Part shown: piece after piece, positions 1 through 64,000 of the stretch | Layout of the letters: each line of letters opens with the position of its first letter | How positions within the stretch are numbered: the stretch's first letter is position 1 | Assembly (NCBI GenBank): GCA_002430725.1 | Contig: DJCU01000008.1 | Location: 393 to 64,392 of the forward strand | DNA: 64,000 nt | Direction: 5' to 3' | Source of the DNA: Candidatus Gottesmanbacteria bacterium UBA5942 | GTDB lineage: Bacteria; Patescibacteriota; Microgenomatia; UBA10105; UBA927 | Made by a program: the position numbers and the translations under genes | Notes under the pieces: model-generated | What the model was told of the DNA's origin: nothing | Databases searched by the model: none | Seen by the model: the letters and a program-made list of their open reading frames with translations, nothing else

Positions 1-2
1 TT

Positions 3-3000
3 AGATATGCGATAGAGTTTTCTAATCTTCCGTATGTCAGTCTTACGGATGCAAAAAAAGACGTACTTACACTCGAGCAGAAATATCCAGGACAGCCAAT
101 GGTAAGTCGTGAATATGTACTGCGCAATAAAGATACAGCTGGAAAGCGGCCATATAGGGTTGTCACCGTTCCGTTTGATGTGTATGTCAATGACATATAT
201 TTGGCGAATAAAGTATCTGCAGGTATTACCGATCTTGAAATAGATATATTCCAGTTGGGTGTGGGGCGGTTATTCGTTCCAATATCTGAAATATCAGGTA
301 CACAACTAGCGGATTACGCCAGATACCTAGAGTACGCAAGAAATCCGACTGCGTGGAGATTCATGATTGAGCAAATGTGGAAAAAAGATGTGTTTGATAT
401 CCGCAGTAGCACCAGGCAAGTTGTTGAATTTACCCGTTCATTGAACGTAAAAAATGTTGGTCCATTGTTGGGTAGAGCGTGGAAGCAAACTAGCGCTGGT
501 ATTACTGCTGCAAGTAGCCGCATTTCACAGCGATTTAATACATTAGGAATTCGTATCCTTCCATTGCCCCGAGTGCAGGTTGTCGACAGCATCGGAACGA
601 ATGGAAGAACTGTGCAGTCATCAGTACGCTTTGATAAAGGTGCGCAGGACGCTTTGGTGGCTGACTTGCAGAGAACATATCAAACAGAATTTGGATTTAT
701 TGAGTCGGTAGAAAAGGCTCGAATTCAGAGCGCAGAGGTTACTACAGACTCGCTTATAAACAGTGTTATAGTTGAAGCAAGAACGGTGATGGCCTCGGGA
801 ACGAGTAAAGAAATTGAAGAGTTGGCTCTTCATACAGTGATAGCATTTGAGCGGCTGCTATCAGACAAAAAACAAATATCTTCATTTACTGATGCACAAC
901 TGTTGGCTATACGAAAAGCGATATTTAGCAAATCTATTGCAATAGAATTACCGACTGGCACAGGAAAAACATATGCCACCGCATGTGTCGCGCTCATTCG
1001 TGCGCTTATGGGGCAACCGGTGTTGGTTAGTTCAGCTAATGCTGATTTGGCACAGCGAGATTTAGCAGATGTTGGCGAGTTATTTAGACCGTTCCGCATA
1101 TCTTCAGGGTTCGCAGCAAAGGGAAAGTCATTAAATCCATCAATTCGTATTACGTACGGTAAACTTTCTGACATTGTGGCAGCATCGGGACGAGCACTTC
1201 GGACAGGTGTCGACATAGATATTAATGCATATACGTTGTTGCCTGATGAAGGAGATAAAAGTTTGTTGCAGGAAGCGTTAACTCCTATTGTTGAAGTAGA
1301 AGCGGCACAGGGTGAAAGTGCTGGCCTTACATCTGAAGAGGAGCTATTGATTGTAACAATGGCGCGCAACACACAGCAAATGGTTACTGAAGGAGGGTAT
1401 GTAATACCGGACGAACAACAAGAAATACTTTCTTTACTAACACCAGAAGCGAACGAAAAATTAGATACATACAAACCTGATGCAATGTCCGAAGAGAAGT
1501 TTATTGAGTACAAGGAGTTTGCGAGGCGCGCCGCGTTTATGCGAGAAGGAAAAGATTATCTTTATGATCAATATACCGGTGAGATCACATTACTCGATAA
1601 CGAGCAGTTGGCCGATCTCGATAAGAAATTCCAGTCGGGTATCCAGTGGGCGTTGGAGGCAAAACATGGGAGAACGTCAGGGTTTAGCGTTGTTAACGAT
1701 GAAGTGCGGGACAAACACACCACAATGGCATTTGTTCGTCAGGTTGGAAGCGTTATCGTGTTTACGGGAACTGCTTATGAAGAAATTGATGAATTAGAAA
1801 CATATTACGATTTAGAATACGCATCGATTCCACAACCGCTTTGGATATCTATCGCTAGACAACCTCAGGGTACTGATAGGCTGCGTTTAGTTGAGTATTT
1901 TGATCAGGCCAGCGGTATATGGCTTAACGCGATTATAGAAAATCAACAAGGTCAGTGGGTGATTATAGAAAAAGACAGAATTGATTACGAACCTCGATTG
2001 TTCGTTACTGAAGATGCTAAGTTGCATGCCATCCAATCAGACGCAGAGGTTTTGCGAAATTCTGGTCGTGCAGTTCTAGTTGCTTCACAAAATGAAGCGA
2101 GCATGGATAATATTGCATCACTTATTCCTAATGCAATCTCGATTTCTGAGCGTGAACGAGACGAAAAGCGTCAGAATATAGAAATCTCAGGGCACTCCGG
2201 AAATGTAGCAATCGGAAGCGCAAATATTGGAAGAGGTGTTAATTTCCAGCCGGACGAGCAAGTGCAACAAGCTGGCGGTTTTTACGAGATGATCACGGGC
2301 ATCATGAAGCCAAGCACACTTTCTCAGGTGCGCGGTCGTGTAGCGAGGTTGTCTCCGGTGAGGCAAGGCGCATATCAAGCAAGAGCGTGGGGAGCTACGA
2401 GACAATATTTATCTCTCTCGGACATTGCGTCTATATTAGGCTCTACAGATGCGCGAGTGAGAGAACTTGCATATCCTTCTGGTGAAATTACGAAAAACGA
2501 TCCCCGCTATCCAAAGATGGTGAAGCTGATTAGAGAGGCGGAATTAAAGATACAAGAACGTGAAAAGGTTGCGAGAGCTGCACAATTTTATGCAGATCAT
2601 GCTACAGATGAGATTGGTCATGTGCAAAGGCATTTGGCTTTATCAGGATTTGGTGCCGCAAGGCAAACTATTGATTGGTTACTGCGCAGGATAGCTCATG
2701 AAACAAATAGTGCTCTCAAGAAATCATATTTACATAGTGCTGAAGAAGTGTGGAAGCAATATCTAGCAGAGCTAGAAGTGCTAAAGACTACTGCATGGGC
2801 AGGTGCTCAAAGCGAAAAGATTGATCCGGAAATATATTACCAACGAGAATCTTCAACGCTCCTTCGGAATATGATTGCTGTTCTTGCTGATGTTGTTCCT
2901 GCAACAGTTATTGCCCCAACAATACCTATTTTGTCTGATGACGTATGCATGGGTAGTAAAGCAAACTGTGTGGTTGAGGCGGTTATTACTGAGCGGGTAA

Positions 3001-6000
3001 TAGACGCAATCCAGTCGAATAATATGACAGATACAGAAAAAATACAGGCACTGCAGGCATATAAACTTACTGAAAGAGATTTACCGGCACATCAGCTTGC
3101 TATTCATGATGCAACTATAGCGATAGCGTTGGCAGAGTTAGATGTGGCACAGGGTGCAAGCGCAAGAAGTGCGATAAATAGAGCGTTACAATCGCTCAAT
3201 GCGCGTCTTCAAGCACGTCCTGCTCCAGACGATGCAGCTTTGTTAGAGCGAACCAGGGAGGTACTTGAACAAATAAGAGGCGCGATGCCAGAAGGATCAT
3301 CACTTATGGACAGAGTGCGCGATTGGATGCCTGCACCAACAACTATTTTGCAAAGTAACCCAATCCTTGCTCAATTTGCAAAGTACTTTACGTTCGGTTC
3401 AAACATAATCGATACAGACGTAACCACTGTTTCATCGATTCAAGCTGAAGTTACTCTTGTCGCCACAACCCGCGCTGAAGCAGATCGGTATCGGAGCACA
3501 CTCAAGGCTACATACCCACGTTTCCTTCTCGAAACATTACCAACGGGTGACGACAATCAGTTTTTCTTTGTACGGAATGCATCGGGGGAGACAGTTGGAT
3601 TTATCGTTTACCAGACAGCAAATGAAGTGGTTGAGCTTCGTAACCTCATTATCGATCCTCAGTATCAGAACCAGTCGTATGGCACGAATGTGCTTGCTGT
3701 TCTTAAAGAACAATTTAATGAAATTCGATTAACCCCTGTTCCTCATTATGTCGCTGAAGGGGTTGAAGTAGACGATGCGTATGACGCGCTTGTTCGATTT
3801 TATGAACGGGCAGGGTTTATCAAGCAGACGGTGATTGAAAACAGATTTGAGGTAGAAAAATATGTGTGGCGATCTCCATCGGTTCAACGGTTAACAGATA
3901 TGCGTCCGGCTACGGGACGTGAGCGGGTACTGGATGGTGCGCGGGCACTGGAGAGGACATATAGCCCACTCACAAGATCCGCGAAACAAGCCGTACGAAG
4001 TGCTGCAACTTGGATAAATGATCGTATGTGTGGAGGTGCCGCATTTAGATTTATTCGTCCGGTGTTTGCACAGCTAGGTTCTCCGTCTGGAAACACCTCC
4101 TGTCCTGCGGGAAGCGTGGTGAATACGATAGCACCAGTGGCTGAAGCAGCGATGGATGCTCCGGTGGTAACCATGATGAATGCATTAGGTTTTGAAGAAC
4201 CAATTGCACAAATTCCGACTACTCGAGGAGTTGGTTTCTTTACTAGGACCATGCGTTATCAGGGGAGCATTGCTTCAGAGGAAAGTGTGTTCGGGGTCAT
4301 CATGGAAAAGACAATCGATGGTGTGCCCACCGGGAAATGGATATTGAATGTAATGGCAACTGATGAGCTGAGTCTGCCGCCAGTGAATGGCGAAAAAACA
4401 AAAGCGCTTGATGCGTGGTATTTGACTGATGGCTCTGAGTTTCGCGTAGGAACAAATGAGTATAGAGTGCGGGTAATCGATGGCATGTTGTATGTGTATC
4501 ACACCAATCCGCGAAATCCTCAAGGGGCTGAAGGGGATGCGATGGTGGTCGTAGCTGATCTCTATGGTATAAATCCGTTTGTCGAGTTAGCAGATCGCCC
4601 AGTCGCGAGGGACTGGTTCGAAGGGTTTGTAAAAAACAGAGTTATAGATGCTGGATTAGCGCGTATCCTTCCTGTGCCAGTTATTTCTGATGATATTAAG
4701 ATTGGCGAAAATCAAAACACTAATGTCGTTTCTCCAGGGAGACGCGAAGAAATTGTTGCGTCATTACGGAGAACTCGCGATCCGCTTCAAGTATTATCCT
4801 CTTTCTTGTTTATCCGCATGGTGAAAGCTGGATATCACATTTTGATTGCTGATATCGATAGTCTTTATCGGGCAAATCAAACCGGTGTTACCCCATACGG
4901 AGTAACAGGCGACATACTGCTTCATGATATTGCTGAGGCGTTGGGCGAGCTTAATCGTGAGTTTGGAATAGATATAGAGCTTCGGGTTGCAGGAGATACG
5001 TTTGCGTTAGTTTCCAAAGAACCGTTGCCTTCTGATATGGCTGATCGGGTGAAAAACCGTATACAGCAGGTGCGCGGTTTATATGGCGGACGGGGAGACA
5101 TCATTTCGTATGAGCCGGCACGCGTAAAAGTGTTAAGCACTCGCGGAGATGAGTGGATAGGTTTTTCAGAGCGTGATCCAAGCATACCCCATACGGTCAG
5201 AAGAGAGCGATTAGTGCGAATACATCCGGAAGTCGGCATGTTTTTTGACGAACTCGATGCATCATCCGTTTCTCAAGGTCAAAAAGAAGCGTACTTACAA
5301 TTTATTGAAGAAGCGTTGCTCGATCCTGTGCTCTTTACGGGAGCGCAAGACGCGGGGGTAGAGTCGTTTGTCCACCGGAATGACTATTTGGATCATTTAG
5401 TGCCTCACATGATAGACACGTTTGGAAAATCTGAATCGGATGGGAAAAATGCATATCTGGTGCGCATCAGTGTATCTGGTGTTCTTAAGCTCCTCAACGA
5501 TCGGTTTGGTGATGCCGCTGGTAATGTGTTTATCCGACACCTTTTTGATCGAATTATCGCGGTGAATAAACAGTTAGAGGTAGGTGATCTTGCGTGGTAT
5601 GACTTGTATCGGAAAGGCGGGGATTTTGAGTTGACGATAGTAGGAGATGAAGCGCAGGCGCAAGCGCTGATAAACGCGTTGACACAGGCACTCGCGGGGA
5701 CATATACCGAAGGTGGTCACGTGTATAATTTGCAGCCAACAGTCGTTTCTAAAATTATTGATATGCAAACGATAGACGGGCAAACAGTGGTTGATAAAGC
5801 GGAGCTTGAAGCAAGGTTTGGTGCTGTCGAAAGTGATTTGGCGCAGGCGGAATGGTATGAAACCGTCAGAAGGCAAACAAATCTCATGTTTGTCGATGAC
5901 AGCGAGCTTCAAACTGCGCTTTCATACTATGATCCATACGATAAGCGAGGTGCGGTGAGATTGTGGAAGTTGGGTTTGGTAGAAGATGCGGATGTAGAAG

Positions 6001-9000
6001 TGTTCAAACAGATGTACGTTGATCCTGCGAGTCAGAAACGATGGTATTCCGGTCTGTTTGAATGGGTGTATTGGAAATTACCTCCCGGATTTCGTTCGCG
6101 ATTTGCGAGTACGCTAATGCCTGCTCGTGAGCGGATACGTGCTGGTATGCTGCCTCGTGCAAAGGCGTTTCTTACCGATTATCTTGTACGATATGTCGCG
6201 GGATATGATCGCTCTGACAGTGTGTTAATCGCAGACCGTGCAGAGCACACCATGCTTAATTTCCGTTTGGAATTAGAGCGTTTGGTTGCCGAAGGGGAAG
6301 CGTTACAGCGCACGATCACCCCGTCAACGGATGATGTAATAATGCGCGCAATTCAGAGTGAAATTACGGAAATTTCTCGACAAATAGATGCGCATATTCG
6401 GACTATTTTCACTGACTTTACGGATGAACAGCTCCGTCAGTACAAGATTGACCGGAATATCCAACAACGTTTGATGGGCCCCGCAAGCGGAACGCTGGTA
6501 ACACCGCCTACTAACCAACAATTCAATGTTCGGGGCACACTGAGAAATCCTGCCGCCGCCGATGCAAAGCGGGTGCTTGTCGATGAGTTGGGAGTGCTTA
6601 CGGAGGAGCAGTTACGGGAAAGGACGCAAAAGTTGGTTACTGTGTCGCCCCTGACAATCATCAAAGACTCTATGTTTCCGAGCCAGGAAAATAGAAATAC
6701 GTATATGAAGTCATTAGGCGTGACCCGTTTGAGCGCGTTTGGAGAAGTGATATTTCGGCTGGTAAATCTGTATTCAGGACTGTTTGAACGAGGACACTTT
6801 GATGATCGTACCGGCCAACAGTATGTCGTGCCGATGACGGGATTGTCAGCACTCTTTATAGCAGCAGGTGTATATGTATTGCTTCATTTAGCTGCGCCTC
6901 CATTGGCAATAGTTACTGCAATTGCCGGAGTGTTGATGTTTATATTGCCCGCATGGCAGCTTATAACGTTTCCAAATGCTTATTATCATGAGCTCACCCA
7001 TGCGCTGAATATAACGCAGGATAAGCAGTTCGTTTCATATTCAGAATCTCAGGGTTCAGATCTCGCGAACGAAATATTTACCGATTACTTTACTCGAAGG
7101 GTGACGGAACAGTCGCAAACATTTTTTGGGAAAATAGCGCACTTGAGCTATCGAATGTTTGGAAATAACTACGGAGGTAAAATGTCATGGATACCGTTAC
7201 TTTTGGATGAGTTGGACAAAGGGGAAGTGCCTGGCACGGCAGAGCGTATGTTGGCACATTCATATTTTGCGAAACCGGGCGCTGAAAATGATTTTCAAGA
7301 ATTACTCCAAAGAAAATTGGGCAATGAACGCGCAGCGAATGTAATTGCCGCCATAAAGACAGTCTATGATGCTGGCTCAATGTCAAAGGATGATTTGTTA
7401 AAAACGAATGCTATTAAAAATATTTTAGAGACGCGCGTGCAGCAAGGAAATGAGGTAGAAGCGACCGCATATTTACAGGAGCTCGAAGCGCTCGTGGCTC
7501 GGGGAGAAGCCCTTCGCACAAGTATTTTGCCCTCCATGACCTCGGAAGGGAGAGTGCCTATCGAGGAGGAAATAGCAGAAATCAGTCGTCAGATAGATAC
7601 GCTTATACGAGGCGCAAATCCAGCATTTGATGATGTGGCACTTCGTCAGTACAAGATTGACCGGAATATCCAACAGCGCTTGATGGGCCCCGCAAGCGGG
7701 ATGCTTATGGCACCAGCTACTCCGTTGGTAGATCAATATGTGGCAACACCAGTAAATAGCGTTGGAGTGGCAAAAGCGAAAGCGAGCAAAGCCGGCCTCA
7801 TGCATAACGGGGTGCGGCAACTGGCTGATGGATCGACTATGACGATAGGAGGACAGGACGTCATTATCAGAAGCACCCGAACTGCAGTGATTGTGGATGG
7901 AGTGTCCAATAGTATACGGAATGATCAGGGTGAGAATTATTTTGATCAGGAGGTGCAGGATGAAGCAATGGTGCGTGCGCTAGCCGTTTATGGAGCTGTA
8001 CTTCGGGCATTTGATGAACTTGATTTAGATGGTGCTGATCCATCAAATAGGGTTGGCGACATTGTCACACTGATAGAAAGGCATCTTTCAACTATTGTTC
8101 CCGCGTCATCGCCCACAAATAGACCAGCACAAACGACTATCAGCGTGCACCACGCGGTGCAAACACCAACAGGGTGGAAAATAGTGAGCTTCCGTATTGG
8201 CGATCAAAGTGTATTTACTGTTTCACCGGAAGAAATTGGAGAAGTGTCACCGCCAAATAATTTTCATACTGCATTAAACGAGATGAGTGGGGCAGAAGTG
8301 CAGTTAGTTGACGTGCTTGAGGCTTGGAAAGCGTTGCCGCTGGAGATGAAGCGTTTATATCAGACGAGAACGACAAATTTGCCTCAGATGATCGAAGAAG
8401 GATACGCTGGAACTGTAGATATTTCAGCAATTCCTGTTGGTGGATTTGTGATTGTTGGCTCAGATGCGTTGCGGTCGCTTTTTGCTGATCGTCCTTCACT
8501 CGTGGGTGCATTACATAGTGAACTTAAAGGAGTGATAAGTGCACAGGAAGCAGAATCTCGCATCGTGGCATTTCTTGATCGGTATAGTAATTTATATGAC
8601 CAGATAGATGATGACGTGTCGTTTATCGTTTTTGCGCAAACGCCAGAAGGCGTGTTGGATAACGGTGTTTCCATAGCGGCTTCACCGAGAACGCTTGAGA
8701 CCTCTGTAGGCATTACGTCAGAACGCCCAGTGTTAGGAGAAGTGAAAGTAGACGGATTAACACTCGGATACTTTTCAGTAACGGATACACAGGCATATTT
8801 AACTGGCAATACCATCCCAATTTGGGTCAATAATAAGCGATATGATCCACATACGGAAACGCACGCTGGTATGGCATCTATAGAGGTGGGCGATACAGTG
8901 ACCTTTGTTCCCAAGACAACCAAAAATGTCATTTTATATGTTGTCGATGTTGACACACAGGGGCACATGATCCTTCGACACGCCAATCAGCGACCGGGTA

Positions 9001-12000
9001 AAAACGGAGATAATATCGACTTTTCTACTGAATCTCTTCGGGTTGTTCCCGCAGGATCGCGGTATAATTACGAACGGGCATTTGCGGCATGGAATGTGAC
9101 GAGTAACGAAGATAAAACTGCATTTCTTACTGCAGTGGCAACGCTTATCGATACGTTGCCAGAAAAAACAATATTTCCTGATGGAGACGACCAGATTTTC
9201 CGTGTCACAGGGTCGATAAATAGGACATTTGCGCAATTGGAGTTTGATGGGGTAATGAGAGAGATCCTTTCTCAGTTGCGCCCGGGAGAATCGGTAAGCC
9301 TTCGCGTGATACACCCCGATGGTGTTGTCATTGGTGATACCGCTATTGTGAAAGAGTCGGTAGACGTGGAACTTGGCACTATTACGCTTCGTGATGATGG
9401 GATAGCTGAGTTTCAAATGGGTAAAATAAAGCGATTGTCATCGCGGTTCCGAACAGAAAATGTGGCGGTGCCTGAAGCGTTGTCGTATAGCCCTGAACAA
9501 GTATTAGCGGTCATGATAGCGGCATTAGTAAAGCCCAGTTGTTATGTTGATGTAGGCGTACAACACAAAGTATATGCACAGTCGAAAAACCCCGAAACTG
9601 TAGGGAGCGTATGTCTCCTTGCTGCCCGCTCACTCATGAGTGCGGTGCGAAGCGCGGAACGTGGGCAATTTTGGCGTTCTATGCAGCAGTGGTGGCATGA
9701 ACAGCAAGTGATGTGGAATGTACTCCTTGGGAGACAGCGTGAACCGGTTTCGTTTCAAGATACATTAGATGTAGAACCAGCCATTGAATTGGAGGCAACG
9801 AGCGAAGCGCGCGAAGCAGTTATACGACTTTCAGAAATAACCGAGACCACGAGAGATGCTGAATTTATGGACATAATAAATCTTCCCGAGCTCTCGGTGC
9901 GAGATGCATTTCGTAGGCAGTTCGATACCGATATGACTGCATTTTTAGGATATATGTGGTTGTACGGACAACAAGAAGGAATGCTTACTGCCATAGAGAA
10001 ACAGACTGCCACTATCAATTTTCTCACTATGCTTCGTGATAGATATTCAGTCACATTACAGGCAGCACAACCATTCTTTTATCGTGAGTTAACTGAGGGT
10101 CATGAGCAGGATGCAAATCCTGCAGATTTTCTCATTTCCGATGCATTAGTAACGCTTATTGCAAGTAGTCCGACCGCGAGAGATGTGTATGCTGTGTGGC
10201 AAGAAATGGCGAAGGACACAAATCAGGACGTGCGATCACTTCAAGAAAATGAATGGCTCGTGCCGCATCCGTTTGATGACGGAAAAGAAATTCGTGTAAC
10301 ACACGAAGAAACATACGTGGAAGTGACGAATGGCGATGCTGTAGTACGACTTCCTATCGATAATACATATCATCCTTCGATACAAGAAGTTGCAGATAGT
10401 GTTGATGTGCTTGAGCCCGGTATTCGTGTATCGCTGCATACAGATGGTACTGCTGCTCTATTTGTGATGGCATATCAACACAGCATCGTTTGGGATGATG
10501 AGTATGAAATTAGATTTTCTACTGATAGACGGGGAAATTTGTATAAGAAAGGGGCAAAGCAAGCAGGCAAAATTACGGTATGGCCCAGATATACCGAAGA
10601 GTTTGCTGAGATTATCACCCCACCGCTTGCATTTGACGTGGCACATATAAACGGGACATATTTTGTGCAGAAAATGCCTAGCATTCGATTACACGAGGGT
10701 TTCGAGGTGATGAAACCAGATGGATCTCTGTATTCATTACAGGTGGGGGATGAAGTAAGTGAGATGGGTGTTTCGGATACGTATACGATCACCGATGCGC
10801 CCTTTGATTGGAAAGCGATAGGTGATGCTAACAAGTGGGTGTCGATATATGTAAGCCCGTTACGAGAAAGGGGTTTTGAGGGTCGTATTTGGGTAGATGC
10901 GGCAAATCCGGTGATACGTCATGTATCTAGCCCTGTCGATCCGTCCACAGAAAATATGAGTAGTGTGGTGCAGTCGATCCGCATACGTATTCCGGCAATT
11001 GTGGAGAAAAATAAAGCAATATCCCAAGCGCAAGCGACAACCACTACAGATGCGCTGAATAATGTCACACAAGCCATAACCGGAGTGTTTACGAATCCAG
11101 ATTGTTATGCCATGAGGAGTGAATACGTAGCGTACGCTGCCGAGACGACCCGCGATGGTACGTGTCCCACATGGGGAAAGTCGCCACGAAGGGTAGTGCG
11201 CGGCATGAGAAACAGAAGTGAACGGGAGCGGATGGATGCCGATGCTCGCAGTTATGTGCGGATGCTCATATTAGCAGTGCCTCCGATCGGATTTCTTGTA
11301 GACGGGGCGATTAAGGCAGGAATTTGGTATGTAACCGCTCCGCCTCCGCCACCAGTGACTCCACAGTGTACCTTGGGTTCATGTGCGGTGAATGGGCTGT
11401 GTCCCGCGGGTCAACAATGTAGCGCAACCGGTTGTTGTACACAGCTTTCTGCGTACGAAGATTTTGTTTGCTCGGTGGATAAACAGTATCTGTTGAAGCG
11501 CACCATGATAGCACCAGGTGGGTTTTCAATCGATATAAATGCGTCATTTAGATGTCTTGATGGGTGTGTCAATAATGATTGTGCGCAAAAAGCACAGATG
11601 ACGTTCCCTGAGCAGTGTACTGACGCGATGAAAAGGACACCGCTTCTTTATGGATTTGATAGTAATTATGGCGCTATGAATTCATGTCTTGCCATAGATG
11701 ATCTTGCGACCATGTCGTATTATCGTGAGTTTACTTGTAGTACAGATGGCTTGTCGGTCATAGAGCGTGCGACTGGAAATGTCGTGCGGACGTGCTTAGG
11801 CAACCAAACATGCAAACAATCTGGGGATATTGCTGATTGTTTGGGTCCGGTGGGGTACGTGCGACCGCAAAACGCAATTATCGATATGGTCTGTCAGGGA
11901 AATGACGTGTATTTGTTTGACTCTGATACACAGACATTTACCCAACACGTTGCCTCCTGTCCAGTGCGTGGTTGCCAGCAGGGCGCATGTATTGCATATG

Positions 12001-12740
12001 AAGGTGACCGATGCGATAGCTATGCAGTCGCGGGAGCAACAAATATTAATGCACATGTGAGTGTCGATGGCATGCCGATTAGCTGTAATGCAGAGGGAAA
12101 TGTGGTCGTTGCTGATGGGCTTAATAAACGCGTAAATGTCATTACAGGTGTCAATAATATTAAAAATCAGGTATATGACGCGTTAGCATTACTTCCTCCA
12201 GGGTTGATGAAAAAAGATTTTGAGATAGTGGTGTATCCTTCTGGCATTCTTTATGGGGATGACTTAAGTTGGCAATCACTTTGGCAGCGGGTGCTTGGTA
12301 GTGGACGAGACAATATAGGTGGTGTTGATAATCAAACGTTTCCATATCATCGGCGTATATTGCTTACCGAGCAGCAGCCAGAGTTGATGTCGTATGCAGT
12401 GATACATGAGGTAATGCACGCGTATGCGGTTGATCAGCTCACCATACCAGCGTTTGTGCCGCTTGCCGGATTTTATAATATGTTTTCAGTAGGGCAGCAT
12501 AGCAATACTCCAGTCGGATTTCACACAATGATAGGGTGTAAACCAGATGGTTCGTATGATGGTGTACCGTTTAGCGATTATCCCAATCCTGACTGCGCAG
12601 AGGAGTTTGCTGAAGAGGGTGCAGGGTACGTGTTTAAGGCGTGCGAGCTTAAGGCATACAACGAAGATCGGTATAACTACTTCAAAAACGAAGTTTTTGA
12701 TGGTCGAGAGTACCTTCCACCTCAGGGCTGCGTGAATTGA
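3..12740 (+). CDS. Giant multidomain protein, 5'-partial; contains a SecA-family motor ATPase core fused to GNAT, two GGDEF-like domains, a TM/HExxH segment and a Cys-rich C-terminal domain
   Basis: The ORF is uninterrupted from 99 to 12740 (4213 aa). I translated positions 3-98 in the same frame and found no stop, so the ORF is open to the window edge and its N-terminus lies outside the window. A 12.6 kb open frame cannot arise by chance. Domain calls are listed as separate 'other' features. The last 19 nt overlap the convergent gene 12722-13555. Confidence 0.85.
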   Translation, partial: RYAIEFSNLPYVSLTDAKKDVLTLEQKYPGQPMVSREYVLRNKDTAGKRPYRVVTVPFDVYVNDIYLANKVSAGITDLEIDIFQLGVGRLFVPISEISGTQLADYARYLEYARNPTAWRFMIEQMWKKDVFDIRSSTRQVVEFTRSLNVKNVGPLLGRAWKQTSAGITAASSRISQRFNTLGIRILPLPRVQVVDSIGTNGRTVQSSVRFDKGAQDALVADLQRTYQTEFGFIESVEKARIQSAEVTTDSLINSVIVEARTVMASGTSKEIEELALHTVIAFERLLSDKKQISSFTDAQLLAIRKAIFSKSIAIELPTGTGKTYATACVALIRALMGQPVLVSSANADLAQRDLADVGELFRPFRISSGFAAKGKSLNPSIRITYGKLSDIVAASGRALRTGVDIDINAYTLLPDEGDKSLLQEALTPIVEVEAAQGESAGLTSEEELLIVTMARNTQQMVTEGGYVIPDEQQEILSLLTPEANEKLDTYKPDAMSEEKFIEYKEFARRAAFMREGKDYLYDQYTGEITLLDNEQLADLDKKFQSGIQWALEAKHGRTSGFSVVNDEVRDKHTTMAFVRQVGSVIVFTGTAYEEIDELETYYDLEYASIPQPLWISIARQPQGTDRLRLVEYFDQASGIWLNAIIENQQGQWVIIEKDRIDYEPRLFVTEDAKLHAIQSDAEVLRNSGRAVLVASQNEASMDNIASLIPNAISISERERDEKRQNIEISGHSGNVAIGSANIGRGVNFQPDEQVQQAGGFYEMITGIMKPSTLSQVRGRVARLSPVRQGAYQARAWGATRQYLSLSDIASILGSTDARVRELAYPSGEITKNDPRYPKMVKLIREAELKIQEREKVARAAQFYADHATDEIGHVQRHLALSGFGAARQTIDWLLRRIAHETNSALKKSYLHSAEEVWKQYLAELEVLKTTAWAGAQSEKIDPEIYYQRESSTLLRNMIAVLADVVPATVIAPTIPILSDDVCMGSKANCVVEAVITERVIDAIQSNNMTDTEKIQALQAYKLTERDLPAHQLAIHDATIAIALAELDVAQGASARSAINRALQSLNARLQARPAPDDAALLERTREVLEQIRGAMPEGSSLMDRVRDWMPAPTTILQSNPILAQFAKYFTFGSNIIDTDVTTVSSIQAEVTLVATTRAEADRYRSTLKATYPRFLLETLPTGDDNQFFFVRNASGETVGFIVYQTANEVVELRNLIIDPQYQNQSYGTNVLAVLKEQFNEIRLTPVPHYVAEGVEVDDAYDALVRFYERAGFIKQTVIENRFEVEKYVWRSPSVQRLTDMRPATGRERVLDGARALERTYSPLTRSAKQAVRSAATWINDRMCGGAAFRFIRPVFAQLGSPSGNTSCPAGSVVNTIAPVAEAAMDAPVVTMMNALGFEEPIAQIPTTRGVGFFTRTMRYQGSIASEESVFGVIMEKTIDGVPTGKWILNVMATDELSLPPVNGEKTKALDAWYLTDGSEFRVGTNEYRVRVIDGMLYVYHTNPRNPQGAEGDAMVVVADLYGINPFVELADRPVARDWFEGFVKNRVIDAGLARILPVPVISDDIKIGENQNTNVVSPGRREEIVASLRRTRDPLQVLSSFLFIRMVKAGYHILIADIDSLYRANQTGVTPYGVTGDILLHDIAEALGELNREFGIDIELRVAGDTFALVSKEPLPSDMADRVKNRIQQVRGLYGGRGDIISYEPARVKVLSTRGDEWIGFSERDPSIPHTVRRERLVRIHPEVGMFFDELDASSVSQGQKEAYLQFIEEALLDPVLFTGAQDAGVESFVHRNDYLDHLVPHMIDTFGKSESDGKNAYLVRISVSGVLKLLNDRFGDAAGNVFIRHLFDRIIAVNKQLEVGDLAWYDLYRKGGDFELTIVGDEAQAQALINALTQALAGTYTEGGHVYNLQPTVVSKIIDMQTIDGQTVVDKAELEARFGAVESDLAQAEWYETVRRQTNLMFVDDSELQTALSYYDPYDKRGAVRLWKLGLVEDADVEVFKQMYVDPASQKRWYSGLFEWVYWKLPPGFRSRFASTLMPARERIRAGMLPRAKAFLTDYLVRYVAGYDRSDSVLIADRAEHTMLNFRLELERLVAEGEALQRTITPSTDDVIMRAIQSEITEISRQIDAHIRTIFTDFTDEQLRQYKIDRNIQQRLMGPASGTLVTPPTNQQFNVRGTLRNPAAADAKRVLVDELGVLTEEQLRERTQKLVTVSPLTIIKDSMFPSQENRNTYMKSLGVTRLSAFGEVIFRLVNLYSGLFERGHFDDRTGQQYVVPMTGLSALFIAAGVYVLLHLAAPPLAIVTAIAGVLMFILPAWQLITFPNAYYHELTHALNITQDKQFVSYSESQGSDLANEIFTDYFTRRVTEQSQTFFGKIAHLSYRMFGNNYGGKMSWIPLLLDELDKGEVPGTAERMLAHSYFAKPGAENDFQELLQRKLGNERAANVIAAIKTVYDAGSMSKDDLLKTNAIKNILETRVQQGNEVEATAYLQELEALVARGEALRTSILPSMTSEGRVPIEEEIAEISRQIDTLIRGANPAFDDVALRQYKIDRNIQQRLMGPASGMLMAPATPLVDQYVATPVNSVGVAKAKASKAGLMHNGVRQLADGSTMTIGGQDVIIRSTRTAVIVDGVSNSIRNDQGENYFDQEVQDEAMVRALAVYGAVLRAFDELDLDGADPSNRVGDIVTLIERHLSTIVPASSPTNRPAQTTISVHHAVQTPTGWKIVSFRIGDQSVFTVSPEEIGEVSPPNNFHTALNEMSGAEVQLVDVLEAWKALPLEMKRLYQTRTTNLPQMIEEGYAGTVDISAIPVGGFVIVGSDALRSLFADRPSLVGALHSELKGVISAQEAESRIVAFLDRYSNLYDQIDDDVSFIVFAQTPEGVLDNGVSIAASPRTLETSVGITSERPVLGEVKVDGLTLGYFSVTDTQAYLTGNTIPIWVNNKRYDPHTETHAGMASIEVGDTVTFVPKTTKNVILYVVDVDTQGHMILRHANQRPGKNGDNIDFSTESLRVVPAGSRYNYERAFAAWNVTSNEDKTAFLTAVATLIDTLPEKTIFPDGDDQIFRVTGSINRTFAQLEFDGVMREILSQLRPGESVSLRVIHPDGVVIGDTAIVKESVDVELGTITLRDDGIAEFQMGKIKRLSSRFRTENVAVPEALSYSPEQVLAVMIAALVKPSCYVDVGVQHKVYAQSKNPETVGSVCLLAARSLMSAVRSAERGQFWRSMQQWWHEQQVMWNVLLGRQREPVSFQDTLDVEPAIELEATSEAREAVIRLSEITETTRDAEFMDIINLPELSVRDAFRRQFDTDMTAFLGYMWLYGQQEGMLTAIEKQTATINFLTMLRDRYSVTLQAAQPFFYRELTEGHEQDANPADFLISDALVTLIASSPTARDVYAVWQEMAKDTNQDVRSLQENEWLVPHPFDDGKEIRVTHEETYVEVTNGDAVVRLPIDNTYHPSIQEVADSVDVLEPGIRVSLHTDGTAALFVMAYQHSIVWDDEYEIRFSTDRRGNLYKKGAKQAGKITVWPRYTEEFAEIITPPLAFDVAHINGTYFVQKMPSIRLHEGFEVMKPDGSLYSLQVGDEVSEMGVSDTYTITDAPFDWKAIGDANKWVSIYVSPLRERGFEGRIWVDAANPVIRHVSSPVDPSTENMSSVVQSIRIRIPAIVEKNKAISQAQATTTTDALNNVTQAITGVFTNPDCYAMRSEYVAYAAETTRDGTCPTWGKSPRRVVRGMRNRSERERMDADARSYVRMLILAVPPIGFLVDGAIKAGIWYVTAPPPPPVTPQCTLGSCAVNGLCPAGQQCSATGCCTQLSAYEDFVCSVDKQYLLKRTMIAPGGFSIDINASFRCLDGCVNNDCAQKAQMTFPEQCTDAMKRTPLLYGFDSNYGAMNSCLAIDDLATMSYYREFTCSTDGLSVIERATGNVVRTCLGNQTCKQSGDIADCLGPVGYVRPQNAIIDMVCQGNDVYLFDSDTQTFTQHVASCPVRGCQQGACIAYEGDRCDSYAVAGATNINAHVSVDGMPISCNAEGNVVVADGLNKRVNVITGVNNIKNQVYDALALLPPGLMKKDFEIVVYPSGILYGDDLSWQSLWQRVLGSGRDNIGGVDNQTFPYHRRILLTEQQPELMSYAVIHEVMHAYAVDQLTIPAFVPLAGFYNMFSVGQHSNTPVGFHTMIGCKPDGSYDGVPFSDYPNPDCAEEFAEEGAGYVFKACELKAYNEDRYNYFKNEVFDGREYLPPQGCVN
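800..2450 (+). other. SecA-family (DEAD motor, NBD1-PPXD-NBD2) ATPase core inside the giant ORF
   Basis: I matched motifs against E. coli and B. subtilis SecA from memory. FTDAQLLAI..IAIELPTGTGKT at nt 951-971 matches HFDVQLLGG..IAEMRTGEGKT (Walker A). GTGKTYATACVALIRALMGQPVLVSSANADLAQRD matches [35 protein letters not shown]. ITYGK matches ITYGTN. DEGDKSLLQEALTPIVEV at nt 1245 onward matches DEVDSILIDEARTPLIIS (Walker B). WALEAKHG matches QAVEAKEG. FTGTA at nt 1761-1775 matches GMTGTA. IGRGVNF at nt 2229 onward matches AGRGTDI. QVRGRVARL matches QLRGRSGRQ. Motif order and spacings (Walker A to DE about 98 aa, DE to TGTA about 172 aa) fit SecA. Confidence 0.7.
3540..3840 (+). other. GNAT-fold acetyltransferase-like domain inside the giant ORF
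   Basis: The segment VGFIVYQTANEVVELRNLIIDPQYQNQSYGTNVLAVL...YDALVRFYERAGFIKQ has a motif A-like Q-x-x-G-x-G/N and the typical C-terminal F-Y-E-R/K-x-G-F. Confidence 0.5.
4800..5080 (+). other. GGDEF-like nucleotidyl-cyclase palm domain 1 (degenerate: DID retained, GGDEF replaced by AGDTF)
   Basis: HILIADIDSLYRANQTGVTPYGVTGDILLHDIAEAL...IDIELRVAGDTFALVS aligns to the GGDEF consensus llDiDhFKxiNDtyGHxxGDxvL...RyGGDEFavl. Confidence 0.5.
5440..5720 (+). other. GGDEF-like palm domain 2 (degenerate: DxD replaced by SVS, signature reads GGDFE)
   Basis: LVRISVSGVLKLLNDRFGDAAGNVFIRHLFDRI...DLYRKGGDFELTIVGDEAQAQAL aligns to the same consensus. NDxxGxxxGN and RxGGD are retained, but the metal-binding DxD is lost. 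Confidence 0.5.
6435..6490 (+). repeat. Intragenic direct repeat copy A (56 nt)
   Basis: cgtcagtacaagattgaccggaatatccaacaacgtttgatgggccccgcaagcgg encodes RQYKIDRNIQQRLMGPASG. Copy A and copy B are 54/56 nt identical and the repeat unit is in frame (offset 1209 nt). The flanking roughly 80 aa are also similar at the protein level (..ISRQID..IR..F.D..LRQYKIDRNIQQRLMGPASG). Confidence 0.9.
6850..7010 (+). other. Predicted TM hairpin followed by HExxH motif (YYHELTHAL) in the giant ORF
   Basis: Two hydrophobic stretches, LSALFIAAGVYVLLHLAAPPLAIVTAIAGVLMFILPAW, are followed immediately by HELTH at nt 6985-6999. This resembles membrane-associated zincin signatures (M48 HELGH) and the DUF4157-type HELTHVvQ motif. 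Confidence 0.4.
7644..7699 (+). repeat. Intragenic direct repeat copy B (56 nt)
   Basis: cgtcagtacaagattgaccggaatatccaacagcgcttgatgggccccgcaagcgg has 2 mismatches to copy A. Confidence 0.9.
11340..12737 (+). other. Poly-Pro linker plus Cys-rich C-terminal domain carrying a second HExxH (IHEVMHAY at nt 12405-12419)
   Basis: A hydrophobic stretch (MLILAVPPIGFLV) is followed by APPPPPVTPQC and about 430 aa with roughly 40 Cys (for example CTLGSCAVNGLCPAGQQCSATGCC). HEVMH sits in a zincin-like context. The Cys richness suggests an extracytoplasmic, disulfide-bonded domain. Confidence 0.5.
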
Positions 12741-13555
12741 GCAAATATTTCCTCATTGTTAGCAAATGAGAATACATATTCAGGTTCGATAGCATGTTGC
12801 GTTCGATAAGTGGTTATCGCTTTCAATTTCTTGCGTTTTTCGAGTTTGTTTAGGTGTATGCGCATGAGCGGGGTATCGTTTGCAAACAAAGGCGCTGCGT
12901 CATTATGGATGACGTAGGTGAGTAATTGTCCCTGGTAGGCGATATGCTCCATAGCATCATCGACAAATTTTCGGGCGATGATGTGATCGAGTGCAGTGTC
13001 ACCTGTATCAGGTACGACAATAAGCGTTGGTTTTGTGCGTGTTATGGTAGTCGCAATATCGTTAGTCATTGCAGCATTGGCATAGGGCATACCTGTTTCC
13101 GGAGATGCTGAAAGACCGGTGTACCGGCTAGAAAAGGGGCTACCATCGTGGGTATTGTACACTTCTTCAAGTAGGCCATCCGGATACCCTAAAAATGTGA
13201 TATTGTGCCGAGAAAGTCCGAGGATATGTGTCGCACGGTATTCTTCTTTTTTACGAGCGTTACCAAGACGTAGATAGTCATCTGTTGTGAGCGATGTTGC
13301 GGGTTTTTTAGATAGATATGCTGCAGCATCTGTGTATGCTTCACCATGAGTTAGCTCGAGAATATGTATAGATTGTCCTTTGGTAATGGCTTGTTGTATG
13401 AAGCCAGCACAGCAAAGCACCGCATCATCAGGATGGGGGGCAATTATGAGAATATCAGCGCGTTGTGAAGTCGCCTGGGAAGATAAAAAGAGTGGGAAAA
13501 TACTAGCGAAGAATAGTGCTACAGAAAGCCATAAATATCGCGTATCGTAAAGCAT
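12722..13555 (-). CDS. LmbE/PIG-L family N-acetylglucosaminyl deacetylase-like protein with an N-terminal signal or TM segment
   Basis: IIAPHPDDAVLCCAGFIQQA..HGEAYTD matches the AHPDDE/zinc-binding motif of the PIG-L (LmbE) deacetylase family. The N-terminus is hydrophobic. Confidence 0.65.
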   Translation of the reverse strand: MLYDTRYLWLSVALFFASIFPLFLSSQATSQRADILIIAPHPDDAVLCCAGFIQQAITKGQSIHILELTHGEAYTDAAAYLSKKPATSLTTDDYLRLGNARKKEEYRATHILGLSRHNITFLGYPDGLLEEVYNTHDGSPFSSRYTGLSASPETGMPYANAAMTNDIATTITRTKPTLIVVPDTGDTALDHIIARKFVDDAMEHIAYQGQLLTYVIHNDAAPLFANDTPLMRIHLNKLEKRKKLKAITTYRTQHAIEPEYVFSFANNEEIFAQFTQP

Positions 13556-13564
13556 AGCATGTCG

Positions 13565-15952
13565 TTATTGCTGTTTTTTTCGTAGTGCAAAAATAAGCAA
13601 GAAAAGTGTAACGATGCCAACAACAAAAAGTAATTTTTTGGTGACTGTTGGCTGATAGGTAAATGTGATGGTGTGTTCTCCTTGTTCCTCAACCATTACC
13701 GCGGTGTAAAACGGAAATACTGCAAACGATTGCGCCTGTTTTCCGTTCACCGTTATGTGCCACGAAGGGTGAAATGACTGCCGGAGGATGACGATACAGG
13801 ATGGACAAGGTGTCGTGTTTACGATGGTCGCATGAAATTCCATGTCAGTGCTGTAGCCTTGGTTGGTAATGCGTGGTATAGCACTCGGTGTTCCTTGCGG
13901 GTTTGCGTAGCGGGGCGTTTCTGCAAATAGATTGTGGAGTGAACCGTCTGGTACTTTGTAAGTAGCCTCATCGAGCATGCGGAAGTTAGGGAGTCCTGTG
14001 GGGCGTGGATAGTTTCGGTCAAAGGTAAGTTCGGGATAGAGAAAAGCTTTCGGAGCATCTGAATGCATCCAAAGCCGTATGAGGCTTCGATAATTTGATT
14101 TATCAGCAGAAACTATCGCTGGTTTTATTCCGGTGGTGATATAGCCCATCGAGGAGTTGTATGATTGCCCGCCTGCTATGGAGTCAGGTTGTATTGTTTT
14201 ATTATTATTTTCGTTGTTTTCATTAACCGTCACCTCATAGAATTTCCATGTTGCACCGGTTTCTATAAGCTTCCAGAAGGGCTGGATTGCGTCAGATGGG
14301 AGATTAGCCGGTGTTACGACATATCGGACGTTGTAGAGCGAGTAGTGAGCGATATTTTGTTCGGAAAAGTATTGTTCGGTGTCGGAGTTAGGTGACCATG
14401 TTTCCGGCAGCCAAAGGATAACTGGAATACCATAGGTTGATAGGTGCATATATAGAGGAGTTTCTGCAATCCGGAACTCCTTGCCCCAGTTGCCCCCGCG
14501 ACCTGCAAATACTCGACCTGGTTTTTCTACCATTTTTTGAGTGAGTATGGAGAATAAACGGTCGGTATCAGCGGCATTCTTGACGTAGTTTTCGTTGGCG
14601 CGTGAGATGAGAATGTCATTGTGTGACGCGTACCGGAGGCTTTGGGGGAAAACGAAAATAACGAAAATAACGAGTATGACTAAATACGAGAACAACGAAA
14701 GTGACAGCATACGAGAGCGATATAGGCGTGAAAAATAAGAGGAGGTTGTTTGGATAAGCCAATCTATACCAGTAGCGATAAGGAAAAGTCCTGCGGTATG
14801 AACACCGACAATAAATCGAGAAATATGAAAATCATCCATGCCCGGGATAATGCTCATGAGGCTTCCCCATGTTGTACGGCCAAAATACATAAGAAGCCAG
14901 AAAGCAAAGAGAAACGCAAATGGCGTATAGCGTGAGGTAATAAGAGCGGAAAATAAGCCAACAAATACCCCAATGGTAAGAATAGGGAAGCGACCAAAAT
15001 CGAAAAGATCACCGTTTAGTAGATTTTTGAGCACTTCGCGATAGCCGAAAGAATTAAATTTCCATATACCGTCCCATACAGAAATGTTGTGATAATTACC
15101 ATCTTTCAGGATGGGAAGTATCCAGTAGCCGAGGAGCAGTCCAACAATGCCAAAAATTATTAATACACGTGTGAGCGTAGTAACAAGTTTTCTTGTTGTT
15201 TCTTTGTTCCATTCATGAGTGAGTAGAGATTGTAAAGATGGGCTAATAGCGATGATGCCTACGCTAAGAAAAGCGATGATGCCTAAGCCCAAATGTCCTG
15301 CGGTGGTAAAGCTGAGGAACAGGGTTGTATAGATATAATCTCTCCGCGTTACATTGCTCGTACATAATCGAAATGCATAAGAAAGCGCCAGAGGAAGCCA
15401 TAACATGGCAAATAGTTGGCTGGTAAGTCCGTACCCTCGCCACAGAAATGATGGGGTGTCTAAGCCATACAGTCCATCGGTTGAAAGGTGCGAGGCTATT
15501 ATTGCACCTATGCCTGCAGTGGCCATGGGAAGCCCCGCAACCCGAAGGGTTATAAATATTGAAAGGGGAAATAGAGAGAGGAGTAAATAGATGACCCAGT
15601 GATAATAGGTAAACAGTGATACCGATAGACCAATCGCTGAAAGCAGTCGGTATGTTGCTACGATGGTGATTTGGGGTATATGAGAGTAGTAGTAAGGGAG
15701 GTTATATCCCTGTGCCCAGTTTGGCACCCAGTGATCTATAAGGTAAAACGTCATGCAAAAAGGCGCAGTAATGCCAGAACACTTTTGTTGTGCATAAGAC
15801 CATATTTGGTTTGTTCTATCAACTAAAGCGAACTGGAACGTATTATCGTTTGGGTCGATGAGCGCGGTGGGTTCAGTTCGGTAAACCCAAAGGTTAAACC
15901 CTATGGCAAAGAGAACGAAGCATAGGCCAATTATTTTTTCGTAGGACTTCAT
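13565..15952 (-). CDS. YfhO-like polytopic membrane protein (GT-C-type glycosyltransferase candidate)
   Basis: It has about 12 or more predicted TM helices in the N-terminal 450 aa and a soluble C-terminal domain. The C-terminal FHPSWHITVNGKQAQSF...GEHTITFTYQP parallels YfhO-family C-termini (W.PgW.a.vdGk...G.H.v...Y.P) and also the C-terminus of ORF 24028-26058. Confidence 0.55.
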   Translation of the reverse strand: MKSYEKIIGLCFVLFAIGFNLWVYRTEPTALIDPNDNTFQFALVDRTNQIWSYAQQKCSGITAPFCMTFYLIDHWVPNWAQGYNLPYYYSHIPQITIVATYRLLSAIGLSVSLFTYYHWVIYLLLSLFPLSIFITLRVAGLPMATAGIGAIIASHLSTDGLYGLDTPSFLWRGYGLTSQLFAMLWLPLALSYAFRLCTSNVTRRDYIYTTLFLSFTTAGHLGLGIIAFLSVGIIAISPSLQSLLTHEWNKETTRKLVTTLTRVLIIFGIVGLLLGYWILPILKDGNYHNISVWDGIWKFNSFGYREVLKNLLNGDLFDFGRFPILTIGVFVGLFSALITSRYTPFAFLFAFWLLMYFGRTTWGSLMSIIPGMDDFHISRFIVGVHTAGLFLIATGIDWLIQTTSSYFSRLYRSRMLSLSLFSYLVILVIFVIFVFPQSLRYASHNDILISRANENYVKNAADTDRLFSILTQKMVEKPGRVFAGRGGNWGKEFRIAETPLYMHLSTYGIPVILWLPETWSPNSDTEQYFSEQNIAHYSLYNVRYVVTPANLPSDAIQPFWKLIETGATWKFYEVTVNENNENNNKTIQPDSIAGGQSYNSSMGYITTGIKPAIVSADKSNYRSLIRLWMHSDAPKAFLYPELTFDRNYPRPTGLPNFRMLDEATYKVPDGSLHNLFAETPRYANPQGTPSAIPRITNQGYSTDMEFHATIVNTTPCPSCIVILRQSFHPSWHITVNGKQAQSFAVFPFYTAVMVEEQGEHTITFTYQPTVTKKLLFVVGIVTLFLLIFALRKKQQ

Positions 15953-16005
15953 ATATTTACCATTAACAATTTACTATTTACCAGATACCCCAAAACTTTC
16001 ATAAT

Positions 16006-17856
16006 TTATGGCCAGAGCATTGGGTTTAGCCAATCTGTATGGTCATCATAGTTATTATCTCCTGCGTCTTTTGTGACAAGCCACAAATGGCGTACGCCTT
16101 TGATATCTACCTCAGCATGCTTGGGGAGGTCAAATCGCCCCATGATAGGCGACCGATGGAGAAGTTTGCCGTCTCCATAGATTTCAAATACTGCTGAGGC
16201 TTTTGTCCCTGCTTCAGTGTCTATACCGTAATCTACCGTAAATCGAGTAAATTTTCCCGCGATGTCAAATACATATTTTGAGTTTGCATGCGTCCCGATG
16301 CCATGGGTATAGAAAAGATATTGAACCGAAAGACGTGTCCATTTGTAAGGGCCGCCAAACGAGCTCTGGACAGACCTGTTTATCTGACGAGTTCCGTATG
16401 CCTGCTCGCTGATAAATGGCGAGAAAAATGTGAGTGACACCGGCTTTTTTTGGATTATTGGCATATTCATGCCAACAATTGCAGTTGTCCAAATAAGAGC
16501 TACAAGGATTAATATTTTTCTACTCGTTATTGATTGTTTTACAAGTGAAAAGAGAAATAATCCAAATAAGCCAATGAGAATCCAAGCAGTTATGAGCGTT
16601 GCCATCGGGTGTGTGAGGAGCGAGAGTAATGGAAGACCGTTTTGCGGATAATTTACGACAAGTGCAGTATGAAGGTTATAAAAATAAAATACTGAAAAGC
16701 CAGCGTATAAACTACCTAACAGTTGAATTCGTTTTGTGACGTATCGTGATCCTCCCTGGGTGACAAAAAAAGGCGACCACAAAAGGAGAAATACCGAAAG
16801 TGGGAATGCGTAGCGGTCGTGGGATTGCGTCTGGAAAAGAAAAAATGCGGCATTAGCAATAATGAGACTTTCAATGAATGTTTGGAGTATGGATGATGTG
16901 TGTGTTTTGGCTTTATCAAACAACTGGCGAACTACCGCAAAAAGGTATAGTGAGCTAAATATAGTGAGCCCTACTGTTTTTGCATTGAGTATGCCCAGCA
17001 CAGTGAGTTTATCTGAGGTGATCAGACCTCGGGCCCCTGACACAATCCACCACAGGTTGTATGCCATGAGGCTCATCCATGGGAAGTAATCGTAATTTTC
17101 GGTGAGGGAGGCAAGTACGCGATCAGCGTTTTTCGTCAGTATAAATTCTGCGTTGAGACCAAAAAATCCCAAAGCGGCACCACTTATTGCTGTCATAAGT
17201 CCGGTGTATCCCAAATGTTGCCATAGAAAGAGGAAAAAAATAGGAGCGTAAATCATGTTTTGGAGCTTGGTCATCATAGCGAGCATAAATACGACCCCCG
17301 CCCATAATGGTTGTTTTTTGAGTGCCAACATAACTGCGCCCAAAAAAATGCACACACCGAGCGAATCTACCTGTCCCCACCACGCACCATCCATAATGGA
17401 GATGGGATTAAGTAAATAAACAACCGCCAGTAATTCGTAGAATGAGAGGCCCAAGAGCGAAAAATTAACGTCAGGAAACCCAAAGCGCCCGGTTGTCGAT
17501 TTACTGCGCCTGCCGATAGAAAGGATAAACGCTGCAATGCCAAAGTCCGCGAGAATAGGCAGCATTTTACTGACGGTCAAAAATAATACGTTGGTATTGC
17601 TCCAAAACTCTTGAAAATTATGCGGGTCAGCAAAGAGTCCGTATGTCCACACTATTGCGCCTAATGTATAGGTAAATGGAGTCGGATAGTTGTTGTTGGT
17701 GAGCTTTAGTCCTTCGACCGCACCGTAGTCTACGGTTGCTAGCCCCCATGATTTCCAAAACGAAACATCAGCTTCAAATCCCGGATTAGGGATAAGGATA
17801 ATCCTGACAATTAGGGCAAGCCCAATAAACAGCAATAATCGGGTTTTGTGTGACAC
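16006..17856 (-). CDS. Polytopic GT-C-like membrane protein with C-terminal NPCBM-type carbohydrate-binding domain
   Basis: The N-terminal 450 aa are multi-TM. The C-terminal HGIGTHANSKYVFDIAGKFTRFTVDYGIDTEAG..SAVFEIYGDGKLLHRSPIMGRFD..EVDIKGVRHLWLVTKDAGDNNYDDHTDWLNPML matches the NPCBM (GH98-associated) consensus GvHAnS...F...vGvDde....V.FeVyaDGk.ly.Sgvm......v.v.v.Ga.eL.LvvtdagDg...DhadWa.a.l. Confidence 0.6.
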   Translation of the reverse strand: MSHKTRLLLFIGLALIVRIILIPNPGFEADVSFWKSWGLATVDYGAVEGLKLTNNNYPTPFTYTLGAIVWTYGLFADPHNFQEFWSNTNVLFLTVSKMLPILADFGIAAFILSIGRRSKSTTGRFGFPDVNFSLLGLSFYELLAVVYLLNPISIMDGAWWGQVDSLGVCIFLGAVMLALKKQPLWAGVVFMLAMMTKLQNMIYAPIFFLFLWQHLGYTGLMTAISGAALGFFGLNAEFILTKNADRVLASLTENYDYFPWMSLMAYNLWWIVSGARGLITSDKLTVLGILNAKTVGLTIFSSLYLFAVVRQLFDKAKTHTSSILQTFIESLIIANAAFFLFQTQSHDRYAFPLSVFLLLWSPFFVTQGGSRYVTKRIQLLGSLYAGFSVFYFYNLHTALVVNYPQNGLPLLSLLTHPMATLITAWILIGLFGLFLFSLVKQSITSRKILILVALIWTTAIVGMNMPIIQKKPVSLTFFSPFISEQAYGTRQINRSVQSSFGGPYKWTRLSVQYLFYTHGIGTHANSKYVFDIAGKFTRFTVDYGIDTEAGTKASAVFEIYGDGKLLHRSPIMGRFDLPKHAEVDIKGVRHLWLVTKDAGDNNYDDHTDWLNPMLWP

Positions 17857-17891
17857 CTTCTTATCATACGGGAAAACGAGGAGTTATGAAA

Positions 17892-18719
17892 TTACTTTGA
17901 CTGGTCTTTGGGGAGAACAGGATTTTTTTCCCATTCGTATTCTTGACGAAGTTGCTCAAGGCGAGTATTTAAGAGTGTTTGGACTTCAGCTAATGTGTGG
18001 AATGTTCGTTGGAATTGGGATTCGCTCGGTACTGGGAAAAGAGGTTTCCCATCTGGCCCTGTTTTTGCCAGTACTTTGTTGATCAGTTCGTTCTCTATGC
18101 CGATATTTTTTTGTGATTTTCCTTGTCCGAGTCTGAAATTATATTTATAGACAGCGATAGTGAGTAATTGATCTAGATCATATCCCAACGACCCCGCGAT
18201 GCGCTTGAGGTATTCGTTGTATTCTTCCCAGAAGTATTCATCGAGTGTAAGGAGGTGCGAAATGTTATATACGACATCAGCAATTTCAGAAAGAGGAGCA
18301 ACAGGGGAAGGTGGAAGCGTGTTGTTTTCCTTGCTTTGGATAGTCATATCAAACCAATGAGAAATTGAGCTTAGTGCTTCTGGGATTTCCGCAAACATTG
18401 GGCGCGGATGATCCAAATGCCTTGTGTGAATAAGGTTGCCGTCAAAATCACGAGCTTCAGTCACGTCTGATTTTGGACCACCGGTGAGAAACATGATTTT
18501 TGCTTCTGCACGGATTTGTGGCATATTGTATGGTTCGCGGAGGAGTCGGTGTTCTTCTTTGAGGATTTGATCTGAAAGCCAGTAACGCTTATCGTCAGGC
18601 GTCATCGCGTCTATTCTGACGTGATAGTGCAGCTCACTGAAGTTAGGAGCGTGCGGATTAATGATGTCGGGTCCCGGTCGAAACTCGGCAGTTGTCATTT
18701 CAATATGAAAGTGTACCAT
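17892..18719 (-). CDS. Hypothetical cytoplasmic protein (possible all-alpha NTP-pyrophosphohydrolase-like C-terminal region, weak)
   Basis: Clean 275-aa ORF packed inside the minus-strand operon. It has no TM helices. LSEIADVVYNISHLLTLDEYFWEEY is loosely MazG/dUTPase-like. Confidence 0.45.
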   Translation of the reverse strand: MVHFHIEMTTAEFRPGPDIINPHAPNFSELHYHVRIDAMTPDDKRYWLSDQILKEEHRLLREPYNMPQIRAEAKIMFLTGGPKSDVTEARDFDGNLIHTRHLDHPRPMFAEIPEALSSISHWFDMTIQSKENNTLPPSPVAPLSEIADVVYNISHLLTLDEYFWEEYNEYLKRIAGSLGYDLDQLLTIAVYKYNFRLGQGKSQKNIGIENELINKVLAKTGPDGKPLFPVPSESQFQRTFHTLAEVQTLLNTRLEQLRQEYEWEKNPVLPKDQSK

Positions 18720-18754
18720 ACTATAGGATTATAAATCAAGTAGGCAAGAATTGC

Positions 18755-20302
18755 TTAGTGCACCTCATATAAAACCAGGCTATGTGAAGCTGTTGTACGG
18801 GTAAGAAAGGAGAGGGTAGATAGGTGAGTGTTTCCTCGTGAGGCAATAACATGGGTAATTTCGTTTTTTGCCAAGAATGATTGAAGTTCTGTGTCTGTTA
18901 GAGCGCCCGTAAATACCATATTTGCGTTCGTCTCCTTCTTGTCAGCATCAATAGTGAGAAGTGGGTGTCCATGATAGCTTCGTTTACCGGAAAGCGCTGG
19001 AAACACGAGATTATAGGGCGGTATCACTAAAAATATGTCGCGGGATGAGTGCGTTGCGCTGATTTCTCGAAAAAACTGATATTCACTGGTTGGGAGATAG
19101 TGGTACACGTTGTTGGTGTCATACATGGTGACGAGTGAGATCGTTTTTTGGTGGTTAGGAAGGAGAATGAGCGACAGCCCTGCAATGAGCGATATGCCGA
19201 GTATTCGAACAATTATTTTTTTAGTGAGCAGAAAACTGTCTATGCCCGATGCAGCAATAATAGAAAGGAGGAGAATGGTGAGCGTGGAGAGAGTTCGTGC
19301 ATTGGATATGCCGATATATGCCGGGATGGGCGAAAGAAAAATAACGATAGGAAAAAACGCGAGGATGACACTTAACCCTCTGCTATATGTTTTGGGCGCG
19401 GTAAAAAATGGCACTGCAAATAACGAAAGAAGCAGGATTGGCCCGCTTGCCAAGATAAAGTGTTCTATGGTGAGCACGTTCTGCTGTGTTAATTCCCACA
19501 TTTTAAGTTGAATAAACGGTAACGTACGGAAAAGTGATGTGACGTAAAGAAGTGGTATAGCGCCCGAAGCTATAAGAAGCACGAAAAGTGTACGAATAGA
19601 TATTTTGCGATATACCGCAGCGCCTACGGCAGCAGCTGCTATGATGCCCCATAATACCGGTTGCAGGCTAGCAAGCACGAAGCTTGCAATACTTATGACG
19701 AGCCCCATTTTCCACGAATGTTTTTTGTATTGCGTCCACTGAATAAGTCCATATACAAGTGCTATGGAGGCCGTATGGAGGAGTAATTGGTGTGGTACTC
19801 CGCCAAAGCGCACGCGAGGAACGGCAAAGTTGTTCCAATAGTCACCGTACGAGGGTTTACCATCGCGGAGTACCGGAAATGCATGAAAGAGCGCAAAAAA
19901 ATACAACGCGATGGTGGCAGCCCTGCGGCTTCGAAGGATAGTGAGTGCCAGTATATATGCCATGATAAGCAGAGCTATCCCAAGAATTGCGATGCTTGCC
20001 TGATACGCGACAATTGGCGATAGGTTGAGTATATGAAATATTTTTCCAATGAGTACGTTGCTCCAACCTATAAATGACGGAGACATATGTTCGCTAGTAA
20101 AAAGATCAATGGTGGTAAGCCATCTGTTTTCGCCTTGGGTAAATTGTGAAAGATAATAAAAATAGTCGCCGGGATGGTGCACGTTGCCCAAAAACACCAT
20201 GTCTTTCGGGGTATTGGTAAACCCAATGATCGAAGGAGCTGTATTTTCGAGGGTGGCAAGAAAAATGATGATTGTAACAAACAAGGTATACACGATTACC
20301 AT
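18755..20302 (-). CDS. Polytopic membrane protein, member of a paralog family with ORFs 22371-24044 and 27672-29285
   Basis: It has more than 10 predicted TM helices. The three ORFs share a C-terminal soluble motif: HGHPLL..ANMVFTGALTDTELQSFL..THVIASRG versus TGHPVH..NKFFYGNMNETQALQFM..SHVLVSSK versus AGHDNT..REFFSGNMSEAQARDFM. Confidence 0.55.
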   Translation of the reverse strand: MVIVYTLFVTIIIFLATLENTAPSIIGFTNTPKDMVFLGNVHHPGDYFYYLSQFTQGENRWLTTIDLFTSEHMSPSFIGWSNVLIGKIFHILNLSPIVAYQASIAILGIALLIMAYILALTILRSRRAATIALYFFALFHAFPVLRDGKPSYGDYWNNFAVPRVRFGGVPHQLLLHTASIALVYGLIQWTQYKKHSWKMGLVISIASFVLASLQPVLWGIIAAAAVGAAVYRKISIRTLFVLLIASGAIPLLYVTSLFRTLPFIQLKMWELTQQNVLTIEHFILASGPILLLSLFAVPFFTAPKTYSRGLSVILAFFPIVIFLSPIPAYIGISNARTLSTLTILLLSIIAASGIDSFLLTKKIIVRILGISLIAGLSLILLPNHQKTISLVTMYDTNNVYHYLPTSEYQFFREISATHSSRDIFLVIPPYNLVFPALSGKRSYHGHPLLTIDADKKETNANMVFTGALTDTELQSFLAKNEITHVIASRGNTHLSTLSFLTRTTASHSLVLYEVH

Positions 20303-20306
20303 CGTA

Positions 20307-20984
20307 TCATTTACCTAAATACGTTGGATGCTGGGGAAACAGTAAGGACATGTTGCCTCCGTTCTTCGGATGAGCGTATATTGCGCCTAAATATGAAAGC
20401 GTATCTATATTCTGCATGCGCTGCATGCTGATGCCATGGGTCAGGTGATGAAGCGTATTGCTTACCCAATCGACAATAGCGTCTTTTTTCCATGATTTCG
20501 GCGCGATAGCATATACCTGACCGGTGAGCTCTATTTGGACACAGCTTGCACCGCGGTTGCCGACATAGTTGGGTAAATCTCGTCTTTTTCCAAAACTAAG
20601 GGAGATGCCGGAGGGTTCTAACGGAAGATTTCGGGTGATGGAAGCACTGACCGCAGTGCCAGATTTTTCAGATTGTATGATAAATGCATAGCGCTGCTTT
20701 GCTCCGGTTATCAGGTTAAATGACTGCAGGTGAGTTTCTGTACCAGTACGGTTACGGGCGAGAAGAACAGCTGGGTAGTGGTAGCGGTCGCGGAGGTGGA
20801 GCACCCGGATTTTTTCCAGAGGAAACGAGCGGAGCTGGGGAGATTCTGCGGCGAAATCACGCGCTTTTTCATACGACATATGGCGTATATGGGAGAGATC
20901 ATTGCCGGTTGCCATACTCCACGCAACAAAGTCTCGCGCTTGTTTTCCGAGTGCCTCAGATTGTAGACATCGCTCAACAAACAT
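20307..20984 (-). CDS. Hypothetical protein
   Basis: 225-aa ORF immediately upstream of 18755-20302 with a 4-nt gap. It is preceded by a near-consensus promoter. Confidence 0.5.
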   Translation of the reverse strand: MFVERCLQSEALGKQARDFVAWSMATGNDLSHIRHMSYEKARDFAAESPQLRSFPLEKIRVLHLRDRYHYPAVLLARNRTGTETHLQSFNLITGAKQRYAFIIQSEKSGTAVSASITRNLPLEPSGISLSFGKRRDLPNYVGNRGASCVQIELTGQVYAIAPKSWKKDAIVDWVSNTLHHLTHGISMQRMQNIDTLSYLGAIYAHPKNGGNMSLLFPQHPTYLGK

Positions 20985-20993
20985 AAGAAAAAG

Positions 20994-21022
20994 ATTATAT
21001 ACTATAGGACATAGAAAGTCAA
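20994..21022 (-). promoter_or_regulatory. Sigma70-type promoter, TTGACT-N17-TATAAT, leaderless-type, for the minus-strand operon starting at 20984
   Basis: The minus strand reads TTGACT ttctatgtcctatagta TATAAT ctttttctt ATG. The -35 element is complement of 21017-21022 and the -10 element is complement of 20994-20999. The -10 ends 9 nt before the ATG, implying a 5'UTR of about 2-3 nt. Confidence 0.45.
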
Positions 21023-21038
21023 GAAGAGGTAGGGGGCA

Positions 21039-21707
21039 TTAGGGGGTTGTTGACCACGAAACTGAGTTTGCCATGCGGTCAAAAACATCGGGTGCAAATA
21101 GCCTGCCACTCATCCATATAATAAGGTGATTTTTCCCTGGTACTTCCAAAAATATGTGATCGTAGGGGGTGTTTCCCTGGCTATCCCTATAGGTGGCACG
21201 ATATCCCTTCAGTCCTGAACTATTCGTAAATGCACTTACTTTTTCTACACCTTCCCAGCTGTAATCCTGCCACCATGTGGAGGCGTATTCCATGGGCTTT
21301 CCTATATATTGCTGTTTCTTGAGCGTGGTAAGATTTTCGACTCGAAAAAATATATTCGCGTTTGCATCTGTGTTGTTGTAGAAAACAGTAACAGCATCGT
21401 ACGGATCATTGGGAAACACTCCGAGTGATAATGTTTCGGGATACATAAATGAGTAGGGGAATATAGCTCCTGTCCGCGACTTCCATGTGGCATCTGCCGG
21501 TATATAAATTTTGCCGTCAGCTTGGGGAGTTTTTTCAGCTTTTTGTGTGCTGGTGGGGGTAGGTCCAAGGTAGGTAACCCCACCCGGTAATACAACAGTG
21601 CCTGTTTTTTGACGAGCAGTGACGTACGAGAAAAATACACCGACAAAAAGTACTGAACTTATGATGATAGCGGGTAAGATGAACTGCTTGTCTGATGAGT
21701 GTTCCAT
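21039..21707 (-). CDS. Hypothetical N-terminally anchored or secreted protein
   Basis: The N-terminal hydrophobic helix AIIISSVLFVGVFFSYV is followed by a Pro/Thr-rich soluble domain. Confidence 0.5.
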   Translation of the reverse strand: MEHSSDKQFILPAIIISSVLFVGVFFSYVTARQKTGTVVLPGGVTYLGPTPTSTQKAEKTPQADGKIYIPADATWKSRTGAIFPYSFMYPETLSLGVFPNDPYDAVTVFYNNTDANANIFFRVENLTTLKKQQYIGKPMEYASTWWQDYSWEGVEKVSAFTNSSGLKGYRATYRDSQGNTPYDHIFLEVPGKNHLIIWMSGRLFAPDVFDRMANSVSWSTTP

Positions 21708-21765
21708 ATAGCACCAAGAAAGGTATTGTTATCGGTTTTCGTGACTCACTGATAGTATAAGGGCG

Positions 21766-22353
21766 TTATTCTTTGGGAGCTTCCCAAAATTCTTTACCGG
21801 CCGCATCCCAGGGGAGACGATGTTCATCGGGTTCGTTTGGATTGAACTGATTATTCACAAAATAATAGACGTTTGCCTTTTTTCCTGAAAAATTGGCAGC
21901 ACCATGTGCCACACCACGCGGAATATATACACCTATAGAGTTGCCACCACCTAATGGAATTTTTTGTAATGTTCCTTTGGTGGCTGATCCTTCTCGTACG
22001 TCCCACAGGCCAAGAAGCAAGTGTTCATCCGGAGGAACATACCACATTTCATCCTGTTTATAGTGCAAATGCCATGCTTTAATTGCCTTGTGATACTGCT
22101 TGCTCCGGTTAATTTGGCGCAGTCGAAAGCCCGGGATAAGTTCGGATTCTCCATGTTCGTCTAGTCGCATGAGTTCGGAAAAATCACCGTTTTCACCGAC
22201 AAAATTGCGAATTTTGACAATAACAACGCCTTCGATCGTGGGTTTGGGGGAGTAATCCTGTTCGTACACTTTTTCGCGGACTTTCGTATCGATAGCGCCA
22301 TCAGTGAGATTGTTCATAGTAGGATTATCCCAAGCATAAGGGTATAAAGTCAA
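21766..22353 (-). CDS. Cupin-fold sugar-nucleotide epimerase/isomerase-like protein (RmlC dTDP-4-dehydrorhamnose 3,5-epimerase or FdtA-type)
   Basis: KAWHLHYKQDEMWYV resembles the RmlC (R)GlHyQ region. YIPRGVAHGAANFSGKKANVYYFVNNQFNPNEPDEHRLPWDA resembles RmlC IPpGfAHGF...Y.p..e.girw.D. Confidence 0.5.
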   Translation of the reverse strand: MTLYPYAWDNPTMNNLTDGAIDTKVREKVYEQDYSPKPTIEGVVIVKIRNFVGENGDFSELMRLDEHGESELIPGFRLRQINRSKQYHKAIKAWHLHYKQDEMWYVPPDEHLLLGLWDVREGSATKGTLQKIPLGGGNSIGVYIPRGVAHGAANFSGKKANVYYFVNNQFNPNEPDEHRLPWDAAGKEFWEAPKE

Positions 22354-22370
22354 ACATGGTTTAGGTTAGA

Positions 22371-24044
22371 ATGAGAAATATGCAGCTTAGGAAATATGTG
22401 CTTCATTTTGCGATTGTAGGATTTGTGTTGTTTTCTTTTGTTCCAACTTTTTATGAGTTGTCGCGTGCGGACAATCTTCATTCAAATAGACAATTTGAGC
22501 TCGTCCATAATTTTCCCACCGATTACAATTTTTATCTTTCACGAATACGTCAGGGATTAGAGGGACGGTGGACTGTTATTGAGCGATATACATCTGAGCC
22601 GCATCATGGGTCACTGATCCATGAATTTTATTTACTGTTGGGTCAGGCTGGTAAATTTTCAGGAGTACCACTCCATCGATCAGGTGATATATACCATATT
22701 GCACGATTTGTGCTTGCTGTCGCCATGCTTCTAGGTATTGCTGTGTTTGCGAAAAAATCATTTGATGGATTTCGACTGACGAAGCAATTTTGGATAGTGT
22801 TGTCATTTTTTCTTGCAGTGACCGCTTCATCATGGCCGAAGTTGTTAGCGGTAGTCGATACTGCTATTGTTCCCGCAACGATTGCGAATATACATAGCTG
22901 GAGACTGGGGGGGTATATGGCGTGGTGGTCGGTTATGGATAGCTTGCAGCGCATTACGTTTATTCCACACTTGTTGGCGGGTCAAGCGCTTATTATCGCC
23001 ATAATACTATTGGTTACCCAGAAACATATTGTGAGAAGGAGTCACAACGCTGTATTTATAGGATTGCTTGCATTCTTGCTTGGGATGATATTCCCGCCCG
23101 GCCTCCTGTTTGTGTATGTCGTGATGGGTGTATGGGTAGCGCTTATGGGGTGGAAAAGAGAGTGGATAGTGCCGTATGGCGCAATAGTTATGATGAGTAT
23201 CGCTTCGTTGGTGTACCTAGCGCTGATGACGGGAGTATACCCTTGGAAGCGCCTAGCAGAGGTGGACATTATCAGGCCACTTCCGTTTGATTATCTGGAA
23301 TATGGAAAAGCAATGGGGCCTGTATTGCCATTGGGGTTGTTGGGACTTATTGTTGCGTTACTTCGTTGGGAAATTGCACTTTTTCCTGCGGTGTCGTGGG
23401 TATTAGGGTGGGGATTGCTGTTGGGTGTATTTGCTTTTGTGCCGCAACAGAGCCCGCTTCGATTTTCAGAAATGATACCTCATGTGCCGTTGGGCGTACT
23501 CACTGCGTATTTTTTCTATATTTTTCGGAAATATGTGCCCCATGCAGTTGCATTTCTTATTCCTTCTCTGTTGGTGGCTGTTGGGCTGTTTCATATGTAT
23601 TCTTCGTATCTTTGGCAGCGGGATTTTGTTGATCACAAGATGAGAGCGACATTACCACTTGTTCCGACAGGGAGCTACGTCATGTATCCATTGAAAGATT
23701 TTGTATCCGGTATGCAGTTTATATATGATCATGGACGAGGGAAAGGTGTCGTGCTGAGTGAAACAACCGCCGCCAACTACATACCGGCATATATAGGCCA
23801 TGTCGTATACGCAGGACACGACAATACGGTAGCTTTTGAAGGAAAAAAAGAAAAAGTACGCGAGTTTTTTTCAGGCAACATGAGTGAAGCGCAAGCGCGT
23901 GATTTTATGTCTTTAACCGGCGCAGCATACGTATTTTTTGGTCCGCAGGAAAGAGAAGATGGTGGAGTAGGCGATCTCAATATGAAATATCCGTTTTTGA
24001 AAGAAGTGTATCGAAACAATCAGGTCGTTGTGTATATTCCATGA
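22371..24044 (+). CDS. Polytopic membrane protein (paralog of 18755-20302 and 27672-29285)
   Basis: It has multiple TM helices and shares the C-terminal motif with the paralog family. It overlaps the next gene by 17 nt. Confidence 0.55.
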   Translation: MRNMQLRKYVLHFAIVGFVLFSFVPTFYELSRADNLHSNRQFELVHNFPTDYNFYLSRIRQGLEGRWTVIERYTSEPHHGSLIHEFYLLLGQAGKFSGVPLHRSGDIYHIARFVLAVAMLLGIAVFAKKSFDGFRLTKQFWIVLSFFLAVTASSWPKLLAVVDTAIVPATIANIHSWRLGGYMAWWSVMDSLQRITFIPHLLAGQALIIAIILLVTQKHIVRRSHNAVFIGLLAFLLGMIFPPGLLFVYVVMGVWVALMGWKREWIVPYGAIVMMSIASLVYLALMTGVYPWKRLAEVDIIRPLPFDYLEYGKAMGPVLPLGLLGLIVALLRWEIALFPAVSWVLGWGLLLGVFAFVPQQSPLRFSEMIPHVPLGVLTAYFFYIFRKYVPHAVAFLIPSLLVAVGLFHMYSSYLWQRDFVDHKMRATLPLVPTGSYVMYPLKDFVSGMQFIYDHGRGKGVVLSETTAANYIPAYIGHVVYAGHDNTVAFEGKKEKVREFFSGNMSEAQARDFMSLTGAAYVFFGPQEREDGGVGDLNMKYPFLKEVYRNNQVVVYIP

Positions 24045-26058
24045 GCGTATGATGATTCCTGTTATTGGTTTTATCCTCGTGACGATGATTGTATTTGGGA
24101 AAGCGCTATTTCCTGCAGCTGACTTCATGATTTATGGCGATGATATCCACAGGTCATATTATTTTTTCCGTGAGTTTTTTAATTATTGGATACGCCAGGG
24201 AGTATTTCCGTGGTGGAATCCGTACATTTTTGGAGGTCAGCCGTTTATTGCTGACCCAATCGTCAATATTTGGTATCCAATAAATTGGCTATTCATGTTG
24301 ATCCCCTTAAATATCGCGTATGCGTGGCATATTGCGCTACATATTGTGTGGGCGATGACTGGGATGTACATGCTAACAGTTAATAGTAAACAGTTAACTG
24401 TTAACAGTAAGTTGGCGGCGTGGGTGAGTGGGGTAGTATTTGGGTTGTCAGGATTTTTTGCAGCGCGCACCTGGTCAGGGCACGTTGATGTCATTGCTGC
24501 CGCAAGCTGGATGCCTTGGGTGGTGTGGGCAATCGATAGAGCTATGATGTTGGGCGATAAAAAACGAATTATCGTGGCTTCGGGGATTTTTGCTCTTCAG
24601 TTGTTTTCAGGGTATCAAACCATGGCATTTATGACGGTCATCGTTGTCGGATTTGTCGCATTGGCTCGAAGCTATGGAGCAAAAAGCGTGAAGCCCATGT
24701 TGTTGGCAATACAGACGGGAGCTATCGGCATTGGACTAGCGGCTTTTCATCTGGTGCCGGTTTCAGAGTTTTTTCATGCGAGCATCCGTACGTTTCGTTT
24801 GCCGTATTCATGGGCTTCGTATGGTGCTTGGGGTTGGCAAAGTCTTATACAAATGCTCAACCCGTTTTTTTTCGGAGACCAGTATACCTATCGTGGTTTA
24901 GCGCCTAATTTTGGGGAGCACAGTGCGTTTGTGGGGGTTATTGGGTTGTTGCTCGCCATGATAGGCGTGGTGGTGAGTGTTAAAAATAAACGGGCGATCG
25001 TGGGAATAGCGTTTGTTGTGCTTGCTTTTTTTGGTGTATGGGTGTCTTTGGCATCCAATGCGCCGATCGACATACAGCGTGTGATGTGGGAGATCATACC
25101 GATGTATCGGTATATACGAATACCAGCGCGCCATCTTATCTTAGTGGTTTTTAGTTTATCTTTTTTGAGTGGTGTTGGATGTCTCTATCTCCTCATGCAT
25201 AGTAAAAAATGGCGTAAGTGGGTAAGCGCACTGATTGTCGGGCTTGTTGCTATCGAAATGGTTTTGTTTTCTCGTCATTTTATCGAACTTCAACCGATAC
25301 CTGAACGCCGTCATGACCACGAGCTAGTTGAGAGACTCGTCCAGGATGAGCAACCGTACCGGACTCTCCAGAACTTTGGAGTGTGGCTGTCCGCACGCGA
25401 TGCGTTGGATTTTGATAGCAGCATGTCTTATGGGATTTATTCTGCCACAGGATACAGTCCTTCTATATTGCGATCGTATTTTGAATATATTGCTCGTGCT
25501 ACCGGCAAAAGCGGGGAGCAGGCGATGCTGTCACATGACGTGCAAGTGCCATATATGTCCGCAGCAAATGCAGGGAGCATCGATTTTTTGAATATTAAAT
25601 ATATTATCGTTCCTCCAGAGCATGATCCTTTTTCTGGTAACGAACGATATAAGCTCGTGTGGGATGATGATCGCAATAAGTATCGGTTGTATGAGAATAC
25701 GAGTGTATTACCCCGATTTTTCTTGAGCGATTCGTCATGTGGAAGTGTCAACGTGTCTTCGTATACTCCCAATAAAGTCGTGTTGTCAGTTTCCAGTACG
25801 TGTGCAGCAACGTTACGAAGTTCGGAGGTTTGGTATCCCGGATGGACTGCTACCATCGATGGTAAAAAAACAAGTATTAATAAGGAAAACGATACGTTTC
25901 GAACACTTTTTATTCAACCCGGTAATCACACCATCGTTTATGAATTTCGCCCGACAATATTTCTTTTTGGCGGAATTATCAGTTTGTTTACGGGAAGCAT
26001 GCTTGCGTTATGGTGGAAAAAGCCGATTATGGACGTTGTTCCCGCCAGTAAGGGATGA
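24028..26058 (+). CDS. YfhO-family membrane protein (GT-C glycosyltransferase candidate)
   Basis: The N-terminal IYGDDIHRSYYFFREFFNYWIRQGVFPWWNPYIFGGQPFIAD matches the YfhO N-terminal signature (GDD, hydrophobic stretch, lPlWnP..f.G.P). It has more than 12 TM helices. The C-terminal WYPGWTATIDGKKTSI..FRTLFIQPGNHTIVYEFRP matches the YfhO C-terminus. Confidence 0.65.
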   Translation: MCIFHERMMIPVIGFILVTMIVFGKALFPAADFMIYGDDIHRSYYFFREFFNYWIRQGVFPWWNPYIFGGQPFIADPIVNIWYPINWLFMLIPLNIAYAWHIALHIVWAMTGMYMLTVNSKQLTVNSKLAAWVSGVVFGLSGFFAARTWSGHVDVIAAASWMPWVVWAIDRAMMLGDKKRIIVASGIFALQLFSGYQTMAFMTVIVVGFVALARSYGAKSVKPMLLAIQTGAIGIGLAAFHLVPVSEFFHASIRTFRLPYSWASYGAWGWQSLIQMLNPFFFGDQYTYRGLAPNFGEHSAFVGVIGLLLAMIGVVVSVKNKRAIVGIAFVVLAFFGVWVSLASNAPIDIQRVMWEIIPMYRYIRIPARHLILVVFSLSFLSGVGCLYLLMHSKKWRKWVSALIVGLVAIEMVLFSRHFIELQPIPERRHDHELVERLVQDEQPYRTLQNFGVWLSARDALDFDSSMSYGIYSATGYSPSILRSYFEYIARATGKSGEQAMLSHDVQVPYMSAANAGSIDFLNIKYIIVPPEHDPFSGNERYKLVWDDDRNKYRLYENTSVLPRFFLSDSSCGSVNVSSYTPNKVVLSVSSTCAATLRSSEVWYPGWTATIDGKKTSINKENDTFRTLFIQPGNHTIVYEFRPTIFLFGGIISLFTGSMLALWWKKPIMDVVPASKG

Positions 26059-27700
26059 TGCAGGGATCTTCACCTTGCCACCATGGTTGTTGGCGAGACG
26101 TTTGATTGTTTGTGCGGTTATCAAATATCCATGTAAGCGGAGCGCCTCTCGTAGAAATCGTATGCACAGGTGTATGGTGGAGTAGATATTCATACGCATA
26201 AAAGAACCGGTAAAAGAATGATTGACGATTTAATACAATAACAAAATCAGATTCGTCATAACCGTATCGGTTAAGTTGTGGCAGGAGGTCAGGACGGAGG
26301 TATTGAGCGGCTACCGCAGCGGACATGACGATGTGCACTTTTGCGTTTTGTGGCGCGTGTTTATTTACCCAGAGAACAGCTGCTTTTTGGCTAGTGCCCC
26401 AGTAATCAAGATCGTATTTACCCATCGCGCCCCTTATCCCTCCGATGAGTTCGTTAAAGTAACTTATTTGGTACGGATGATGTTGGTATATCGCAAGCAA
26501 TAAATACAGTACTGCGGATATAAGAACGAAGAGTCCGATGTGTCGGTTGACGCGTTTTTTGAACCAAAGGTATATTTCATTCATGCCAATGCTTGCAAGC
26601 GCTGCGATGGGAAAAAGCACTTCTTCAAAATGACGGATGCCATCTATCACCCCAATACTCGGCACAATATACCGGAGAAGGGGAATACATAGCCAAAGAA
26701 CGAAAAGTAGCCCAATACGATGGTATTTTTTTTGCGCGATAACACAACACGAGCCTGCTATCCCAGAAAAAAGTATGACAAGTGGCGTGGTAATAGTGAG
26801 ATACCAGAGCGGATAATACCAGGGAACAGTAGAGCCAGAACAGTACCACGTACCGTTTAACAATACTTCTATATTATTTGTTCCTACACCAAAGGTGAGG
26901 AATGCGTGCCGGAGTTGGTCAATTGGATTTGGCCAAAATACCCACCAGAGAAGAAACGCAGCAATCGGAGAAAAGATGAAATACAAAAGAATTCTTTTGT
27001 AGTTAATAGTTGTCTTGTGTCGTTGAAATAGCCATAGGAAGCCTAGCCACGAGGCAAAAACAATGGGAATAAATACACTGTTTATTTTCACATTAAATGC
27101 CACTGCAAAGGCCGTCACAGCCCAAAACATATCGATTATTCGTTGATGTGTCACAAGACGCCATAAGAGCCATATATTGATGGCAAATATGACTGCAGAA
27201 GGAATGTCTTTCATGTTATTGTGGAGGTCTCCAAAAAATCGGGGAGTGAGCCCGAGAAGTAGCGCACTTATAAGCGCGACACGAGGGTGTATTGCCTCTT
27301 TTATAAACGTAAAAATTACAAAAATTCCCATAACTCCCCATACGATAATTGGGAGGTGATAGGCGCTGTCAGCAGGAAGGATTGCGAGTGATTTGTGTAG
27401 TAAGAGGTAGGTGGCGACAGGGGGAATACTCATGAGCGCGCCATAGGGAAGCGTCCATGCGCGTCTCGGGTCTGGTTCGACAAATGGTAGGTTGCGCGGT
27501 TCAAGTTGTTGTGGCTCAAAGCCTAAGAGCTTTCCGCCTCCAAAAAAGTGAAAGTGAAAATCCCACGTAAAACCGTAATGGTTGATTGTGAGGAGATGGA
27601 CAACAAGGAATACGAGCGTCATGAAAATGCCCGCGTGTTGGCGTATCCAGGAGAATGCCCGCGTGAGTATTTTATTTTTTGATAGCATAAACGTCTGCAA
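26027..27700 (-). CDS. ArnT/PMT-like (GT39/GT83-type) polytopic membrane glycosyltransferase candidate
   Basis: It has about 12 TM helices and an acidic/aromatic first loop (TWDFHFHFFGG...EPDPRRAW). Its overall architecture parallels ORFs 29311-30837 and 37413-39005. Confidence 0.5.
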   Translation of the reverse strand: MQTFMLSKNKILTRAFSWIRQHAGIFMTLVFLVVHLLTINHYGFTWDFHFHFFGGGKLLGFEPQQLEPRNLPFVEPDPRRAWTLPYGALMSIPPVATYLLLHKSLAILPADSAYHLPIIVWGVMGIFVIFTFIKEAIHPRVALISALLLGLTPRFFGDLHNNMKDIPSAVIFAINIWLLWRLVTHQRIIDMFWAVTAFAVAFNVKINSVFIPIVFASWLGFLWLFQRHKTTINYKRILLYFIFSPIAAFLLWWVFWPNPIDQLRHAFLTFGVGTNNIEVLLNGTWYCSGSTVPWYYPLWYLTITTPLVILFSGIAGSCCVIAQKKYHRIGLLFVLWLCIPLLRYIVPSIGVIDGIRHFEEVLFPIAALASIGMNEIYLWFKKRVNRHIGLFVLISAVLYLLLAIYQHHPYQISYFNELIGGIRGAMGKYDLDYWGTSQKAAVLWVNKHAPQNAKVHIVMSAAVAAQYLRPDLLPQLNRYGYDESDFVIVLNRQSFFYRFFYAYEYLLHHTPVHTISTRGAPLTWIFDNRTNNQTSRQQPWWQGEDPCIIPYWREQRP

Positions 27701-29285
27701 TTTCGCCGTGAAATGCCAGCGATAAAAAGGAATAGTGTGAGATGGCTGCTGAAGATTTTGATGAGACTAATACGTGGGAAATTGAGTGATCCTTCATAAA
27801 TTGTAGCGCTTGGGTTTCGTTCATGTTCCCATAAAAAAATTTATTTCGTAAATCTTGTTTTGTTTGTGTATAGAGCGTATGGACAGGATGTCCGGTAAAT
27901 GATCGTAGTCCTGTGAGGATGGGTATGATGACGTCATACGGCAGTGTCGGGTCTGTGATGACGAGATGGTTTTTGTCGTTTCGGGTGTGTTGGAGAAACA
28001 TAAACGTTTCCATCATTGAATAAGGTACGTGGTTAAGCTGCCTTATCGCTGTGTCAGTTTGAAGAGGACGTGTTCGTGCTTCTACCTGCGTGAAGATAGC
28101 TGGAAGAGTAAAAGAAAGGTACAGGACGAGCAGGAGCATACTGATCGGTAGCTTAGAAAGAGGTTGGGGGACATGTGTTTGTAGGGTGCGTGTTATGTAT
28201 GAGTATCCGATTGAAGCAACAATCGGAAGAATTGCGATTGATGCAGGCGAGAGCCATCGAACAGGTGTCGTTCCAAGAAGTTTAGGTATTGGGCTAAAAA
28301 ACACCACGAGAGAAAGAAGTCCAAATATACCCAATAGACCGCCTAGCGGGGTAATCTTATGAAAAAATAATCGTATGCCAAATGGGATAAATAAAACGAT
28401 TGGTCCGACAGCCAGTATAAATTGCCATATGCTGACTGAGACGAGCTGACCATCTTCCCACAGTTTTGCACTCACGAGTATTGGTTGACGCGCAAATTCT
28501 GCATTTGTAAGGAGTGCTCCGATAAGTGATGGTAACGCAAGAGCGAAACCAATCACTCCATATTGTGCCAATTTTTCTTTTCGTATGTGGGTAAGAAGGT
28601 AGAGAAGTGCAGTACTGTTTACAAGGAGCATTTGTGGTGGGGTTGCAATAGACGCGAGAAATGAATAGATCGCCAGAGCTATCAGTCGTATAGCAAGCGG
28701 GAGGATAGGTTTTTTGCGAAACGAGGTAATAAGCGTGGAAAATATCCATAGTACTGCAATCACAAGCAGTGTTTGTAATACTTGATGCGGGACGCCTCCA
28801 AGACGATTGAGCGCGGGTGTGGGGGAAAACCAAAATTCTCCTAACCCCGGAAAATTTGATGCGGTAATGATAAATATAAAGGTGATAAGACGAATGTGAA
28901 GTTGTCCAGGTATTATGGTCGGAATAAGTCGCCACCAGAAAGCGAGGAGTAGTGCGGTAAGGAAAAATAGACTCCCGTTATATACGATAAACGGATCAAT
29001 TCCCGCGCTACTTATTTTTCCCAGTATCGTATAAAACCAGTATATCCACGTTGGTGGCAAAGGCTCGTTGGTGTACATGTGATTGGTAAAAAACCACGCG
29101 CCATTTGCTCCCTGAAATATATGAGAAACATAAAGGAAATAATCTGCAAAATAGTGTGCGATGCCTGTAAATAATTCTCCGGGTTTGTTGTTGGCGGCTT
29201 CAGTGATGACATGCCATGAATTTGCGATAAGCATCGCAAATCCTATACCAATGGCGGCGAGGGACTCTCGAGATATTTTTTTCAT
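27672..29285 (-). CDS. Polytopic membrane protein (paralog family, GT-C-like)
   Basis: Multi-TM protein that shares the C-terminal soluble motif with ORFs 18755-20302 and 22371-24044. Confidence 0.55.
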   Translation of the reverse strand: MKKISRESLAAIGIGFAMLIANSWHVITEAANNKPGELFTGIAHYFADYFLYVSHIFQGANGAWFFTNHMYTNEPLPPTWIYWFYTILGKISSAGIDPFIVYNGSLFFLTALLLAFWWRLIPTIIPGQLHIRLITFIFIITASNFPGLGEFWFSPTPALNRLGGVPHQVLQTLLVIAVLWIFSTLITSFRKKPILPLAIRLIALAIYSFLASIATPPQMLLVNSTALLYLLTHIRKEKLAQYGVIGFALALPSLIGALLTNAEFARQPILVSAKLWEDGQLVSVSIWQFILAVGPIVLFIPFGIRLFFHKITPLGGLLGIFGLLSLVVFFSPIPKLLGTTPVRWLSPASIAILPIVASIGYSYITRTLQTHVPQPLSKLPISMLLLVLYLSFTLPAIFTQVEARTRPLQTDTAIRQLNHVPYSMMETFMFLQHTRNDKNHLVITDPTLPYDVIIPILTGLRSFTGHPVHTLYTQTKQDLRNKFFYGNMNETQALQFMKDHSISHVLVSSKSSAAISHYSFLSLAFHGEIADVYAIKK

Positions 29286-29310
29286 TGTGTCACAATGGTG
29301 TCATTATCCC

Positions 29311-30837
29311 ATGCAACTAAAACAATTTCGAGTGTCGCTTCCAGCTCTTCTTAGCTTGTTTTCTATTAGCGTGCTTATATGGTTACTTTGGACGACACTT
29401 CAGGTGTCAATTGTACGATACTTTGATGCGGATGAACTTGCATATCTTCATTGGGCGCATAACGTGTATAGTGGTGCGCTACCGTATCGGGATTTTTTGT
29501 TCTTTGTGCCACCCGGGTTTTTATATGCCTTGGCTGTGCTTTATGTTTTTGTAAACGGTACCGCTGTGCTTGTTGCAGGGAGAGTATTTTCATTCCTCAT
29601 ACTGATAGGTATAGTCGTTGTGACGTGCTGGATGTTTTGGCGTATGCGTAAAAGTTGGGCTGCATGGCTTGTGGGAGTAGTGTTGATTGCCTTGCCGCTG
29701 CCTGCAGATAAATTGTTGGAAATCAGACCGGATAATTTGGCGATGCTCCTGTCGTTATTAGGGTTAGCGTGCATTCTCGAAGGATTTTCTCACAAAAAGC
29801 ATGTATTTGTTTGGGGAGCAGGCGGATTATTGTATGGCTTGTCATTGTTAACTCTTCCGAAAACATTACCTCAGGTTGTCGTGTCGGGAATACTTATCGT
29901 GGTGTGGGCATATTGGGAAAAAGAACACAAGTCGGATCGTATTCGATCGCTCATGTGGTTTATTGGGGGTCTCCTTATTCCAATAGGAGTATTTGGAATG
30001 TTGTATGCAATGCTTTTGGGTAACAGTGAGCATCTTACTACCATGTGGTATTCGCTCACCACGTTGCCATTTGAGGTAGGACGTCTCGGAGAAATGTTTG
30101 GGATGCGACCAGACTTATTTTTTTACCCCAATAGTATTTATTACGGTACTGAAGGCTGGAATACTGCAATACTCGTCAATCATTTGTTATGGCTTACCGG
30201 GTTGCTGACTGGATGTGTGCGATTGGTTGCTCCAGCATTACTTCAGGGAAAAAGAGGGATATTTCCAGAATTATTGATAGCAGGAACATGGTTTTTTTAT
30301 TTGTTGATGTTTATGTACGGATATCCGCTACGTCACGCGCAATATTTAATCCCGATAGCGATATTTGTCGCATGGTTTGTGGCAGATTTCGTTAACTCGA
30401 TGTGGGTATACGCTTCCCGGACGAGAACAGGAAGCAGAGTGTTTGCTGTTTTCTTCATGGCAGGGCTTGCAGGGTTATCATTGGTGCAAAGTGAGGTAGC
30501 CGCATCGAAATTGCTTATGACAAATCGTGAGGATAAGGCGGTGGTTGAACGCGTGCTTCACATTGTTCCTAAAGATGCGTTTGTGTTTGATCTGGTCGGG
30601 TCGACACTTTATTACAAAGATCCATATTATGTGTGTTGTATGCCATACGGTCAATGGAGCACCTATCAATCCAGGCCGCTTCCAAGCCTTCCTGAAGCGT
30701 TGGAACGAACCAATACTCAGTTTATTTATCAGGGGAGACTTATGCGAACGACGACCTTGCCGGAGGCAGATCAAGCGTATATTCGTACGCATTATATTCC
30801 GTATCAGACAGATCCGAGTTTGCTTATTCGTAAGTAA
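29311..30837 (+). CDS. ArnT/PMT-like polytopic membrane glycosyltransferase candidate
   Basis: The ORF track begins at 29161, but the first 50 codons overlap the divergent gene. I moved the start to the ATG at 29311 (MQLKQFRVSLPALLSLFSISVLIWLLW), which gives a 25-nt divergent intergenic gap. ADELAYLHWAHNV..YRDFLFFVPPGF is a GT-C-like loop 1. Confidence 0.5.
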   Translation: MQLKQFRVSLPALLSLFSISVLIWLLWTTLQVSIVRYFDADELAYLHWAHNVYSGALPYRDFLFFVPPGFLYALAVLYVFVNGTAVLVAGRVFSFLILIGIVVVTCWMFWRMRKSWAAWLVGVVLIALPLPADKLLEIRPDNLAMLLSLLGLACILEGFSHKKHVFVWGAGGLLYGLSLLTLPKTLPQVVVSGILIVVWAYWEKEHKSDRIRSLMWFIGGLLIPIGVFGMLYAMLLGNSEHLTTMWYSLTTLPFEVGRLGEMFGMRPDLFFYPNSIYYGTEGWNTAILVNHLLWLTGLLTGCVRLVAPALLQGKRGIFPELLIAGTWFFYLLMFMYGYPLRHAQYLIPIAIFVAWFVADFVNSMWVYASRTRTGSRVFAVFFMAGLAGLSLVQSEVAASKLLMTNREDKAVVERVLHIVPKDAFVFDLVGSTLYYKDPYYVCCMPYGQWSTYQSRPLPSLPEALERTNTQFIYQGRLMRTTTLPEADQAYIRTHYIPYQTDPSLLIRK

Positions 30838-30873
30838 AAAGACTCCGGTTGCGTCCATTATCACGAGCCTGAT

Positions 30874-31611
30874 ATGATGAGCGGCAGAGTGAAGCATTTA
30901 TCGCCTCAATTATCTCTCGTGTTGCCTTGTTACAACGAAGAAGGGTTGTTTCGTGAAAGTGTCGCCCGTATACGGGAAGTATTGGAAAATAGCCGATATC
31001 CCTACGAAATTATATTTGTCGACGACCATAGTAAAGATGGCACTGCGAAGCTCATCCATTCATATTGCGAGAAGTATCCTAATATGCGTGCGATCTATCA
31101 CACCAAGAACCTTGGGAGGGGTCAGACGGTAGCTGACGGGCTCAAAGCATCGCGCGGCACCGTTTCGGGGTATATAGATATCGATTGTGAAGTATCACCT
31201 GTTTATATTCCTCTCATGGCGTCACTCATTTTTAAGAAACAGGCAGATGTCGTTATTGGGAGGCGATTTTATCGCACAAGTCCTCGGGCAATGGTGCGCG
31301 AAGTGCTCAGTCGTGGATATCAATGGTTGTCGAATAAATTGATTGGTACGGGGGGGATGGATACAGAGACGGGATATAAATTTTTCCACCGTAAAAAAAT
31401 TCTTCCTGTGCTACGCTCGGTGCAGCATAAGGGCTGGTTTTGGGATACGGAAATCATGGTGTACGCCTTGCGAAACGGGCTTCGTATTGTTGAAGAGCCA
31501 GTATTATTTTTGAGGCGTTTTGACAAGGTTTCTTCTGTAAATATCATTAAGGACACCGTTGATTATATGATACAGTTATGGGCATTGAGAGGGCGGTTTA
31601 TTCGTTCGTAA
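30874..31611 (+). CDS. GT2 polyprenyl-phosphate glycosyltransferase (DPM1/ArnC/GtrB-like)
   Basis: LSLVLPCYNEEG, FVDDHSKDGT, YIDIDCE and a 245-aa size are typical of Dpm1-like GT-A enzymes. Confidence 0.7.
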   Translation: MMSGRVKHLSPQLSLVLPCYNEEGLFRESVARIREVLENSRYPYEIIFVDDHSKDGTAKLIHSYCEKYPNMRAIYHTKNLGRGQTVADGLKASRGTVSGYIDIDCEVSPVYIPLMASLIFKKQADVVIGRRFYRTSPRAMVREVLSRGYQWLSNKLIGTGGMDTETGYKFFHRKKILPVLRSVQHKGWFWDTEIMVYALRNGLRIVEEPVLFLRRFDKVSSVNIIKDTVDYMIQLWALRGRFIRS

Positions 31612-31612
31612 T

Positions 31613-32146
31613 ATGAAAGCATTACAGTCTATCGGTATTATGAAAGCTACTAAATTTGTGCTGTATGGTTTGTATGCGTGGCTGTTACATATATCACTTC
31701 CTCCAGTGCGGGTCTGGCTGCTACGGCTAGCAGGGGCATCGGTTGGTCGTGATACGGTGCTATTTGACGTACAGTTTGTGAATGTATATCACTATGGATT
31801 TTCGCGGCTACATATAGGAAACCGGTGTTTTTTGGGTGACGGAGTTATGATCGATGTACGCGGCGGAGTGACGATAAAAGACGATGTCACCATTTCCAAC
31901 AGAACAACTATTGTGTCTCATATAAACGTAGGGTTTGCGGATCATCCGCTGCAAGCGGCCTATCCAACCCGCGAAGCGCCAGTGATGTGCAAACGAGGAG
32001 TATACGTGGGTACAGGTGCAATTCTATTACCCGGGATAACGGTTGGCGAAGGAAGTGTCGTAGGTGCGGGGGCGGTTGTTACCAAAGATGTTGCTAAAGG
32101 AACTGTGGTCGTTGGAGTGCCTGCAAAAATACTAAAGAACGTGTGA
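31613..32146 (+). CDS. Left-handed beta-helix (hexapeptide repeat) sugar N-/O-acetyltransferase
   Basis: Hexapeptide repeats VGTGAILLPGITVGEGSVVGAGAVVTKDVAKGTVVVGVPAKIL resemble PglD/WbbJ/FdtC. Confidence 0.7.
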   Translation: MKALQSIGIMKATKFVLYGLYAWLLHISLPPVRVWLLRLAGASVGRDTVLFDVQFVNVYHYGFSRLHIGNRCFLGDGVMIDVRGGVTIKDDVTISNRTTIVSHINVGFADHPLQAAYPTREAPVMCKRGVYVGTGAILLPGITVGEGSVVGAGAVVTKDVAKGTVVVGVPAKILKNV

Positions 32147-32156
32147 CGCCTCGTGT

Positions 32157-32636
32157 TTATTTATTCCCTTTTTTGGTGACGATGTGTGGTTCGTGAAGTG
32201 GGCCCCGGCTGTTATCTAGGTATGGCAAAGGCGTCATGTAATCAAGGGTAAGTGGTTTACCACTCGCGAGTTGGCGTAAGATGACCCGGGCAGGCTTATT
32301 GTATTTGGCGGCGAGAGCCGCAATAGTGGCTTTATAGTCTTCTTGTCCAAGGCTCATTGCGTTTTTATTTTTTGTAAGATAGTGGGTATAGCTTTCTTTA
32401 AATGTATTGGGAACTTGTACCGCCAAGACTTTTTTATTATCCGGCCACTTCATAAGTTTTCTGATTTCTTCTGATGGTGTATCTATCCATACTTTTATGG
32501 GAATGTTTACTGGTTTGTATACCACTCTGAGATCGTGCTGTTCGGCCATATATGGTTTATAGTGAACTGACAGCGCGTCACTTGTCAAATAGAGAGCGCT
32601 TGAGTATGATTTGTGGTAATGAAAATACCGCTGCAT
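32157..32636 (-). CDS. Hypothetical protein (the only ORF covering this 480-nt stretch; antisense to the surrounding + operon)
   Basis: No + strand ORF covers 32147-32612, so this 159-aa basic ORF is probably real. Its start overlaps the DegT start by about 24 nt. Confidence 0.4.
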   Translation of the reverse strand: MQRYFHYHKSYSSALYLTSDALSVHYKPYMAEQHDLRVVYKPVNIPIKVWIDTPSEEIRKLMKWPDNKKVLAVQVPNTFKESYTHYLTKNKNAMSLGQEDYKATIAALAAKYNKPARVILRQLASGKPLTLDYMTPLPYLDNSRGPLHEPHIVTKKGNK

Positions 32637-33755
32637 AAACCGTTTTGGGGTAAAAAAGCAGAAGATGCAGTCATTGCTGCGATGCGAACCGGTTCAGGCA
32701 CCGCGGATGGCCCTTACAGCGCGCTTCTGCGGAAAAAACTTTCGGCACTAACCGGCGCCACAACCACTCTTCCCGTAACGAGTTGTACGCATGCAATGGA
32801 AGCGATTATTGCGTGTGTCGGCGCAAAAAATGGTGACGAGGTTATCGTTCCTTCGTTTACCCTTGCCTCTACCGCGACTGCAGTCATGATCAGGGGCGCG
32901 CGGCCTGTATTTGCTGATATCGATCCTGTGACGTTTTCCCTCGATCCTCATGACGTAGAGAAAATGATTACCAAAAAAACGGTGGGAATTATGACTGTTC
33001 ATTATGCAGGCATGGCTGGGCCTCATTTCGATGCACTTATGGACGTTGCAAAGCGGCGCAAATTGTGGGTCGTTGAGGATGCCGCGCATTGTATAGGATC
33101 GTACTACAAGCGGAAACATTTAGGGACATTTGGGATAGCCGGCGCATTTAGTTTTCATGGCACTAAAAATATTGCCTGTGGTGAAGGTGGCGCAATTGTT
33201 ACTGACAATGCACGTCTTGCAGAGCGAATGGAAATATTTCGTGCGATAGGCACTGACCGGCAGGCGTTTTTACAGGGAAAGGTATCTATCTATCAATGGG
33301 TAGGGGAAGGTAGTAGTTATTTCCTGTCTGATATATTTGCAAACCTTATTAATATACAAATAGATCAAATTGATAGAATAAATAAAGATAGAAATCAAAT
33401 AGCATCGCAATATACCAAATCTTTTGCTTCATTTGCTGATAAAGTGCAGTTACCTGTCGTGCCTCAGGGGATGACTCAGCCCAATTGGCATATATATGCG
33501 TTGAAGTTTCCCTCGATCGATATGAGAAAAAAATTTGTGACTTATATGCGAGAAAAAGATATTGAGGTGAGTACGCACTATGTTCCTCTTCATCTATCTC
33601 CCATGGGTGAGGCGATAGGAGGGGGGAAGCGGCGATTGTCAGTGACGGAAGATGTCGCAGCAACACTTGTGCGAATGCCGATGTATGCAGGGATGAAAGA
33701 AAGTGAAATTGCGTATATTGTCGCCACTGCCCAAAAAGCGCTCAAGACGCTGTAA
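32613..33755 (+). CDS. DegT/DnrJ/EryC1/StrS-family PLP-dependent sugar aminotransferase
   Basis: PLHKPFWGKKAEDAVIAAMRTGSGTADGPY.., DAAHCIGS and FSFHGTKNIACGEGGAIVT (with the PLP lysine) identify the family. Confidence 0.8.
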   Translation: MVMKIPLHKPFWGKKAEDAVIAAMRTGSGTADGPYSALLRKKLSALTGATTTLPVTSCTHAMEAIIACVGAKNGDEVIVPSFTLASTATAVMIRGARPVFADIDPVTFSLDPHDVEKMITKKTVGIMTVHYAGMAGPHFDALMDVAKRRKLWVVEDAAHCIGSYYKRKHLGTFGIAGAFSFHGTKNIACGEGGAIVTDNARLAERMEIFRAIGTDRQAFLQGKVSIYQWVGEGSSYFLSDIFANLINIQIDQIDRINKDRNQIASQYTKSFASFADKVQLPVVPQGMTQPNWHIYALKFPSIDMRKKFVTYMREKDIEVSTHYVPLHLSPMGEAIGGGKRRLSVTEDVAATLVRMPMYAGMKESEIAYIVATAQKALKTL

Positions 33756-33771
33756 TATCGAAGGATTTGTA

Positions 33772-34800
33772 ATGAAGCCCTATTTATCAGTTATTATTCC
33801 ATATTTTAACGCGCCCGAAAAACTGACGCGCCTCTTGGAAACAATCGGTAAAAGCAAAAAAGCGCCATTGTATGAAGTGATTGTGGTGAACGATGGGTCG
33901 TTTCTGCCGATCACGATACATAACCTCCATATATCAGGAGCGCTCAAGAAAAATATACGGGTAGTGCATTTAAAAACGAATAAAGGGCCTGCCGTTGCAC
34001 GAAACAGAGGGGCAGCAGTTGCGCGCGGGGAGTTTATTGTGTTTTTGGACGGTGATGTTGAAGTATTTCCCGATACATTGAGTGAAATAGCAAAAATATT
34101 TATTGACGACCCTGATGTGGTGGCGCTTACAGGAGTTTGGGTGAAGGAGCAGAAATCAAAGGAGTTTTTTCCTAACTTTAAAGCGCTTAGGGATTGGAGC
34201 TATTGGATAAATGAGCGAGATAAAAGCGGGTACTATTTCCTGTTTTCTACGCGGATAGCCGCAATAAAAAAAGCGGTGTTTGATCGTCTGGGGGGATTTG
34301 ACCAAGCATATCCTGCGCCACTTGTTGAAGATATAGAATTAACGTATCGGATAGCGAGGCGATACGCGATTATATTTGCACCAAAAGTGAGAGTGCGACA
34401 TGAGTTCGAGGGGTTTTTCCCTATAGCCAAGAAATATTTTCTTCGAGCGTATTATTGGACAAAGTTATATGCGAGACGGAAACGATTTGATCCAGTAGCG
34501 ACTACGCTTCAGGAGGCGCTTACAACACTTTCTGGAGTTGGCGTCTTGGCGTTTGGAAGCGTGAGTGTTGTCGCAATAATCAGCACGCTCGGGCAATTTA
34601 CGCTGCCTGTGCAGATTGTGGGGAGTTTGTTTATCGCCATACTCGTGTTGCATTTGTTTCTCACGTCTAAATTTCTGTTGTTTGTATATCATGAAAGAGG
34701 GTTGGTATTTGCAATGCGAAGTTTCGTGACGGGACTTGTTTTATATTGTTTTATTTTTGCGGGTGCCTTTTTGGGGCGGATTATCCATGGAAGATCATGA
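33772..34800 (+). CDS. GT2 glycosyltransferase with C-terminal TM helices
   Basis: LSVIIPYFNAPEKL, VVNDGS and LDGDVEV are GT-A motifs. The C-terminal third is hydrophobic. The start was moved to the ATG at 33772 (MKPYLSV) just after the upstream stop. Confidence 0.65.
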   Translation: MKPYLSVIIPYFNAPEKLTRLLETIGKSKKAPLYEVIVVNDGSFLPITIHNLHISGALKKNIRVVHLKTNKGPAVARNRGAAVARGEFIVFLDGDVEVFPDTLSEIAKIFIDDPDVVALTGVWVKEQKSKEFFPNFKALRDWSYWINERDKSGYYFLFSTRIAAIKKAVFDRLGGFDQAYPAPLVEDIELTYRIARRYAIIFAPKVRVRHEFEGFFPIAKKYFLRAYYWTKLYARRKRFDPVATTLQEALTTLSGVGVLAFGSVSVVAIISTLGQFTLPVQIVGSLFIAILVLHLFLTSKFLLFVYHERGLVFAMRSFVTGLVLYCFIFAGAFLGRIIHGRS

Positions 34801-35524
34801 GTATCAGGTCATGTACGAGGTGGAATCGTCTCACTGGTGGTTTGTGTCACGAAGGGTATTTGTTAGTACACTCCTTACGAATGCGTGGCGTAAACGGACA
34901 TCCCGCGTTATCCTCGATATAGGAGCGGGTACTGGTGGCATGGTGTCGCTTCTTTCCCGATATGGAAAAGTAATAGGTATAGAGCCAAATAAAAAAGCTC
35001 GTATGCTCGCCAAAAAGCGGGGGGTATTGCTTCGCAATGGAAAAGCAGATCACACAGGATGTGCGCCTCTGAGTGTCGATGTTGTTTGTTTTTTTGACGT
35101 GCTGTATCACAAGGGAATTGATGATGTGAAGGCATTATGTGAAGCATATAGAGTGCTTCGTCCGGGAGGGTGGTTAGTGATTACGGATTGTGCATTTCCT
35201 GCTCTTGCAGGCCCACACGATCGCGCAGTACTTGGTCGCGAGCGGTATGTATTGTCCCAGCTTTCAGACAAAGTGCAGCATGCGGGATTTCGTGTCATAA
35301 CCCAAACCTATATGTTTTTTCTCCTATTTCCTTGGGTGGCTGGCAAACGGCTTTTCGACAGAATATTTCCTGGGGGTAGGGGCTCTGACGTAGCGCCTGC
35401 ATCACCGTTGGTAAATCGGATGGGTATTGCTATTAATCAATTGGAGGCGTGGGGATTATCGTTTGTGTCGTATCCTTGGGGTTCTTCGCTTTTTATCCTT
35501 GCGCAAAAGAAGGGGGGAGTATAA
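34787..35524 (+). CDS. Class I SAM-dependent methyltransferase
   Basis: VILDIGAGTGGM is motif I. The 14-nt overlap with the upstream gene suggests translational coupling. Confidence 0.65.
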   Translation: MEDHEYQVMYEVESSHWWFVSRRVFVSTLLTNAWRKRTSRVILDIGAGTGGMVSLLSRYGKVIGIEPNKKARMLAKKRGVLLRNGKADHTGCAPLSVDVVCFFDVLYHKGIDDVKALCEAYRVLRPGGWLVITDCAFPALAGPHDRAVLGRERYVLSQLSDKVQHAGFRVITQTYMFFLLFPWVAGKRLFDRIFPGGRGSDVAPASPLVNRMGIAINQLEAWGLSFVSYPWGSSLFILAQKKGGV

Positions 35525-36225
35525 CAAGACGAGTTTCTATCATTTTGCCTTCATATAATGAACGCGAAAATCTCACGGTGCTTATCCCGAAGATTTTTGA
35601 TGTTATGAGGCGGCTTCGAGCATACACGACTGAAATAATCGTTGTTGATGATGATAGTCCGGATCATACTGCAAGCGCGATACAAAAACGTTTTGGCAAA
35701 AGGGTACGTGTTATCGTGCGGAAACGGGTGCGGGGTTTAGCAACAGCAATCCGAACGGGGATTGCCCATTCACATGGAGACATTATTGTCGGCATGGACG
35801 CTGACGGAAATCATAATCCTATAAGCATCCCTTCATTGCTTCGCGCCTTATCAGTATCTGATCTTGTTGTGGGGTCGCGATTTATTCATGGTGGAGGCAT
35901 GCATGATCGTGTGCGTTATATTGCGAGCTGGCTATTTAATGCTGTGTTGCGGTATGTGTTGTTGTTTCCCGTTTGGGACAACACCAGCGGGTACTATGTT
36001 ATCCGTAAAAAGACGCTGTTTCAGATGAAGCCAGACCGTATATACCAAGGCTACGGAGACTACCATTTACGCCTGGTGTATGCAGCAAAAACGTTGGGAT
36101 TTCGTGTGCGTGAAGTGCCGGTATTTTATGAGGATAGGCGTTATGGACAAAGCAAATCGAGATTATTTATAATGGCGGTGAGTTATCTTCGCACTGCCAT
36201 CAATTTGTGTTTCGATAAGCGATAA
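35449..36225 (+). CDS. GT2 polyprenyl-phosphate glycosyltransferase (DPM1/ArnC-like), second copy
   Basis: VSIILPSYNERENL, IVVDDDSPD and VGMDADGNH match the family. The listed ATG start overlaps the methyltransferase by 76 nt, so the true start may be downstream (for example TTG at 35545). Confidence 0.65.
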   Translation: MGIIVCVVSLGFFAFYPCAKEGGSITRRVSIILPSYNERENLTVLIPKIFDVMRRLRAYTTEIIVVDDDSPDHTASAIQKRFGKRVRVIVRKRVRGLATAIRTGIAHSHGDIIVGMDADGNHNPISIPSLLRALSVSDLVVGSRFIHGGGMHDRVRYIASWLFNAVLRYVLLFPVWDNTSGYYVIRKKTLFQMKPDRIYQGYGDYHLRLVYAAKTLGFRVREVPVFYEDRRYGQSKSRLFIMAVSYLRTAINLCFDKR

Positions 36226-36232
36226 TTGCCAG

Positions 36233-37435
36233 ATGAAAACATTGCTACAACCATTTCATTTATCCCGAACAGCAAAAAAAAGTATACAAAAGCATTTACC
36301 AAGGTTAAAAACCGAACACATACATCCATATCGTATTCCGGTCAGTTGCCCTGATATTTCTGAAAAAGAAGAGCGTTATGTTCGGCTCGCTATGGAATCA
36401 AAATGGATATCGGGAAAAGGTCCGTATGTAGAAAAATTTGAACAACTGTTTGCTTCTCAGGTGTCCCATACCAAATACGCGATAGCGGTAAATAGTGGTA
36501 CGAGTGCGCTTCATTTGTCGTTACTCGCCTGTAATATCGGTCCTGGCGATGAGGTGATTATTCCAACATTTACGATGATTGCAACAGCAAATGCGGTGAG
36601 ATATACCGGTGCTACTCCCGTATGTGTTGACGCTGATTTGGCTACATGGAATATGGACGTGACAAAAATTGAAGCAAGGATTACAAAACGGACAAAAGCG
36701 ATAGCGCCCGTACATATTTACGGTTTACCTGTTGATATGCATCCAATTCAAAAGCTGGCAAAAAAATATGGGCTGTGGGTCATTGAGGATGCCGCAGAAG
36801 CCCATGGAGCAGAGTATCGCGGTCATAGGGTCGGTGGGTTGGGTGATGTGGCGGCATTTTCATTTTTTGCGAACAAAATTATTACCACCGGTGAAGGCGG
36901 TATGATTACGACCAATAATAAGAAAATTGCGCATGTTGTAAGGACGCTTCGGGGACATGCGTTTACGCGTGATTATCATTTTTGGCATCAGTATGTGGGA
37001 TATAGTTATGAAATGACTAATCTTGCAGCAGGAGTAGGACTAGGGCAAACAGAGCGGTTTCGTACATTTGTCGCAAAGCGGAAAAAGCACGCGATGTTGT
37101 ACACCAAATTACTGCATGGAATTCCTGGCATTACCACCCCACCTCAATTGCGTGGATATGTTTCAGCAAATTGGATGTATGGCGTATTGGTAGATAGCAC
37201 GAAGTATGGAGTCAATAGAAATGATTTGCGGATGATCCTTGCAAAGAAAGGTATTGAAACACGACCATTTTTTGTGCCGATACACATGCAACCACCGTAT
37301 CAGTTAGCGTCTGTTGGCTCTTACCCTGTATCCGAAAAGTTGTGTTGTGACGGGCTATATTTACCGTCAGGGAGCACACTAACAGATGATGAAATTACCT
37401 ATGTCGCAACCATTATTCGGAAAACTCAGAAATAG
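36233..37435 (+). CDS. DegT/DnrJ/EryC1-family sugar aminotransferase, second copy
   Basis: IPVSCPDISEKEERYVRLAMESKWISGKGPYVEKFE, EDAAEAHGA and FSFFANKIITTGEGGMITT match the family. Confidence 0.8.
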   Translation: MKTLLQPFHLSRTAKKSIQKHLPRLKTEHIHPYRIPVSCPDISEKEERYVRLAMESKWISGKGPYVEKFEQLFASQVSHTKYAIAVNSGTSALHLSLLACNIGPGDEVIIPTFTMIATANAVRYTGATPVCVDADLATWNMDVTKIEARITKRTKAIAPVHIYGLPVDMHPIQKLAKKYGLWVIEDAAEAHGAEYRGHRVGGLGDVAAFSFFANKIITTGEGGMITTNNKKIAHVVRTLRGHAFTRDYHFWHQYVGYSYEMTNLAAGVGLGQTERFRTFVAKRKKHAMLYTKLLHGIPGITTPPQLRGYVSANWMYGVLVDSTKYGVNRNDLRMILAKKGIETRPFFVPIHMQPPYQLASVGSYPVSEKLCCDGLYLPSGSTLTDDEITYVATIIRKTQK

Positions 37436-39005
37436 GTTCTGCGACAATTGATTGATCGCGGAGGATAAAAATATACGCTCTTCCGACCTTTTTTGTTTCC
37501 AGTGTTGTGTAGCGTTTTGTGCCAATAATAGGTTTGATGCAATTAGCTTCGGCATCAGGGATGCTGGTAAACCGCTGACAGATAGCATACATATAGGTTT
37601 TTAAAATCGGAAATCGATATTCAAATTCAGGTTCGTTACCTTCGCGCTTGAGAGGAACTGAGATGGTGTGATTTTCAATAAGCCAATAAAGCACTCGGTA
37701 TATCGCATACGAGCTGTTATCAGGGTTTAACGGAACTTTATGAAAAAATCCGGTGTTATGTTGGGTAAGTCTGCGTTCGTCCATGGAGTGTTTGATAAAT
37801 TGGGCAATAGCGATAGTCTCTGATGTCTCATTAATGATGCGTCCGGTGATATACGGAGAAAATCCGCTGATATTGAGCAAGCTGTAGATGAATATGATTA
37901 TGACTGCAAGTGTTTTTTGGAAACCTTTTGCGTTGAGCGCCTGTTGAACGCTCATCCCAGTTATAAGAAACATAAATGGAAGATATGCCCACATGCGGTG
38001 GTCGTGCACATCCTGCTGGTAAAGCAATAAAAACACTAACCCCATGGCAAGCATCTCAGGAGCCAAAAATGCGCGGGTTGTTTTGGAAAATGTATGCCAT
38101 TTTATCATCGCGGTAAACAGGATAATGGTAAATGCGGTGATATAAAAAGCCTCGTTGGGAAAATATATGTGAGCGGAGAGAAAGGAAGAGAAAAAAAAGA
38201 AAATATTTTCACTTATTCCGGTAATAATGGTGTGAAGGTTAACATGTGCGGAAAGTGACCCCGTAAACGTGAACGATGGCAACTCGTGATTGATTTCAAA
38301 AATAATCTGAGGTGTATAGATGGCTATAAAGGTAATAATGAGGGTGGCACCTGAAAAAAGTAATGACTGAAACGCTGATCGTTTACCGATGTTTCTATAC
38401 CAACGGGTGATTTGATACCCCATGTAAGGAAGTAGCAGTATGGGCGATGGGTACACCGAAAGGGCAATCATATAGCTCGTTGTAGAAATCCATAACGCGG
38501 TGAGATTTTTGCGATTGAATGCGCGCCAAAGGCACAGGAGGCTTATGATAATAAAAAGTTGCATGGGAAACGGCTGCCAGAATTGCCTGCTGTGGTCTAT
38601 CATGATAAGCGATATAGCAAAAAGTCCTCCCACAATAAAGGCTAATCGCTTCCCACCCATATTCCAGGCAAGTTTCATAAGAAGAATAAGAGATATGATA
38701 TTCATGAAAAAATAGCCAATAACGATACCGCTTACTGATTGCGTCAGGTGGTATAAGAACCATGTGAGGTAGTAGTATGTCGGAGGTGTGTAGAAATCTT
38801 TTAGGCTCAAAAATGGTCCGACAAGTGGCAAATGCCCCATGTGTTCCATGTGCCAGATGACAATAAGATCCATGCCCTGATCTCCGCGAAAGCGTATGGT
38901 TTCTGTAATTCGATAAAGTCGAACGATAATGGCGATCAAGACAGGAAATGCCATGAGGAGCAGCTCATGGAAGCGAAGTGTTTTTCTGAGGATTTGTTTT
39001 TTCAT
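37413..39005 (-). CDS. ArnT/PMT-like polytopic membrane glycosyltransferase candidate
   Basis: It has at least 12 TM helices. It overlaps the convergent DegT gene by 23 nt and the next minus gene by 4 nt. Confidence 0.5.
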   Translation of the reverse strand: MKKQILRKTLRFHELLLMAFPVLIAIIVRLYRITETIRFRGDQGMDLIVIWHMEHMGHLPLVGPFLSLKDFYTPPTYYYLTWFLYHLTQSVSGIVIGYFFMNIISLILLMKLAWNMGGKRLAFIVGGLFAISLIMIDHSRQFWQPFPMQLFIIISLLCLWRAFNRKNLTALWISTTSYMIALSVYPSPILLLPYMGYQITRWYRNIGKRSAFQSLLFSGATLIITFIAIYTPQIIFEINHELPSFTFTGSLSAHVNLHTIITGISENIFFFFSSFLSAHIYFPNEAFYITAFTIILFTAMIKWHTFSKTTRAFLAPEMLAMGLVFLLLYQQDVHDHRMWAYLPFMFLITGMSVQQALNAKGFQKTLAVIIIFIYSLLNISGFSPYITGRIINETSETIAIAQFIKHSMDERRLTQHNTGFFHKVPLNPDNSSYAIYRVLYWLIENHTISVPLKREGNEPEFEYRFPILKTYMYAICQRFTSIPDAEANCIKPIIGTKRYTTLETKKVGRAYIFILRDQSIVAEPISEFSE

Positions 39006-40204
39006 GTATGGTGATATGATTTTTGCTTGGTATGTAAAATACCGAGGTAGGCAAGTTCATCTTGTATCGATCTGATCTTTTTTTCCCATGTGTTTTCTTT
39101 CGCAATATGTTTCATTTGTCGGAAATGATGTGAGGAGGGCGGGTGTCGAAGTGCTTGCTGTATGGCGCGAGTCCAATCGGTATTGTTTCGTGCCACGCGA
39201 ATAAGAGGAGTGAGCCTCATGAGTTCATAAATTGGGGCAGTCACGATTGGTTTTTGTGCGTAAAAATATTCCATAATTTTCATAGGATATGCATAGCGAC
39301 TGAGCGGAACACTCATGTCATATGGAATAACGGCAACGGAGAATTGAGAAAGAATAGAGGGAATATGTCGCGGGTTGACTTGCGTGTGATACACATTGGG
39401 GAGAGCGAGGAGATTTGTCATTAATGTTCGTAATGACGGGGTAAAGTGGTCATAAAACAGAGGGCCAATGAGCGCAAATTGCCATGAGGGATGATGTGTT
39501 GCGAGATTATGTAATAATCTAAAATTAACGCGGTAGTCGATAGATCCGATAAATCCGATAATCGGGCGATCTTTAGAAAGTGGAAGTGAATATTTCGAAG
39601 GGCGAGTGAACATATCAATCCGAAAGCCTAGTGGCACGCGGATGACATCTGGGCGAACAGGCTTGAGTTTTCGAACGAGTGTGTGTGAATTCGTAACTAC
39701 CAGTGAGGCATGAGAGAGTAATGACTTTTCCGCCTTTTTAAGGTAGTGGGCGAGCGATGGGTGAGGGTTTGTCGCGATATCCACGCAGTCATAAATAGTT
39801 GTATGCAATCGAAAGAGGGGGGGGAGGAGGAGAAAGACAGGGTCAAAATAACCAAAAAACCAGAAAATTATTGTTCTTTTTTGATAAATAGAAATTATTG
39901 AACAAATAATATACGCAACAAGAGCGTTAAGAAAAAGATTGATATATTGTATCCATTGAATTCGTTTGCCCGGGATAAGATACAGTGGTTGCATTTTCCA
40001 TAGATTGCCCCTTTTTATCAGTGGGCGATACTGTTGTGTCCGGGTTACTAATTCTTTTATCGAAACGCTATCACCCCAAAGAAAGCAAAATACCATGTGG
40101 CTTTTTGACAATATGCGGGCGGTTTGATTGGCATAGTCTGTATGCCAATTCCACGGGTTATGAAAAGGAATGAATATCAAGGATGTTGCTTGCTGTTTCC
40201 CCAT
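39002..40204 (-). CDS. GT-B fold glycosyltransferase (GT4-like)
   Basis: The C-terminal IGFIGSIDYRVNF...YPMKIMEYFYAQKPIVTAPIYEL resembles the GT4 E-x7-E region. Confidence 0.5.
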   Translation of the reverse strand: MGKQQATSLIFIPFHNPWNWHTDYANQTARILSKSHMVFCFLWGDSVSIKELVTRTQQYRPLIKRGNLWKMQPLYLIPGKRIQWIQYINLFLNALVAYIICSIISIYQKRTIIFWFFGYFDPVFLLLPPLFRLHTTIYDCVDIATNPHPSLAHYLKKAEKSLLSHASLVVTNSHTLVRKLKPVRPDVIRVPLGFRIDMFTRPSKYSLPLSKDRPIIGFIGSIDYRVNFRLLHNLATHHPSWQFALIGPLFYDHFTPSLRTLMTNLLALPNVYHTQVNPRHIPSILSQFSVAVIPYDMSVPLSRYAYPMKIMEYFYAQKPIVTAPIYELMRLTPLIRVARNNTDWTRAIQQALRHPPSSHHFRQMKHIAKENTWEKKIRSIQDELAYLGILHTKQKSYHHT

Positions 40205-40265
40205 ATGTTTTTTCGCACCTTATTCTAAGCGAGAAACTTCTGGGCGTAAAGCGCTGGGGTAGCGA

Positions 40266-41063
40266 TTAATAAAATATATCTTCACCATTGGGGATCGTTG
40301 TTTTGTGCAGTTCTTTAACCGGTATACGGTTTCCTCCGATGTATAAAATTTTTAGATTTGGCGGAAGTACACGAGGAAATTCGCGTAGACGGTTGCCCGT
40401 AAGATCAAGTTCGGTGAGATTAGTGAGATATTGCATGCTGGCAGGTAATTCTTCAAGTTTGTTGTATGCCAAGCTAAGCGTCGTCAGATTGGTCAGGTTG
40501 CCGATTGATTCTGGTAGTCGGGAAATGCGGTTGCCTTCGAGATTAAGTATTTCGAGCGTTGAAATATCACCGATTTGCGTAGGAACTTCGGTAACCCGGG
40601 TATTTCTGATGGTTATTTGTTTAACATTTGTAAAAAGATTTATATTTGTAGGAAGTGATTCAAGTGGCGTATCTTCAATCAGAAGTAAGGTTACCCATGG
40701 CATGGGTTTTTGTAATGGTAATGTGCGTAATAGGTCGGTGCCGTCGAATATAAGTTCTTCTGTGGACGTTTTGGTGAGGTCGGGGTGATTATCTAATATA
40801 CGGAGAAAAAATGTTTGCGGTGAATATACTGCTTGCTGGTGAATTATCCGCTCCGGAAGTATATGTGCAAGATAAAAAAGTTGGGTAAACACCGCCAGCC
40901 ACATGTATACACTGATAGTCGCGATAACACATCCCACCAGTGACCACAATGCTATTTGGCGTATGTTAATGAGGCGATGAGTTTTGGGTTTTGCCGTGGG
41001 GACTATTGCTGCCGTGGAAGGCGCAAATGCGGTGGGTGATGGGGGGACAGGTTGCTCTTGCAT
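40266..41063 (-). CDS. Membrane-anchored leucine-rich-repeat protein
   Basis: The N-terminal TM helix WSLVGCVIATISVYMWLAVF is followed by LRR units: ISTLEILNLEGNRISRLPESIGNLTNLTTLSLAYNKLEELPASMQYLTNLTELDLTGNRLREFP. Confidence 0.7.
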   Translation of the reverse strand: MQEQPVPPSPTAFAPSTAAIVPTAKPKTHRLINIRQIALWSLVGCVIATISVYMWLAVFTQLFYLAHILPERIIHQQAVYSPQTFFLRILDNHPDLTKTSTEELIFDGTDLLRTLPLQKPMPWVTLLLIEDTPLESLPTNINLFTNVKQITIRNTRVTEVPTQIGDISTLEILNLEGNRISRLPESIGNLTNLTTLSLAYNKLEELPASMQYLTNLTELDLTGNRLREFPRVLPPNLKILYIGGNRIPVKELHKTTIPNGEDIFY

Positions 41064-41066
41064 GAT

Positions 41067-41096
41067 TTGTTATACGTTGTAACTCTACGTTACAAT
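41067..41096 (+). promoter_or_regulatory. Putative promoter TTGTTA-N18-TACAAT for 41105 (+), leaderless-type
   Basis: TTGTTA is at 41067-41072 and TACAAT at 41091-41096. The ATG is 8 nt downstream. The whole divergent intergenic region is only 41 nt. Confidence 0.35.
41077..41095. promoter_or_regulatory. Perfect 7-bp inverted repeat TTGTAAC-N5-GTTACAA (candidate operator) in the divergent promoter region
   Basis: TTGTAAC sits at 41077-41083 and GTTACAA at 41089-41095, read directly from the sequence. They overlap the predicted -10 and -35 elements of both divergent genes. Confidence 0.35.
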
Positions 41097-41104
41097 AGTA
41101 TTGT

Positions 41105-41674
41105 ATGGATTCTGCCCCACAACATGCAAATGCGTTATCTGTGCCCGTAACAGAGTTAACAAAACCCCGGAAACAATTTTCAGCGGTGATTACCCAGGGA
41201 TTTAGCGTAATCCTTATAGGATTGATAGTAGGTGGAGTTATTACTGCTGCATTGTGGTTTTTGCCATACACTCGCGTTGTCATTAACAGTCAGCCAGCGA
41301 GTCCTACAATTCTCGTGCAGTCAGCTCGTTTGGCAAAAGATGGATTTATTGTGTTGTATGCAATCACCGAATCAGGATCACAGATTGTCGGGCTTTCAAC
41401 TCGTTTGCAGTCTGGGTACTATCGTAATTTTATCATTCCAATTTCAAGAGAATCTGTTTATCCTGAGGGCGTGAGATCATTTGTAATGAGGGTGTTTGTG
41501 GATGATGGAGATTTGGTATTTGATGAAATCATTGATACCCCTGTGAAAACGTGGAGTGGTGTTATATACCAAAAGCGTTTTTGGTTTTTATATCCCGACC
41601 GATCATTTCGTCAATGGTATCGTATTTTTATAAGTAACCCTCTGTCAGTGTTGGGAGATATGATTATCCCATGA
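41105..41674 (+). CDS. Hypothetical N-terminally anchored protein
   Basis: A TM helix FSVILIGLIVGGVITAALWFL is followed by a beta-rich soluble domain. Confidence 0.5.
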   Translation: MDSAPQHANALSVPVTELTKPRKQFSAVITQGFSVILIGLIVGGVITAALWFLPYTRVVINSQPASPTILVQSARLAKDGFIVLYAITESGSQIVGLSTRLQSGYYRNFIIPISRESVYPEGVRSFVMRVFVDDGDLVFDEIIDTPVKTWSGVIYQKRFWFLYPDRSFRQWYRIFISNPLSVLGDMIIP

Positions 41675-41710
41675 CGCATCTTTTATGATTTCTTCGGGAA
41701 TAATTTTGAT

Positions 41711-43192
41711 GTGATAGAATCAACCCAGATGAAACCGGCTTCGCGCACGCTTATTTTTGCTACGCTGTTGTTTTATGGGTCGCTTGTTATCGCACCGCAT
41801 AAAATTGCTGTTTTTTTATTTACTTTCTGTTATTTTTTCATCCTCTGGCGGCTCATGAGGCATTTTCGACTTGCTCTTATGACGCTGTACCTTACGCTGA
41901 TTCCCATTCTTGTCGGGAAGCTGTTTGATATTGATTTGATTTCTGGAAAGGAGCTTGGAATCCCTGGGAGGGATTTCGGCATAGCCGCGGATATCGTTAT
42001 TACAATATCTGACATCACAGTCGCCCTAATGGGGGTATTGCTGGTAGGTGCCTCCTTACGGAAGGAGTCTTTCAATCGCCAGTATCCTTTTTTGGAGCTT
42101 ATATTGTTTTTGTATGCTGTAGGCACGGTGGTCGCGACACTTATGGGGTCGGTGCGGCCAGATATCTCCATTGTGCATAGCGTATTTGCATTAAAACCGT
42201 TGATTCTGTATTACTTTTTTTCGCTGCAGCCCACGTTGCGTCCCGCAGTAGTCATTTCGGTGTTTACCGCCGGACTTTTTTTCGAACTTGGTATTGTGAT
42301 GGGGCAGGTGCTGAAGGGTGGGTCCATAGGGCTTGTCATCGAAACAATCGGTAATTATATCGTCATCGATCGGTCGCTTGATGCCGCTGGGCTGCTTCGG
42401 TACGGGGGAACCTATATGCACGCCAATGCGTTGGCGCATGCGATGCTTATTCCGTTTTGTTTTTCTGTGTCTGCGTTGTTTTATTCGTACGGGAAAAAAG
42501 ACCGGCTGATTTTTTCGGGATTTTTTGCCGGCCTTATTGTGGTTATTTTGACGATGAGCAGATCGGTATGGTTGAGTGTGGTATTTGGGCTCAGTGTTTT
42601 TTTTATTTTCACCCGATTCGTATGGCGCTATAAATTAAAGCTAATTATCGTGCTTACACTGGCACAGCGTAGTGTCCTGGTTGGTGTCATAGTCGTATTA
42701 GGAATACTCATGATGCCGCGTCTTGTCAGTACCTTATATTCCGGTGGGCTATATGGAAGTATAGAAACTCGCTCAATGCTTCTTAAGGAGTACACACAGT
42801 CGCTATCAACAAATTTGATGGCAGGAGTCGGACTGGAAATGGATGTGTATATGCAGTATCTACGGGCGAGTCATTTTGGAAGCCGCAATATTGATGCACC
42901 GAACCGTTCTGTGCTGCTTTATTTCCCGGAACCCGTTCACAATGGTTTTTTACGACTGCTTATTCAGGTGGGGTTGATAGGGGCAGTTCCTTATTATCTC
43001 CTTGTGTTTTCGTTGGGGTACGTGCTTTATAGAAAGTTGCTGAGGGTTACATCAGTAATGCACCGGTTTTTTGGTGCGTCTTTGATGGCGGCTTACATTG
43101 CCATGATTGTCAACGGATTTATGCAGCCGATTCTTCCTGATATGCCCGTTTTGACCGCGCTTGTTATGATATACTTATCAGATTCGGTATGA
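41711..43192 (+). CDS. O-antigen ligase / Wzy_C-family polytopic membrane protein
   Basis: It has about 12 TM helices. LIVVILTMSRSVWLSVVFGL resembles the Wzy_C signature (TgSRga.l). Confidence 0.55.
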   Translation: MIESTQMKPASRTLIFATLLFYGSLVIAPHKIAVFLFTFCYFFILWRLMRHFRLALMTLYLTLIPILVGKLFDIDLISGKELGIPGRDFGIAADIVITISDITVALMGVLLVGASLRKESFNRQYPFLELILFLYAVGTVVATLMGSVRPDISIVHSVFALKPLILYYFFSLQPTLRPAVVISVFTAGLFFELGIVMGQVLKGGSIGLVIETIGNYIVIDRSLDAAGLLRYGGTYMHANALAHAMLIPFCFSVSALFYSYGKKDRLIFSGFFAGLIVVILTMSRSVWLSVVFGLSVFFIFTRFVWRYKLKLIIVLTLAQRSVLVGVIVVLGILMMPRLVSTLYSGGLYGSIETRSMLLKEYTQSLSTNLMAGVGLEMDVYMQYLRASHFGSRNIDAPNRSVLLYFPEPVHNGFLRLLIQVGLIGAVPYYLLVFSLGYVLYRKLLRVTSVMHRFFGASLMAAYIAMIVNGFMQPILPDMPVLTALVMIYLSDSV

Positions 43193-44061
43193 AAAAACCT
43201 TTCCGGTGGCGCAAAGTAGGATTTATTGAATATTTTGGTATTGTCTTGTTTCTGTTGGTTGCGGCATTTGTCTACGTTTATGTGTCTCCGAAATCGAGTG
43301 ATATTTTGGTTACCCTGCGTGTCGCTGAAAAAGATTTAATCTGGTTGGATAACGGGTCGCCGCGGGGGATACGGGCAAGCACGATTAAAGAAGGGATGAA
43401 AGAGGTGGATGTATTCGGGAGAGTTATTGCGGAGGTTGTGAAGGTTCGATCGTTCAGTCAGCCCCAGACCGAATCGGTATATCTGAATAAAAAAACCGTC
43501 TATGTCACGCTGAGACTCCGCGCGCAATATAACAAACAAAAAAAACAATACCGGTTTCAAGGAACCGTTTTACAGGCAAGCGATTGGCTGCGCGTAACGA
43601 TCCAGTCAACTATTGTGAACGGTGTTTTGGTGATGGTGCCTGCAAAAGAATCACCTCCTCCTTATTATGTGACCCTGAAGACACAAGTAAAGCTGGAGAA
43701 CCCGTTTCTCTACGAGCCCTTCAACGAAACGACCGGTGTTGATCCGTACGTAGCAGACGCGATAACTGTCGGGGAAAAAGCTACGGATTCTGACGGTTTT
43801 GTACTCGCGGAGGTGTTGGAGAAAACAGTGCGTCCTGCCTCGATTATTGTCGGCGATCAATACGGAAATATTTTTGAGCGGCAGCACCCTCGGAAAGTTG
43901 ATATTTTTCTTACTATCCGTGTCGCAGCACAGGAGATTGATGGTCAGCTGTATTATTTGGATACCATTCCTTTGCAGGTAAACTTGCCAGTGCCACTTTT
44001 TCTCAAAAACATTACCGTAGAGCCGAGGATTGTAGAGATTGTCTCCGTTGAGTCGCCTTAA
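43189..44061 (+). CDS. Hypothetical N-terminally anchored protein
   Basis: TM helix IEYFGIVLFLLVAAFVYVYV. It overlaps the upstream gene by 4 nt. Confidence 0.5.
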   Translation: MKKPFRWRKVGFIEYFGIVLFLLVAAFVYVYVSPKSSDILVTLRVAEKDLIWLDNGSPRGIRASTIKEGMKEVDVFGRVIAEVVKVRSFSQPQTESVYLNKKTVYVTLRLRAQYNKQKKQYRFQGTVLQASDWLRVTIQSTIVNGVLVMVPAKESPPPYYVTLKTQVKLENPFLYEPFNETTGVDPYVADAITVGEKATDSDGFVLAEVLEKTVRPASIIVGDQYGNIFERQHPRKVDIFLTIRVAAQEIDGQLYYLDTIPLQVNLPVPLFLKNITVEPRIVEIVSVESP

Positions 44062-44072
44062 TTCGCAGAATT

Positions 44073-44103
44073 ACACATACGCCGCTCATTCGAGTTTATG
44101 TGT
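44073..44103. terminator. Weak bidirectional terminator candidate between convergent genes (ACACATA-N17-TATGTGT)
   Basis: A 7-bp AT-rich inverted repeat at 44073-44079 / 44097-44103. The right arm overlaps the stop codon of the minus gene. There is no clear U-tract. Confidence 0.2.
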
Positions 44104-45208
44104 GAGGTGTATTAGGGGAGTGTTTTGCGCGCTGATTTTTTATCGCTGCCTGGATGTAAGTGGCAAGCCTCTTGCGAAATACTTGTTTGCTGTATTGTTT
44201 CGCATGCCGATATAGTCGCGTTGATGAAAACTGCATGTGCGATATCCGTTGTATGGCGGTCATCAGGCTTTTTACTGTGTGCTTACGAAAAAATACTCCG
44301 GTAACTCCATCTTTCAGTGTCTCTTTCGGGCCGCCGCCATAGTAAGCGATCACTGGAACACCATGTGCTAATGCTTCCAGTGGTGCAATGCCGAAATCCT
44401 CCTTTTTTGATGGAAAAAGAAATGCGATGGTGCTTTGATACAGTGTTCTGATTTCTTTATCGGATTTGAAACCAAGAAACTGAACGGTCGGGCCAGCAAT
44501 CTCCCGCAGGAATTGTTCGTATCTGGGCTCATTGGTGACACCCACAATGCGAAGCGGGACACCAAGCTTTGTACACGCTTTTACTGCGAGTTCTAGGTGT
44601 TTATCGCGGTCTAGCCGAGATACACAGAGGAAAAACTCCGGTTTACTGCGCTTGGGTAATACCGTAGGGATTTGTACAGGGGGAGGGAGGATGTGCGCGT
44701 GAATACCAAATAGTCTCCGTATCGTTTGTTGCATGTGTCGGGAGCTCGTCAGAATAAACGGAGTATTGGTAATTGCCTGGCGATATTTAGGTGCGATGTA
44801 TTGGTCATAATGAGTCAATCGCATCAAGGGAGTCTTTGGTAGTAGTCCAAATAGTGATTTGGGAATTGTATGGATATACTGAATATGTACACTATGAGGG
44901 GCATTGATCATGTTACACATCAGGGTGCAGGCACTGGAAAGGACCAAATCATAGCGAGATAAGTCTATTTTCCCCCACAGATATGGAGCCATAACCTGCA
45001 TCAGGGAACGGTGGGTAGAGATCAGTGATAGAATTTGCCATCGTGTCTGAAGCACAAATGTTTGTCTGGCTAAAAAATTCTGCACCACCCATTTTTCCGC
45101 AAATGACGTGATGCAAACCGCCTTGGGGAACATTTCAAGCATGGTGAGCGTTACTCGTTCTGCTCCACCGAAATCGTCAAATGTGTCATTTATGATGGCG
45201 ATATTCAT
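44096..45208 (-). CDS. GT4-family GT-B glycosyltransferase
   Basis: EDFGIAPLEALAHGVPVIAYYGGGPKETLKDGVTGVFF is the canonical GT4 E-x7-E/nucleotide-sugar motif. The ORF track starts at 45280; I prefer the internal ATG at 45208 (MNIAIINDTFDDFGGAER), which reduces the overlap with the GT2 gene to 23 nt. Confidence 0.75.
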   Translation of the reverse strand: MNIAIINDTFDDFGGAERVTLTMLEMFPKAVCITSFAEKWVVQNFLARQTFVLQTRWQILSLISTHRSLMQVMAPYLWGKIDLSRYDLVLSSACTLMCNMINAPHSVHIQYIHTIPKSLFGLLPKTPLMRLTHYDQYIAPKYRQAITNTPFILTSSRHMQQTIRRLFGIHAHILPPPVQIPTVLPKRSKPEFFLCVSRLDRDKHLELAVKACTKLGVPLRIVGVTNEPRYEQFLREIAGPTVQFLGFKSDKEIRTLYQSTIAFLFPSKKEDFGIAPLEALAHGVPVIAYYGGGPKETLKDGVTGVFFRKHTVKSLMTAIQRISHMQFSSTRLYRHAKQYSKQVFRKRLATYIQAAIKNQRAKHSPNTPHT

Positions 45209-46106
45209 AGAATTTGACCACATGATACCAAAGTTTACCGATGCGTGAAACGGTAGGAAAGATGATGAGAAGTAGCCCATAATAGAACTGCTGGAGTATA
45301 GGAAATCTCTGTGCCGAGCAAATCTCCTTGATAAACCATACAGGGAAAAATGTTGGGTATGGGGATGCCCGTAAATCTACTTTATACTCATCTATGGTAC
45401 ATGCATCAGAATACCCATTCCAGAACGCTGCAGTCCATAGTGGGCCAAACGAAACTCTTGGGGTTGCATGCGCGATAATGGTAGGGTCAAAATAAATTGT
45501 TTTTCCTGCTTGTACGAGACGAAGGCCGAGCTCTACATCGTCATTTCGGTATCTACGGTGTCGTTCGGGAAATCCAAAGGAAAGAAGGGTAGATCGTCTG
45601 ATACCCATGACTTCACAATCGAGTATTCTACCCCAGAGAAGGGGAACGGCTCGTTTTAGTCCGGGAAAAAAATGATTTAATCCTCGCTGGTAGTAGGCAA
45701 ATTGAGTTGCCGCGTATATATTGTCTTCGTGTGAGTTTGTTATGCGCCCAATAACCGCAGTAAGAGTAGGGTCTCTTTGGAAATGTTTTTGAAACTTTGC
45801 TAGGTACTTGCGGTCTGCAACGCAGTCATCATCCAAGTAAACGACAATATCTCCATGTGCTGTTTTTGCCCCAAGTGTACGTCCATAAGGAATAGAGTGT
45901 TTCGTATTTCTTTTGATGATATGGAGTGTGTTGGTGTGTGACTTGATGACCGCAACCGTTTGTTTGTGAAGTTGGGTTGATCCGTCTACTATGACGACTT
46001 CAATAGGTTGTGTTTTCTGTTTGTGAATTGAGGTAAGTGCCTTTTCTAATAGGTGTGGGCGATCGCTGGTAAGGATAATAACACTGATAGTTGGCGGTTT
46101 ATTCAT
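45186..46106 (-). CDS. GT2 glycosyltransferase
   Basis: ISVIILTSDRPHLLEKALTSIHKQ and VYLDDDCV match the family. Confidence 0.7.
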   Translation of the reverse strand: MNKPPTISVIILTSDRPHLLEKALTSIHKQKTQPIEVVIVDGSTQLHKQTVAVIKSHTNTLHIIKRNTKHSIPYGRTLGAKTAHGDIVVYLDDDCVADRKYLAKFQKHFQRDPTLTAVIGRITNSHEDNIYAATQFAYYQRGLNHFFPGLKRAVPLLWGRILDCEVMGIRRSTLLSFGFPERHRRYRNDDVELGLRLVQAGKTIYFDPTIIAHATPRVSFGPLWTAAFWNGYSDACTIDEYKVDLRASPYPTFFPVWFIKEICSAQRFPILQQFYYGLLLIIFPTVSRIGKLWYHVVKFYEYRHHK

Positions 46107-47116
46107 GGCTCTCGAGCTGATAACAGGGGTTTACCGGTGGTAATAAGCGACACAATATCTGCTCCAACTTTGAGTTTATTTTTTTTGATAGCGTCTTTTG
46201 CGGTGCACACTATCCAACAGTCATTACAGGCATGCGCTGCCGGGAGAAATTGTTGTTTAGGTTTTGAATACCATATTTGTTCAAATGATTGTTTTCGTAA
46301 GTTGCCAATTGGCCAATTTTTAATTTGACACATAAATATATTGGCAAATGGATCCATGTAGAAGAAATTTTCTCCTGCACCACAAGGGAGTGGGCGGCGA
46401 TGGTGTAGCATATATTCATACGAATACCGATTAAACCATGCCTTGCCCCAATTTTTGGGATTGATACTTTTCATCTGTTCAGAAAATAAATAATCAAACT
46501 CTTTTTTGACACTGCGGGGTTTTGGCTGCAACGATACTTTTCCTTTGCCAAAATAGATAGGCGAATCGTGAACGACATTGAGTGAAAAGGCGAGGTTTTC
46601 TTTTTTACAGTGGGCATAGACAGCTTTAAGTTCGTGTTGGTTGATACCCATGAGAGTAAACGTAAGGCCAATATCTTTTACCCCTGCTTCCTTGAGGATT
46701 GCCACTGATTGCATAACTTTTTCAAACGCTTGCGGTATGCCTCGAACTTTTTCATGGGTAGCCCCCCAACCATCGAGAGAAAGTCGAAATGCGATGGCAG
46801 GATCGTTTTTTACGATAGCCGGCGCATATTTTTTGATTTTTGAAGGTAAGAAGCCATTAGTGGTAATAAGTATTCTCGCTTTGGGACAACGTTTTCGGAT
46901 TATTCCGACAATTTCAGGAATATCGTTTCGTAAAAATGGTTCGCCACCGGTGATATCGACCATTTCGAGTGATGTGGGCAATTTTTTATATATTGTCACT
47001 GGCAAAAAATCGAGTCCACGATTTTTCCAGATGTCACAGTGGATACAACGAGAATTACAAAGGAGGGTGACGGAAATAAATGCGCTTTTGGGTAATGGAG
47101 ATTTCGTGTTAACCAT
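46103..47116 (-). CDS. Radical SAM enzyme with a C-terminal Cys-rich (SPASM/twitch-like) auxiliary cluster region
   Basis: The N-terminal CNSRCIHCDIW is a CxxxCxxC motif. GGEPFLRND resembles the SAM-binding GGEP motif. The C-terminal CGAGENFFYMDPFANIFMC ... CNDCWIVC resembles C-x-G-x14-C ... C-x2-C-x4-C. Confidence 0.7.
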   Translation of the reverse strand: MVNTKSPLPKSAFISVTLLCNSRCIHCDIWKNRGLDFLPVTIYKKLPTSLEMVDITGGEPFLRNDIPEIVGIIRKRCPKARILITTNGFLPSKIKKYAPAIVKNDPAIAFRLSLDGWGATHEKVRGIPQAFEKVMQSVAILKEAGVKDIGLTFTLMGINQHELKAVYAHCKKENLAFSLNVVHDSPIYFGKGKVSLQPKPRSVKKEFDYLFSEQMKSINPKNWGKAWFNRYSYEYMLHHRRPLPCGAGENFFYMDPFANIFMCQIKNWPIGNLRKQSFEQIWYSKPKQQFLPAAHACNDCWIVCTAKDAIKKNKLKVGADIVSLITTGKPLLSAREP

Positions 47117-47206
47117 AATAACGCTGGAACGAGAATAGCAGGCTCATTCCCGCCTGACAATTGAGTATATCATCTGTTTGTTGCCAAGGGAGTGCGATAG
47201 AGGAGG

Positions 47207-47689
47207 CTATCCGCTCTGACGAGCTAATATGTCGAGATAGCGAATGAGTGCCGGATTTTTCTTTTGTATCGGGTCGATGCTGCTTGTGGCTGTCATAATT
47301 TTTATAAGCGGTGTTTTGGGGGTGACGATGCGGATAAGGTGGTGATTTGCCATAAATGTCGCAAAATCAACCTGATGGTCATTAAGGTGTTCTCCGTAGT
47401 GCTTTTGTCGTGGGAGCACCCAGGGAATTTTTCCAAATGAAAGCGCTTGGTATATTGTTGCTGGTCCACCATGGCAAATAATCACTCGTGCGAGCTTCAT
47501 GTATTGCATAAGTTTTCGATGCGGTATGAACGCGTGGGGTTCTATTTCAGGATCGAGAAAGTGTGGTGGTGTATGTCCGTATTGAAATATGATTTTTTCA
47601 TTTGTCGGGCGAATATGAATAAGATGCTCGACCAAAGTCGTCATCCGTTGGAATGGAAATAGTGTGGAGCCAACTGTTATTAGTATCAT
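47207..47689 (-). CDS. Alg13-like (Glyco_tran_28_C) catalytic subunit of a split glycosyltransferase (PssE/EpsF/Cps14G-like)
   Basis: MILITVGSTLFPFQRM...ARVIICHGGPATIYQALSFGKIPWVLPR...HLNDHQVDFA matches the Alg13 consensus vfVTvGtt.Fd...l.vQ.G...AdlvIsHaGaGsile.l..gKp.ivvpr...NHQ.ela. Confidence 0.6.
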   Translation of the reverse strand: MILITVGSTLFPFQRMTTLVEHLIHIRPTNEKIIFQYGHTPPHFLDPEIEPHAFIPHRKLMQYMKLARVIICHGGPATIYQALSFGKIPWVLPRQKHYGEHLNDHQVDFATFMANHHLIRIVTPKTPLIKIMTATSSIDPIQKKNPALIRYLDILARQSG

Positions 47690-48141
47690 AATATCGCTCC
47701 TTTGTACTTCGCGCGCGGATAGAATTTTTTTTGGGTAGGATGCTGCACAAGTATATGATCGACAAATGGTGATACAAGGCGACCAGTAAGGCTTGAAGTT
47801 TTTACGAGGTCAAACACTTCGATAAATACGGTTTTTATGCCAAGGAGTTTACCGATAATAAAAAATGGAGGCGCTATACCGGCGCCGCAGCTAATAAGGA
47901 GCGTTGGGCGTTCGGCTCTCAGGATTTGCCATGCAAGCCTGATGTGACGGATAGCATTATAGATATGCCTCGTTTCCGGGTAATAACCATAATAAACCCG
48001 TTCTTTTTTGAGCAGTGAGGCAACATCTTCACCGGAAAACGTTACCCAAAAATGGTCATACTTACTCCACCAGGGCTTTAGCCGATACATCTGGTATACG
48101 TGACCGCCTTTTGACGTAATAATACCAATGACTGGCTTCAT
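47686..48141 (-). CDS. Alg14-like membrane-associated partner subunit (PssD/EpsE/Cps14F-like)
   Basis: IGIITSKGGHVYQMYRL.., LLISCGAGIAPPFFIIGKLLGIKTVFIEVFDLVKTSSLTGRLV...YPRAKYKG matches the Alg14 consensus (SGGHt.em; NGpG.cvp...iyvES.aRv..lSltGkl; yp.a.y.G). It overlaps its Alg13-like partner by 4 nt. Confidence 0.6.
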   Translation of the reverse strand: MKPVIGIITSKGGHVYQMYRLKPWWSKYDHFWVTFSGEDVASLLKKERVYYGYYPETRHIYNAIRHIRLAWQILRAERPTLLISCGAGIAPPFFIIGKLLGIKTVFIEVFDLVKTSSLTGRLVSPFVDHILVQHPTQKKFYPRAKYKGAIL

Positions 48142-49010
48142 CGATGCCTAGCGTACCCCCAAATTCTGATACATGCAAGTGCTATGTAGAGAAATATATG
48201 ACCAAATGCCTCTTTCCACTTACCATGACGTATAAATCGTATTTCTCTTTGGGAAAAACTTTGTATATGGAGCAGAAGTTTTTTGGCGGGAATAACGCCA
48301 AGGCGTTCTCCGCGGGGGAGAATGTTGTCGAGATAGCCTTCGCTTTCAGCAAACCGCTGATGCTGCCTAAGAAAGCTTTGGAGTGTCGTTCGCTCGTGGT
48401 GGGACGCGATAATAGATCGGTCGAGATAGATGGTAATTCCTGCTCTCCGAAGCCGCAGTCCGAGTTCAATATCTTCGCTTCCACGGTGCATGCGAGGCGA
48501 TAGTCCGCGGTGTTTCCAAAACAATGCCCTTGGCATGGAGGCGTTTTTGCTATCAAAAGATTTGAGCGTGTTTTTTGAAAGCGACATAGCCGCAAGCCAA
48601 TTTTTGTAGTGATCACCCATAATATCAACGTAGACGTTACCGCGGGGGATACTGTGTGTAAACCCTTGAATAACTGCGTTAGGGTGTTTCATGTGTGCGC
48701 GTCTTATACGAGCAAGGAATGTTTTTGAGGCTTTGCAGTCATCGTCAAAAAATACCAGAATATCACCCTTGGCGCGTCTGGCTGCTTCATTATAAAAGGC
48801 TGGATACCCTTTTTTGAGATAGCGGACATATACAATAGGAAGTTTTTTAGCGAGTTTTGCGACAATGTGAGGCGTGTCATCAGTTGAGGCGTCTACGACA
48901 ATTATTTCATCATTCGTTCTACATTGACCAATAAGTGACGTAAGTGCAATTTTAAGAAGCGCTGATCTATTTTTGGTAACGGTAATAATGGAAAGTGTAG
49001 GGAGTTTCAT
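48138..49010 (-). CDS. GT2 glycosyltransferase
   Basis: LSIITVTKNRSALLKIALTSLIGQ and VFFDDDC match the family. Confidence 0.65.
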   Translation of the reverse strand: MKLPTLSIITVTKNRSALLKIALTSLIGQCRTNDEIIVVDASTDDTPHIVAKLAKKLPIVYVRYLKKGYPAFYNEAARRAKGDILVFFDDDCKASKTFLARIRRAHMKHPNAVIQGFTHSIPRGNVYVDIMGDHYKNWLAAMSLSKNTLKSFDSKNASMPRALFWKHRGLSPRMHRGSEDIELGLRLRRAGITIYLDRSIIASHHERTTLQSFLRQHQRFAESEGYLDNILPRGERLGVIPAKKLLLHIQSFSQREIRFIRHGKWKEAFGHIFLYIALACIRIWGYARHR

Positions 49011-51040
49011 TGGGGAAGTATTGTTGGAATTGCGATAATGTCAGGCGCGCGCAGCCCGGGTTCGATGAGATCGGTAAGATCGGATACCGCATTCCTGCAT
49101 CCTATTTTTGCATACGCATTTTGTTCGCATACCGCGAGCGCAGCATTTGCCCTCGCTTCATCCTTGTACCAGAAATAATACGCGCTGGCGAGTTCAAGGT
49201 GATAGAAACCCCATTCGGGAGCGATATTGCGCGCAGTTTCCCATAGGAGAGTAGTGCCTGCTATGTCTTTTTGTACTCTATATACCGAAAGCCCTAAGAA
49301 AAAATAAAATTTTGCTTTACCATCCGTTCCTTCGAGGTGATCAAGCACTGAATAAAGCGCGCCAGTGTTCGTGTAGCGAGAAAACGCATCACTTTGAAGA
49401 TACGGACAGAGTTTGTCCGGTAATAGTGCATGGTCTGATTGAGAAAATTTGCATATTGTGACGCCAATGTGATCTTTTTCATTATTATTCATTAATAGCA
49501 TGAGATATTCTTTGAGATATCCATTGTTATACGGGTGATAGGTGAGTGCTTTCTCATAGTATTTTTTAGCAGCAAGAGAACCGTCTGAATGAGCGAGGGC
49601 GTAATATATATCAGGATCCTGATCATACCACCCAAGAATGATGGGAGTAATTTTTTTCGTTTCTTGAGGGGTAGCTTCATTGATCGCTCGTAAGATATTG
49701 TTTTTGAAATACGGGGCAATCCGAATTGATTGGGTGAGAGTGAGGTTGCCCGAGAATAGGTGTACAGTCGCATAGCTGATTACAAAAGCCGCTAATAGAA
49801 GACAAACAATGATAGACACTATCTCTCTTAACTTTTGCGTTGCTCGTGTCGTATGCGGGATTACATGACCGCTCATTGCCCAGAATAACATCCACATAGA
49901 GAGATTGTTGAGGGCTGTTTCTATTGTGCTGTAGCCAAGAAGGAGTATGCTCGCCCAAGCAAGCGCAACGTGTGACATATTTTTTGATGTTTGTGAGACA
50001 GAAAGTAAAGAAAAAAAGACGGTGCTAAATAGTATTGCGATGGGAAGTGAGCCGATGATACCGTTTTCTGCTAGCGTTTCAAAAGGGAGTGAGTGAGTAT
50101 AGCTCGTGTACGTGTCTTGTGATATCGCATACTGTCGGGAGATAAGATGAAACGTACCAGGCCCATGTCCTAGTATTGGCCTGTCTTGTAGTGCGTTTAT
50201 CGCATCCTCTATATAGGAAAACCGTAATGAATGATTGCTTTCTTTGAGAAAAAAGCGAAGTTGCGGATACCCGCTTGTTAGCTCTAGTTTTTGTTCGTAT
50301 GGTAATAACGACAGCCAAAACATGGCGGAAAAAGAGGTGATACATATTCCGAGTAGCACAAAGGTAAAAAACTGATGAGAGAAGTGTTTTATTTGCGTGG
50401 CGCGAAATATAAAAAATGCTGTTGCAACAATCCAAGATCCTCTTGCCGCACTGAGGATAAGCGCAATAAATACAAGAAGGTTTTGCATATACATTTTGAT
50501 TGTTTTTGGGTGGGCGAGTAGCAGCATTACAGGGAGTAGGGCGATCAGGAGGTATGCGACAGGATGGTGTCCGCTTGTCGCAAGTATTCCGTTATATACA
50601 GGAAGATACTGTGAAAAAACAGGGAATATGAGGAGCAGGAGAAAAATAATGAGTATCGCATTTCCTGCGGTACGTAATCCGTGAGTAAATGTGGGCGTGC
50701 TTTTGTGGTACGAGCGGTCATCTATAGCAAGGAAAAATATGACTGATCCTTCGATAAATCGAACAATAGAAACAAGTGAACTTGCAATACTTCGTGAATT
50801 CGCGGCCGTTATAAGGAATGCAAGTATTGTTGCACCCCACAGCAGTAGTAATGTGCGGGGTAGTACGAAAGCTTTTTTGTTGGTAACTATGCGAAAACCT
50901 ACAAGAAAAAGTAGCGCGATTGCCCAATAAAATTCAAGGAAAAGTGTTTTATCGTGAGGCAAGAAAAATGAAAGAAAGAAGAAAACGAAAAAGGGGCTCA
51001 TAGTGATCGAATTATGATAATTATGTGCGTAGTGTACCAT
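49007..51040 (-). CDS. Wzy_C/O-antigen-ligase-family membrane protein with C-terminal TPR-like repeats (PglL/PilO-type O-oligosaccharyltransferase candidate)
   Basis: The N-terminal 400 aa are multi-TM. VFIALILSAARGSWIVATAFFIF is a Wzy_C-like signature. The C-terminal 250 aa are soluble with TPR-like helical pairs (YYEKALTYHPYNNGYL; LELASAYYFWYKDEARANAALAVCEQ). The gene is divergent from the pilin genes with a 65-nt gap. Confidence 0.6.
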   Translation of the reverse strand: MVHYAHNYHNSITMSPFFVFFFLSFFLPHDKTLFLEFYWAIALLFLVGFRIVTNKKAFVLPRTLLLLWGATILAFLITAANSRSIASSLVSIVRFIEGSVIFFLAIDDRSYHKSTPTFTHGLRTAGNAILIIFLLLLIFPVFSQYLPVYNGILATSGHHPVAYLLIALLPVMLLLAHPKTIKMYMQNLLVFIALILSAARGSWIVATAFFIFRATQIKHFSHQFFTFVLLGICITSFSAMFWLSLLPYEQKLELTSGYPQLRFFLKESNHSLRFSYIEDAINALQDRPILGHGPGTFHLISRQYAISQDTYTSYTHSLPFETLAENGIIGSLPIAILFSTVFFSLLSVSQTSKNMSHVALAWASILLLGYSTIETALNNLSMWMLFWAMSGHVIPHTTRATQKLREIVSIIVCLLLAAFVISYATVHLFSGNLTLTQSIRIAPYFKNNILRAINEATPQETKKITPIILGWYDQDPDIYYALAHSDGSLAAKKYYEKALTYHPYNNGYLKEYLMLLMNNNEKDHIGVTICKFSQSDHALLPDKLCPYLQSDAFSRYTNTGALYSVLDHLEGTDGKAKFYFFLGLSVYRVQKDIAGTTLLWETARNIAPEWGFYHLELASAYYFWYKDEARANAALAVCEQNAYAKIGCRNAVSDLTDLIEPGLRAPDIIAIPTILPQ

Positions 51041-51058
51041 AAGTGAGTGTGTGTCTCA

Positions 51059-51100
51059 TTGTGTTTGTCTTGTTGTTTTGCCATACTAGTTGACGAAAGG
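51059..51100 (+). promoter_or_regulatory. Low-confidence promoter/RBS region for pilin gene 1 (TTGTGT-N17-CATACT; GAAAGG RBS-like)
   Basis: The hexamers are weak (4/6 each). GAAAGG sits at 51095-51100, 8 nt before the ATG at 51109. Confidence 0.25.
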
Positions 51101-51108
51101 TATTTGTG

Positions 51109-51831
51109 ATGAAACGGATGTTGTCTGCCCATCTCGTAAAGTTATCCCGCCGATCACCTCAGGCAGGATGGACACTTGCGGAGCTACTCATAGTAGTTGT
51201 CATTATCGCAATCCTTGCGATTATGTTTTTATTGATAAATTGGAAGCGAAATGTTTTTCGTGCGCAGGATGCACAGCGAAAAACTGATGTTGCTAATATA
51301 CGGCGTGCATTTGAGGAGTACTACAATGACAACAATTGTTATCCCTCTGTTGAGGTGCTCAATAATTGCGAAGGAAATGAACTAAGTCCGTATTTAGAAA
51401 AAATTCCCTGCGATCCCACGACACAGGAGCCATACTTATATCAACCTGACAGTGAAACAAATGTGTGTTTAGGAAATCGTGTGTGTACGAAGCTACAAGA
51501 TTGGGCTGATCCCGATATTACAACCCTTGGTTGTCACGCAGAGGAAGGGTGCGGATGGGGCGCGTATTGGAATTACTGCCTTGCGACTGGCACTACCGTA
51601 ACAGCTCCTGGATTTATTCCTGGCACGACGCCAACACCATCGTTAACTCCTACGCCTGCGTATGATGGGCCGTATGCTTGTCGTCCGGGCACGTTGTCGG
51701 GTGGTCAAGTTGTTAGCTCAGGGACATGTAATAATGTTGGTGATCCAGCTTCTTATGGATGTCCACGATCATTTGCAGAGTCTGATTGTCAGGGGTTATG
51801 CGGAAGCGTCAGTTATTGGTGTGCGCAATAA
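51109..51831 (+). CDS. Type IV pilin/pseudopilin-like protein 1 (prepilin-type N-terminal cleavage/methylation domain)
   Basis: RRSPQAG|WTLAELLIVVVIIAILA has Gly at -1, an aromatic residue at +1, Glu at +5 and a hydrophobic alpha1 helix. The C-terminal region contains Cys pairs. The track start at 51106 is a GTG, and the ATGs at 51109 and 51118 are in frame. Confidence 0.75.
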   Translation: MKRMLSAHLVKLSRRSPQAGWTLAELLIVVVIIAILAIMFLLINWKRNVFRAQDAQRKTDVANIRRAFEEYYNDNNCYPSVEVLNNCEGNELSPYLEKIPCDPTTQEPYLYQPDSETNVCLGNRVCTKLQDWADPDITTLGCHAEEGCGWGAYWNYCLATGTTVTAPGFIPGTTPTPSLTPTPAYDGPYACRPGTLSGGQVVSSGTCNNVGDPASYGCPRSFAESDCQGLCGSVSYWCAQ

Positions 51832-51859
51832 CATGATAATTGGTTATACTATAAAAGAT

Positions 51860-52381
51860 ATGATGAAAAAATTTCGTAACCGCGAAGGGTTTACCCTCAT
51901 GGAGCTTCTGATTGTTATGGTGATATTGTCAGTGCTTGTGGCTATCGCAACAGGTACATACGCATCAAGCTCACGTAGAGGTCGCGACAATCGGAGAAAA
52001 AATGACTTGCGTAATATTACGACCGCTCTCGAGACGTATTATAGTGATAAAGGTCGATATCCTTCCAGTAATGCCGCAGGTGAGATGGTGGGCTGTTGTG
52101 CGAGCCCAGGATGCGGTGATATTCAGGTGTGTAGTTGGGGTGGGCAATTCAAAGACACCAACGGAACACTGTATATGGTGCTTATTCCAGAAGACCCATT
52201 AAGTAGTCAGACATATTATTATCAGGCAGGAACTGATACGTACAGAATTTATGCTAAACTAGAAAATACACTGGATGAAGGTGATTATGTGAACCAGTCA
52301 GGGTACTCGGGTACTGATTGTTCAGTTGATAGTACGGTAGCATGCACGTATGGCATAAGTAGCGGCAATACAACTCCCTAA
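51860..52381 (+). CDS. Type IV pilin-like protein 2
   Basis: MMKKFRNREG|FTLMELLIVMVILSVLVAIA is a classic type IVa prepilin N-terminus. The track ORF 51662-52381 carries a spurious N-terminal extension overlapping pilin 1, so I used the ATG at 51860. Confidence 0.8.
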   Translation: MMKKFRNREGFTLMELLIVMVILSVLVAIATGTYASSSRRGRDNRRKNDLRNITTALETYYSDKGRYPSSNAAGEMVGCCASPGCGDIQVCSWGGQFKDTNGTLYMVLIPEDPLSSQTYYYQAGTDTYRIYAKLENTLDEGDYVNQSGYSGTDCSVDSTVACTYGISSGNTTP

Positions 52382-52392
52382 ATATATCAAAC

Positions 52393-52935
52393 ATGAAATC
52401 AATGATGCTTAATAGTAAACAAAGTAACAAACCATACGGTTTTAGCCTCATAGAATTGTTAGTGGCCATCGCGGTGATTGCGACCATTATTGGGCTTGCC
52501 TTGCCAAACTTCTTGGGAGCGAGAACTCGGGCAAGAGATGCGCGAAGGAAAGGTGAGTTGAGCCAGTTAAAAACAGCGGTGCAACTTTATTACAATGACT
52601 ACAAAGTATTTCCTCCGGCAGCCAATGGCACAGGGGTAACAAATTATATAGCTGGTTGCGGTACTGATGGTGAAACACTTTGTCCTGCTGGGTGTAGTGT
52701 TGATTTTGCCGCGGGTGCGACTACCGGATGCGATACAGTATATATGACAAATTTTCCGGGAGAGTTGGGGACAGGCATGTCGTATTATTCAAGTAGCGCA
52801 GATTTTTGTATCAAAGTGTCATTAGAAAACGTATCTGATGGAGACATAACGTCTTCGCAGGGTCGCTGCAGCGCTGCGTGTGTGAGGGCAGGAAGTGTGT
52901 TGTCCGGAGCAGATTACGCGGTGTGTTCAGAATAA
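52393..52935 (+). CDS. Type IV pilin-like protein 3
   Basis: MKSMMLNSKQSNKPYG|FSLIELLVAIAVIATIIGLALP, with C-terminal Cys pairs (CPAGCSVD...C; CSAAC). Confidence 0.8.
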   Translation: MKSMMLNSKQSNKPYGFSLIELLVAIAVIATIIGLALPNFLGARTRARDARRKGELSQLKTAVQLYYNDYKVFPPAANGTGVTNYIAGCGTDGETLCPAGCSVDFAAGATTGCDTVYMTNFPGELGTGMSYYSSSADFCIKVSLENVSDGDITSSQGRCSAACVRAGSVLSGADYAVCSE

Positions 52936-53168
52936 TACTCTAAGCATGTAAAGGAGGGGGGCGTTTATTCCGTACTAATGTACGTGAGGCAGCATCATTA
53001 CTACTGCCCTCATCGCTTCTTCTACGTACTCCATATGTGACTCACCACTAGCTTAACGTACGTGTTTGTAAGTCTTTTGCTTCGTATAGTGAATGCCTAT
53101 GCCATGAAAGGGGTACATGATTATGCACATCGAACATAGGTAACTTCACTCGGGAATAAGTGGTTGTA

Positions 53169-54011
53169 TTAGCGGCACGTTTGGGTAAGCGCTGCGGTGG
53201 TTACCGATGTAGAGCAGTTTGCCACTGCCGGATCTCTACACGTAAGGTTGGTGACGGTATAGCGGGTAGCTGAAACATTGCAATCGGGGATGGTGGTGAG
53301 CCATCCTGTATTTGCCGGATCCTGATTAGTTGAGCCTGATACGCCAGCCTGATAGCTTGCATATCCACTTCCATTAGTACAAGCGGTGCAGGTATAGAGA
53401 CGAGTGTATGCCTTGGTTTCGACTCCATCACAGTTCCAGTCATTGTCGAGGCTTGCATTGATAACATTGGTAAATGAACCGGGAAGATACGATGTTTGTC
53501 CGGGTTTCGCGTTGGCATTGCCATCAGAGCAGTCGGGGGTTGTTGATGTCAGTTTGTTTTTTCGGATATATCCAGTTCCACCGGTTGTGTTACACGCATT
53601 AGGGTTTACGGCATATGTATCACCATCACCGTCATAGACATAGCATTTTGTGTTTGCCCGTATGGTGACATTGCTTTGACTTGCAACAATTATACCGGTC
53701 CCTTCCTGCCCCTGTGTTTCTGGAGTAGAGATACTACCGATAAAAAGTGTGGTAGGCGTTTCAGTTGCGCCACCATTTAATGTCACAGTGACACCTGCCG
53801 GTACGGTAAGTGTTGTACCATTTGTCGCATCATCTGCGCCGACTGAGTAGTCGTATGCTTCAGTTGATTGACCATCAATGCCGCAGGTGGTTGCGGTAAT
53901 TGCTCCGCTTCCCAAAGTCCAATTACACGCTGCTGATACGTGGCCTGCAGTTATATGCAATGATACAAGAAAAAGAACTATTGCACTGATTGTATACGTC
54001 ATTTTTTTCAT
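53169..54011 (-). CDS. Secreted Cys-containing, Thr/Gly-rich protein (signal peptide)
   Basis: MKKMTYTISAIVLFLVSLHITAGHVSA|ACNW is a signal peptide with an AxA site. Last gene of the minus-strand surface operon. Confidence 0.55.
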   Translation of the reverse strand: MKKMTYTISAIVLFLVSLHITAGHVSAACNWTLGSGAITATTCGIDGQSTEAYDYSVGADDATNGTTLTVPAGVTVTLNGGATETPTTLFIGSISTPETQGQEGTGIIVASQSNVTIRANTKCYVYDGDGDTYAVNPNACNTTGGTGYIRKNKLTSTTPDCSDGNANAKPGQTSYLPGSFTNVINASLDNDWNCDGVETKAYTRLYTCTACTNGSGYASYQAGVSGSTNQDPANTGWLTTIPDCNVSATRYTVTNLTCRDPAVANCSTSVTTAALTQTCR

Positions 54012-54565
54012 TTTCTTTCCCTTATAGTAATCGGTATGCTTGTTTCACCTCTATCAGATGTTGCGACTACTGTCGGAATATAGTTATAAAGATATGATTC
54101 CGGAATAACCCATCGTCCTTCCCATATACCACCTAAATCTGTTCCACTTATTCGAGTAAGTTTTACCGGTGTTGTTTTGGTATCAGTACGTACATTTACT
54201 TGCGCGGATGTAACCGGAGAGGTATCTGATATTTTGACAGTAATAATCTGTGTTCCACCAATTGCCGGATCAAGTGGGTCAAAGCTGACCTCGGATATCG
54301 AAGGCCCCGTGCTGCCACCACCACCGACAGAGTAAGTATCTTTACCATGGATTAATTTGGTTGGCGTTGGTGTCGGTGTTGGGATTGGTGTGGGCTCGCC
54401 CTGAGATAGTTCCTGCGTTTGCGTTTCTTGTTGAAGGGTAGATTTATTTTCTATCCAGTACCATGCAAAAGCGGTGGCGCCGATAATAACTGCGATAGCA
54501 ATAATTGCTGAGGTAACTTGACCGTTAGTAGCCTTTTTCGAAGATGATTTCATGGCAGGAAACAC
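54008..54565 (-). CDS. N-terminally anchored protein with Pro-Thr linker and beta-rich domain
   Basis: TM helix AIIAIAVIIGATAFAWYWI, then PTPIPTPTPTPTK, then a C-terminal domain. It overlaps the downstream gene by 4 nt. Confidence 0.55.
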   Translation of the reverse strand: MFPAMKSSSKKATNGQVTSAIIAIAVIIGATAFAWYWIENKSTLQQETQTQELSQGEPTPIPTPTPTPTKLIHGKDTYSVGGGGSTGPSISEVSFDPLDPAIGGTQIITVKISDTSPVTSAQVNVRTDTKTTPVKLTRISGTDLGGIWEGRWVIPESYLYNYIPTVVATSDRGETSIPITIRERK

Positions 54566-54611
54566 TCAATACTTTTTAAGTACATCACTGTGGAGTGTGT
54601 TTGTCAATAGA

Positions 54612-57600
54612 TTAATTTATGTTTATCCCTTCTAGATTGATACCCTCGAGATTAAAATTGGTAGTTCCATCCGTTGTTGTGAATGAAAAGGGAGTGCCCT
54701 GGGTAGGAGACCACGTGTTTGTGCCCGCTGGATCAATACTGTAGCTACGCCAATAATATGTGGTGCTCACCGTAAGCGGTGTCTGGATAGTGTAGGTTGC
54801 TTGAGTGCCTGATGTATAAGCAGTGCTGGTTTGTGTATTTTGACCGCTCCAGCCAGTTTGCGAGCTGGTTTGATCAAAAGTTTGGCAGTTAGCGGTCATG
54901 CCAACGTTGGTGCATAGCTCAATTTTGTAGCGGAGGTAATCGCCATCTGCGTCTGTTCCTGTTGTTTTGAGATTAAGGGTAAGCGTTCGATTTGTTGCTT
55001 CGTCAGTAGGACTGTCTAACGTTGGGGCTGCTTGTGCTGCGTTCATGGTAAATGATGCGGTTTCCGATGACCATTCTCCTTCAGTGTTGTCGTCATCCCA
55101 AAATGCGAACCGGACATAATAGGTCGTTCCTTGTGACAGTGCACTTCCGGCATAGGAAATATCTGCGCATCGGTTGCCAGCAGTGCAATCGGTAATACTG
55201 GTTCCCGAAGCACCCGAATCCCATAAGACTGATGAAAAATTACTGTTGTCATCGACCTGTATGCGGTATTTGTTCGCGATGTCACCGCTGTCGGTGTCTA
55301 CATATATCGCGGAAAATTCAGGAGTTGTATCGATGACCCCTGTCGGATTTGTTGCCCCTTCAGTAAGAATAGTTGTCGGCACTGACGGTGCGACATTGGT
55401 GCGGTAGTCGAGGGTTACCGATGTTAGTTGTGAAGAAACTGCTTCATCGGAAGAGTGGAGGATAGCGCGGTACTGAAAGTAACGGTTGCCAGTTGAACTG
55501 GTGATCGTGGAATTGCCAGGGGTGGTGAGATAATCACCTGCGCTGCGTAGATCATCTATCCAGATAGTGCGACCCTCCGTATTGTCAGTAAGCCTCAATG
55601 TCATCAGTGTTGTTGCATTGAGGTGTGATACAAGCGGCTCGGTAATATTCCAGTATTCGCGTTGCCACTTAAATACCGATGCGTTTGCGGTAAATCCACC
55701 AGAGGGGAAGGTGCTTCCCGTGTCCCACGATGCGACAGTTGTAGCTCCGGTGCTTGTTGTCATTGCTGTTACTGTACCCTGTGCGATGTACTCAGTGCCG
55801 TCATAGTTTTCGCGGACGATGACTTTGTCACCGAGATAGAGTCCGCTTCCTTTACTCGTGAGACCGTAGCTTGTTGCATCAACAGTGAAGCTGGTATCAT
55901 CGCTGTCAGCAATCAGGTTTCCGCTATCTAGAAGAGCTGCAAAATCGATGGTAATGGGATGTGTTCGTAGTCCCGCTTCGTACGCTTGACGGATTTCATC
56001 TGCGGAGCGGGCAACATTGCTTAATCGTACTTCATCGATATTGCCCGACCAATTTTGGGAGATGCCGTCATAGGTACCGATATAGGTCGTATTACTATTG
56101 GTTGCCATGGTAGCAGGTGCCCCAGTGCCGGATTTGACGAGAACACCATTAATATAGATGTAGTAGGAGGTGCCGGACTTTACCCATGCGACATGACTCC
56201 ATTGATTAAGGGGGAGCGCACCACCGGTAACATCGGATATTGTCCATGCGGCTCCTGATCCAATATAGAACGATACTTGAGCGCCATACTGACCCACATA
56301 GAGAACGTGTTGTTTACTGAATACCCGATAGTGAGTTGAAGCCGCTTGTGCAGTTGGGTATACCCATGCGTCTGCGGTCATATCCGTAAGGTTGTCGACT
56401 TGCGTGATAGATCCGAGGTTTATACTATCGTATGCGCCATTAAATGCTTTTGCGCCTCCGATTTTCCCTGCAGTATGAGTGACTCCCACCGTTATTGCGT
56501 TTCGGTTGTTTCCTGTGGCATCCTGGAGCGAATACGCGGGGATGACGGAAATTTCTTCGAATGTGCCGGTGTGCTGATATTGGGCTACCTGGACGCGCAT
56601 CGGGGTATTGGAAACAGACGAATCAGCGGCAAGAAGCGTTGTCCAGTTGGTGTACGCGCCGCCTCGGATAGAATAGCTTGCGGTGTTAGCGGTGGTGAGG
56701 GTTATTTTAATCTCATATCGAGTATTTGCGGCATAACCGGAACCGTATGGTCCTCCGGTTTGAGCTCCATTTTGGTAGACATAGAACGATCCCGCGTTAA
56801 AATACAACGCGTGGTTTATATTCGTATAAGAGGGTGTTGCAGTTGTGTCTGTCGCAAAGCCGATCATCATGTGGTTGGGGGCAGCGACACTTGCACCGGT
56901 AAGAAACCGGGCATAAATTGTCTGACCTATTGTTCTGGTGTACCGCGCCTGAGACACTATTGCAGAATCCCATGCCGCAGCTGCACCTGCAGTGAGGACA
57001 ATACCGTTATTTTGGGCGATTTTGTTTGCATTGGGATCGGTTTCCGCCCATTTTTGGGCATTAATCGTTGTGCCGGGAAATGTATCATCAGCAATCGGAT
57101 GTTGCTCGTCCAGGTGCCATAAAGCGACTGTATTGTTATCGGGCTGATAGTTTGCAAATCCGGATTCGCCCATGGTAGCAGACATATATGTGCCAGGTTT
57201 GTCTGCAGCAATTGCAAACGGGAGACTCGTTTTGGTGGAAAGGTCGGTAGACGATAGAGTTGTAGATATTGTGTGATCGCGTCCTGCCCGGTATGCTTCG
57301 GCGGCTTCCAGAGCGGTTCCTGCGACATTTCGTATCACCACTTCATCGATTCTGCCGTCAAAAAAGAGTTCCGATGCATAGTTGCTGGCACCGATTTTGA
57401 GGGTGGTCGTCGTGTTTTGTACGTTCGTAAAAGATGTGCTTGCGAATTGACCCTCCAGTCGACCGTTGACATAGAGGTAACACGTATCGCTCGTGTCGAA
57501 CGTGGCATAGATATGAGTCCAAGTACCGGCATTTGGGAGAAAACCTGCGTCACAGCTAATTTGGTTATTGGAAGCATCCCGTACGGCAAATCGGATTCCT

Positions 57601-60600
57601 TCTCCTCCGTTCAAGCGAATAAAGAATGCATTGCCCGCAGCGGTGTAATCAGCTTTTGCCACAATACTATTGTGATCTGAGGCGCTCGGAAGCGTATCGG
57701 GATTGATCCAGACTGATATGGTTCCTTGCGTTGCCCCATCAAGGATTGTGACATCTCCGATATCGACCACGTCGTCCGTCCCGTCAAAATTTCGTGCGGT
57801 TTTTACCGCTCCTTTACCACTCGTTGTGCCGGTTGGAGTCCCATGATTGGCATTGGTACTCAGATCATGGATGTACGCCCCAGTCCCATCCGTTTCATCC
57901 ATCGGCCAGTAGCCTACCGTTGCCGCATCGATGGGGAGCTGACCGGTTTGTATTTTCTGTGCGGCTGTTCCCTCTGTTTTTATCACCGTATCCGTTGATG
58001 GGTGCATCGTATTTGGGTTGGTAGAACCGGCAAGATATTTTTCCCGGATAGTATTTGCCGATAGCGCTGTATCATATATCCTCACTTCATCAATAGAGCC
58101 ACCAAAATAGTTGCCGCGTCCCACCGGACCGACATATGGCGGACAGGCGCCGATATCGAGTTCACCATTGGGAGCAATTTGCGTGCCGGTAATTGTCCCC
58201 GATGCATGGAATTCACCATCAAGATAGGTTGAAACTGTTGTTCCCAATATCGTCATAACACCATGATGCCATTGGTTGTCGGTAACAACGCTGGTGCTTA
58301 CTGGTGCTATGTTGGAAGTTGTGTTGTAGTATTGGCCAACAAACTTTCCATTGGTATCCACACCGATCGAATACAGGGCTCTCGTGCCAGTTGCCGTATC
58401 TTTCCGCACAAGACATTGAAATGCAGATGGTATTGCCGCGATTTTAAACCACGCCTCTACGGTAAGCGGGTCGGCAAGCTGGAGCGATGCATCATCTGCA
58501 ACACTTATGTAACTGCTCGTACCGTTGAATTGTCGTCCGTTGCCAAAAGCGCCATCGGTAATTATTGCGTTGCTTGCAGCTCCATCGTTTACTCCCGTTT
58601 GGTCGCAAGTGTCGTTGGTGCCGCCAGTGCAGGTATTGTCGGCAGTTTCATCCATTGGCCAGTAGGAGACAAGATTGGCTTCTGCAGTGTCAGAAAGATA
58701 CGTGCTGTCGTAGGCGTTGATTGCTGTCTCTCCGGTAATTGGTCGCCATGCTTCCCAGCTGCCGTCATCAGGGGAGCTGTCGGCACCCACCCGGGTTTGC
58801 AGCTCGACATTGCCGGCGTTGTAGTTAGAAAGGATTTCAGATGCCGTAAGAGCGCGTGCGTACACCGACACTGCATCAATCGTTCCGTTCCAATAGAGGC
58901 TCGACCCTCTATTGCCGATATAAAATGGGCCGGTTGAATCGGTTACCTGAGTACCTGTTTTGGTTGTTGATGAGCCCGATAATACGCCATCAACATAAAG
59001 ACTGATAGTTGTGCCGTCATACGTTCCCGTTAGATAATGCCACAGACCGTCATTAACCGGTTTATTACTTTGGGCAACCATATACCCGGTATCCGAAGTG
59101 TTAAGGAGGATAAAGTTTGCGTATCCGGCAACATTAAGCCCCGTTTCAAAGCTATATGAATACTGTCCTGTCGCAGCACCTTTCGCAAGGATCATTTGCC
59201 GTGCAGTATTAGTTGTTTTGACCCACGCGCTGACAGACCAATTTCGTGATCCTATATCCAAATTACTTGTTCCTCCGCATGTTCCGTCTGCGCAGGTTAT
59301 ATAATCTGAAGAGCCGTTAAACATCACTGCTCCCGCTCCCCATCGTTTATTGGCTGCAGTCCAACCTGATCCTGCTGCGGCATCCTGGCTTCCTGTTTCA
59401 CTGAAGCCGGTGAGTGTCCCATCGCACGATGCTCCGCAGGAGCCTGCCGCGTTGTCTGCAGTCGTTCCGCTTGTTTCATTGAAATTCCACTGGGCAACAA
59501 GGCTCGTTGTATCATTGAGCGTTTCACCATCACCGGTGGCGACACCCAGCTCATTCCAAGAGAATGAATTCCATTGCATAAGGGTTGACGTGCCACTGGT
59601 GAGATCAATGACATCAGACGTGTAGGTGCTATATGGTCGTCTACTTGCTGCGAGCATAATTTCTTCGGGCGACTTGGCCACTCCGCTTATGCGGATTTCA
59701 TCAATTTCTCCGTCAAACCAGTTGCCAAGCGTCCCGTTACAGGTTGTATCAGCGTCCGTACCAATGAGTAATCCGCACGTACTGAAGCTCATGGGTGCCG
59801 CATCATTTCCTACGACCGTATCAACAATGCCATTGATGTAGAGTAATATGACGGAGCCTGATCGTGTTACCGCAATATGTTGCCAGTCTGTGGTAATTGT
59901 GCGAGTTGATGCAAGCCGGACGAGGGCGTTGGTTGCAACGTTGATGACGTTGGATGTGATATGAATATAGAGTTCGTTACCTCCACTGCCGTCTGTTGCC
60001 ATGAAGATCATCTCGTCCGTTGTCGTGTCAGGCTTGACCCAGGCTTCGTAGGTAAAGTCGCCTGTGGGAAGCGATGGGCTGCTTACCTCGATGTAATCAC
60101 TTGTGCCATTAAATGTGCGCGATGCTGATCCCACTTTCGGAGTGCTGGTGTCGATGGTTGTGCCGGTTGCCACTCCGTGGCGTCCGTTGCCGCTTGTATC
60201 ACACATGTCTTGACCTCCAGAGCAACTATTGTCAGCCGATTCATCAAGGTGCCAAAGCGCAATAGTATTGCTGTCTGCAACGTGCGGTTGGTTGGGGGTT
60301 TCTAAAACAGGTGACGACCCTGAACCTGTGTCTTTTAGTCTGTTCATTTGTCCGGTCGCAAATTCGCTCGATGTATCGTGGACAACCGTGGGGTCTATGG
60401 TAATGGGGTACGCTCGTGCAGGATCAGATAGCCATGATGGATCCATGTCGAGCACGAGCATATAGGAGCGCTCCGCTATTCCTGATCCTGCTGGTTTTGT
60501 GACAGGTCCGAGAAGTTGTTGTGATATATAAGTATACTTATTTATATCTTTTGATATTTTTTTGTAGGCACTCGCATTGTCTGTCAGGCGGTATCTGATG

Positions 60601-61181
60601 TTTCGCGTAACCGCGCCATTTGCGTCTACAGCGAATGGCTGCATGACATGAAATTGATACTCTCCATGTTGATCGACAAACACGATTTGTCCTTCTGGAG
60701 TGACAACTGGTCGTGCGTTGGTGACCGACAGCGTAGAAAGAAACGTATTTCTCCCTTGAGGTTTACTGAGGATAATTTCTTCTTTGATACCGTTTGGAAG
60801 TGATTGGTATCGTATACCTAACCCTTCTTCTGTGGTGTAGTTTACTTCTTTCGCATTATGTTTTGTGTCCGCAGCGGTAACTGCCATAGCAAATGTTGCT
60901 TTTGATACTCCTCGAGATACTGAAAGAGAGACTGCTTGTTTTTTCGCTTCCAGCTGGGTGGTAAGACCTTCGTTGTGCCGGATAGTAAATTGATCAGAGA
61001 GTAACGATTTTTTTACGACCGAGTTGGGAGAATGAGTGAATGACCGGATAAAGGGAAAAGCCACGAGTGGGATTGCGATAACAGCGATGATATATACCAA
61101 CACATGACGTTTTGTCATCATGTGCTTCACCCATTTAAGCATTTTTACTGATGTGTGGCGTATATGATGTGAATGTTTCAT
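54612..61181 (-). CDS. Giant (2189 aa) N-terminally anchored surface protein with at least 5 LamG/ConA-like lectin domains and C-terminal FN3-like modules
   Basis: N-terminal TM helix VLVYIIAVIAIPLVAFPF. Five repeats of the Laminin_G_3 pattern F(N/D)G(T/S)xDY(I/V)x(V/I)..<20 aa>..(E/S)AW(V/F)K..<~60 aa>..W(H/Q)H(I/V)..(L/Y)Y(V/I)(N/D)G: FNGTSDYIEVS..FTYEAWVKPD..WQHIAVTRSGS..LYINGI; FNGSSDYITCA..SVSAWVKTT..WHYLTGTYDG..LYVDGV; FNGTSSYISVA..TVEAWFKIA..WHHGVMT; FDGTDDVVDIG..ISVWINPD..WTHIYATF..LYVNGR; FNGAYDSINLG..TADAWVYPT..WSHVAWVKSG..IYINGV. C-terminal FN3-like units (YYVRFAFWDDDNTEGEWS; YYWRSYSIDPAGTNTWS). Confidence 0.85.
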   Translation of the reverse strand: MKHSHHIRHTSVKMLKWVKHMMTKRHVLVYIIAVIAIPLVAFPFIRSFTHSPNSVVKKSLLSDQFTIRHNEGLTTQLEAKKQAVSLSVSRGVSKATFAMAVTAADTKHNAKEVNYTTEEGLGIRYQSLPNGIKEEIILSKPQGRNTFLSTLSVTNARPVVTPEGQIVFVDQHGEYQFHVMQPFAVDANGAVTRNIRYRLTDNASAYKKISKDINKYTYISQQLLGPVTKPAGSGIAERSYMLVLDMDPSWLSDPARAYPITIDPTVVHDTSSEFATGQMNRLKDTGSGSSPVLETPNQPHVADSNTIALWHLDESADNSCSGGQDMCDTSGNGRHGVATGTTIDTSTPKVGSASRTFNGTSDYIEVSSPSLPTGDFTYEAWVKPDTTTDEMIFMATDGSGGNELYIHITSNVINVATNALVRLASTRTITTDWQHIAVTRSGSVILLYINGIVDTVVGNDAAPMSFSTCGLLIGTDADTTCNGTLGNWFDGEIDEIRISGVAKSPEEIMLAASRRPYSTYTSDVIDLTSGTSTLMQWNSFSWNELGVATGDGETLNDTTSLVAQWNFNETSGTTADNAAGSCGASCDGTLTGFSETGSQDAAAGSGWTAANKRWGAGAVMFNGSSDYITCADGTCGGTSNLDIGSRNWSVSAWVKTTNTARQMILAKGAATGQYSYSFETGLNVAGYANFILLNTSDTGYMVAQSNKPVNDGLWHYLTGTYDGTTISLYVDGVLSGSSTTKTGTQVTDSTGPFYIGNRGSSLYWNGTIDAVSVYARALTASEILSNYNAGNVELQTRVGADSSPDDGSWEAWRPITGETAINAYDSTYLSDTAEANLVSYWPMDETADNTCTGGTNDTCDQTGVNDGAASNAIITDGAFGNGRQFNGTSSYISVADDASLQLADPLTVEAWFKIAAIPSAFQCLVRKDTATGTRALYSIGVDTNGKFVGQYYNTTSNIAPVSTSVVTDNQWHHGVMTILGTTVSTYLDGEFHASGTITGTQIAPNGELDIGACPPYVGPVGRGNYFGGSIDEVRIYDTALSANTIREKYLAGSTNPNTMHPSTDTVIKTEGTAAQKIQTGQLPIDAATVGYWPMDETDGTGAYIHDLSTNANHGTPTGTTSGKGAVKTARNFDGTDDVVDIGDVTILDGATQGTISVWINPDTLPSASDHNSIVAKADYTAAGNAFFIRLNGGEGIRFAVRDASNNQISCDAGFLPNAGTWTHIYATFDTSDTCYLYVNGRLEGQFASTSFTNVQNTTTTLKIGASNYASELFFDGRIDEVVIRNVAGTALEAAEAYRAGRDHTISTTLSSTDLSTKTSLPFAIAADKPGTYMSATMGESGFANYQPDNNTVALWHLDEQHPIADDTFPGTTINAQKWAETDPNANKIAQNNGIVLTAGAAAAWDSAIVSQARYTRTIGQTIYARFLTGASVAAPNHMMIGFATDTTATPSYTNINHALYFNAGSFYVYQNGAQTGGPYGSGYAANTRYEIKITLTTANTASYSIRGGAYTNWTTLLAADSSVSNTPMRVQVAQYQHTGTFEEISVIPAYSLQDATGNNRNAITVGVTHTAGKIGGAKAFNGAYDSINLGSITQVDNLTDMTADAWVYPTAQAASTHYRVFSKQHVLYVGQYGAQVSFYIGSGAAWTISDVTGGALPLNQWSHVAWVKSGTSYYIYINGVLVKSGTGAPATMATNSNTTYIGTYDGISQNWSGNIDEVRLSNVARSADEIRQAYEAGLRTHPITIDFAALLDSGNLIADSDDTSFTVDATSYGLTSKGSGLYLGDKVIVRENYDGTEYIAQGTVTAMTTSTGATTVASWDTGSTFPSGGFTANASVFKWQREYWNITEPLVSHLNATTLMTLRLTDNTEGRTIWIDDLRSAGDYLTTPGNSTITSSTGNRYFQYRAILHSSDEAVSSQLTSVTLDYRTNVAPSVPTTILTEGATNPTGVIDTTPEFSAIYVDTDSGDIANKYRIQVDDNSNFSSVLWDSGASGTSITDCTAGNRCADISYAGSALSQGTTYYVRFAFWDDDNTEGEWSSETASFTMNAAQAAPTLDSPTDEATNRTLTLNLKTTGTDADGDYLRYKIELCTNVGMTANCQTFDQTSSQTGWSGQNTQTSTAYTSGTQATYTIQTPLTVSTTYYWRSYSIDPAGTNTWSPTQGTPFSFTTTDGTTNFNLEGINLEGININ
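56100..60270 (-). other. LamG/ConA-like domain array (5 copies) within the giant surface protein
   Basis: See the parent CDS. The first copy begins just after ALWHLDE (about nt 60250-60270). The fifth copy (AKAFNGAYDSINLGS) maps to about 56410-56460 and extends to about 56100. Confidence 0.75.
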
Positions 61182-61182
61182 A

Positions 61183-64000
61183 TTAGTTAATAATCCACCA
61201 GTTAAAGTTTATAGGTGTTGTGAGCGCAGTGTCTATGGCGACAATAAACCCAACCCCTGGCAGTTTTTCTTTGACATACAATACCTGATTGCCAGTGCTT
61301 GAAAGTGGGGTGAGGTAGACGAGCGAGTCAGCTGCAACCTGACTTGAAAGTACGGTGACCTCGCTGAAATTGGCCGGAAGTATGTTCGAGCCAACTGTGT
61401 TGGTCGGTATCGCAGACTCACTTGATGAAGTAGTGGTGTCGAGGCTGATATTAAGTTTATTTACCGTTGCTGATCCGGATGCGATGAGGCTATTTGCAGC
61501 AACACTCCCTGCAAATGTCGCGCTGCCTGAAGCATCGATGACAGCAACGGTTTCGTTGTTTACTCCTTTGATGACCAGATCAGCAAAGCTGGATGAGGGG
61601 GTAGCCTGTTCTTCCAAGAATGGGTTGGGGATTTCGTTACTCAGGTTAATTGTCAGATCGCCTCCAGTTACTGGAGAAATAGTGCCGATTCCTAATACAC
61701 CGCCAACGGTGGTATCACCTGAGACTGCGAGGTTGCCCCGCATAAATATGCGGTTGTAGATATCGACAAGGATAGTGCCATTGAGGATATCAACATTTGC
61801 CAGTTTGTTTTTCTGGATATAGAGGGTTTCGCCAATTGTTTCGATAACGTTTTCTGCAAATCGTATGATGCCGTCAATTAAGAGCGAGCCGGTGATTGCG
61901 GTACTTGAAAGTAATGTGTCTCCGAGGACAAATAAGTCAGTATTGACGGTCACATTTCCGTCATTAACGATTACTGCATTCCCAAGGGAAGGTGATGAGG
62001 ATGGCGGGGGAGTTAGTTGACCTGATGATGTACCAAGGGTTGAGAGTGAGTTCTCAAGTGACTGGAAGCGAGTATCGAGATCGCCAAAGCTCGTGACAAT
62101 GCGATCAGCAAATAGTTGACCAGCAATCGTTGCATCCTGCGTGGTGATAGTGTCGCTGGTAAGATCACCGGTAATAGTTGCGTCTCCTGTGACATCGATG
62201 TTTTCTGCGGTAAGCGTGCCAGATAGTGTTGCGTTTCCGAGGGCATCGAAGGAGGTTACCACTTCATTGGTTTGAGTATTTTGTATTGTTACTTCTTGTG
62301 ACTCGTTAAGGTCAAAGCTAATCGTACCCGACTCCGTTGCGATTGGCGAAATACTATTTGTCCGTAATGAGGTAATGTCAGCTACCGGTGAGGTGATTGA
62401 TTCTGTCACGACGACCCGACCAAAGAGACCGTTTATGCTTTGAATAAGCCCTGTCTGTAGGTTGGCAATCATGAGGCGTGCAAATGCAGCAGAGTCCTCA
62501 ATGATTTCGTTTGATATAGAATTATGTATTCTGTAAGCTGATGCCGATGCATCAATTGGTTCAATAGCAAGATCAGCAAGCGGATCGATAATTTCGGCAT
62601 CTGGGCCTGATGACGACCACCAGCCATTATCATAATCCACGATAAATCCATCCGGGTCATCATTAGATCGGGTAGTAGACCAGTTTTCCCAGTCATAGCG
62701 GGGAGCAGTGAGACGGTATGAAACCTCTGATGGTCGAGATGTATAGATAGATAGCTTGAGTGTATTTCGATCAAATCCATACCATGCTCTCGTGTTGCTG
62801 CTCGGCGAGAGCAGGACGACAAACTGGTCTGCATTTCTTTTAAGATCTGTAGTGCGTGAGAACAACCAGAGATCGGTGCCTTCTGGTTCAGTGGTAAAGT
62901 CGATAACTGCGCGGTAGCCAACACCGGCAACATAATCATTGGTGGTAATTGTGCCGGTTGTTTCTTCTTTAACACCGGTCATGCCCGCAAGATAGGTGGC
63001 GTAGTTGTTGCCATTTATTGTATATGGAGGATCGTACGTACCTGCATTAATACGTCCAGTACAGGTGCTACCGTCTACGCTTATACAGACTTCTGCGCTG
63101 TCACCTGCGCTGCGATCACCATTTCCGAGAATAATGAGGCCGGTGCCCGCACCTATGGTGATGTTGTTGTTACCATTTGACGTGATGCTAAATGCTCCGT
63201 CACTAATGATATTCCCGTCTACCATGATGGATGTCGTACCATTTGCCGGGTCTATATAGTACGTTCCTGCAGCGTTTCCGAGGTCAACAAACCGTTCACC
63301 AGTGACGTCACCGTCATTTTCTACTCTGAATTTGGTAACACCTGAAGCAGATGCAGAAATAATATCTTGGTTTTCGAATTGGTCAAATATGGCAGCTGCG
63401 CGACCAGTCGTGTAGAGCGAGGGGAGCGGGTTTGATATAACATGGAGCTTCGCAACCGGTGTGACTTGATTGCCAATGCCGATGTTCCCGTTTCCTAACA
63501 TGGTAAAGCTTGGTGTGTCATCGTTGTTGGCAATTTGAAATACCGTTTCGGCATTAGTACCGCCTTGGGTAGAATCCACATCGAGGTCGCCAATACTTGT
63601 TCCATTTGCCTTGCCTCCAATTATTTTGATTGCTGGAGTTGAGTTTGCGGGAGTGGTCGAGCCGATTACACCACGAATACTTAATGCCTGTGCATCACTT
63701 TCGGTAATAGCAGTAAGCTGCGCACCTCCGGCGCTTGACGACAGGGGAGCAACATGGAGAATGACGTCTGTTTGTGCAAGCGTTGTTAATCCATGGGCTA
63801 TGTCTCCATCTGAAAGTGCAAATGACGGATCGCTAGAGGCGGCTGACGAAATCTCAATGTCATAGTCGGGTGTCGCATCGTTGACACCAAAATTTCCTAC
63901 AATATCTATATTAGTGATATCCGTAAGACTATCGGCGGAGAAGTCAACGATGTCAGAGGCGGCGTCTATCGTGATATCTCCTGTGGTATTAGAGATAACA
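61183..64000 (-). CDS. Fibrous Gly/Thr/Asn/Ile-rich surface protein, 5'-partial (open to window edge)
   Basis: The ORF track lists 61183-63579 starting at a GTG. I translated the same frame upstream (63580-63999) and found no stop, so the gene continues beyond the right edge (at least 939 codons). The sequence is low-complexity and repetitive (GNGNIGIGNQ; NGTILVDIYNRIFMRGNLAVSGDTTVGGVLGIGT), typical of beta-helical fibre or adhesin proteins. Its stop is 2 nt from the LamG gene start. Confidence 0.7.
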   Translation of the reverse strand, partial: VISNTTGDITIDAASDIVDFSADSLTDITNIDIVGNFGVNDATPDYDIEISSAASSDPSFALSDGDIAHGLTTLAQTDVILHVAPLSSSAGGAQLTAITESDAQALSIRGVIGSTTPANSTPAIKIIGGKANGTSIGDLDVDSTQGGTNAETVFQIANNDDTPSFTMLGNGNIGIGNQVTPVAKLHVISNPLPSLYTTGRAAAIFDQFENQDIISASASGVTKFRVENDGDVTGERFVDLGNAAGTYYIDPANGTTSIMVDGNIISDGAFSITSNGNNNITIGAGTGLIILGNGDRSAGDSAEVCISVDGSTCTGRINAGTYDPPYTINGNNYATYLAGMTGVKEETTGTITTNDYVAGVGYRAVIDFTTEPEGTDLWLFSRTTDLKRNADQFVVLLSPSSNTRAWYGFDRNTLKLSIYTSRPSEVSYRLTAPRYDWENWSTTRSNDDPDGFIVDYDNGWWSSSGPDAEIIDPLADLAIEPIDASASAYRIHNSISNEIIEDSAAFARLMIANLQTGLIQSINGLFGRVVVTESITSPVADITSLRTNSISPIATESGTISFDLNESQEVTIQNTQTNEVVTSFDALGNATLSGTLTAENIDVTGDATITGDLTSDTITTQDATIAGQLFADRIVTSFGDLDTRFQSLENSLSTLGTSSGQLTPPPSSSPSLGNAVIVNDGNVTVNTDLFVLGDTLLSSTAITGSLLIDGIIRFAENVIETIGETLYIQKNKLANVDILNGTILVDIYNRIFMRGNLAVSGDTTVGGVLGIGTISPVTGGDLTINLSNEIPNPFLEEQATPSSSFADLVIKGVNNETVAVIDASGSATFAGSVAANSLIASGSATVNKLNISLDTTTSSSESAIPTNTVGSNILPANFSEVTVLSSQVAADSLVYLTPLSSTGNQVLYVKEKLPGVGFIVAIDTALTTPINFNWWIIN

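What the first reader, a model, noticed from the sequence alone, without database searches (positions are those of the whole stretch)
46103..49010. Radical SAM/SPASM-like enzyme embedded in a glycosyltransferase operon next to an Alg13/Alg14-like split GT pair
The operon order on the minus strand is GT2 - Alg14-like - Alg13-like - (90-nt gap) - radical SAM - GT2 - GT4. SPASM/twitch radical SAM enzymes are best known as peptide maturases, but no precursor peptide ORF is nearby. In this context the enzyme more likely performs radical chemistry on a sugar, as DesII/AprD4/GenK/BlsE do on sugars (deamination, dehydration, C-methylation or epimerization), or matures a protein cofactor for the pathway. 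The Alg13/Alg14-type split GT, typical of EPS/CPS second-sugar addition, confirms that a lipid-linked oligosaccharide is built here.
Basis: partly seen in the sequence, partly recalled or inferred. Interest (0 to 1): 0.55.

Follow-up and report, generated by a model that had tools for sequence, protein, structure and literature searches.

The report
Glycan-linked radical SAM enzyme family
A real radical SAM enzyme sits inside a cell-surface sugar-chain operon of a candidate-phyla-radiation bacterium; it belongs to a large uncharacterised family that almost always neighbours glycosyltransferases, is sometimes fused to them, and so probably performs an unknown radical tailoring step on a sugar.

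Summary
The minus-strand operon is Wzy_C, GT2, Alg14-like, Alg13-like, a 90-nt gap, radical SAM, GT2, GT4. The 337-aa enzyme passes the Pfam Radical_SAM and SPASM thresholds.

It is not a full SPASM protein. It has five conserved C-terminal cysteines, not seven. Four of them are lost together in some relatives, which is the signature of a single twitch-type auxiliary cluster. The fifth, C304, stays conserved on its own.

No precursor peptide ORF lies in the gap, and none is conserved across 82 related loci.

The family is large and spans many bacterial phyla and some archaea. No NCBIfam model claims it. The gene just downstream is a GT4 in 38 of 66 loci, against about 1% far from the gene. Fusions exist with GT2, GT4 and an Alg13-like domain (14 contigs, at least three samples), and with a lipid-flippase-like membrane domain.

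The closest solved structure is BlsE, a glucuronide decarboxylase, but the match is remote.

My verdict: an uncharacterised glycan-tailoring radical SAM family coupled to glycosyl transfer. The chemistry is unknown; epimerisation or oxidation is my leading guess. I rate it moderately interesting and a new variant of a known kind.

The parts
46103..47116 (-). Radical SAM enzyme, 337 aa, with a CX3CX2C motif (C20/C24/C27), a GGE motif (G57-E59) and a truncated SPASM (twitch-like) C-terminal domain. The domain has C245, C263, C297 and C300, plus the W301-x-x-C304 motif.
   Evidence: Pfam PF04055 60.8 bits and PF13186 30.1 bits. Conserved residues. AF2 model pLDDT 87. Foldseek best hits: BlsE, SkfB, anSME, MoaA, BtrN.
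47117..47206 (-). 90-nt intergenic gap between the Alg13-like gene and the radical SAM gene. It holds no peptide ORF. It has one promoter-like match (TTGTCA-17-TATTCT), which is no more than chance would give.
   Evidence: Gap length varies from 7 to 104 nt in relatives, and the two genes are fused in P0123.
47207..47689 (-). Alg13-like (GT28 C-terminal, PssE/Cps14G-type) catalytic half of a split glycosyltransferase.
   Evidence: PF04101 48.5 bits. NCBIfam PssE 71.6 bits, below the cut-off of 120, and WelK 71 bits. 31% identical to the N-terminal domain of the P0123 fusion.
47686..48141 (-). Alg14-like (PssD/Cps14F-type) membrane-anchoring half of the split glycosyltransferase.
   Evidence: PF08660 44.3 bits. 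NCBIfam PssD 117 bits, above the cut-off of 110.
48138..49010 (-). GT2 glycosyltransferase, upstream of the split pair.
   Evidence: PF00535 76.4 bits.
49007..51040 (-). 677-aa membrane protein with a Wzy_C (O-antigen ligase / polymerase / O-oligosaccharyltransferase-type) domain. It is the first gene of the operon.
   Evidence: PF04932 56.9 bits. The same position is conserved in L001 and L002.
45186..46106 (-). GT2 glycosyltransferase. Its start overlaps the radical SAM stop codon by 4 nt.
   Evidence: PF00535 68.1 bits. It is the conserved +1 neighbour in the closest five loci.
44096..45280 (-). GT4 glycosyltransferase, last gene of the operon. The true start is probably the internal Met near 45208.
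   Evidence: PF00534 107.3 bits. Orthologues are 361-377 aa in L001, L002 and L006.
41711..44061 (+). Convergent pair on the plus strand, whose 3' end faces the operon's 3' end: a second Wzy_C protein (41711-43192) and a DUF4330-like protein (43189-44061). The pair is conserved beside the operon in close relatives.
   Evidence: The same pair occurs in L001 and L002. DUF4330 homologues occur in 10 loci.

Best explanation
The 46103-47116 gene encodes a twitch-type radical SAM enzyme of an uncharacterised, widely distributed family. I propose that it carries out a radical tailoring step on a sugar during assembly of a cell-surface glycan, working in physical or kinetic partnership with a neighbouring glycosyltransferase.

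Proposed mechanism:
1. The CX3CX2C cluster cleaves SAM reductively, and the 5'-deoxyadenosyl radical abstracts a hydrogen from a sugar C-H. This follows from the family motifs.
2. The substrate is the sugar that the partner GT has just attached to a lipid-linked intermediate, or is about to extend. In this window the partner is the Alg14/Alg13 pair, with the GT2 and GT4 downstream. This is inferred from synteny and fusions.
3. One auxiliary [4Fe-4S] cluster, held by C245, C263, C297 and C300, shuttles an electron. This is inferred from the joint loss of these four Cys in some relatives.
4. The separately conserved C304, in a W-x-x-C motif, returns a hydrogen atom. That would give epimerisation, as in NeoN and HygY. 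Oxidation to a keto-sugar would be the alternative where C304 is absent. This last step is speculative.
For: - Radical SAM and SPASM profiles are passed, and C20, C24, C27, G57, G58 and E59 are invariant.
- The AF2 model is confident (pLDDT 87). Its best structural matches are SPASM/twitch enzymes, led by the sugar-acting BlsE (E 6e-13, TM 0.65). BtrN also matches. BlsE is also the best PDB hit by sequence.
- The operon order is the same at 78% and 62% identity. At 48% identity the gene still lies among GT4s, a Wzy_C gene and a WecG gene.
- Across 82 non-redundant loci from many phyla, the +1 gene is a GT4 in 38/66 and a GT2 in 5/66. The -1 gene is a GT4 in 22/71, Wzy_C in 11, Alg13-like in 6 and GT2 in 5. 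The +-2 genes are GT4 in 33/110.
- GT4 frequency is 42% at +1, 36% at +2 and 21% at -1, against about 1% at six or more genes away.
- Fusions were found as GT2-rSAM (P0152, P0183, P0240, P0267, and a single ORF in genome DNA at L052), GT4-rSAM (P0190, P0199) and Alg13-like-rSAM (P0123, on 14 contigs from at least three samples, with an Alg14 gene just upstream). LPG_synthase_TM-rSAM fusions (P0259, P0261) also exist.
- C245, C263, C297 and C300 are kept together in about 250 of 298 members. They are lost together in about 25, all of which keep C304. About 12 members have G at 304 but keep the four Cys.
- These subtypes track the partner type: forms without the four Cys pair with GT4 cluster B and other partners, and G304 forms pair with GT4 cluster A.
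- Precedents exist for a GT followed by a radical SAM enzyme acting on the attached sugar: Cds, HpnJ and PtmC (PMC13459092, PMC9092360). NeoN Cys249 is a hydrogen donor, and HygY is a twitch epimerase with latent dehydrogenase activity (both as cited in PMC10991966).
Against: - There is no biochemical evidence at all. No characterised close relative exists, and every NCBIfam hit is far below its cut-off.
- Similarity to BlsE is remote (15% identity; sequence E 8.5e-6 over the N-terminal 134 residues only). It is no better than similarity to the peptide-modifying SkfB or anSME.
- Synteny and fusions show coupling to glycosyl transfer. They do not show whether the substrate is the lipid-linked glycan, the nucleotide-sugar donor, the lipid carrier or a protein.
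- Cysteine roles are inferred from sequence patterns only. I could not measure distances in the model.
- No accessory enzyme that would use a keto-sugar product is consistently linked to the gene.
- No priming transferase or flippase was seen in the window.
Confidence: 0.6

Rival explanations
1. The enzyme acts one step earlier, on a soluble nucleotide sugar. It would make an unusual donor for the partner GT, for example by BlsE-like C5 decarboxylation of a UDP-uronic acid to a pentose, or by C-H oxidation or epimerisation of a UDP-hexose.
For: BlsE, a glucuronide decarboxylase, is the best PDB match by both sequence and fold (PMC3715490). The adjacent split GT weakly resembles the glucuronosyltransferases PssD/E and WelK. 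Fusion to a GT domain is equally compatible with channelling a donor.
Against: The similarity to BlsE is remote. Fusions with a lipid-flippase-like membrane domain (P0259, P0261) and placement beside 'second-sugar' GTs point to membrane-bound substrates. No UDP-glucose dehydrogenase gene is enriched among the neighbours.
Confidence: 0.2
2. The enzyme is a protein- or peptide-modifying SPASM/twitch maturase. It would be either a RiPP enzyme or an anSME-like activator that modifies a residue in one of the pathway's proteins (a GT, a Wzy_C protein or a pilin).
For: Most characterised SPASM/twitch enzymes act on peptides or proteins. SkfB, anSME, SuiB, EpeE and PqqE are all among the structural matches. 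Fusion to a GT could also reflect an enzyme-activator pair.
Against: There is no ORF in the gap and no conserved small ORF within 2 kb in 82 loci. The protein has no RRE/PqqD domain, and the radical SAM motif starts at residue 20. No peptidase or ABC exporter is enriched among the neighbours. A sulfatase gene lies nearby in only one lineage. The partners are four unrelated protein types (GT2, GT4, GT28_C, LPG_synthase_TM), which is hard to reconcile with a single protein target.
Confidence: 0.1
3. The enzyme modifies the lipid part of the substrate, either the polyprenyl carrier or a glycolipid anchor, rather than the sugar. This would resemble lipid-modifying radical SAM enzymes such as Tes/GDGT-MAS.
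For: GDGT-MAS is among the structural hits (7tol), and NCBIfam Tes scores 33.8 bits. Fusions to the LPG_synthase_TM membrane domain exist. The review PMC13459092 documents many lipid-modifying radical SAM enzymes.
Against: The matches to Tes and GDGT-MAS are weak and confined to the radical SAM core. The protein has no predicted membrane segment. Its linkage is specific to GT genes rather than to lipid-synthesis genes.
Confidence: 0.07

Closest known systems
BlsE / MilG cytosylglucuronate decarboxylase (PDB 7VOB; PMC3715490)
   Same: It is the best PDB match by sequence (E 8.5e-6) and by fold (E 6.4e-13, TM 0.65/0.67). It has a similar size, a radical SAM core followed by a Cys-containing C-terminal domain, and it acts on a sugar C-H.
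   Different: Structural-alignment identity is about 15%, and the sequence match covers only residues 11-144. BlsE works on a soluble nucleoside sugar in an antibiotic pathway, not in a glycan-assembly operon. Its C-terminal motif is CxCxxC (PMC3715490), not CX17C...CX2CX3C.
Twitch radical SAM sugar dehydrogenases and epimerases: BtrN, SpeY, HygY, NeoN
   Same: They have a radical SAM core plus a truncated SPASM domain with one auxiliary cluster, and their substrates are sugars or cyclitols. BtrN and SpeY appear among the fold hits. An extra catalytic Cys decides between epimerase and dehydrogenase outcomes in HygY, and NeoN Cys249 is a hydrogen donor (as cited in PMC10991966). This parallels the independently conserved C304 here.
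   Different: No sequence-level membership: NCBIfam twitch model NF033640 scores 43.8 bits against a cut-off of 170. Those enzymes belong to aminoglycoside pathways acting on soluble intermediates. The family here is tied to GT4, GT2, Alg13/14 and Wzy_C genes.
GT-coupled radical SAM enzymes acting on an already attached sugar: calditol synthase Cds, HpnJ, PtmC (PMC13459092, PMC9092360)
   Same: The logic is the same. A glycosyltransferase attaches a hexose to a lipid or aglycone, and a radical SAM enzyme then remodels that sugar. The substrates are membrane-associated.
   Different: Those enzymes catalyse ring contraction to cyclitols. I could not compare their sequences here. HpnJ is, from my own knowledge, a B12-domain radical SAM enzyme. 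None is known to be fused to a GT or to act in Wzy-type glycan loci.
SPASM peptide and protein maturases (SkfB, AlbA, SuiB, PqqE, MftC, anSME)
   Same: They share the fold class, and PF13186 is passed. The mycofactocin system also pairs a radical SAM enzyme with a GT2 (MftF). Both GT2s in this window hit that model weakly, at 63-66 bits against a cut-off of 280.
   Different: There is no precursor peptide, no RRE domain, five rather than seven or eight Cys, and no protease or exporter.
PssD/PssE, Cps14F/Cps14G, Alg14/Alg13 split glycosyltransferases
   Same: The two adjacent, overlapping genes at 47207-48141 match PF08660 and PF04101. The PssD model is passed.
   Different: The PssE model is not reached (71.6 against 120). 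In a relative, the Alg13-like half is fused to the radical SAM enzyme. To my knowledge this has not been described for the known pairs.

Membership tests
Radical SAM superfamily (PF04055) | CX3CX2C motif binding the SAM-cleaving [4Fe-4S] cluster | tested here: met
   C20, C24 and C27 are 100% conserved in 298 aligned members.
Radical SAM superfamily (PF04055) | Profile score above the Pfam gathering threshold, and a GGE SAM-binding motif | tested here: met
   60.8 bits against 29.5. G57, G58 and E59 are invariant.
Radical SAM superfamily (PF04055) | Reductive cleavage of SAM to a 5'-deoxyadenosyl radical | not testable with these tools
   This needs anaerobic biochemistry.
SPASM domain (PF13186 / TIGR04085) | Profile score above the gathering threshold | tested here: met
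   PF13186 scores 30.1 bits against 21.5, with residues 245-301 covering model positions 1-67.
SPASM domain (PF13186 / TIGR04085) | Seven-Cys motif CX9-15GX4C...CX2CX5CX3C...C that binds two auxiliary clusters (definition from my own knowledge: Haft & Basu 2011; Grell et al. 2015) | tested here: not met
   Only five conserved Cys are present, as C245-X17-C263 ... C297-X2-C300-X3-C304.
Twitch subclass of radical SAM enzymes | Truncated SPASM domain (beta-hairpin plus helix) carrying a single auxiliary Fe-S cluster | tested here: inconclusive
   The model predicts a hairpin at 251-261 and helices at 278-296. The four Cys are kept or lost as a block. BtrN, SkfB and MoaA are among the fold hits. 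Cluster number and type need spectroscopy. NCBIfam NF033640 is not reached (43.8 against 170).
RiPP radical SAM maturase | Adjacent precursor peptide gene conserved in related loci | tested here: not met
   The gap holds no ORF of 20 aa or more. No small-ORF family spans more than 2 of 83 loci, and those pairs are antisense shadows of conserved genes.
RiPP radical SAM maturase | RRE/PqqD-like leader-binding domain, leader peptidase or exporter nearby | tested here: not met
   The protein has only PF04055 and PF13186. Its neighbours are dominated by GT4, GT2 and Wzy_C.
Anaerobic sulfatase-maturing enzyme (anSME) | Full SPASM domain with two auxiliary clusters, and a cognate sulfatase gene | tested here: not met
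   Five Cys only. A sulfatase-family gene was seen only in L004/L005. No anSME model is among the 25 best NCBIfam hits.
Haem / haem d1 / molybdenum-cofactor radical SAM enzymes (AhbC, AhbD, NirJ, MoaA) | NCBIfam equivalog score above the cut-off | tested here: not met
   AhbC 60.7 against 650, NirJ2 56.8 against 500, AhbD 55.5 against 500, MoaA 51.1 against 284. Sources name relatives only generically: 'MoaA/NifB/PqqE/SkfB family radical SAM enzyme', 'radical SAM protein with 4Fe4S-binding SPASM domain', 'radical SAM protein' and, for three, 'Fe-coproporphyrin III synthase'.
PssD/PssE (Alg14/Alg13-like) split glycosyltransferase | Two adjacent genes matching PF08660 and PF04101, in the order Alg14 then Alg13 | tested here: met
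   The genes overlap by 4 nt. PssD scores 117 against 110 (met); PssE scores 71.6 against 120 (below).
Wzx/Wzy-dependent lipid-linked repeat-unit pathway | Initiating phosphoglycosyltransferase, Wzx flippase and Wzy polymerase in the locus | tested here: inconclusive
   Two Wzy_C proteins are present. No Bac_transf or MraY-type transferase and no Polysacc_synt flippase appear among the 30 window proteins scanned. Several large membrane proteins have no Pfam hit. The related locus L086 has a Bac_transf gene.

The most novel reading that the evidence does not exclude
A widespread and so far unrecognised radical step exists in the assembly of lipid-linked surface glycans of bacteria and archaea. 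A twitch-type radical SAM enzyme would dock to the glycosyltransferase, or be fused to it, and would epimerise, oxidise, decarboxylate or rearrange the sugar as it is added. This would produce non-canonical sugars without nucleotide-sugar tailoring pathways. Such a route would be especially useful to the metabolically minimal candidate-phyla-radiation bacteria. The GT-rSAM fusions would then define a new class of bifunctional enzyme that combines glycosyl transfer with radical tailoring.
Probability: 0.4. Interest if true: 0.72.

Novelty: new variant of a known kind. Interest (0 to 1): 0.55.

Why it matters
Radical SAM chemistry on sugars is known almost only from antibiotic pathways and from a few lipid head groups. 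If this family tailors sugars during surface-glycan assembly, the following would matter.

- It would add a new type of reaction to polysaccharide and glycoconjugate biosynthesis. The family has about 1,100 clusters at 50% identity, spread over many phyla.
- It could explain the origin of unusual sugars in uncultured lineages.
- It would give glycoengineers a compact, anaerobic tailoring module that nature has already fused to glycosyltransferases.
- It would give radical SAM enzymologists a natural series of variants to study: with the auxiliary cluster, without it, and without C304. These could help dissect how twitch enzymes choose between epimerisation and oxidation.

Tried and rejected
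- **Literature.** Five full-text searches combining radical SAM with SPASM, glycosyltransferase, polysaccharide, capsule or Patescibacteria found no paper on this family. 'Twitch' mostly retrieved twitching motility.
- **Papers not held.** The Cds paper (PMC6305003), the HygY paper (PMC8611816) and the SPASM/twitch review (PMC4326806) are not in the library. Statements about them rest on secondary citations or on my own knowledge. I could not obtain the Cds sequence for comparison.
- **RiPP reading.** Rejected after the ORF scan of the gap and small-ORF clustering across 82 loci.
- **anSME, haem (Ahb/NirJ) and MoaA assignments.** Rejected on NCBIfam cut-offs and Cys count.
- **Window GT4 as the universal partner.** Rejected. 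It scores only 20-50 bits against the downstream GT4s of distant loci. Those GT4s instead form two families of their own, of 23 and 15 loci. NCBIfam gives them no specific name; the best hit for cluster A is Cps2T-like, far below its cut-off.
- **Promoter and terminator scan.** The operon shows no more sites than shuffled sequence, so the 90-nt gap cannot be called a transcription boundary.
- **Model geometry.** The tools do not expose the coordinates of the AF2 model, so Cys-Cys and Cys-to-SAM-site distances could not be measured.

Full report
**1. Observation**

- Wzy_C protein, 49007-51040
- GT2, 48138-49010
- Alg14-like, 47686-48141
- Alg13-like, 47207-47689
- 90-nt gap, 47117-47206
- radical SAM, 46103-47116
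- GT2, 45186-46106
- GT4, 44096-45280

All junctions except the gap are 4-nt overlaps. The exception is the GT2/GT4 junction: there the longest ORF overlaps by 95 nt, and the true start is probably an internal Met near 45208.

Pfam assigns Radical_SAM (60.8 bits, cut-off 29.5) and SPASM (30.1 bits, cut-off 21.5) to the 337-aa protein. It assigns Alg14 and Glyco_tran_28_C to the split pair, and GT2, GT4 and Wzy_C to the others. NCBIfam places the Alg14-like protein in PssD/Cps14F (117 bits, cut-off 110). The Alg13-like protein falls below the PssE cut-off (71.6 against 120).

**2. Wider setting**

The stretch from about 22 kb to 51 kb of the window is one large glycan-biosynthesis island. It contains:
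- YfhO- and PMT_2-type membrane proteins
- two DegT aminotransferases
- a hexapeptide acyltransferase and a methyltransferase
- five GT2s and two GT4-type proteins
- two Wzy_C proteins

I found no Bac_transf or MraY-type priming transferase and no Wzx-type flippase among the proteins scanned.

The nearest named genome is a Candidatus Gottesmanbacteria MAG (78% identity for the radical SAM protein, same gene order). The window is therefore most likely from a Patescibacteria (CPR) genome.

**3. The protein**

An alignment of 21 homologues, and later of 203 and 298 members, shows invariant C20, C24 and C27 (CX3CX2C) and G57, G58 and E59.

The C-terminal domain has five conserved cysteines, arranged as C245-X17-C263 ... 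C297-X2-C300-X3-C304. This is not the seven-Cys SPASM signature.

The pattern across 298 members is informative:
- C245, C263, C297 and C300 are present together in about 250 members.
- They are replaced together in about 25 members, all of which keep C304.
- About 12 other members keep the four Cys but have Gly at position 304.

W301 and C304 are among the few residues conserved at 90% or more across the whole family.

I read the four co-varying Cys as ligands of a single twitch-type auxiliary cluster, as in BtrN. I read C304 as a functionally separate and possibly catalytic residue. This is an inference from sequence patterns. I could not inspect the model coordinates.

The AlphaFold2 model is confident (pLDDT 87.4, pTM 0.88). 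Foldseek against the PDB returns only SPASM/twitch-class enzymes at the top, in this order:
- BlsE (E 6.4e-13, TM 0.65/0.67)
- SkfB, anSME, MoaA and SuiB
- BtrN, EpeE and PqqE

BlsE is also the best PDB hit by sequence (E 8.5e-6). No NCBIfam equivalog comes near its cut-off.

**4. Not a RiPP system**

- The 90-nt gap holds no ORF of 20 aa or more.
- In relatives the same gap is 7-104 nt. In one lineage the two flanking genes are fused.
- I clustered all small ORFs (15-110 aa) within 2 kb of the gene in 82 related loci plus the window. No family spans more than two loci, and those pairs are antisense shadows of conserved genes.
- The protein has no RRE/PqqD domain.
- No peptidase or exporter families are enriched among the neighbours.

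**5. Family size and spread**

- The word-indexed search found 685 relatives at E<=1e-5.
- The exhaustive profile search found 1,107 50%-identity clusters at E<=1e-30.

The 80 best loci from that scan come from several Patescibacteria lineages, other bacterial phyla and some archaea:
- Patescibacteria: Gottesman-, Roizman-, Woese-, Falkow- and Moranbacteria
- Acidobacteriota and Krumholzibacteriia
- Anaerolineae and Nitrospirota
- Cyanobacteria, Planctomycetota and Verrucomicrobiota
- Bacteroidales
- Thermoplasmatota and Euryarchaeota

**6. Conserved context**

The window's gene order is kept at 78% and 62% identity. At 48% identity the gene lies between a GDSL-type protein and GT4s, with a Wzy_C gene and a WecG gene nearby.

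Neighbours across the non-redundant loci:

| Position | GT4 (PF00534) | Other frequent families |
|---|---|---|
| +1 (downstream) | 38/66 | GT2 5/66 |
| -1 (upstream) | 22/71 | Wzy_C 11, Alg13-like 6, GT2 5 |
| +-2 | 33/110 | |

With a less sensitive phmmer labelling, GT4 frequency is 42% at +1, 36% at +2 and 21% at -1. It falls to about 1% at six or more genes away.

The downstream GT4s fall into two families of their own, with 23 and 15 loci. The radical SAM subtypes track them. Forms lacking the four Cys occur with cluster B or with other partners. G304 forms occur with cluster A.

The Alg13/14 pair is a partner only in the window's own clade.

**7. Fusions**

Pfam scans of the over-long family members show these architectures:
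- GT2-rSAM: P0152, P0183, P0240 and P0267, plus a single 621-aa ORF in genome DNA (L052)
- GT4-rSAM: P0190 and P0199
- Alg13-like-rSAM: P0123
- LPG_synthase_TM-rSAM: P0259 and P0261
- rSAM-methyltransferase
- rSAM-GHL15
- rSAM fused to a second radical SAM domain

P0123 is encoded on 14 contigs from at least three independent samples. It always lies directly after an Alg14 gene and a GT2 gene, in a locus that also has Wzy_C, GT4, GFO/MocA, DegT and Bac_transf genes. It is therefore a genuine fusion of the same two genes that flank the 90-nt gap in this window. Its N-terminal domain is 31% identical to the window's Alg13-like protein.

Fusion to four unrelated kinds of partner argues for coupling to the act of glycosyl transfer at the membrane, rather than to one particular protein.

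**8. Mechanism**

Shown:
- Intact radical SAM motifs.
- A truncated SPASM domain.
- Tight and directional genomic coupling to glycosyltransferases.
- Physical fusion to them in several lineages.

Inferred:
- The substrate is a sugar in the pathway, most likely the residue on a lipid-linked intermediate handled by the partner GT.
- There is one auxiliary cluster on C245, C263, C297 and C300.

Speculative:
- C304 returns a hydrogen atom to a sugar radical, which would give epimerisation.
- Oxidation to a keto-sugar is the outcome in the G304 variants.

This mirrors the reported behaviour of NeoN (Cys249 as hydrogen donor) and HygY (a twitch epimerase that becomes a dehydrogenase when one Cys is mutated), as cited in PMC10991966.

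A second specific possibility is BlsE-like decarboxylation of a uronic acid residue. The adjacent split GT weakly resembles the glucuronosyltransferases PssD/E and WelK (PMC3715490). That rests on remote similarities only.

Precedents exist for a GT followed by a radical SAM enzyme acting on the attached sugar: calditol synthase Cds, HpnJ and PtmC (PMC13459092, PMC9092360).

**9. Rivals**

- Nucleotide-sugar tailoring upstream of the GT: confidence 0.2.
- Protein or peptide modification: 0.1.
- Modification of the lipid carrier: 0.07.

The evidence for and against each is given in the Rival explanations section. None is excluded by computation alone.

**10. Novelty and verdict**

I found no paper and no curated model that describes this family. 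Source databases give relatives only generic names, or 'Fe-coproporphyrin III synthase', which the NCBIfam haem-enzyme scores do not support.

The kind of enzyme, a sugar-acting twitch/SPASM radical SAM enzyme, is known. What is new is its embedding in surface-glycan assembly loci across many phyla and its recurrent fusion to glycosyltransferases. I therefore rate it a new variant of a known kind, of moderate interest (0.55). The function remains to be shown experimentally.

Noticed in passing
window 51106-52935 (+), next to 49007-51040 (-): Three consecutive type-IV-pilin-like genes, with N-terminal G-[FW]-[TS]-L-x-E-L-L motifs, lie divergently beside the 677-aa Wzy_C protein. The same adjacency (N_methyl genes) occurs in L001. 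From my own knowledge, the Wzy_C family includes the pilin O-oligosaccharyltransferases PilO/TfpO and PglL, so this operon might glycosylate pilins.
   Followed up: partly
window 99-12740 (+) and 54612-61181 (-): Two giant ORFs of 4213 aa and 2189 aa. The second has many repeats of the form 'FNGTSDYI...W..H/Y...DG..', which by eye look LamG/concanavalin-like. Its L001 counterpart carries DUF7483. These are probably large surface proteins typical of CPR genomes.
   Followed up: no
window 41711-44061 (+): A second Wzy_C protein and a DUF4330-like protein form a pair convergent with the operon's 3' end. The pair is conserved beside the operon in L001, L002, L006 and L008. The role of the DUF4330-like protein in the glycan pathway is unknown.
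   Followed up: partly
window 22371-30837 and 37413-39005: Four proteins of 530-558 aa (22371-24044, 27672-29285, 29161-30837, 37413-39005) have no Pfam hit. They lie among YfhO- and PMT_2-type genes. They may be unrecognised GT-C-type glycosyltransferases or polymerases.
   Followed up: no
L043, L044, L049 (gene +1); P0236, P0238: In some lineages the family member is followed by a second, AhbD/NirJ-like SPASM radical SAM enzyme, or is fused to a B12-binding radical SAM enzyme. This suggests multi-step radical tailoring.
   Followed up: partly
L006, L008, L009, L012 and others (titles): Many MAG records titled 'uncultured Gammaproteobacteria bacterium' carry loci nearly identical in content to the Gottesmanbacteria locus. 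The record titles are probably taxonomic mislabels.
   Followed up: no
window 40266-41063 (-): A leucine-rich-repeat protein of 265 aa lies beside the glycan island. An LRR protein occupies a similar position in L001.
   Followed up: no

Follow-up and report, generated by a model that had tools for sequence, protein, structure and literature searches.

In the 64,000-nt stretch of DNA analyzed here (the window), which derives from a member of the Patescibacteria, ultra-small bacteria of the CPR (Ca. Gottesmanbacteria being the closest relative with a name), three prepilin-type genes on the plus strand stand back-to-back with a minus-strand Wzy_C gene, WzyC_TPR, with a start-to-start gap of 65 nt (51041-51105). 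An initial annotation had described this arrangement, and all of its elements were recovered. The genes and elements at the locus are as follows.

41711-43192, plus strand: second Wzy_C paralogue, 493 aa (Pfam Wzy_C, E=3e-10); candidate polymerase partner
43189-44061, plus strand: DUF4330-like single-pass protein (DUF4330, E=1.7e-4), translationally coupled to the second Wzy_C gene
44096-49010, minus strand: glycan-assembly block (Pfam), same strand as and downstream of WzyC_TPR, with the genes below
44096-45280, minus strand: GT4 (Pfam)
45186-46106, minus strand: second GT2 (Pfam)
46103-47116, minus strand: radical-SAM/SPASM protein (Pfam)
47207-47689, minus strand: PssE/Cps14G/Alg13-like protein (PssE, 71.6 bits, under the cut-off)
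47686-48141, minus strand: PssD/Cps14F/Alg14-like protein (NCBIfam PssD, 117 bits, passing the cut-off of 110)
48138-49010, minus strand: GT2 (Pfam)
49007-51040, minus strand: WzyC_TPR, 677 aa, Wzy_C polytopic core plus TPR-like tail; candidate terminal glycan ligase or O-oligosaccharyltransferase
51059-51087, plus strand: promoter-like conserved element in the 65-nt spacer, assigned to the pilin operon
51106-51831, plus strand: pilin1, 240-241 aa, N_methyl and T2SSG/GspG matches, alpha1 helix and GspG-like head
about 51860-52381, plus strand: pilin2, 173 aa, prepilin-type, N_methyl 34.8 bits, GspG 49 bits, C terminus ...YGISSGNTTP
52393-52935, plus strand: pilin3, 180 aa, prepilin-type, N_methyl 28 bits, invariant C terminus ...YAVCSE
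53169-54011, minus strand: p280, Cys-rich with a signal peptide; secreted/surface protein
54008-54565, minus strand: p185, membrane anchor, conserved PTPTPTPT linker, beta domain

Orthologues of WzyC_TPR, the pilins, the second Wzy_C gene, and the glycan block are conserved in other assemblies, which rules out chance ORFs. At 49007-49010, 48138-48141, 47686-47689, and 46103-46106 a stop codon overlaps a start codon, and WzyC_TPR, translationally coupled, opens the glycan operon. The glycan block that had been reported beside it is real, but WzyC_TPR does not lie downstream of the block, as had been stated, because it is the 5′-most gene on the minus strand. Sugar-nucleotide genes stand further left. 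The full glycan gene order is kept in L001, L002, L005, L006, L007, L013, and L014. GT2-PssD-PssE directly follow WzyC_TPR in L008, L010, L011, and L015; the last three of these have a radical-SAM homologue farther along, but none was detected in L008, where a Bac_transf phosphoglycosyltransferase gene (E=5.9e-55) overlaps the WzyC_TPR start codon.

The second Wzy_C-like gene, which the initial annotation had also reported, proved to be genuine. Its product aligned with the WzyC_TPR family by hhalign with a probability of 99% at 11% identity and had no PDB match at E≤1. The Pfam Wzy_C score was 56.9 bits for WzyC_TPR versus 40.5 bits for this paralogue, and of the two the TPR-bearing protein is closer to WaaL. 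Exactly two Wzy_C paralogues were present in each sufficiently long locus; the second gene accompanies WzyC_TPR in L001, L002, L003/4, L006, L007, L008, L012, L013, L014, and L019. Both genes evolve fastest within the block, as is typical of glycan-specific polymerases and ligases alike, and both products carry the catalytic residues, which therefore do not discriminate polymerase from ligase.

Pfam Wzy_C (PF04932) matches residues 188-332 of WzyC_TPR (E=2.8e-15). As judged from a hydropathy script and an AF2 model (pLDDT 76.5, pTM 0.74), the core is WaaL-like with 12-13 helices, a catalytic loop at residues 247-327, and an extra helix at 407-428, and is followed by an all-helical repeat (TPR-like) tail of ∼250 aa. 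Pfam returned no TPR match in the tail even at E≤10; the tail profile weakly matched the TPR proteins MamA and CTPR (E=0.016-0.1), and Foldseek gave matches to CTPR, MamA, and OGT-TPR. These matches and the model support the TPR-like tail described earlier. Since the tail comes after the thirteenth helix, its predicted location is extracytoplasmic, on the side of the membrane where the catalytic loop also lies. Among 55 members of the family, R200, K266, R273, G291xGPGTF297, S301, H316 (54/55), E325, C638, and C648 are invariant or nearly so, the invariant Cys pair C638/C648 sitting in the tail. At 25-27% identity, the tail is conserved no better than the membrane core, which might be unexpected for a binder of highly conserved pilins.

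We compared the protein with solved and characterized relatives. WaaL (7TPG, Cupriavidus metallidurans) was the sole solved relative found with the family profile (E=4.6e-5) and the first Foldseek match, ahead of SEDS proteins and then TPR proteins. Residues of the WaaL motif align with R200, R273, and H316, the counterpart of an Arg/Arg/His triad that WaaL and PglL reportedly cannot do without (PMC3643930); the His is also required in TfpM (PMC9829042). Identity to WaaL is ∼15%, however, and WaaL, whose acceptor is lipid A-core, has neither a TPR tail nor a thirteenth helix. No match to PglL_A or Wzy_C_2 was found in WzyC_TPR by Pfam search, nor any match in NCBIfam. The nearest solved relative is a ligase rather than a polymerase.

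The three pilins carry prepilin-type signals (G|WTLAE, G|FTLME, and G|FSLIE), each leading into a hydrophobic helix, with N_methyl scores of 22-35 bits and weak GspG/PilA matches. The AF2 model of pilin1 (pLDDT 86.3) was matched by Foldseek to GspG, PulG, and C. difficile PilA1. It contains a P/T/S-rich linker predicted to be flexible, IPGTTPTPSLTPTPA, at residues 171-185 of the 241-aa ORF (∼170-184 in the 240-aa model), in which pLDDT falls to 53-70 and to <50 at residues 176-178; a 6-Cys C-terminal mini-domain follows. Pilin1 homologues form 93 clusters across Patescibacteria, all with the linker, although its sequence is variable. In the model this Pro/Thr/Ser linker is exposed and would suit internal O-glycosylation. 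None of the three pilins has Ser or Thr as its C-terminal residue; the last residues are Q, P, and E.

The promoter-like element in the spacer reads -35 TTGTGT (51059-51064), a 17-nt spacer, and TGc plus -10 CATACT (51082-51087), and is followed by an RBS, GAAAGG, at 51095-51100. It forms the only invariant columns in the spacer alignment of 8 syntenic loci, and the motif was found 5′ of every pilin1 orthologue. A consensus promoter scanner scored the element under threshold. The pilin1 gene of L024, which has no adjacent Wzy_C gene, has the identical -10, CATACTAG, before it, and TTGCAA stands 17 nt 5′ of that -10. We infer that the element is the pilin promoter; as such, and because it persists where the Wzy_C gene is missing, it would not be a shared operator.

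We also examined which neighbors stay with WzyC_TPR. Pilins adjoin it in 7 related loci (8 including the window), with a divergent gap of 25-107 nt. The same syntenic block, running from the LamG giant gene as far as the second Wzy_C gene, recurs in each of these 8, which therefore amount to a single evolutionary observation. Pilins were absent within the available flank of more distant family members (L003/L004/L019, L008, L010, L014, L016, and L021), and in another lineage (L024/L025) the pilin cassette, at 59-64% identity, occurs without any Wzy_C neighbor. Conservation of the pilin neighbors, set beforehand as a test, gave a split outcome, holding in seven loci of one block but not, within the available flanks, in at least six more distant members. 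The glycan genes (GT2, PssD/PssE, and mostly radical-SAM), in contrast, stay linked to WzyC_TPR across distant relatives, and its translational coupling to them is likewise a feature of the family. Since the pilin link is clade-limited and the glycan link persistent, adjacency is weak evidence for a pilin-specific function. Across loci, the pilins are 60-92% identical, whereas WzyC_TPR is 25-61% identical. Taken singly, orthologues of pilin2 showed 63-90% identity and those of pilin3 57-73%.

The genes for p185 and p280, for which Pfam gave no family, also flank WzyC_TPR in loci without pilins. L016 has a tight same-strand run of p185-p280-WzyC_TPR, and L014 has p185 followed by p280-WzyC_TPR. 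The PTP..P linker is invariant in alignments, and candidate acceptor linkers are present in pilin1, p185, and a 798-aa protein. We regard p185 and p280 as alternative candidate acceptors or partners of WzyC_TPR. Other proteins encoded in the window, namely PMT_2, YfhO, and ∼7 further GT-C-like ones, could be the real protein O-glycosyltransferases. No flippase or initiating transferase was recognized in the window, and no S-layer gene was identified there.

Among known systems, a Wzy_C core with C-terminal TPR has been described for the O-oligosaccharyltransferases WsfB and PglL (PMC2943079). WsfB, from Paenibacillus alvei, resembles WzyC_TPR by its described architecture, as well as in its monoderm host, its gene in or beside a surface-glycan (slg-type) cluster, and transfer of a lipid-carrier glycan outside the cell (PMC2943079). 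Its target is an S-layer protein, and the WzyC_TPR family differs from it in having a thirteenth helix and a Cys-pair tail missed by Pfam TPR models. A related pair is WsaB with the TPR protein WsaA in Geobacillus stearothermophilus. The general enzyme PglL/PglO of Neisseria and the ComP-specific PglS of Acinetobacter baylyi likewise have a Wzy_C core bearing the Arg/Arg/His residues, together with a PxxGxG segment and, at the C terminus, a large periplasmic domain (PMC3643930, PMC9829042, PMC2943079), which in PglS has been discussed as recognizing the sequon (PMC9829042). The Ser residues that PglL and PglS modify are internal, within flexible stretches rich in Ala, Pro, and Ser that resemble the linkers of pilin1 and p185. 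However, they are 520-620 aa long rather than 677 aa, WzyC_TPR lacks their PglL_A/Wzy_C_2 match and has a monoderm host, and pglS adjoins comP in the same orientation whereas WzyC_TPR is divergent from the pilins (PMC3643930, PMC9829042). TfpO/PilO (P. aeruginosa 1244, Acinetobacter) and TfpM (Moraxellaceae) are likewise Wzy_C enzymes encoded beside pilin genes, but they are tailless proteins of 420-470 aa encoded directly downstream of, and co-oriented with, a pilin gene whose product is modified at a C-terminal Ser/Thr (PMC9829042). We rejected an identity with TfpO/PilO/TfpM because size, gene order, and the C-terminal Ser/Thr all fail.

Wzy_C sequence cannot separate O-oligosaccharyltransferases from lipid ligases or polymerases (PMC3643930), and several readings of WzyC_TPR were weighed. 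As a TfpO/PglS-like enzyme dedicated to the adjacent pilins, it would glycosylate the pili. In 8 loci only a short distance separates the gene from the conserved cassette of three pilins, which speaks for this, as do the exposed pilin1 linker, the Ser/Thr-rich C-terminal tail of pilin2, and the precedent that 21/31 predicted pglL homologues adjoin pilin genes (PMC3643930). Because the 8 loci count as one observation, the pilins and the enzyme occur apart in other lineages, the spacer motif looks like a pilin promoter only, the orientation and pilin C termini depart from those of known pilin-specific enzymes, and the enzyme diverges far more than the pilins, we consider such dedication very unlikely. 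The pilin O-glycosylation proposed in the initial annotation is possible through the Wzy_C-TPR architecture and the pilin1 linker, although the TfpO/PilO/TfpM hallmarks and the PglL_A/Wzy_C_2 matches fail.

WzyC_TPR might instead be a Wzy-type repeat-unit polymerase with its tail as a scaffold or chain-length module, the smaller paralogue or another enzyme acting as ligase. Bona fide polymerases such as MagA carry Wzy_C (PMC3485256), WzyC_TPR is the most divergent protein of the cluster, as is usual for Wzy genes, its catalytic residues are common to both paralogues, and its operon assembles a repeat unit and includes PssD/PssE, components of Wzy-dependent pathways. We nevertheless judge this unlikely. 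The closest solved structure is that of a ligase, and of the two paralogues the other is more aberrant; that paralogue also has a single-pass partner of its own, an arrangement that might suit a polymerase and co-polymerase. Moreover, we came across no polymerase bearing a large TPR domain on the outside, whereas such a domain has been described in O-oligosaccharyltransferases (PMC2943079). Ligation of the glycan to a non-protein acceptor, whether a glycolipid, as with TacL and yielding a polymer of the lipoteichoic-acid type, or some other polymer of the envelope, with the tail docking to envelope machinery, would agree with the WaaL-like fold, with a strongest conserved linkage to glycan genes rather than to any protein gene, and with TacL, the pneumococcal LTA ligase, a Wzy_C enzyme that acts on glycolipids in monoderms (PMC5727136). 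Yet TacL and WaaL are ∼400 aa without an extra domain (PMC5727136), proteins are the typical ligands of TPRs, and the recurrent, rearranged adjacency of p185/p280 hints at a protein partner, which makes this a quite unlikely reading. Wzy polymerases such as MagA, and TacL, belong like WzyC_TPR to the Wzy_C superfamily, use an Und-PP donor, and act outside the membrane (PMC3485256, PMC5727136), but at ∼400 aa they have no external repeat domain, and they transfer onto a growing glycan chain or a glycolipid.

Taken together, these data lead us to favor, tentatively and at somewhat short of even probability, a role for WzyC_TPR as the terminal en bloc ligase of an Und-PP-linked surface-glycan pathway with surface protein(s) as the most likely acceptor. 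The cytoplasmic GT2, bipartite PssD/PssE, GT2, and GT4 enzymes, with the sugar-nucleotide genes, would build a lipid-linked glycan; after flipping, the second Wzy_C protein with its DUF4330 partner would probably polymerize it, and WzyC_TPR would transfer it en bloc to an acceptor through its WaaL/PglL-type Arg-Arg-His loop. Patescibacteria are monoderm (PMC11665869), so lipid A-core is not expected as the acceptor, and this, with the predicted external, disulfide-bonded TPR-like domain, makes at least one surface protein the most likely acceptor. Such an acceptor would make WzyC_TPR a WsfB/PglL-like O-oligosaccharyltransferase with several possible targets, for which exposed Pro/Thr/Ser linkers are plausible sites; pilin1 is one candidate target, and p185 and p280 are at least as well linked to the enzyme.

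We found that the 677-aa enzyme WzyC_TPR belongs to the Wzy_C superfamily on both its Pfam score (residues 188-332 matched Wzy_C, PF04932, at E=2.8e-15, scoring 56.9 bits where the cut-off is 31.7) and its WaaL-like polytopic fold. The initial annotation, which described a Wzy_C protein with a periplasmic TPR-like tail lying 65 nt from, and divergent to, three pilin genes, was correct on these points, and its second Wzy_C-like gene was borne out by Pfam. The features on which the following analysis draws are these.

49007-51040, minus strand: WzyC_TPR, 677-aa ORF with a Pfam Wzy_C match
51106-51831, ~51860-52381 and 52393-52935, plus strand: pilin1, pilin2 and pilin3
41711-43192, plus strand: WzyC_2, the second paralogue, with a Pfam Wzy_C match, left of the glycan operon, its gene coupled to that of a single-pass DUF4330-like protein
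further left of the operon: sugar-nucleotide genes, two for DegT aminotransferases among them, along with genes for an RmlC-like protein, a methyltransferase and a hexapeptide acetyltransferase
53169-54565, minus strand: p280 (53169-54011) and p185 (54008-54565), small surface proteins just beyond the pilins

A six-sequence family profile of WzyC_TPR matched just one protein of solved structure, WaaL, an O-antigen ligase (7TPG, E=4.6e-5), with 'ARGAW', 'R..Y' and 'HS...E.G..G' as the aligned segments; a single-sequence phmmer search of the PDB gave no match. Foldseek comparison of the AlphaFold model (pLDDT 76.5, pTM 0.74) with the PDB ranked WaaL (7tpg_B) at the top, followed by the SEDS proteins FtsW/RodA and then by TPR proteins, which matched the C-terminal part. 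Among 55 family members, R200 (53/55), K266, R273 (55/55), the GxGPGTF motif at 291-297, S301, H316 (54/55) and E325 show little or no variation, and R200, R273 and H316 in the external loops align with the WaaL 7TPG motif residues. The corresponding Arg/Arg/His set of E. coli WaaL (R215/R288/H338) has been reported as functionally important and is kept in PglL as R224/R298/H349 (PMC3643930), and TfpM requires its catalytic His (PMC9829042). In the model the catalytic loop spans 81 residues (247-327) and is followed by four helices, which would let the tail exit on the loop side. The tail has two Cys residues, C638 and C648, that do not vary among the 55 members, a pair that fits an extracytoplasmic location.

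The tail itself is modeled as helical repeats of ~250 aa (residues ~430-677). No Pfam TPR model matched it even at E<=10, whether the whole protein or the tail alone was searched, but weak profile matches to MamA and designed TPRs (E 0.016-0.1), together with the Foldseek matches to TPR folds, support the label TPR-like. An exhaustive search recovered 607 family clusters at E<=1e-3, of which 140 reached E<=1e-30. The majority of those listed span 620-710 aa and align over their full length, which makes the tail part of the family. One member, in a Chisholmbacteria metagenome-assembled genome (MAG), is 23% identical. This family of ~650-700-aa proteins with a Wzy_C core and a Cys-paired TPR tail is apparently widespread in Microgenomates-type bacteria of the Patescibacteria (CPR).

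The architecture and its logic are already known from WsfB and PglL; the WzyC_TPR family itself is uncharacterised. WsfB, the predicted S-layer O-oligosaccharyltransferase (O-OTase) of Paenibacillus alvei, combines Wzy_C with a C-terminal TPR motif, as does PglL; WsaB lacks the motif and has a small TPR protein encoded beside it (PMC2943079). Since WsfB and PglL share this combination, the architecture of WzyC_TPR is that of ligase-type protein glycosylation enzymes. Judged by its described architecture, WsfB, an enzyme of a monoderm, is the closest analogue, and WzyC_TPR likewise has a Wzy_C core with a TPR-like tail, lies in a surface-glycan operon and comes from a monoderm phylum; the 64-kb window showed no recognisable S-layer gene.

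The assignment of the enzyme as PglL/PilO-type stood only in part: the Wzy_C core, the TPR-like tail and the Arg/Arg/His residues agree with it, but the PglL_A and Wzy_C_2 families and the TfpO/PilO hallmarks do not appear. General O-OTases of the PglL type move a Und-PP-linked glycan onto Ser/Thr residues of several periplasmic or surface proteins. The helical-repeat tail corresponds to the large C-terminal periplasmic TPR-type domain of PglL. Unlike PglL, however, WzyC_TPR has no PglL_A/PglL_B signatures flanking Wzy_C: searches of the whole protein and of the tail alone gave no PglL_A or Wzy_C_2 match at E<=10, Wzy_C was the sole family reported, and no NCBIfam model matched. From the sequence, WzyC_TPR as PglL proper is not supported, and a PglL/WsfB-like mode of action is plausible. 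TfpO/PilO and TfpM are enzymes of 420-470 aa, encoded immediately downstream of the pilin gene, that modify a C-terminal Ser/Thr (PMC9829042). In contrast, WzyC_TPR has 677 aa with a ~250-aa tail, and its gene is divergent from and upstream of pilin1 and co-oriented with the glycan genes. The window pilins end in ...WCAQ, ...NTTP and ...VCSE, endings kept in their orthologues, so that inspection for C-terminal Ser/Thr acceptors, proposed in the initial annotation, met Q, P and E instead. On enzyme size, gene order and pilin C-termini, C-terminal glycosylation in the TfpO/TfpM style was rejected, and with it membership of WzyC_TPR in that class.

WzyC_TPR had also been placed downstream of a glycan assembly block, but it is the first gene of this minus-strand block. 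Its codons overlap the start of a GT2 gene, which is followed by PssD/Cps14F, PssE/Cps14G-like, radical-SAM/SPASM (rSAM), GT2 and GT4 genes. PssD/Cps14F (117 bits, above the cut-off) and the PssE/Cps14G-like protein are the two parts of a bipartite transferase, and one DegT aminotransferase in the window is close to dTDP-4-amino-4,6-dideoxygalactose transaminase. Neither motif nor Pfam searches of the 64-kb window found a PglC/WbaP-type initiating transferase. In the Chisholmbacteria locus L008, a small Bac_transf phosphoglycosyltransferase of PglC/WbaP type (9171-9809) overlaps the WzyC_TPR start, in a head-to-tail fusion. The rSAM gene (46103-47116, minus strand) is among the best-conserved genes of the operon, with homologues in most related loci, including the distant L003 and L010; its product reached the cut-off of no specific NCBIfam family and may act in sugar modification or in peptide maturation.

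Each locus has two Wzy_C paralogues, which both diverge fast and have their catalytic motifs in common. A Wzy polymerase, which joins Und-PP repeat units, is typically the sole such paralogue apart from the ligase and differs greatly from one glycan type to another. The presence of two paralogues fits a pathway of Wzx/Wzy type in which one is the polymerase and the other the ligase. WzyC_TPR is the nearer of the two to WaaL (Wzy_C score of 56.9 bits versus 40.5 for WzyC_2; a PDB match versus none). The catalytic His was considered as a discriminator and set aside, being kept in 54/55 WzyC_TPR and 7/8 WzyC_2 sequences. With two Wzy_C paralogues and transferases, the locus has an ordinary surface-glycan architecture, and the link to the pilins is circumstantial.

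We compared gene neighborhoods in 25 fetched loci, which fell into three groups; a related-locus search with a 6-sequence WzyC_TPR alignment had returned 4 genome and 7 metagenome loci. The first group comprises seven distinct loci (L001, L002, L005, L006=L017, L007, L011 and L013) that keep the window order as far as each contig reaches, namely LamG giant, p185, p280, three pilins, WzyC_TPR, GT2, PssD, PssE, rSAM, GT2, GT4, DUF4330 and WzyC_2, with the caveat that p185/p280 were not found in L007 and that L005 and L011 are short contigs. Identities within the block are 57-92% for the pilins, 76-90% for rSAM and 65-91% for PssD, and the most divergent genes are WzyC_TPR (25-61%) and WzyC_2 (32-59%). 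Across L001-L017 these two are the fastest-evolving genes of the conserved syntenic block, against 70-92% for pilin1 and 76-90% for rSAM, a pattern reminiscent of serotype-like diversification among enzymes that handle glycans. Of the named relatives, a Candidatus Gottesmanbacteria MAG is closest to the locus (enzyme 61% identical, pilin1 92%). The L007 contig (CAZNKB010000003.1), deposited as 'uncultured Gammaproteobacteria bacterium', carries the full Gottesmanbacteria-type block (pilins 64-75%, rSAM 82%), and this label probably reflects an error in the binning or naming of the MAG. As the block is syntenic throughout, the seven loci count as one evolutionary observation of pilin adjacency.

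The second group consists of family members outside this block, where the glycan genes are kept and the pilins are not. In L010, dnaA-dnaN lies upstream of WzyC_TPR and GT2-PssD-PssE-PMT-rSAM downstream; in L003/L004/L019, a G5/3D protein is encoded upstream, with rSAM, GT4, GT2 and WzyC_2-DUF4330 close by; L008, with its Bac_transf gene at the WzyC_TPR start, belongs here too; and no pilin motif was found in L014, L016 or L021. Conversely, L024/L025, the third group, hold a pilin1 orthologue (59% identity) in a three-gene cassette of unchanged order with no Wzy_C gene beside it, the neighbors encoding AbiEii and proteins of the Peptidase_S74 and AAA_14/DUF4143 families. Conservation of the pilin neighbors in relatives, proposed as a check of the initial annotation, therefore holds for the seven syntenic loci but not for the second group or L024/L025. 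Since glycan genes are kept without pilins and the pilin cassette without Wzy_C, the conserved partner of WzyC_TPR is the glycan pathway, and pilin adjacency is clade-specific.

Close to the pilin cassette of L024, which comes from a more distant Patescibacterium, a 618-aa polytopic protein (3420-5276, minus strand) has a bona fide TPR tail (TPR_11, E=1.7e-7). It was rejected as a diverged WzyC_TPR orthologue, with an hhalign probability of 3.9% and no Wzy_C match. The AbiEii, Peptidase_S74 and AAA_14/DUF4143 genes between it and the pilins (5305-9894) look like an insertion, and ComEA and ComEC are encoded 8-10 kb downstream of the pilins.

The two small surface proteins beyond the pilins matched no Pfam family. 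In p185, an invariant PTP..P linker joins the membrane anchor to a beta domain; p280 is secreted and Cys-rich, with a 'D.D.DGY' motif. In L016 (2344-6150), p185 and p280 precede WzyC_TPR, in this order and on the same strand, with gaps of 3 nt, and in L014 (1-3428), p280 is directly upstream of WzyC_TPR and p185 is divergent; neither locus has pilins. Compared with L016, the window looks as if the pilin cassette had been inserted between p280 and WzyC_TPR. As candidates for partner or substrate, p185 and p280 are at least as good as the pilins, and they may be the real ones.

All three pilins have the hallmarks of type IV pilins or pseudopilins: a Gly-ended leader (G|WTLAE in pilin1, G|FTLME in pilin2, G|FSLIE in pilin3), with Glu at +5, leads into a hydrophobic helix, and the N-terminal methylation motif scored above cut-off, with weak GspG/PilA matches; the pilin head fold was seen in the model of pilin1. 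Pfam found no PilB/C/D/M/N/O assembly family in the scanned ORFs of >=120 aa, a set that leaves aside the giant ORFs 99-12740 and 54612-61181. The pilin1 model (pLDDT 86) has a 53-residue alpha1 helix and a head like those of GspG, PulG and C. difficile PilA1 (Foldseek). At least 93 pilin1 clusters occur across Patescibacteria. In all of them a long alpha1 helix and a small head are followed by a Pro/Thr/Ser linker, whose length and sequence vary, and by a C-terminal mini-domain with 6 Cys. Tethered by the linker, this mini-domain of ~55 aa has six conserved Cys (four invariant) in the pilin1 family alignment and matched nothing in the PDB; the two-domain build would suit a tip or adhesin role. 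By analogy, the linker, which is the only low-confidence internal segment of the model, suits the internal, low-complexity sites of PglL-type enzymes (PMC3643930). O-mannosylation of the PMT type would fit this linker just as well, and among the products of the window are PMT_2, YfhO and some seven more GT-C-like polytopic proteins. Candidate glycosylated segments are TTPTPSLTPTPAY in pilin1 and PTPIPTPTPTPTK in p185.

The GT-C-like proteins are unusually concentrated at 13565-39005. They comprise PMT_2 (26027-27700), YfhO (24028-26058), a protein with an NPCBM tail (16006-17856) and another six, of 9-13 helices, that have no Pfam family; GtrB-like GT2 genes and a PIG-L deacetylase are interspersed. 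They are candidates for other routes by which proteins or polymers could be glycosylated. Nearly all 2-kb bins of the window have a positive GC skew (+0.08 to +0.25) regardless of coding strand, with a fall to ~0 only at 58-60 kb, within the LamG giant gene. That gene (54612-61181; 2189 aa, LamG domains in orthologues) is one of two giant ORFs, the other being 99-12740 (4213 aa).

The 65-nt spacer between the start codons of WzyC_TPR and pilin1 (51041-51105) contains one strongly conserved element in an alignment of eight loci. Read towards the pilins at 51059-51100, it consists of TTGTGT-17 nt-TGcCATACT, the ribosome-binding site GAAAGG and the start codon. L024 has CATACTAG, with TTGCAA 17 nt upstream, before its pilin1 and no Wzy_C gene nearby, and since the element persists there it is best read as a predicted pilin promoter of extended -10 type; a consensus promoter scan of the spacer region gave nothing above background. 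A shared operator or RNA element was rejected as an explanation of the conserved 30-nt motif, given the pilin-facing -35/17 nt/extended -10 arrangement and its retention in L024 without Wzy_C. There is no sign in it of co-regulation of the two divergent units. An ATG inside the motif was dismissed as the true WzyC_TPR start, being out of frame in the window, where it opens a 27-codon ORF only. Gene callers used this ATG in some assemblies, producing a spurious N-terminal extension (e.g., 'MAKRFWKHNG' in the database homologue P0004).

Sequence alone cannot separate O-OTases, lipid ligases and polymerases, as the field acknowledges (PMC3643930). That WzyC_TPR is the polymerase of the pathway would accord with the catalytic motifs common to the paralogues, but it is the TPR-bearing paralogue that is nearer WaaL, and WzyC_2 has its own single-pass partner; because of this we assign the ligase role to WzyC_TPR and regard a polymerase as unlikely. 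WaaL transfers O-antigen to lipid A-core in diderms, whereas the relatives of WzyC_TPR are Patescibacteria, which are described as monoderm (PMC11665869), so that lipid A-core is not the expected acceptor. We consider it quite improbable that WzyC_TPR is a ligase, like TacL, for a lipid or some other non-protein acceptor. We tentatively favor, at somewhat short of an even chance, a ligase-role enzyme for which protein is the most likely class of acceptor.

Strict dedication to the pilins would account for the divergent adjacency in the seven syntenic loci, but these amount to one observation, and the second group and L024/L025 keep enzyme and pilins apart; we consider it very unlikely. Conservation of the tail was also rejected as a sign of pilin binding, since tail and membrane core are equally divergent. 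In Patescibacteria, type IV pili play a central part in attaching to hosts and feeding on them. To our knowledge, protein glycosylation is essentially unexplored in this phylum, and we know of no experimental case. In cultivated Saccharibacteria, pilin O-glycosylation is an in silico prediction only (PMC11623550). The present analysis gives a concrete enzyme-substrate hypothesis, with a candidate family and acceptor sites testable in glycoengineered E. coli, and bioconjugate vaccines offer a practical use for O-OTases of broad specificity (PMC9829042). It is possible, if doubtful, that the WzyC_TPR family is a general protein O-OTase of Microgenomates-type CPR bacteria that decorates the Pro/Thr/Ser linkers of surface proteins, pilin1 and p185 included, with strain-variable glycans. 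If so, these ultra-small episymbionts would carry a glycan coat, antigenically diversified, on their pili and surface.

Follow-up and report, generated by a model that had tools for sequence, protein, structure and literature searches.

Gene content of the locus

We have analysed a window of 64,000 nucleotides from the genome of a Candidatus Gottesmanbacteria bacterium, and focus here on the four genes at its right end, all of them on the minus strand. In the direction of transcription they are the C-terminal part of a fibre gene (61183-64000; 938 codons plus the stop, with the frame open to the window end), the gene of a 2189-aa protein that we call the LamG giant (54612-61181), and the genes of two small proteins, p185 (54008-54565; 185 aa from a GTG, 181 aa from an ATG in the JGI call) and p280 (53169-54011; 280 aa). 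These are the four co-directional ORFs of the preliminary description, whose reading of them as an envelope or surface operon holds. It was also right about the 46 nt between the LamG giant and p185 genes and the 4-nt overlap of the p185 and p280 genes, but not about a gap of 2 nt behind the fibre gene; the fibre stop and the LamG giant start (TAA-T-ATG) are 1 nt apart, which suggests translational coupling. Three plus-strand ORFs with the prepilin-type N_methyl motif (51106-52935) converge on the operon, in the tail-to-tail arrangement already described, and the neighbouring glycosylation locus proved to be a large one, with ca. 35 kb of glycan-biosynthesis genes (PMT_2, YfhO, two Wzy_C proteins and many glycosyltransferases). 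The closest relatives belong to the CPR (Candidatus Gottesmanbacteria). The lengths of the ORFs, the E-values given below and the synteny conserved in several genomes are far beyond chance, and the four genes form a conserved set for the cell surface in an ultra-small, Gottesmanbacteria-like CPR bacterium.

The giant fibre protein

A contig nearly identical to the window (L001; one mismatch in 19.4 kb) extends beyond its end and provided the sequence to the right of position 64000, that is, the rest of the fibre gene and, directly upstream of it, the gene for leucyl-tRNA synthetase (LeuRS). The three JGI “genes” into which the fibre is split in this contig are parted by runs of N only, and gap-free orthologous ORFs are present in two relatives (L004 and L015). 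The ORF that had correctly been seen to run off the window, and had been taken for a separate fibrous protein, instead makes up the C-terminal third of a single giant, collagen-like protein anchored in the membrane, whose length is at least 2835 aa, not counting two scaffold gaps; the first gene of the operon and its conserved upstream region consequently reach outside the window. Nor did domain searches detect any beta-helix family in this protein, which had been described as low-complexity and beta-helix-like. From the N-terminus, it consists of a XerC/D-like core-binding domain, a Pro-rich linker, one transmembrane segment (TM), a Gly-X-Y repeat and a distal part of ~1290 aa made up of both fibrous and globular modules. 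We found no description of such a combination of core-binding domain, TM, collagen and phage-tail-fibre-like parts in the literature searched.

The start codon (MASVMW) is backed by upstream in-frame stops in three of four relatives. Judged by sequence profiles, the N-terminal domain is homologous to the core-binding (SAM-like) domain of Xer and phage tyrosine recombinases, with matches to Phage_int_SAM_1 (PF02899, E 1.3e-11), XerC (TIGR02224, residues 3-114, E 5e-14) and, in a profile search of the PDB, a phage integrase N-domain and XerA. Its NRRLS helix, among other positions, does not vary between members that are ~30% identical. Unlike XerC/XerD and phage integrases, which share this domain, the fibre has no recombinase catalytic domain detectable by domain searches and continues into a TM and a predicted extracellular fibre, so that the name “site-specific integrase, partial”, given by NCBI to N-terminal fragments of relatives, is misleading. 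The single TM behind the domain is found in most full-length homologues, and here it is preceded by Lys and followed by acidic residues; from the hydropathy scan and this charge distribution we predict a bitopic, N-in protein with one TM.

The collagen region (Pfam Collagen, E 2e-118) comprises at least 422 uninterrupted Gly-X-Y triplets, a lower bound given the two scaffold gaps, 284 of them consecutive in one piece. They are mostly GPT, GST, GAT or GEA, and Thr occupies position Y in 74%. If folded as a triple helix, the region would be expected to measure at least ~360 nm. Across relatives the triplet counts are 95, 189 and at least 422, the orthologous ORFs with 95 and 189 being intact.

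In the distal part, the core of the conserved, family-defining module (DPPYTING..KYATY..GVKEET..SYRLTAPRYD; 62698-62970, minus strand) was modelled by AF2 as a compact alpha/beta-sandwich (mean pLDDT 83, core above 90). In BFVD, Foldseek matched this core to proteins of the phage tail, to tail-fibre-like proteins, and to proteins with collagen repeats or an H-type lectin (best E 9e-5, prob 1.0), the matches between E 9e-5 and 1e-3 including a “Collagen triple helix repeat protein [Siphoviridae]” and a “Phage tail fiber-like protein”; in the PDB it pointed to the receptor-binding domain of the cyanophage Pam1 tailspike (E 0.011) and the R2 pyocin fibre (7eea, 6cl6). The protein ends in a beta-sandwich “knob” (61186-61395, minus strand; pLDDT ~86-90) whose C-terminus, ...FNWWIIN, is conserved across homologues and which matches Pfam K1-lyase_C below the cutoff (E 2.3e-4, 22 bits against 27). 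The 649-aa model that contains the knob is mostly of low confidence (mean pLDDT 58.5), and its PDB matches are weak (all E > 0.05): pyocin fibre, a Klebsiella phage depolymerase and Helix pomatia agglutinin. Altogether, the confidently modelled distal domains appear to resemble receptor-binding domains of phage tail fibres and tailspikes, the structural matches being modest.

The LamG giant and the small proteins

The LamG giant starts with a signal-anchor TM (residues 27-47) and a domain of ~210 aa, followed by the array of five LamG/ConA-like units that had been recognized before (Laminin_G_3, PF13385, in five stretches, E 4.6e-120; residues 337-1737, 55971-60173, minus strand). A phmmer self-scan placed the units at residues 337-509, 601-790, 867-1052, 1111-1300 and 1562-1737, and the segment at residues ~1360-1550 also looks ConA-like by eye. 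A region of ~190 aa then leads to two tandem Ig-like/FN3-like beta-sandwiches (residues ~1936-2170, 54672-55376, minus strand), and the protein ends in ...EGININ. The first sandwich matches Ig_Rha78A_N (residues 1936-2046, E 1.4e-12), while the second copy was judged from the sequence pattern by eye only. The FN3 domains proposed earlier therefore stand as C-terminal beta-sandwiches, of the Rha78A-N Ig-like type, but not as Pfam fn3, which has no match in the LamG giant. Other LamG/ConA-like giants of CPR and other bacteria are likewise membrane-anchored and carry repeats of Laminin_G_3 (PMC12911398 for CPR lectins); what differs here is the genetic coupling of the LamG protein to a collagen/phage-like fibre, with which it is in some cases fused.

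As anticipated, and as judged from the sequence, p185 is an anchored protein with a Pro/Thr linker and p280 a signal-peptide protein. The former is bitopic, with a basic N-terminus, a hydrophobic anchor (TM, residues 17-38), then EPTPIPTPTPTPT and a C-terminal domain of ~100 aa, and it has no match in Pfam, NCBIfam or the PDB. The latter has a Sec-type signal peptide (residues 1-27/28, read from the sequence) and 12 cysteines, most of them at conserved positions of its family, together with the motif DxDGDxY...DC.D.NA.A.PGQ, which is reminiscent of the MopE-type metal-binding repeat. All 54 homologues of p280 are ~250-300 aa long, and none contains a Pfam domain. The p185 gene is kept directly after the fibre or the second giant in L003, L005, L007, L009, L013, L014 and L015, and at seven loci the fibre is followed by both p185 and p280. 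In L018, a single protein joins the p185 C-domain (E 8e-12) to a p280-like C-half (E 2e-6), and the two probably act as one unit.

Conservation of the locus

The conserved module of the fibre has 1207 representatives by profile. Among 101 long members, the N-terminus is integrase-SAM-like in 63 and MerR/HTH_17-like in 9, with 29 lacking a recognizable N-terminal domain by our crude profiles; a TM is detectable behind the domain in the majority. Most members of the family have no collagen at all, and some carry Peptidase_S74 or Beta_helix/NosD domains. Even genomes with protein identities as low as 40% have the locus at the same chromosomal position. In L010 the fibre (33% identity) is followed by an ortholog of the LamG giant (36% identity over 1991 aa), and in L015, L013 and P0006-P0014 LamG is found inside the fibre polypeptide itself. 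The second giant varies among relatives, being a protein with five LamG domains, a DUF7483 protein or absent, so the LamG giant is not an obligatory partner of the fibre. The alternative second giant of L014 has the C-terminal part in common with the LamG giant, at 54% identity. Pilin homologues adjoin fibres in three lineages; in L016, homologues of two of the window pilins lie directly downstream of a distant fibre gene and co-directional with it, and in L018 a pilin-like ORF comes after the fibre. The window pilins are thus probably linked functionally to the operon.

A proposed surface fibre apparatus and its alternatives

Gene structure, domain content, family, conserved synteny and fusions are directly established, and the mechanism that we propose builds on them. 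The fibre would have its core-binding-like domain in the cytoplasm, followed by the Pro-rich linker and the TM anchor, with the collagen stalk outside the membrane forming a trimeric triple helix of at least ~0.36 micrometres, probably O-glycosylated on Thr. This trimer would carry a phage-RBP-like tip far past the glycan coat of the cell, where it could catch a ligand presented by a host cell or a surface. The membrane-anchored LamG giant would display five lectin-type domains and Ig-like spacers, and these LamG domains, separate here and fused to the fibre in some relatives, would add carbohydrate or protein binding. The membrane-anchored small domain of p185 and the secreted, cysteine-rich p280 would contribute as a pair, and the adjoining type IV pilins may give retraction or motility. 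The arrangement of anchor, stalk and head follows the “lollipop” logic of trimeric autotransporter adhesins, functional analogues for long-reach adhesion, although these have a C-terminal outer-membrane barrel and here we find a monoderm-type cell and an N-terminal TM anchor.

A purely adhesive role does not explain a cytoplasmic domain of a DNA-binding type. One alternative, which we consider unlikely, is that adhesion is only the input to a one-component system, bitopic and ToxR-like or Notch-like, of which the fibre forms the extracellular arm: a ligand or pull on the fibre would alter or proteolytically free the core-binding-like or MerR-type domain, which would regulate genes or act at the base of the fibre as a tether for the chromosome or for incoming DNA. 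ToxR and CadC are bitopic membrane-bound DNA-binding regulators, and RsgI-type anti-sigma factors have extracellular carbohydrate-binding modules; all share with the fibre an N-terminal cytoplasmic domain that binds nucleic acid or sigma, one TM and a ligand-binding part outside the cytoplasm. However, ToxR and CadC use an OmpR-type wHTH and the fibre family a tyrosine-recombinase core-binding or MerR/HTH_17 domain, the outer part of the fibre amounts to thousands of residues, and the likeness is one of architecture alone. The N-terminal domain is conserved like the rest of the fibre (87 vs. 81% in the closest relative, 62 vs. 62% in L015), the SAM-like and MerR/HTH_17 folds are unrelated and have DNA binding in common, and the TM behind them recurs through the family. 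The fibre gene is preceded by a conserved palindrome (ATGCGG-N23-CCGCAT), and the competence genes ComEA, ComEC, DprA and ComM are found near fibre genes in other lineages. Yet helical modules of both types, derived from phages, are also simply common, and here they could be cytoplasmic stoppers or protein-binding domains, DNA binding being putative; the members without a recognizable N-terminal domain and the absence of a conserved protease or partner regulator in the locus also argue against a sensor, and L010, L017 and L018 share synteny and are therefore not independent observations.

Clearly unlikely, in our opinion, is that the collagen-like fibres are a protective or structural glycoprotein coat, a hair-like nap like that of BclA on Bacillus exospores, which would protect the tiny cell against phages, grazing or drying out, or keep it at a distance from surfaces, with no specific host binding. 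The collagen-like region of BclA is Thr-rich and differs in length between strains. Like the fibre, the BclA family of Bacillus exosporium glycoproteins and streptococcal Scl1/Scl2 have a long uninterrupted Thr-rich (GPT/GXT) Gly-X-Y region, an expected trimeric triple-helical stalk with a globular distal domain at the cell surface, a repeat number that differs among relatives, and a glycosylation locus nearby, as the ca. 35 kb of glycan genes here. The anchors differ, though: an exosporium-targeting peptide in BclA and a C-terminal LPXTG in Scl, as against an N-terminal TM behind a cytoplasmic recombinase-like domain. The stalk is several times longer than in either, and in place of a C1q/TNF-like or V domain there are ~1290 aa of phage-RBP-like modules. 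Such a conserved, elaborate, receptor-binding-like distal part, LamG lectin-type domains and pilins as consistent partners, and the lack of collagen in most family members fit recognition better than a coat.

We find it very improbable that the fibre and LamG proteins are depolymerase-type enzymes that cut capsule or cell-wall glycans for access to the host: some family members have Beta_helix/NosD domains (P0028, P0031), the fold matches include structures of tailspikes and a depolymerase, and glucanases are found among ConA-like folds, but domain searches detected no catalytic family in any of the four locus proteins, and Laminin_G_3 domains as a rule serve binding and not catalysis.

A present-day prophage, whose genes had been suggested as something to look for beyond the window, is largely refuted: in L001 LeuRS takes the place of any capsid, terminase or full integrase gene to the right of the window. 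That the fibre belongs to a prophage, remnant or tailocin, its “integrase” N-terminus marking an integration module, is hardly credible in spite of the fold-level likeness of its conserved module to phage tail proteins and R2 pyocin fibre, the sub-threshold K1-lyase_C match, the integrase-SAM-like domain and the LamG arrays matching PHROG families (including a virion structural protein), since the gene is chromosomal, in a position kept through distant genomes between LeuRS and the pilins and glycosyltransferases, encodes a TM anchor and a cytoplasmic domain, has no portal, sheath or baseplate gene or recombinase catalytic domain around it, and gave no PHROG match and no relative in 2.9 million IMG/VR contigs (module) or 50,697 phage genomes of INPHARED (938-aa part). 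The Peptidase_S74 chaperone domain, a feature that relatives of the fibre share with phage tail fibres, is likewise missing from the fibre studied here. An ancient phage origin of the fibre modules is possible.

To our knowledge no member of the Gottesmanbacteria has been cultured, so that the episymbiotic lifestyle is itself an assumption, and the attachment to host or prey read from the locus in the preliminary description is a putative function. Surface lectins and pili of CPR have been proposed as attachment factors (PMC12911398; PMC11665869). Returning to the surface fibre, we consider it reasonably probable that the region encodes most of a conserved CPR surface fibre apparatus, in which glycosylated, trimeric fibres would provide long-reach adhesion and its components would be physically associated.

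A four-gene operon convergent on pilin genes

Four co-directional ORFs, as claimed in the preliminary description, were found at 53169-64000, all on the minus strand, the last one remaining open through the final base of the window. This frame corresponds to the C-terminal 938 codons of a giant protein (the fibre), with its stop codon at 61183-61185, and it is separated from the gene of a 2189-aa protein (the LamG giant, 54612-61181) by a spacer of 1 nt, not 2 nt as previously given, the junction reading TAA-T-ATG. Two small genes follow, p185 (54008-54565) after 46 nt and p280 (53169-54011) with an overlap of 4 nt, both distances being as originally described. The convergence on pilins also held, the counterpart being three plus-strand ORFs at 51106-52935 that match the prepilin motif (N_methyl, class III signal peptide). 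The motif was absent from the fibre, the LamG giant, p185 and p280. The last pilin and p280 converge across 233 nt (52936-53168), in which an imperfect hairpin can be read, GAGGCAG...CTGCCCTC, at which a terminator scan made no call.

In the LamG giant, Pfam detected Laminin_G_3 in five stretches (E 4.6e-120, 397 bits vs. a cutoff of 27.6), and a self-scan of the protein placed the units at residues 337-509, 601-790, 867-1052, 1111-1300, and 1562-1737. The fivefold LamG array proposed earlier is therefore confirmed, but not the accompanying fn3 domains, for which there was no Pfam match; an Ig_Rha78A_N domain was found instead at residues 1936-2046 (E 1.4e-12). The N-terminus reads as a signal-anchor and an extracytoplasmic location is predicted, so that, as far as its sequence goes, the protein has the features of a LamG/ConA-like lectin-type surface protein.

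Of the two small proteins, p185 has a basic N-terminus, one transmembrane (TM) segment (residues 17-38), a EPTPIPTPTPTPT linker and a domain of ca. 100 aa that gave no database match. p280 has a Sec-type signal peptide and 12 cysteines, most of them at conserved family positions; it has 54 homologues (ca. 250-300 aa), none with a Pfam domain. Pfam and NCBIfam gave nothing significant for either protein, and PDB sequence searches nothing usable. The p280 segment DxDGDxY...DC.D.NA.A.PGQ is reminiscent of the MopE-type metal-binding repeat, a repeat that Pfam did not report in this protein.

The complete fibre gene

An exact look-up of the 2189-aa protein led to the JGI contig Ga0074427_100117 (L001), which has a single mismatch to the window in 19.4 kb and holds the rest of the fibre gene, correctly described before as running off the window. 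The N-terminus, whose recovery from the sequence to the right of 64000 had been suggested, could in this way be obtained, and it contains a domain similar to the core-binding (CB, SAM-like) domain of recombinases. In the JGI annotation of L001 three “genes” (1177, 161, and 1543 aa) lie upstream of the LamG gene, the first without a stop and the other two without a start. Only N-runs separate the pieces, and for this reason we rejected the three-gene annotation in favor of one gene split by scaffold gaps, a reading confirmed by the gap-free orthologues in contigs of two relatives, one single ORF in L004 and one of 2454 aa in L015.

The JGI start of the fibre is 46 codons too early, the true start being at ATGGCTAGTGTAATGTGG (MASVMW). 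The in-frame stretch upstream has stop codons in three relatives (L003, L004, and L015), where the DNA aligns as conserved non-coding sequence, and this disposes of the JGI model, whose additional hydrophobic segment at the N-terminus would place either the CB domain outside the cell or the collagen within it. Upstream of the fibre gene, the region 1130-1340 of L001 is non-coding, has a mean identity of 85% over four genomes (the proteins having 60-87%), and holds a palindrome, ATGCGG-N23-CCGCAT, plus an invariant CTCTTGACAG (alignment A3). It may be an operator. A sigma-70 consensus scan called no promoter at a conserved TTGACA upstream of the gene, and hence we do not claim one.

Predicted membrane anchor and collagen stalk

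Starting from MASVMW, the fibre consists of the CB-like domain (ca. 115 aa), a Pro-rich linker (ca. 100 aa), a hydrophobic helix, the Gly-X-Y repeats and a non-collagen region of 1288 aa, of which the final 938 residues fall within the window. The N-terminal ca. 115 aa match Phage_int_SAM_1 (PF02899, E 1.3e-11, 45 bits vs. a cutoff of 22.3), the XerC model TIGR02224 matches at positions 3-114 only (E 5e-14), and a family profile matches the N-domain of a phage integrase (2key) and XerA (5hxy) in the PDB. The fibre thus shares the N-terminal core-binding domain with the tyrosine recombinases (Xer/integrase), but their catalytic domain is missing: no match to Phage_integrase (R-H-R-Y) was found in it, and what comes after residue ca. 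115 is the linker, the TM helix and the collagen. The motifs KNY.SD, NRRLS, and GW...NPA are invariant among members that are ca. 30% identical, and among close relatives the domain is conserved to the same degree as the fibre itself.

The single hydrophobic helix is preceded by Lys and followed by acidic residues, and the predicted topology has the CB-like domain in the cytoplasm and the collagen with all that follows it outside. A cytoplasmic DNA-binding-type domain, a single TM and an extracytoplasmic part are also the elements of ToxR-like regulators, and this predicted arrangement extends to most full-length relatives. However, ToxR-like regulators carry an OmpR-type winged helix with proven binding to promoters, and the fibre family an integrase-SAM-like or MerR/HTH_17 domain instead. 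In one relative (L018, 9282-9779) the integrase-SAM-like domain is called as a gene of its own (165 aa), located just upstream of a fibre gene devoid of that domain, which is either a genuine split or a frameshift error.

The collagen region lies outside the window, in L001, where Pfam Collagen (PF01391) matches the three fibre pieces with E-values of 2e-118, 1e-25, and 1.4e-36. Runs of 284, 53, and 85 Gly-X-Y triplets, each unbroken, were found, with Thr at the Y position in 74% of the triplets and Ala, Pro or Ser at X. By this long uninterrupted run the fibre would classify, on its sequence, as a collagen-like protein. The rise of the collagen helix is 0.286 nm per residue and, assuming such a helix, the 1266 assembled repeat residues give a stalk of ca. 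360 nm, a lower bound owing to the scaffold gaps in this region, and long compared with the ultra-small CPR (Patescibacteria) cells. Two relatives have shorter stalks (95 triplets in L015, 189 in L004). The BclA-type collagen glycoproteins of the exosporium belong to spore-formers and carry a motif for exosporium targeting at the N-terminus, where the fibre, from a CPR bacterium, has a recombinase CB-like domain followed by a TM. Their C1q/TNF-like trimerisation domain at the C-terminus was not detected in the fibre by Pfam or PDB sequence searches.

The distal part of the fibre

The earlier idea of a beta-helix-like protein received no support from the Pfam searches of the fibre. A 649-aa model of its C-terminal half had a mean pLDDT of 58.5, with two confident domains and shaft regions of low confidence, as would be expected from modeling as a monomer what is probably a trimeric fibre. 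One conserved module modeled alone reached a mean pLDDT of 83 (core >90). Its Foldseek matches in BFVD (best E 9e-5, ranging to 1e-3, probability 1.0 for most of the top ones) were phage tail proteins, a “phage tail fiber-like protein,” two “collagen triple helix repeat” phage proteins and proteins with H-type lectin domains, and against the PDB the top matches were the receptor-binding domain of the cyanophage Pam1 tailspike (E 0.011) and the R2 pyocin fibre. Searching with the whole model retrieved a pyocin fibre, a Klebsiella phage depolymerase and Helix pomatia agglutinin, all with E >0.05 and without display of the query region aligned. The last 99 residues resemble, below threshold, K1-lyase_C (E 2.3e-4, 22 bits vs. 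27), a domain found at the C-terminus of a capsule lyase from a phage. A PDB sequence search with the C-terminal region gave nothing usable.

These similarities bear on the alternative already contemplated in the preliminary description, a tail fibre within a prophage. Phage tail fibres and receptor-binding proteins (RBPs) sit in a phage structural module, whereas the neighbors of this gene are pilins, glycosyltransferases and, beyond it on the opposite strand of L001, leucyl-tRNA synthetase, with no capsid, terminase, portal or complete integrase in the extended sequence. Neither was there any PHROG match, nor any sequence relative of the fibre among 2.9 million IMG/VR contigs or 50,697 phage genomes (INPHARED). 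On these grounds we rejected the prophage, and we conclude that the distal part is probably built of RBP-like folds, yet the gene is cellular.

A large family of giant fibres

With the 1288-aa region we retrieved 69 homologues, assigned, where a name is given, to Gottesmanbacteria, Woesebacteria, Roizmanbacteria, Kerfeldbacteria, Uhrbacteria, WWE3 or “Patescibacteria group,” a few of them being in probably mis-binned MAGs. Full-length members (ca. 1600-2240 aa) begin with one or two integrase-SAM-like or one or two MerR/HTH_17 domains, followed by a single TM, a long stretch where GNVGIGTxxP recurs, the conserved module (DPPYTINGxKYATY...GVKEET...SYRLTAPRFD) and the C-terminal end FNWWIIN. Scans also recognised integrase-SAM or HTH_17 domains, half or complete, in N-terminal regions that the database leaves unannotated, and some homologues contain Peptidase_S74, Beta_helix/NosD or Laminin_G_3 domains.

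A word search with the N-terminal domain found only six matches, mostly fragments, and for this reason we took the size of the family from the conserved module. Out of 1.84 billion proteins, its profile detected 1207 representatives of clusters at 50% with E ≤0.001, and 695 with E ≤1e-30. The proteins reach 5657 aa and, in long and apparently full-length members, the module lies ca. 500-700 residues from the C-terminus; many of the listed matches are fragments. Among the 101 long members starting with Met, home-made profiles identified an integrase-SAM-like N-terminus in 63 and a MerR-like one in nine. Long collagen runs were present in only three of the 101, which makes the stalk a lineage-specific insertion within a far larger family of giant fibres anchored at the N-terminus.

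Taken singly, surface proteins of the collagen-like kind, LamG giants and phage-like fibres are all familiar, but the literature searched contains no description of collagen-like proteins in CPR or of fibres with an integrase-SAM or MerR anchor, and the family appears to have gone unrecognised so far. In part this would be because the repeats break assemblies, so that the gene is deposited as misnamed fragments (“site-specific integrase, partial,” “collagen-like protein, partial,” “bactofilin”). JGI names the C-terminal fragment of our fibre “bactofilin CcmA,” which can be discarded in view of a Pfam Bactofilin E-value of 0.93.

Linkage of the genes across relatives

The order fibre, LamG giant, p185 and p280, together with the three convergent pilins and a Wzy_C/glycosyltransferase cluster, is kept in three contigs of relatives (L003, L005, and L007). 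Other contigs show instructive variants. In L014 a DUF7483 protein of 1235 aa takes the place of the second giant and has only the last ca. 185 aa in common with the LamG giant, and in L013 and L015 it is absent and a LamG domain is found within the fibre polypeptide, a fusion also seen in the homologues P0006-P0014. L009 has the fibre and then directly p185 and p280, while in L010 a fibre of 33% identity is followed, 1 nt on, by a giant 36% identical to the LamG giant over 1991 residues and then by a second LamG giant. Downstream of the L018 fibre, a 400-aa protein (19699-20901) joins the C-domain of p185 (E 8e-12) to a p280-like half (E 2e-6), from which we infer that p185 and p280 act as one unit. 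A pilin-like ORF comes after the fibre in the same contig, and in L016 two of the three pilins have homologues located directly downstream of the fibre and co-directional with it. The strongest evidence for joint action of the four products, in whatever mode, comes from these recurrences and fusions.

A short motif of hydrophobic residues and Asn, finishing in -IN, also closes the giants, with ...NFNLEGINLEGININ in the LamG giant (54612-54680), ...NFNWWIIN in the fibre (61186-61210) and ...NMNGLNMQGVNIN in the second giant of L014 (5561-9268). Such a common C-terminal ending may serve as a signal for recognition or sorting, or it may be a coincidence. In distant lineages, competence genes were found 6-9 kb upstream of the fibre gene, ComEA and ComEC in L010 (2416-4665), L017 (2457-4727), and L018 (538-1934), and DprA and ComM in L016 (1972-4379). 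They represent at most two independent observations, given that L010, L017, and L018 share synteny.

Genomic surroundings

Next to the pilins lies a glycan/glycosylation locus of ca. 35 kb (ca. 13500-51040), encoding an NPCBM-domain protein, YfhO, PMT_2, two DegT aminotransferases, several GT2 and GT4 enzymes, a methyltransferase, two Wzy_C proteins, a radical-SAM/SPASM protein and an Alg14/Alg13-like pair. As candidate substrates, the pilins and the Thr-rich repeats of the collagen come readily to mind. Inside this locus there is also a 265-aa leucine-rich-repeat protein (40266-41063, minus strand; LRR_4/LRR_8, E 1e-17). At the other end of the window, a plus-strand ORF of 4213 aa (99-12740) has a SecA_DEAD/DEAD-helicase-like region (residues 207-566), a GNAT acetyltransferase (1146-1241) and a weak GGDEF match (1581-1659). 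It is a second giant, unrelated to the fibre and apparently cytoplasmic.

A possible role in cell contact

The best-supported reading of the locus is that it encodes a long-reach adhesion apparatus. A trimeric fibre would be held in the membrane by three N-terminal TM helices, and its collagen stalk, probably O-glycosylated, would project the phage-RBP-like tip, with the LamG lectin-type domains and the p185/p280 pair assisting, presumably as a complex, and the pilins supplying retraction or motility. CPR lectin-like proteins and pili have been treated as attachment factors (PMC12911398, PMC11665869). Plain adhesion would not explain why a cytoplasmic domain is conserved that has, in different members of the family, one or the other of two unrelated folds of DNA-binding type, and for this reason we keep in mind a role in signaling or DNA tethering, unlikely as we consider it. 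In its fullest form, a proposal that we regard as quite improbable, this alternative would have a CPR family of ca. 1200 representatives consist of giant bitopic proteins that link a sub-micrometre fibre outside the cell, in our case with a collagen stalk and a phage-RBP-like tip, to a DNA-binding module inside it (a recombinase core-binding domain or a MerR/Xis-type HTH), as a device for signaling or DNA tethering that responds to contact or tension. If it were true, the capture of a host would be passed on directly to the chromosome, or to incoming DNA, through the localisation of the DNA-binding domain or its regulated release, and the partners of the device would be the adjacent pilins as well as, in other lineages, the competence genes ComEA/ComEC.

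Attachment to other cells is the presumed lifestyle of the CPR and, to our knowledge, almost nothing is known of their contact molecules besides type IV pili. With adhesion as the preferred reading, the locus provides a concrete and widespread candidate, a membrane-anchored fibre of modules resembling phage receptor-binding proteins, with genetic links to LamG lectin-type giants, to a pair of small partner proteins and to pilins. The conserved DNA-binding-type domain at its other end raises the question of whether these fibres may do more than stick.
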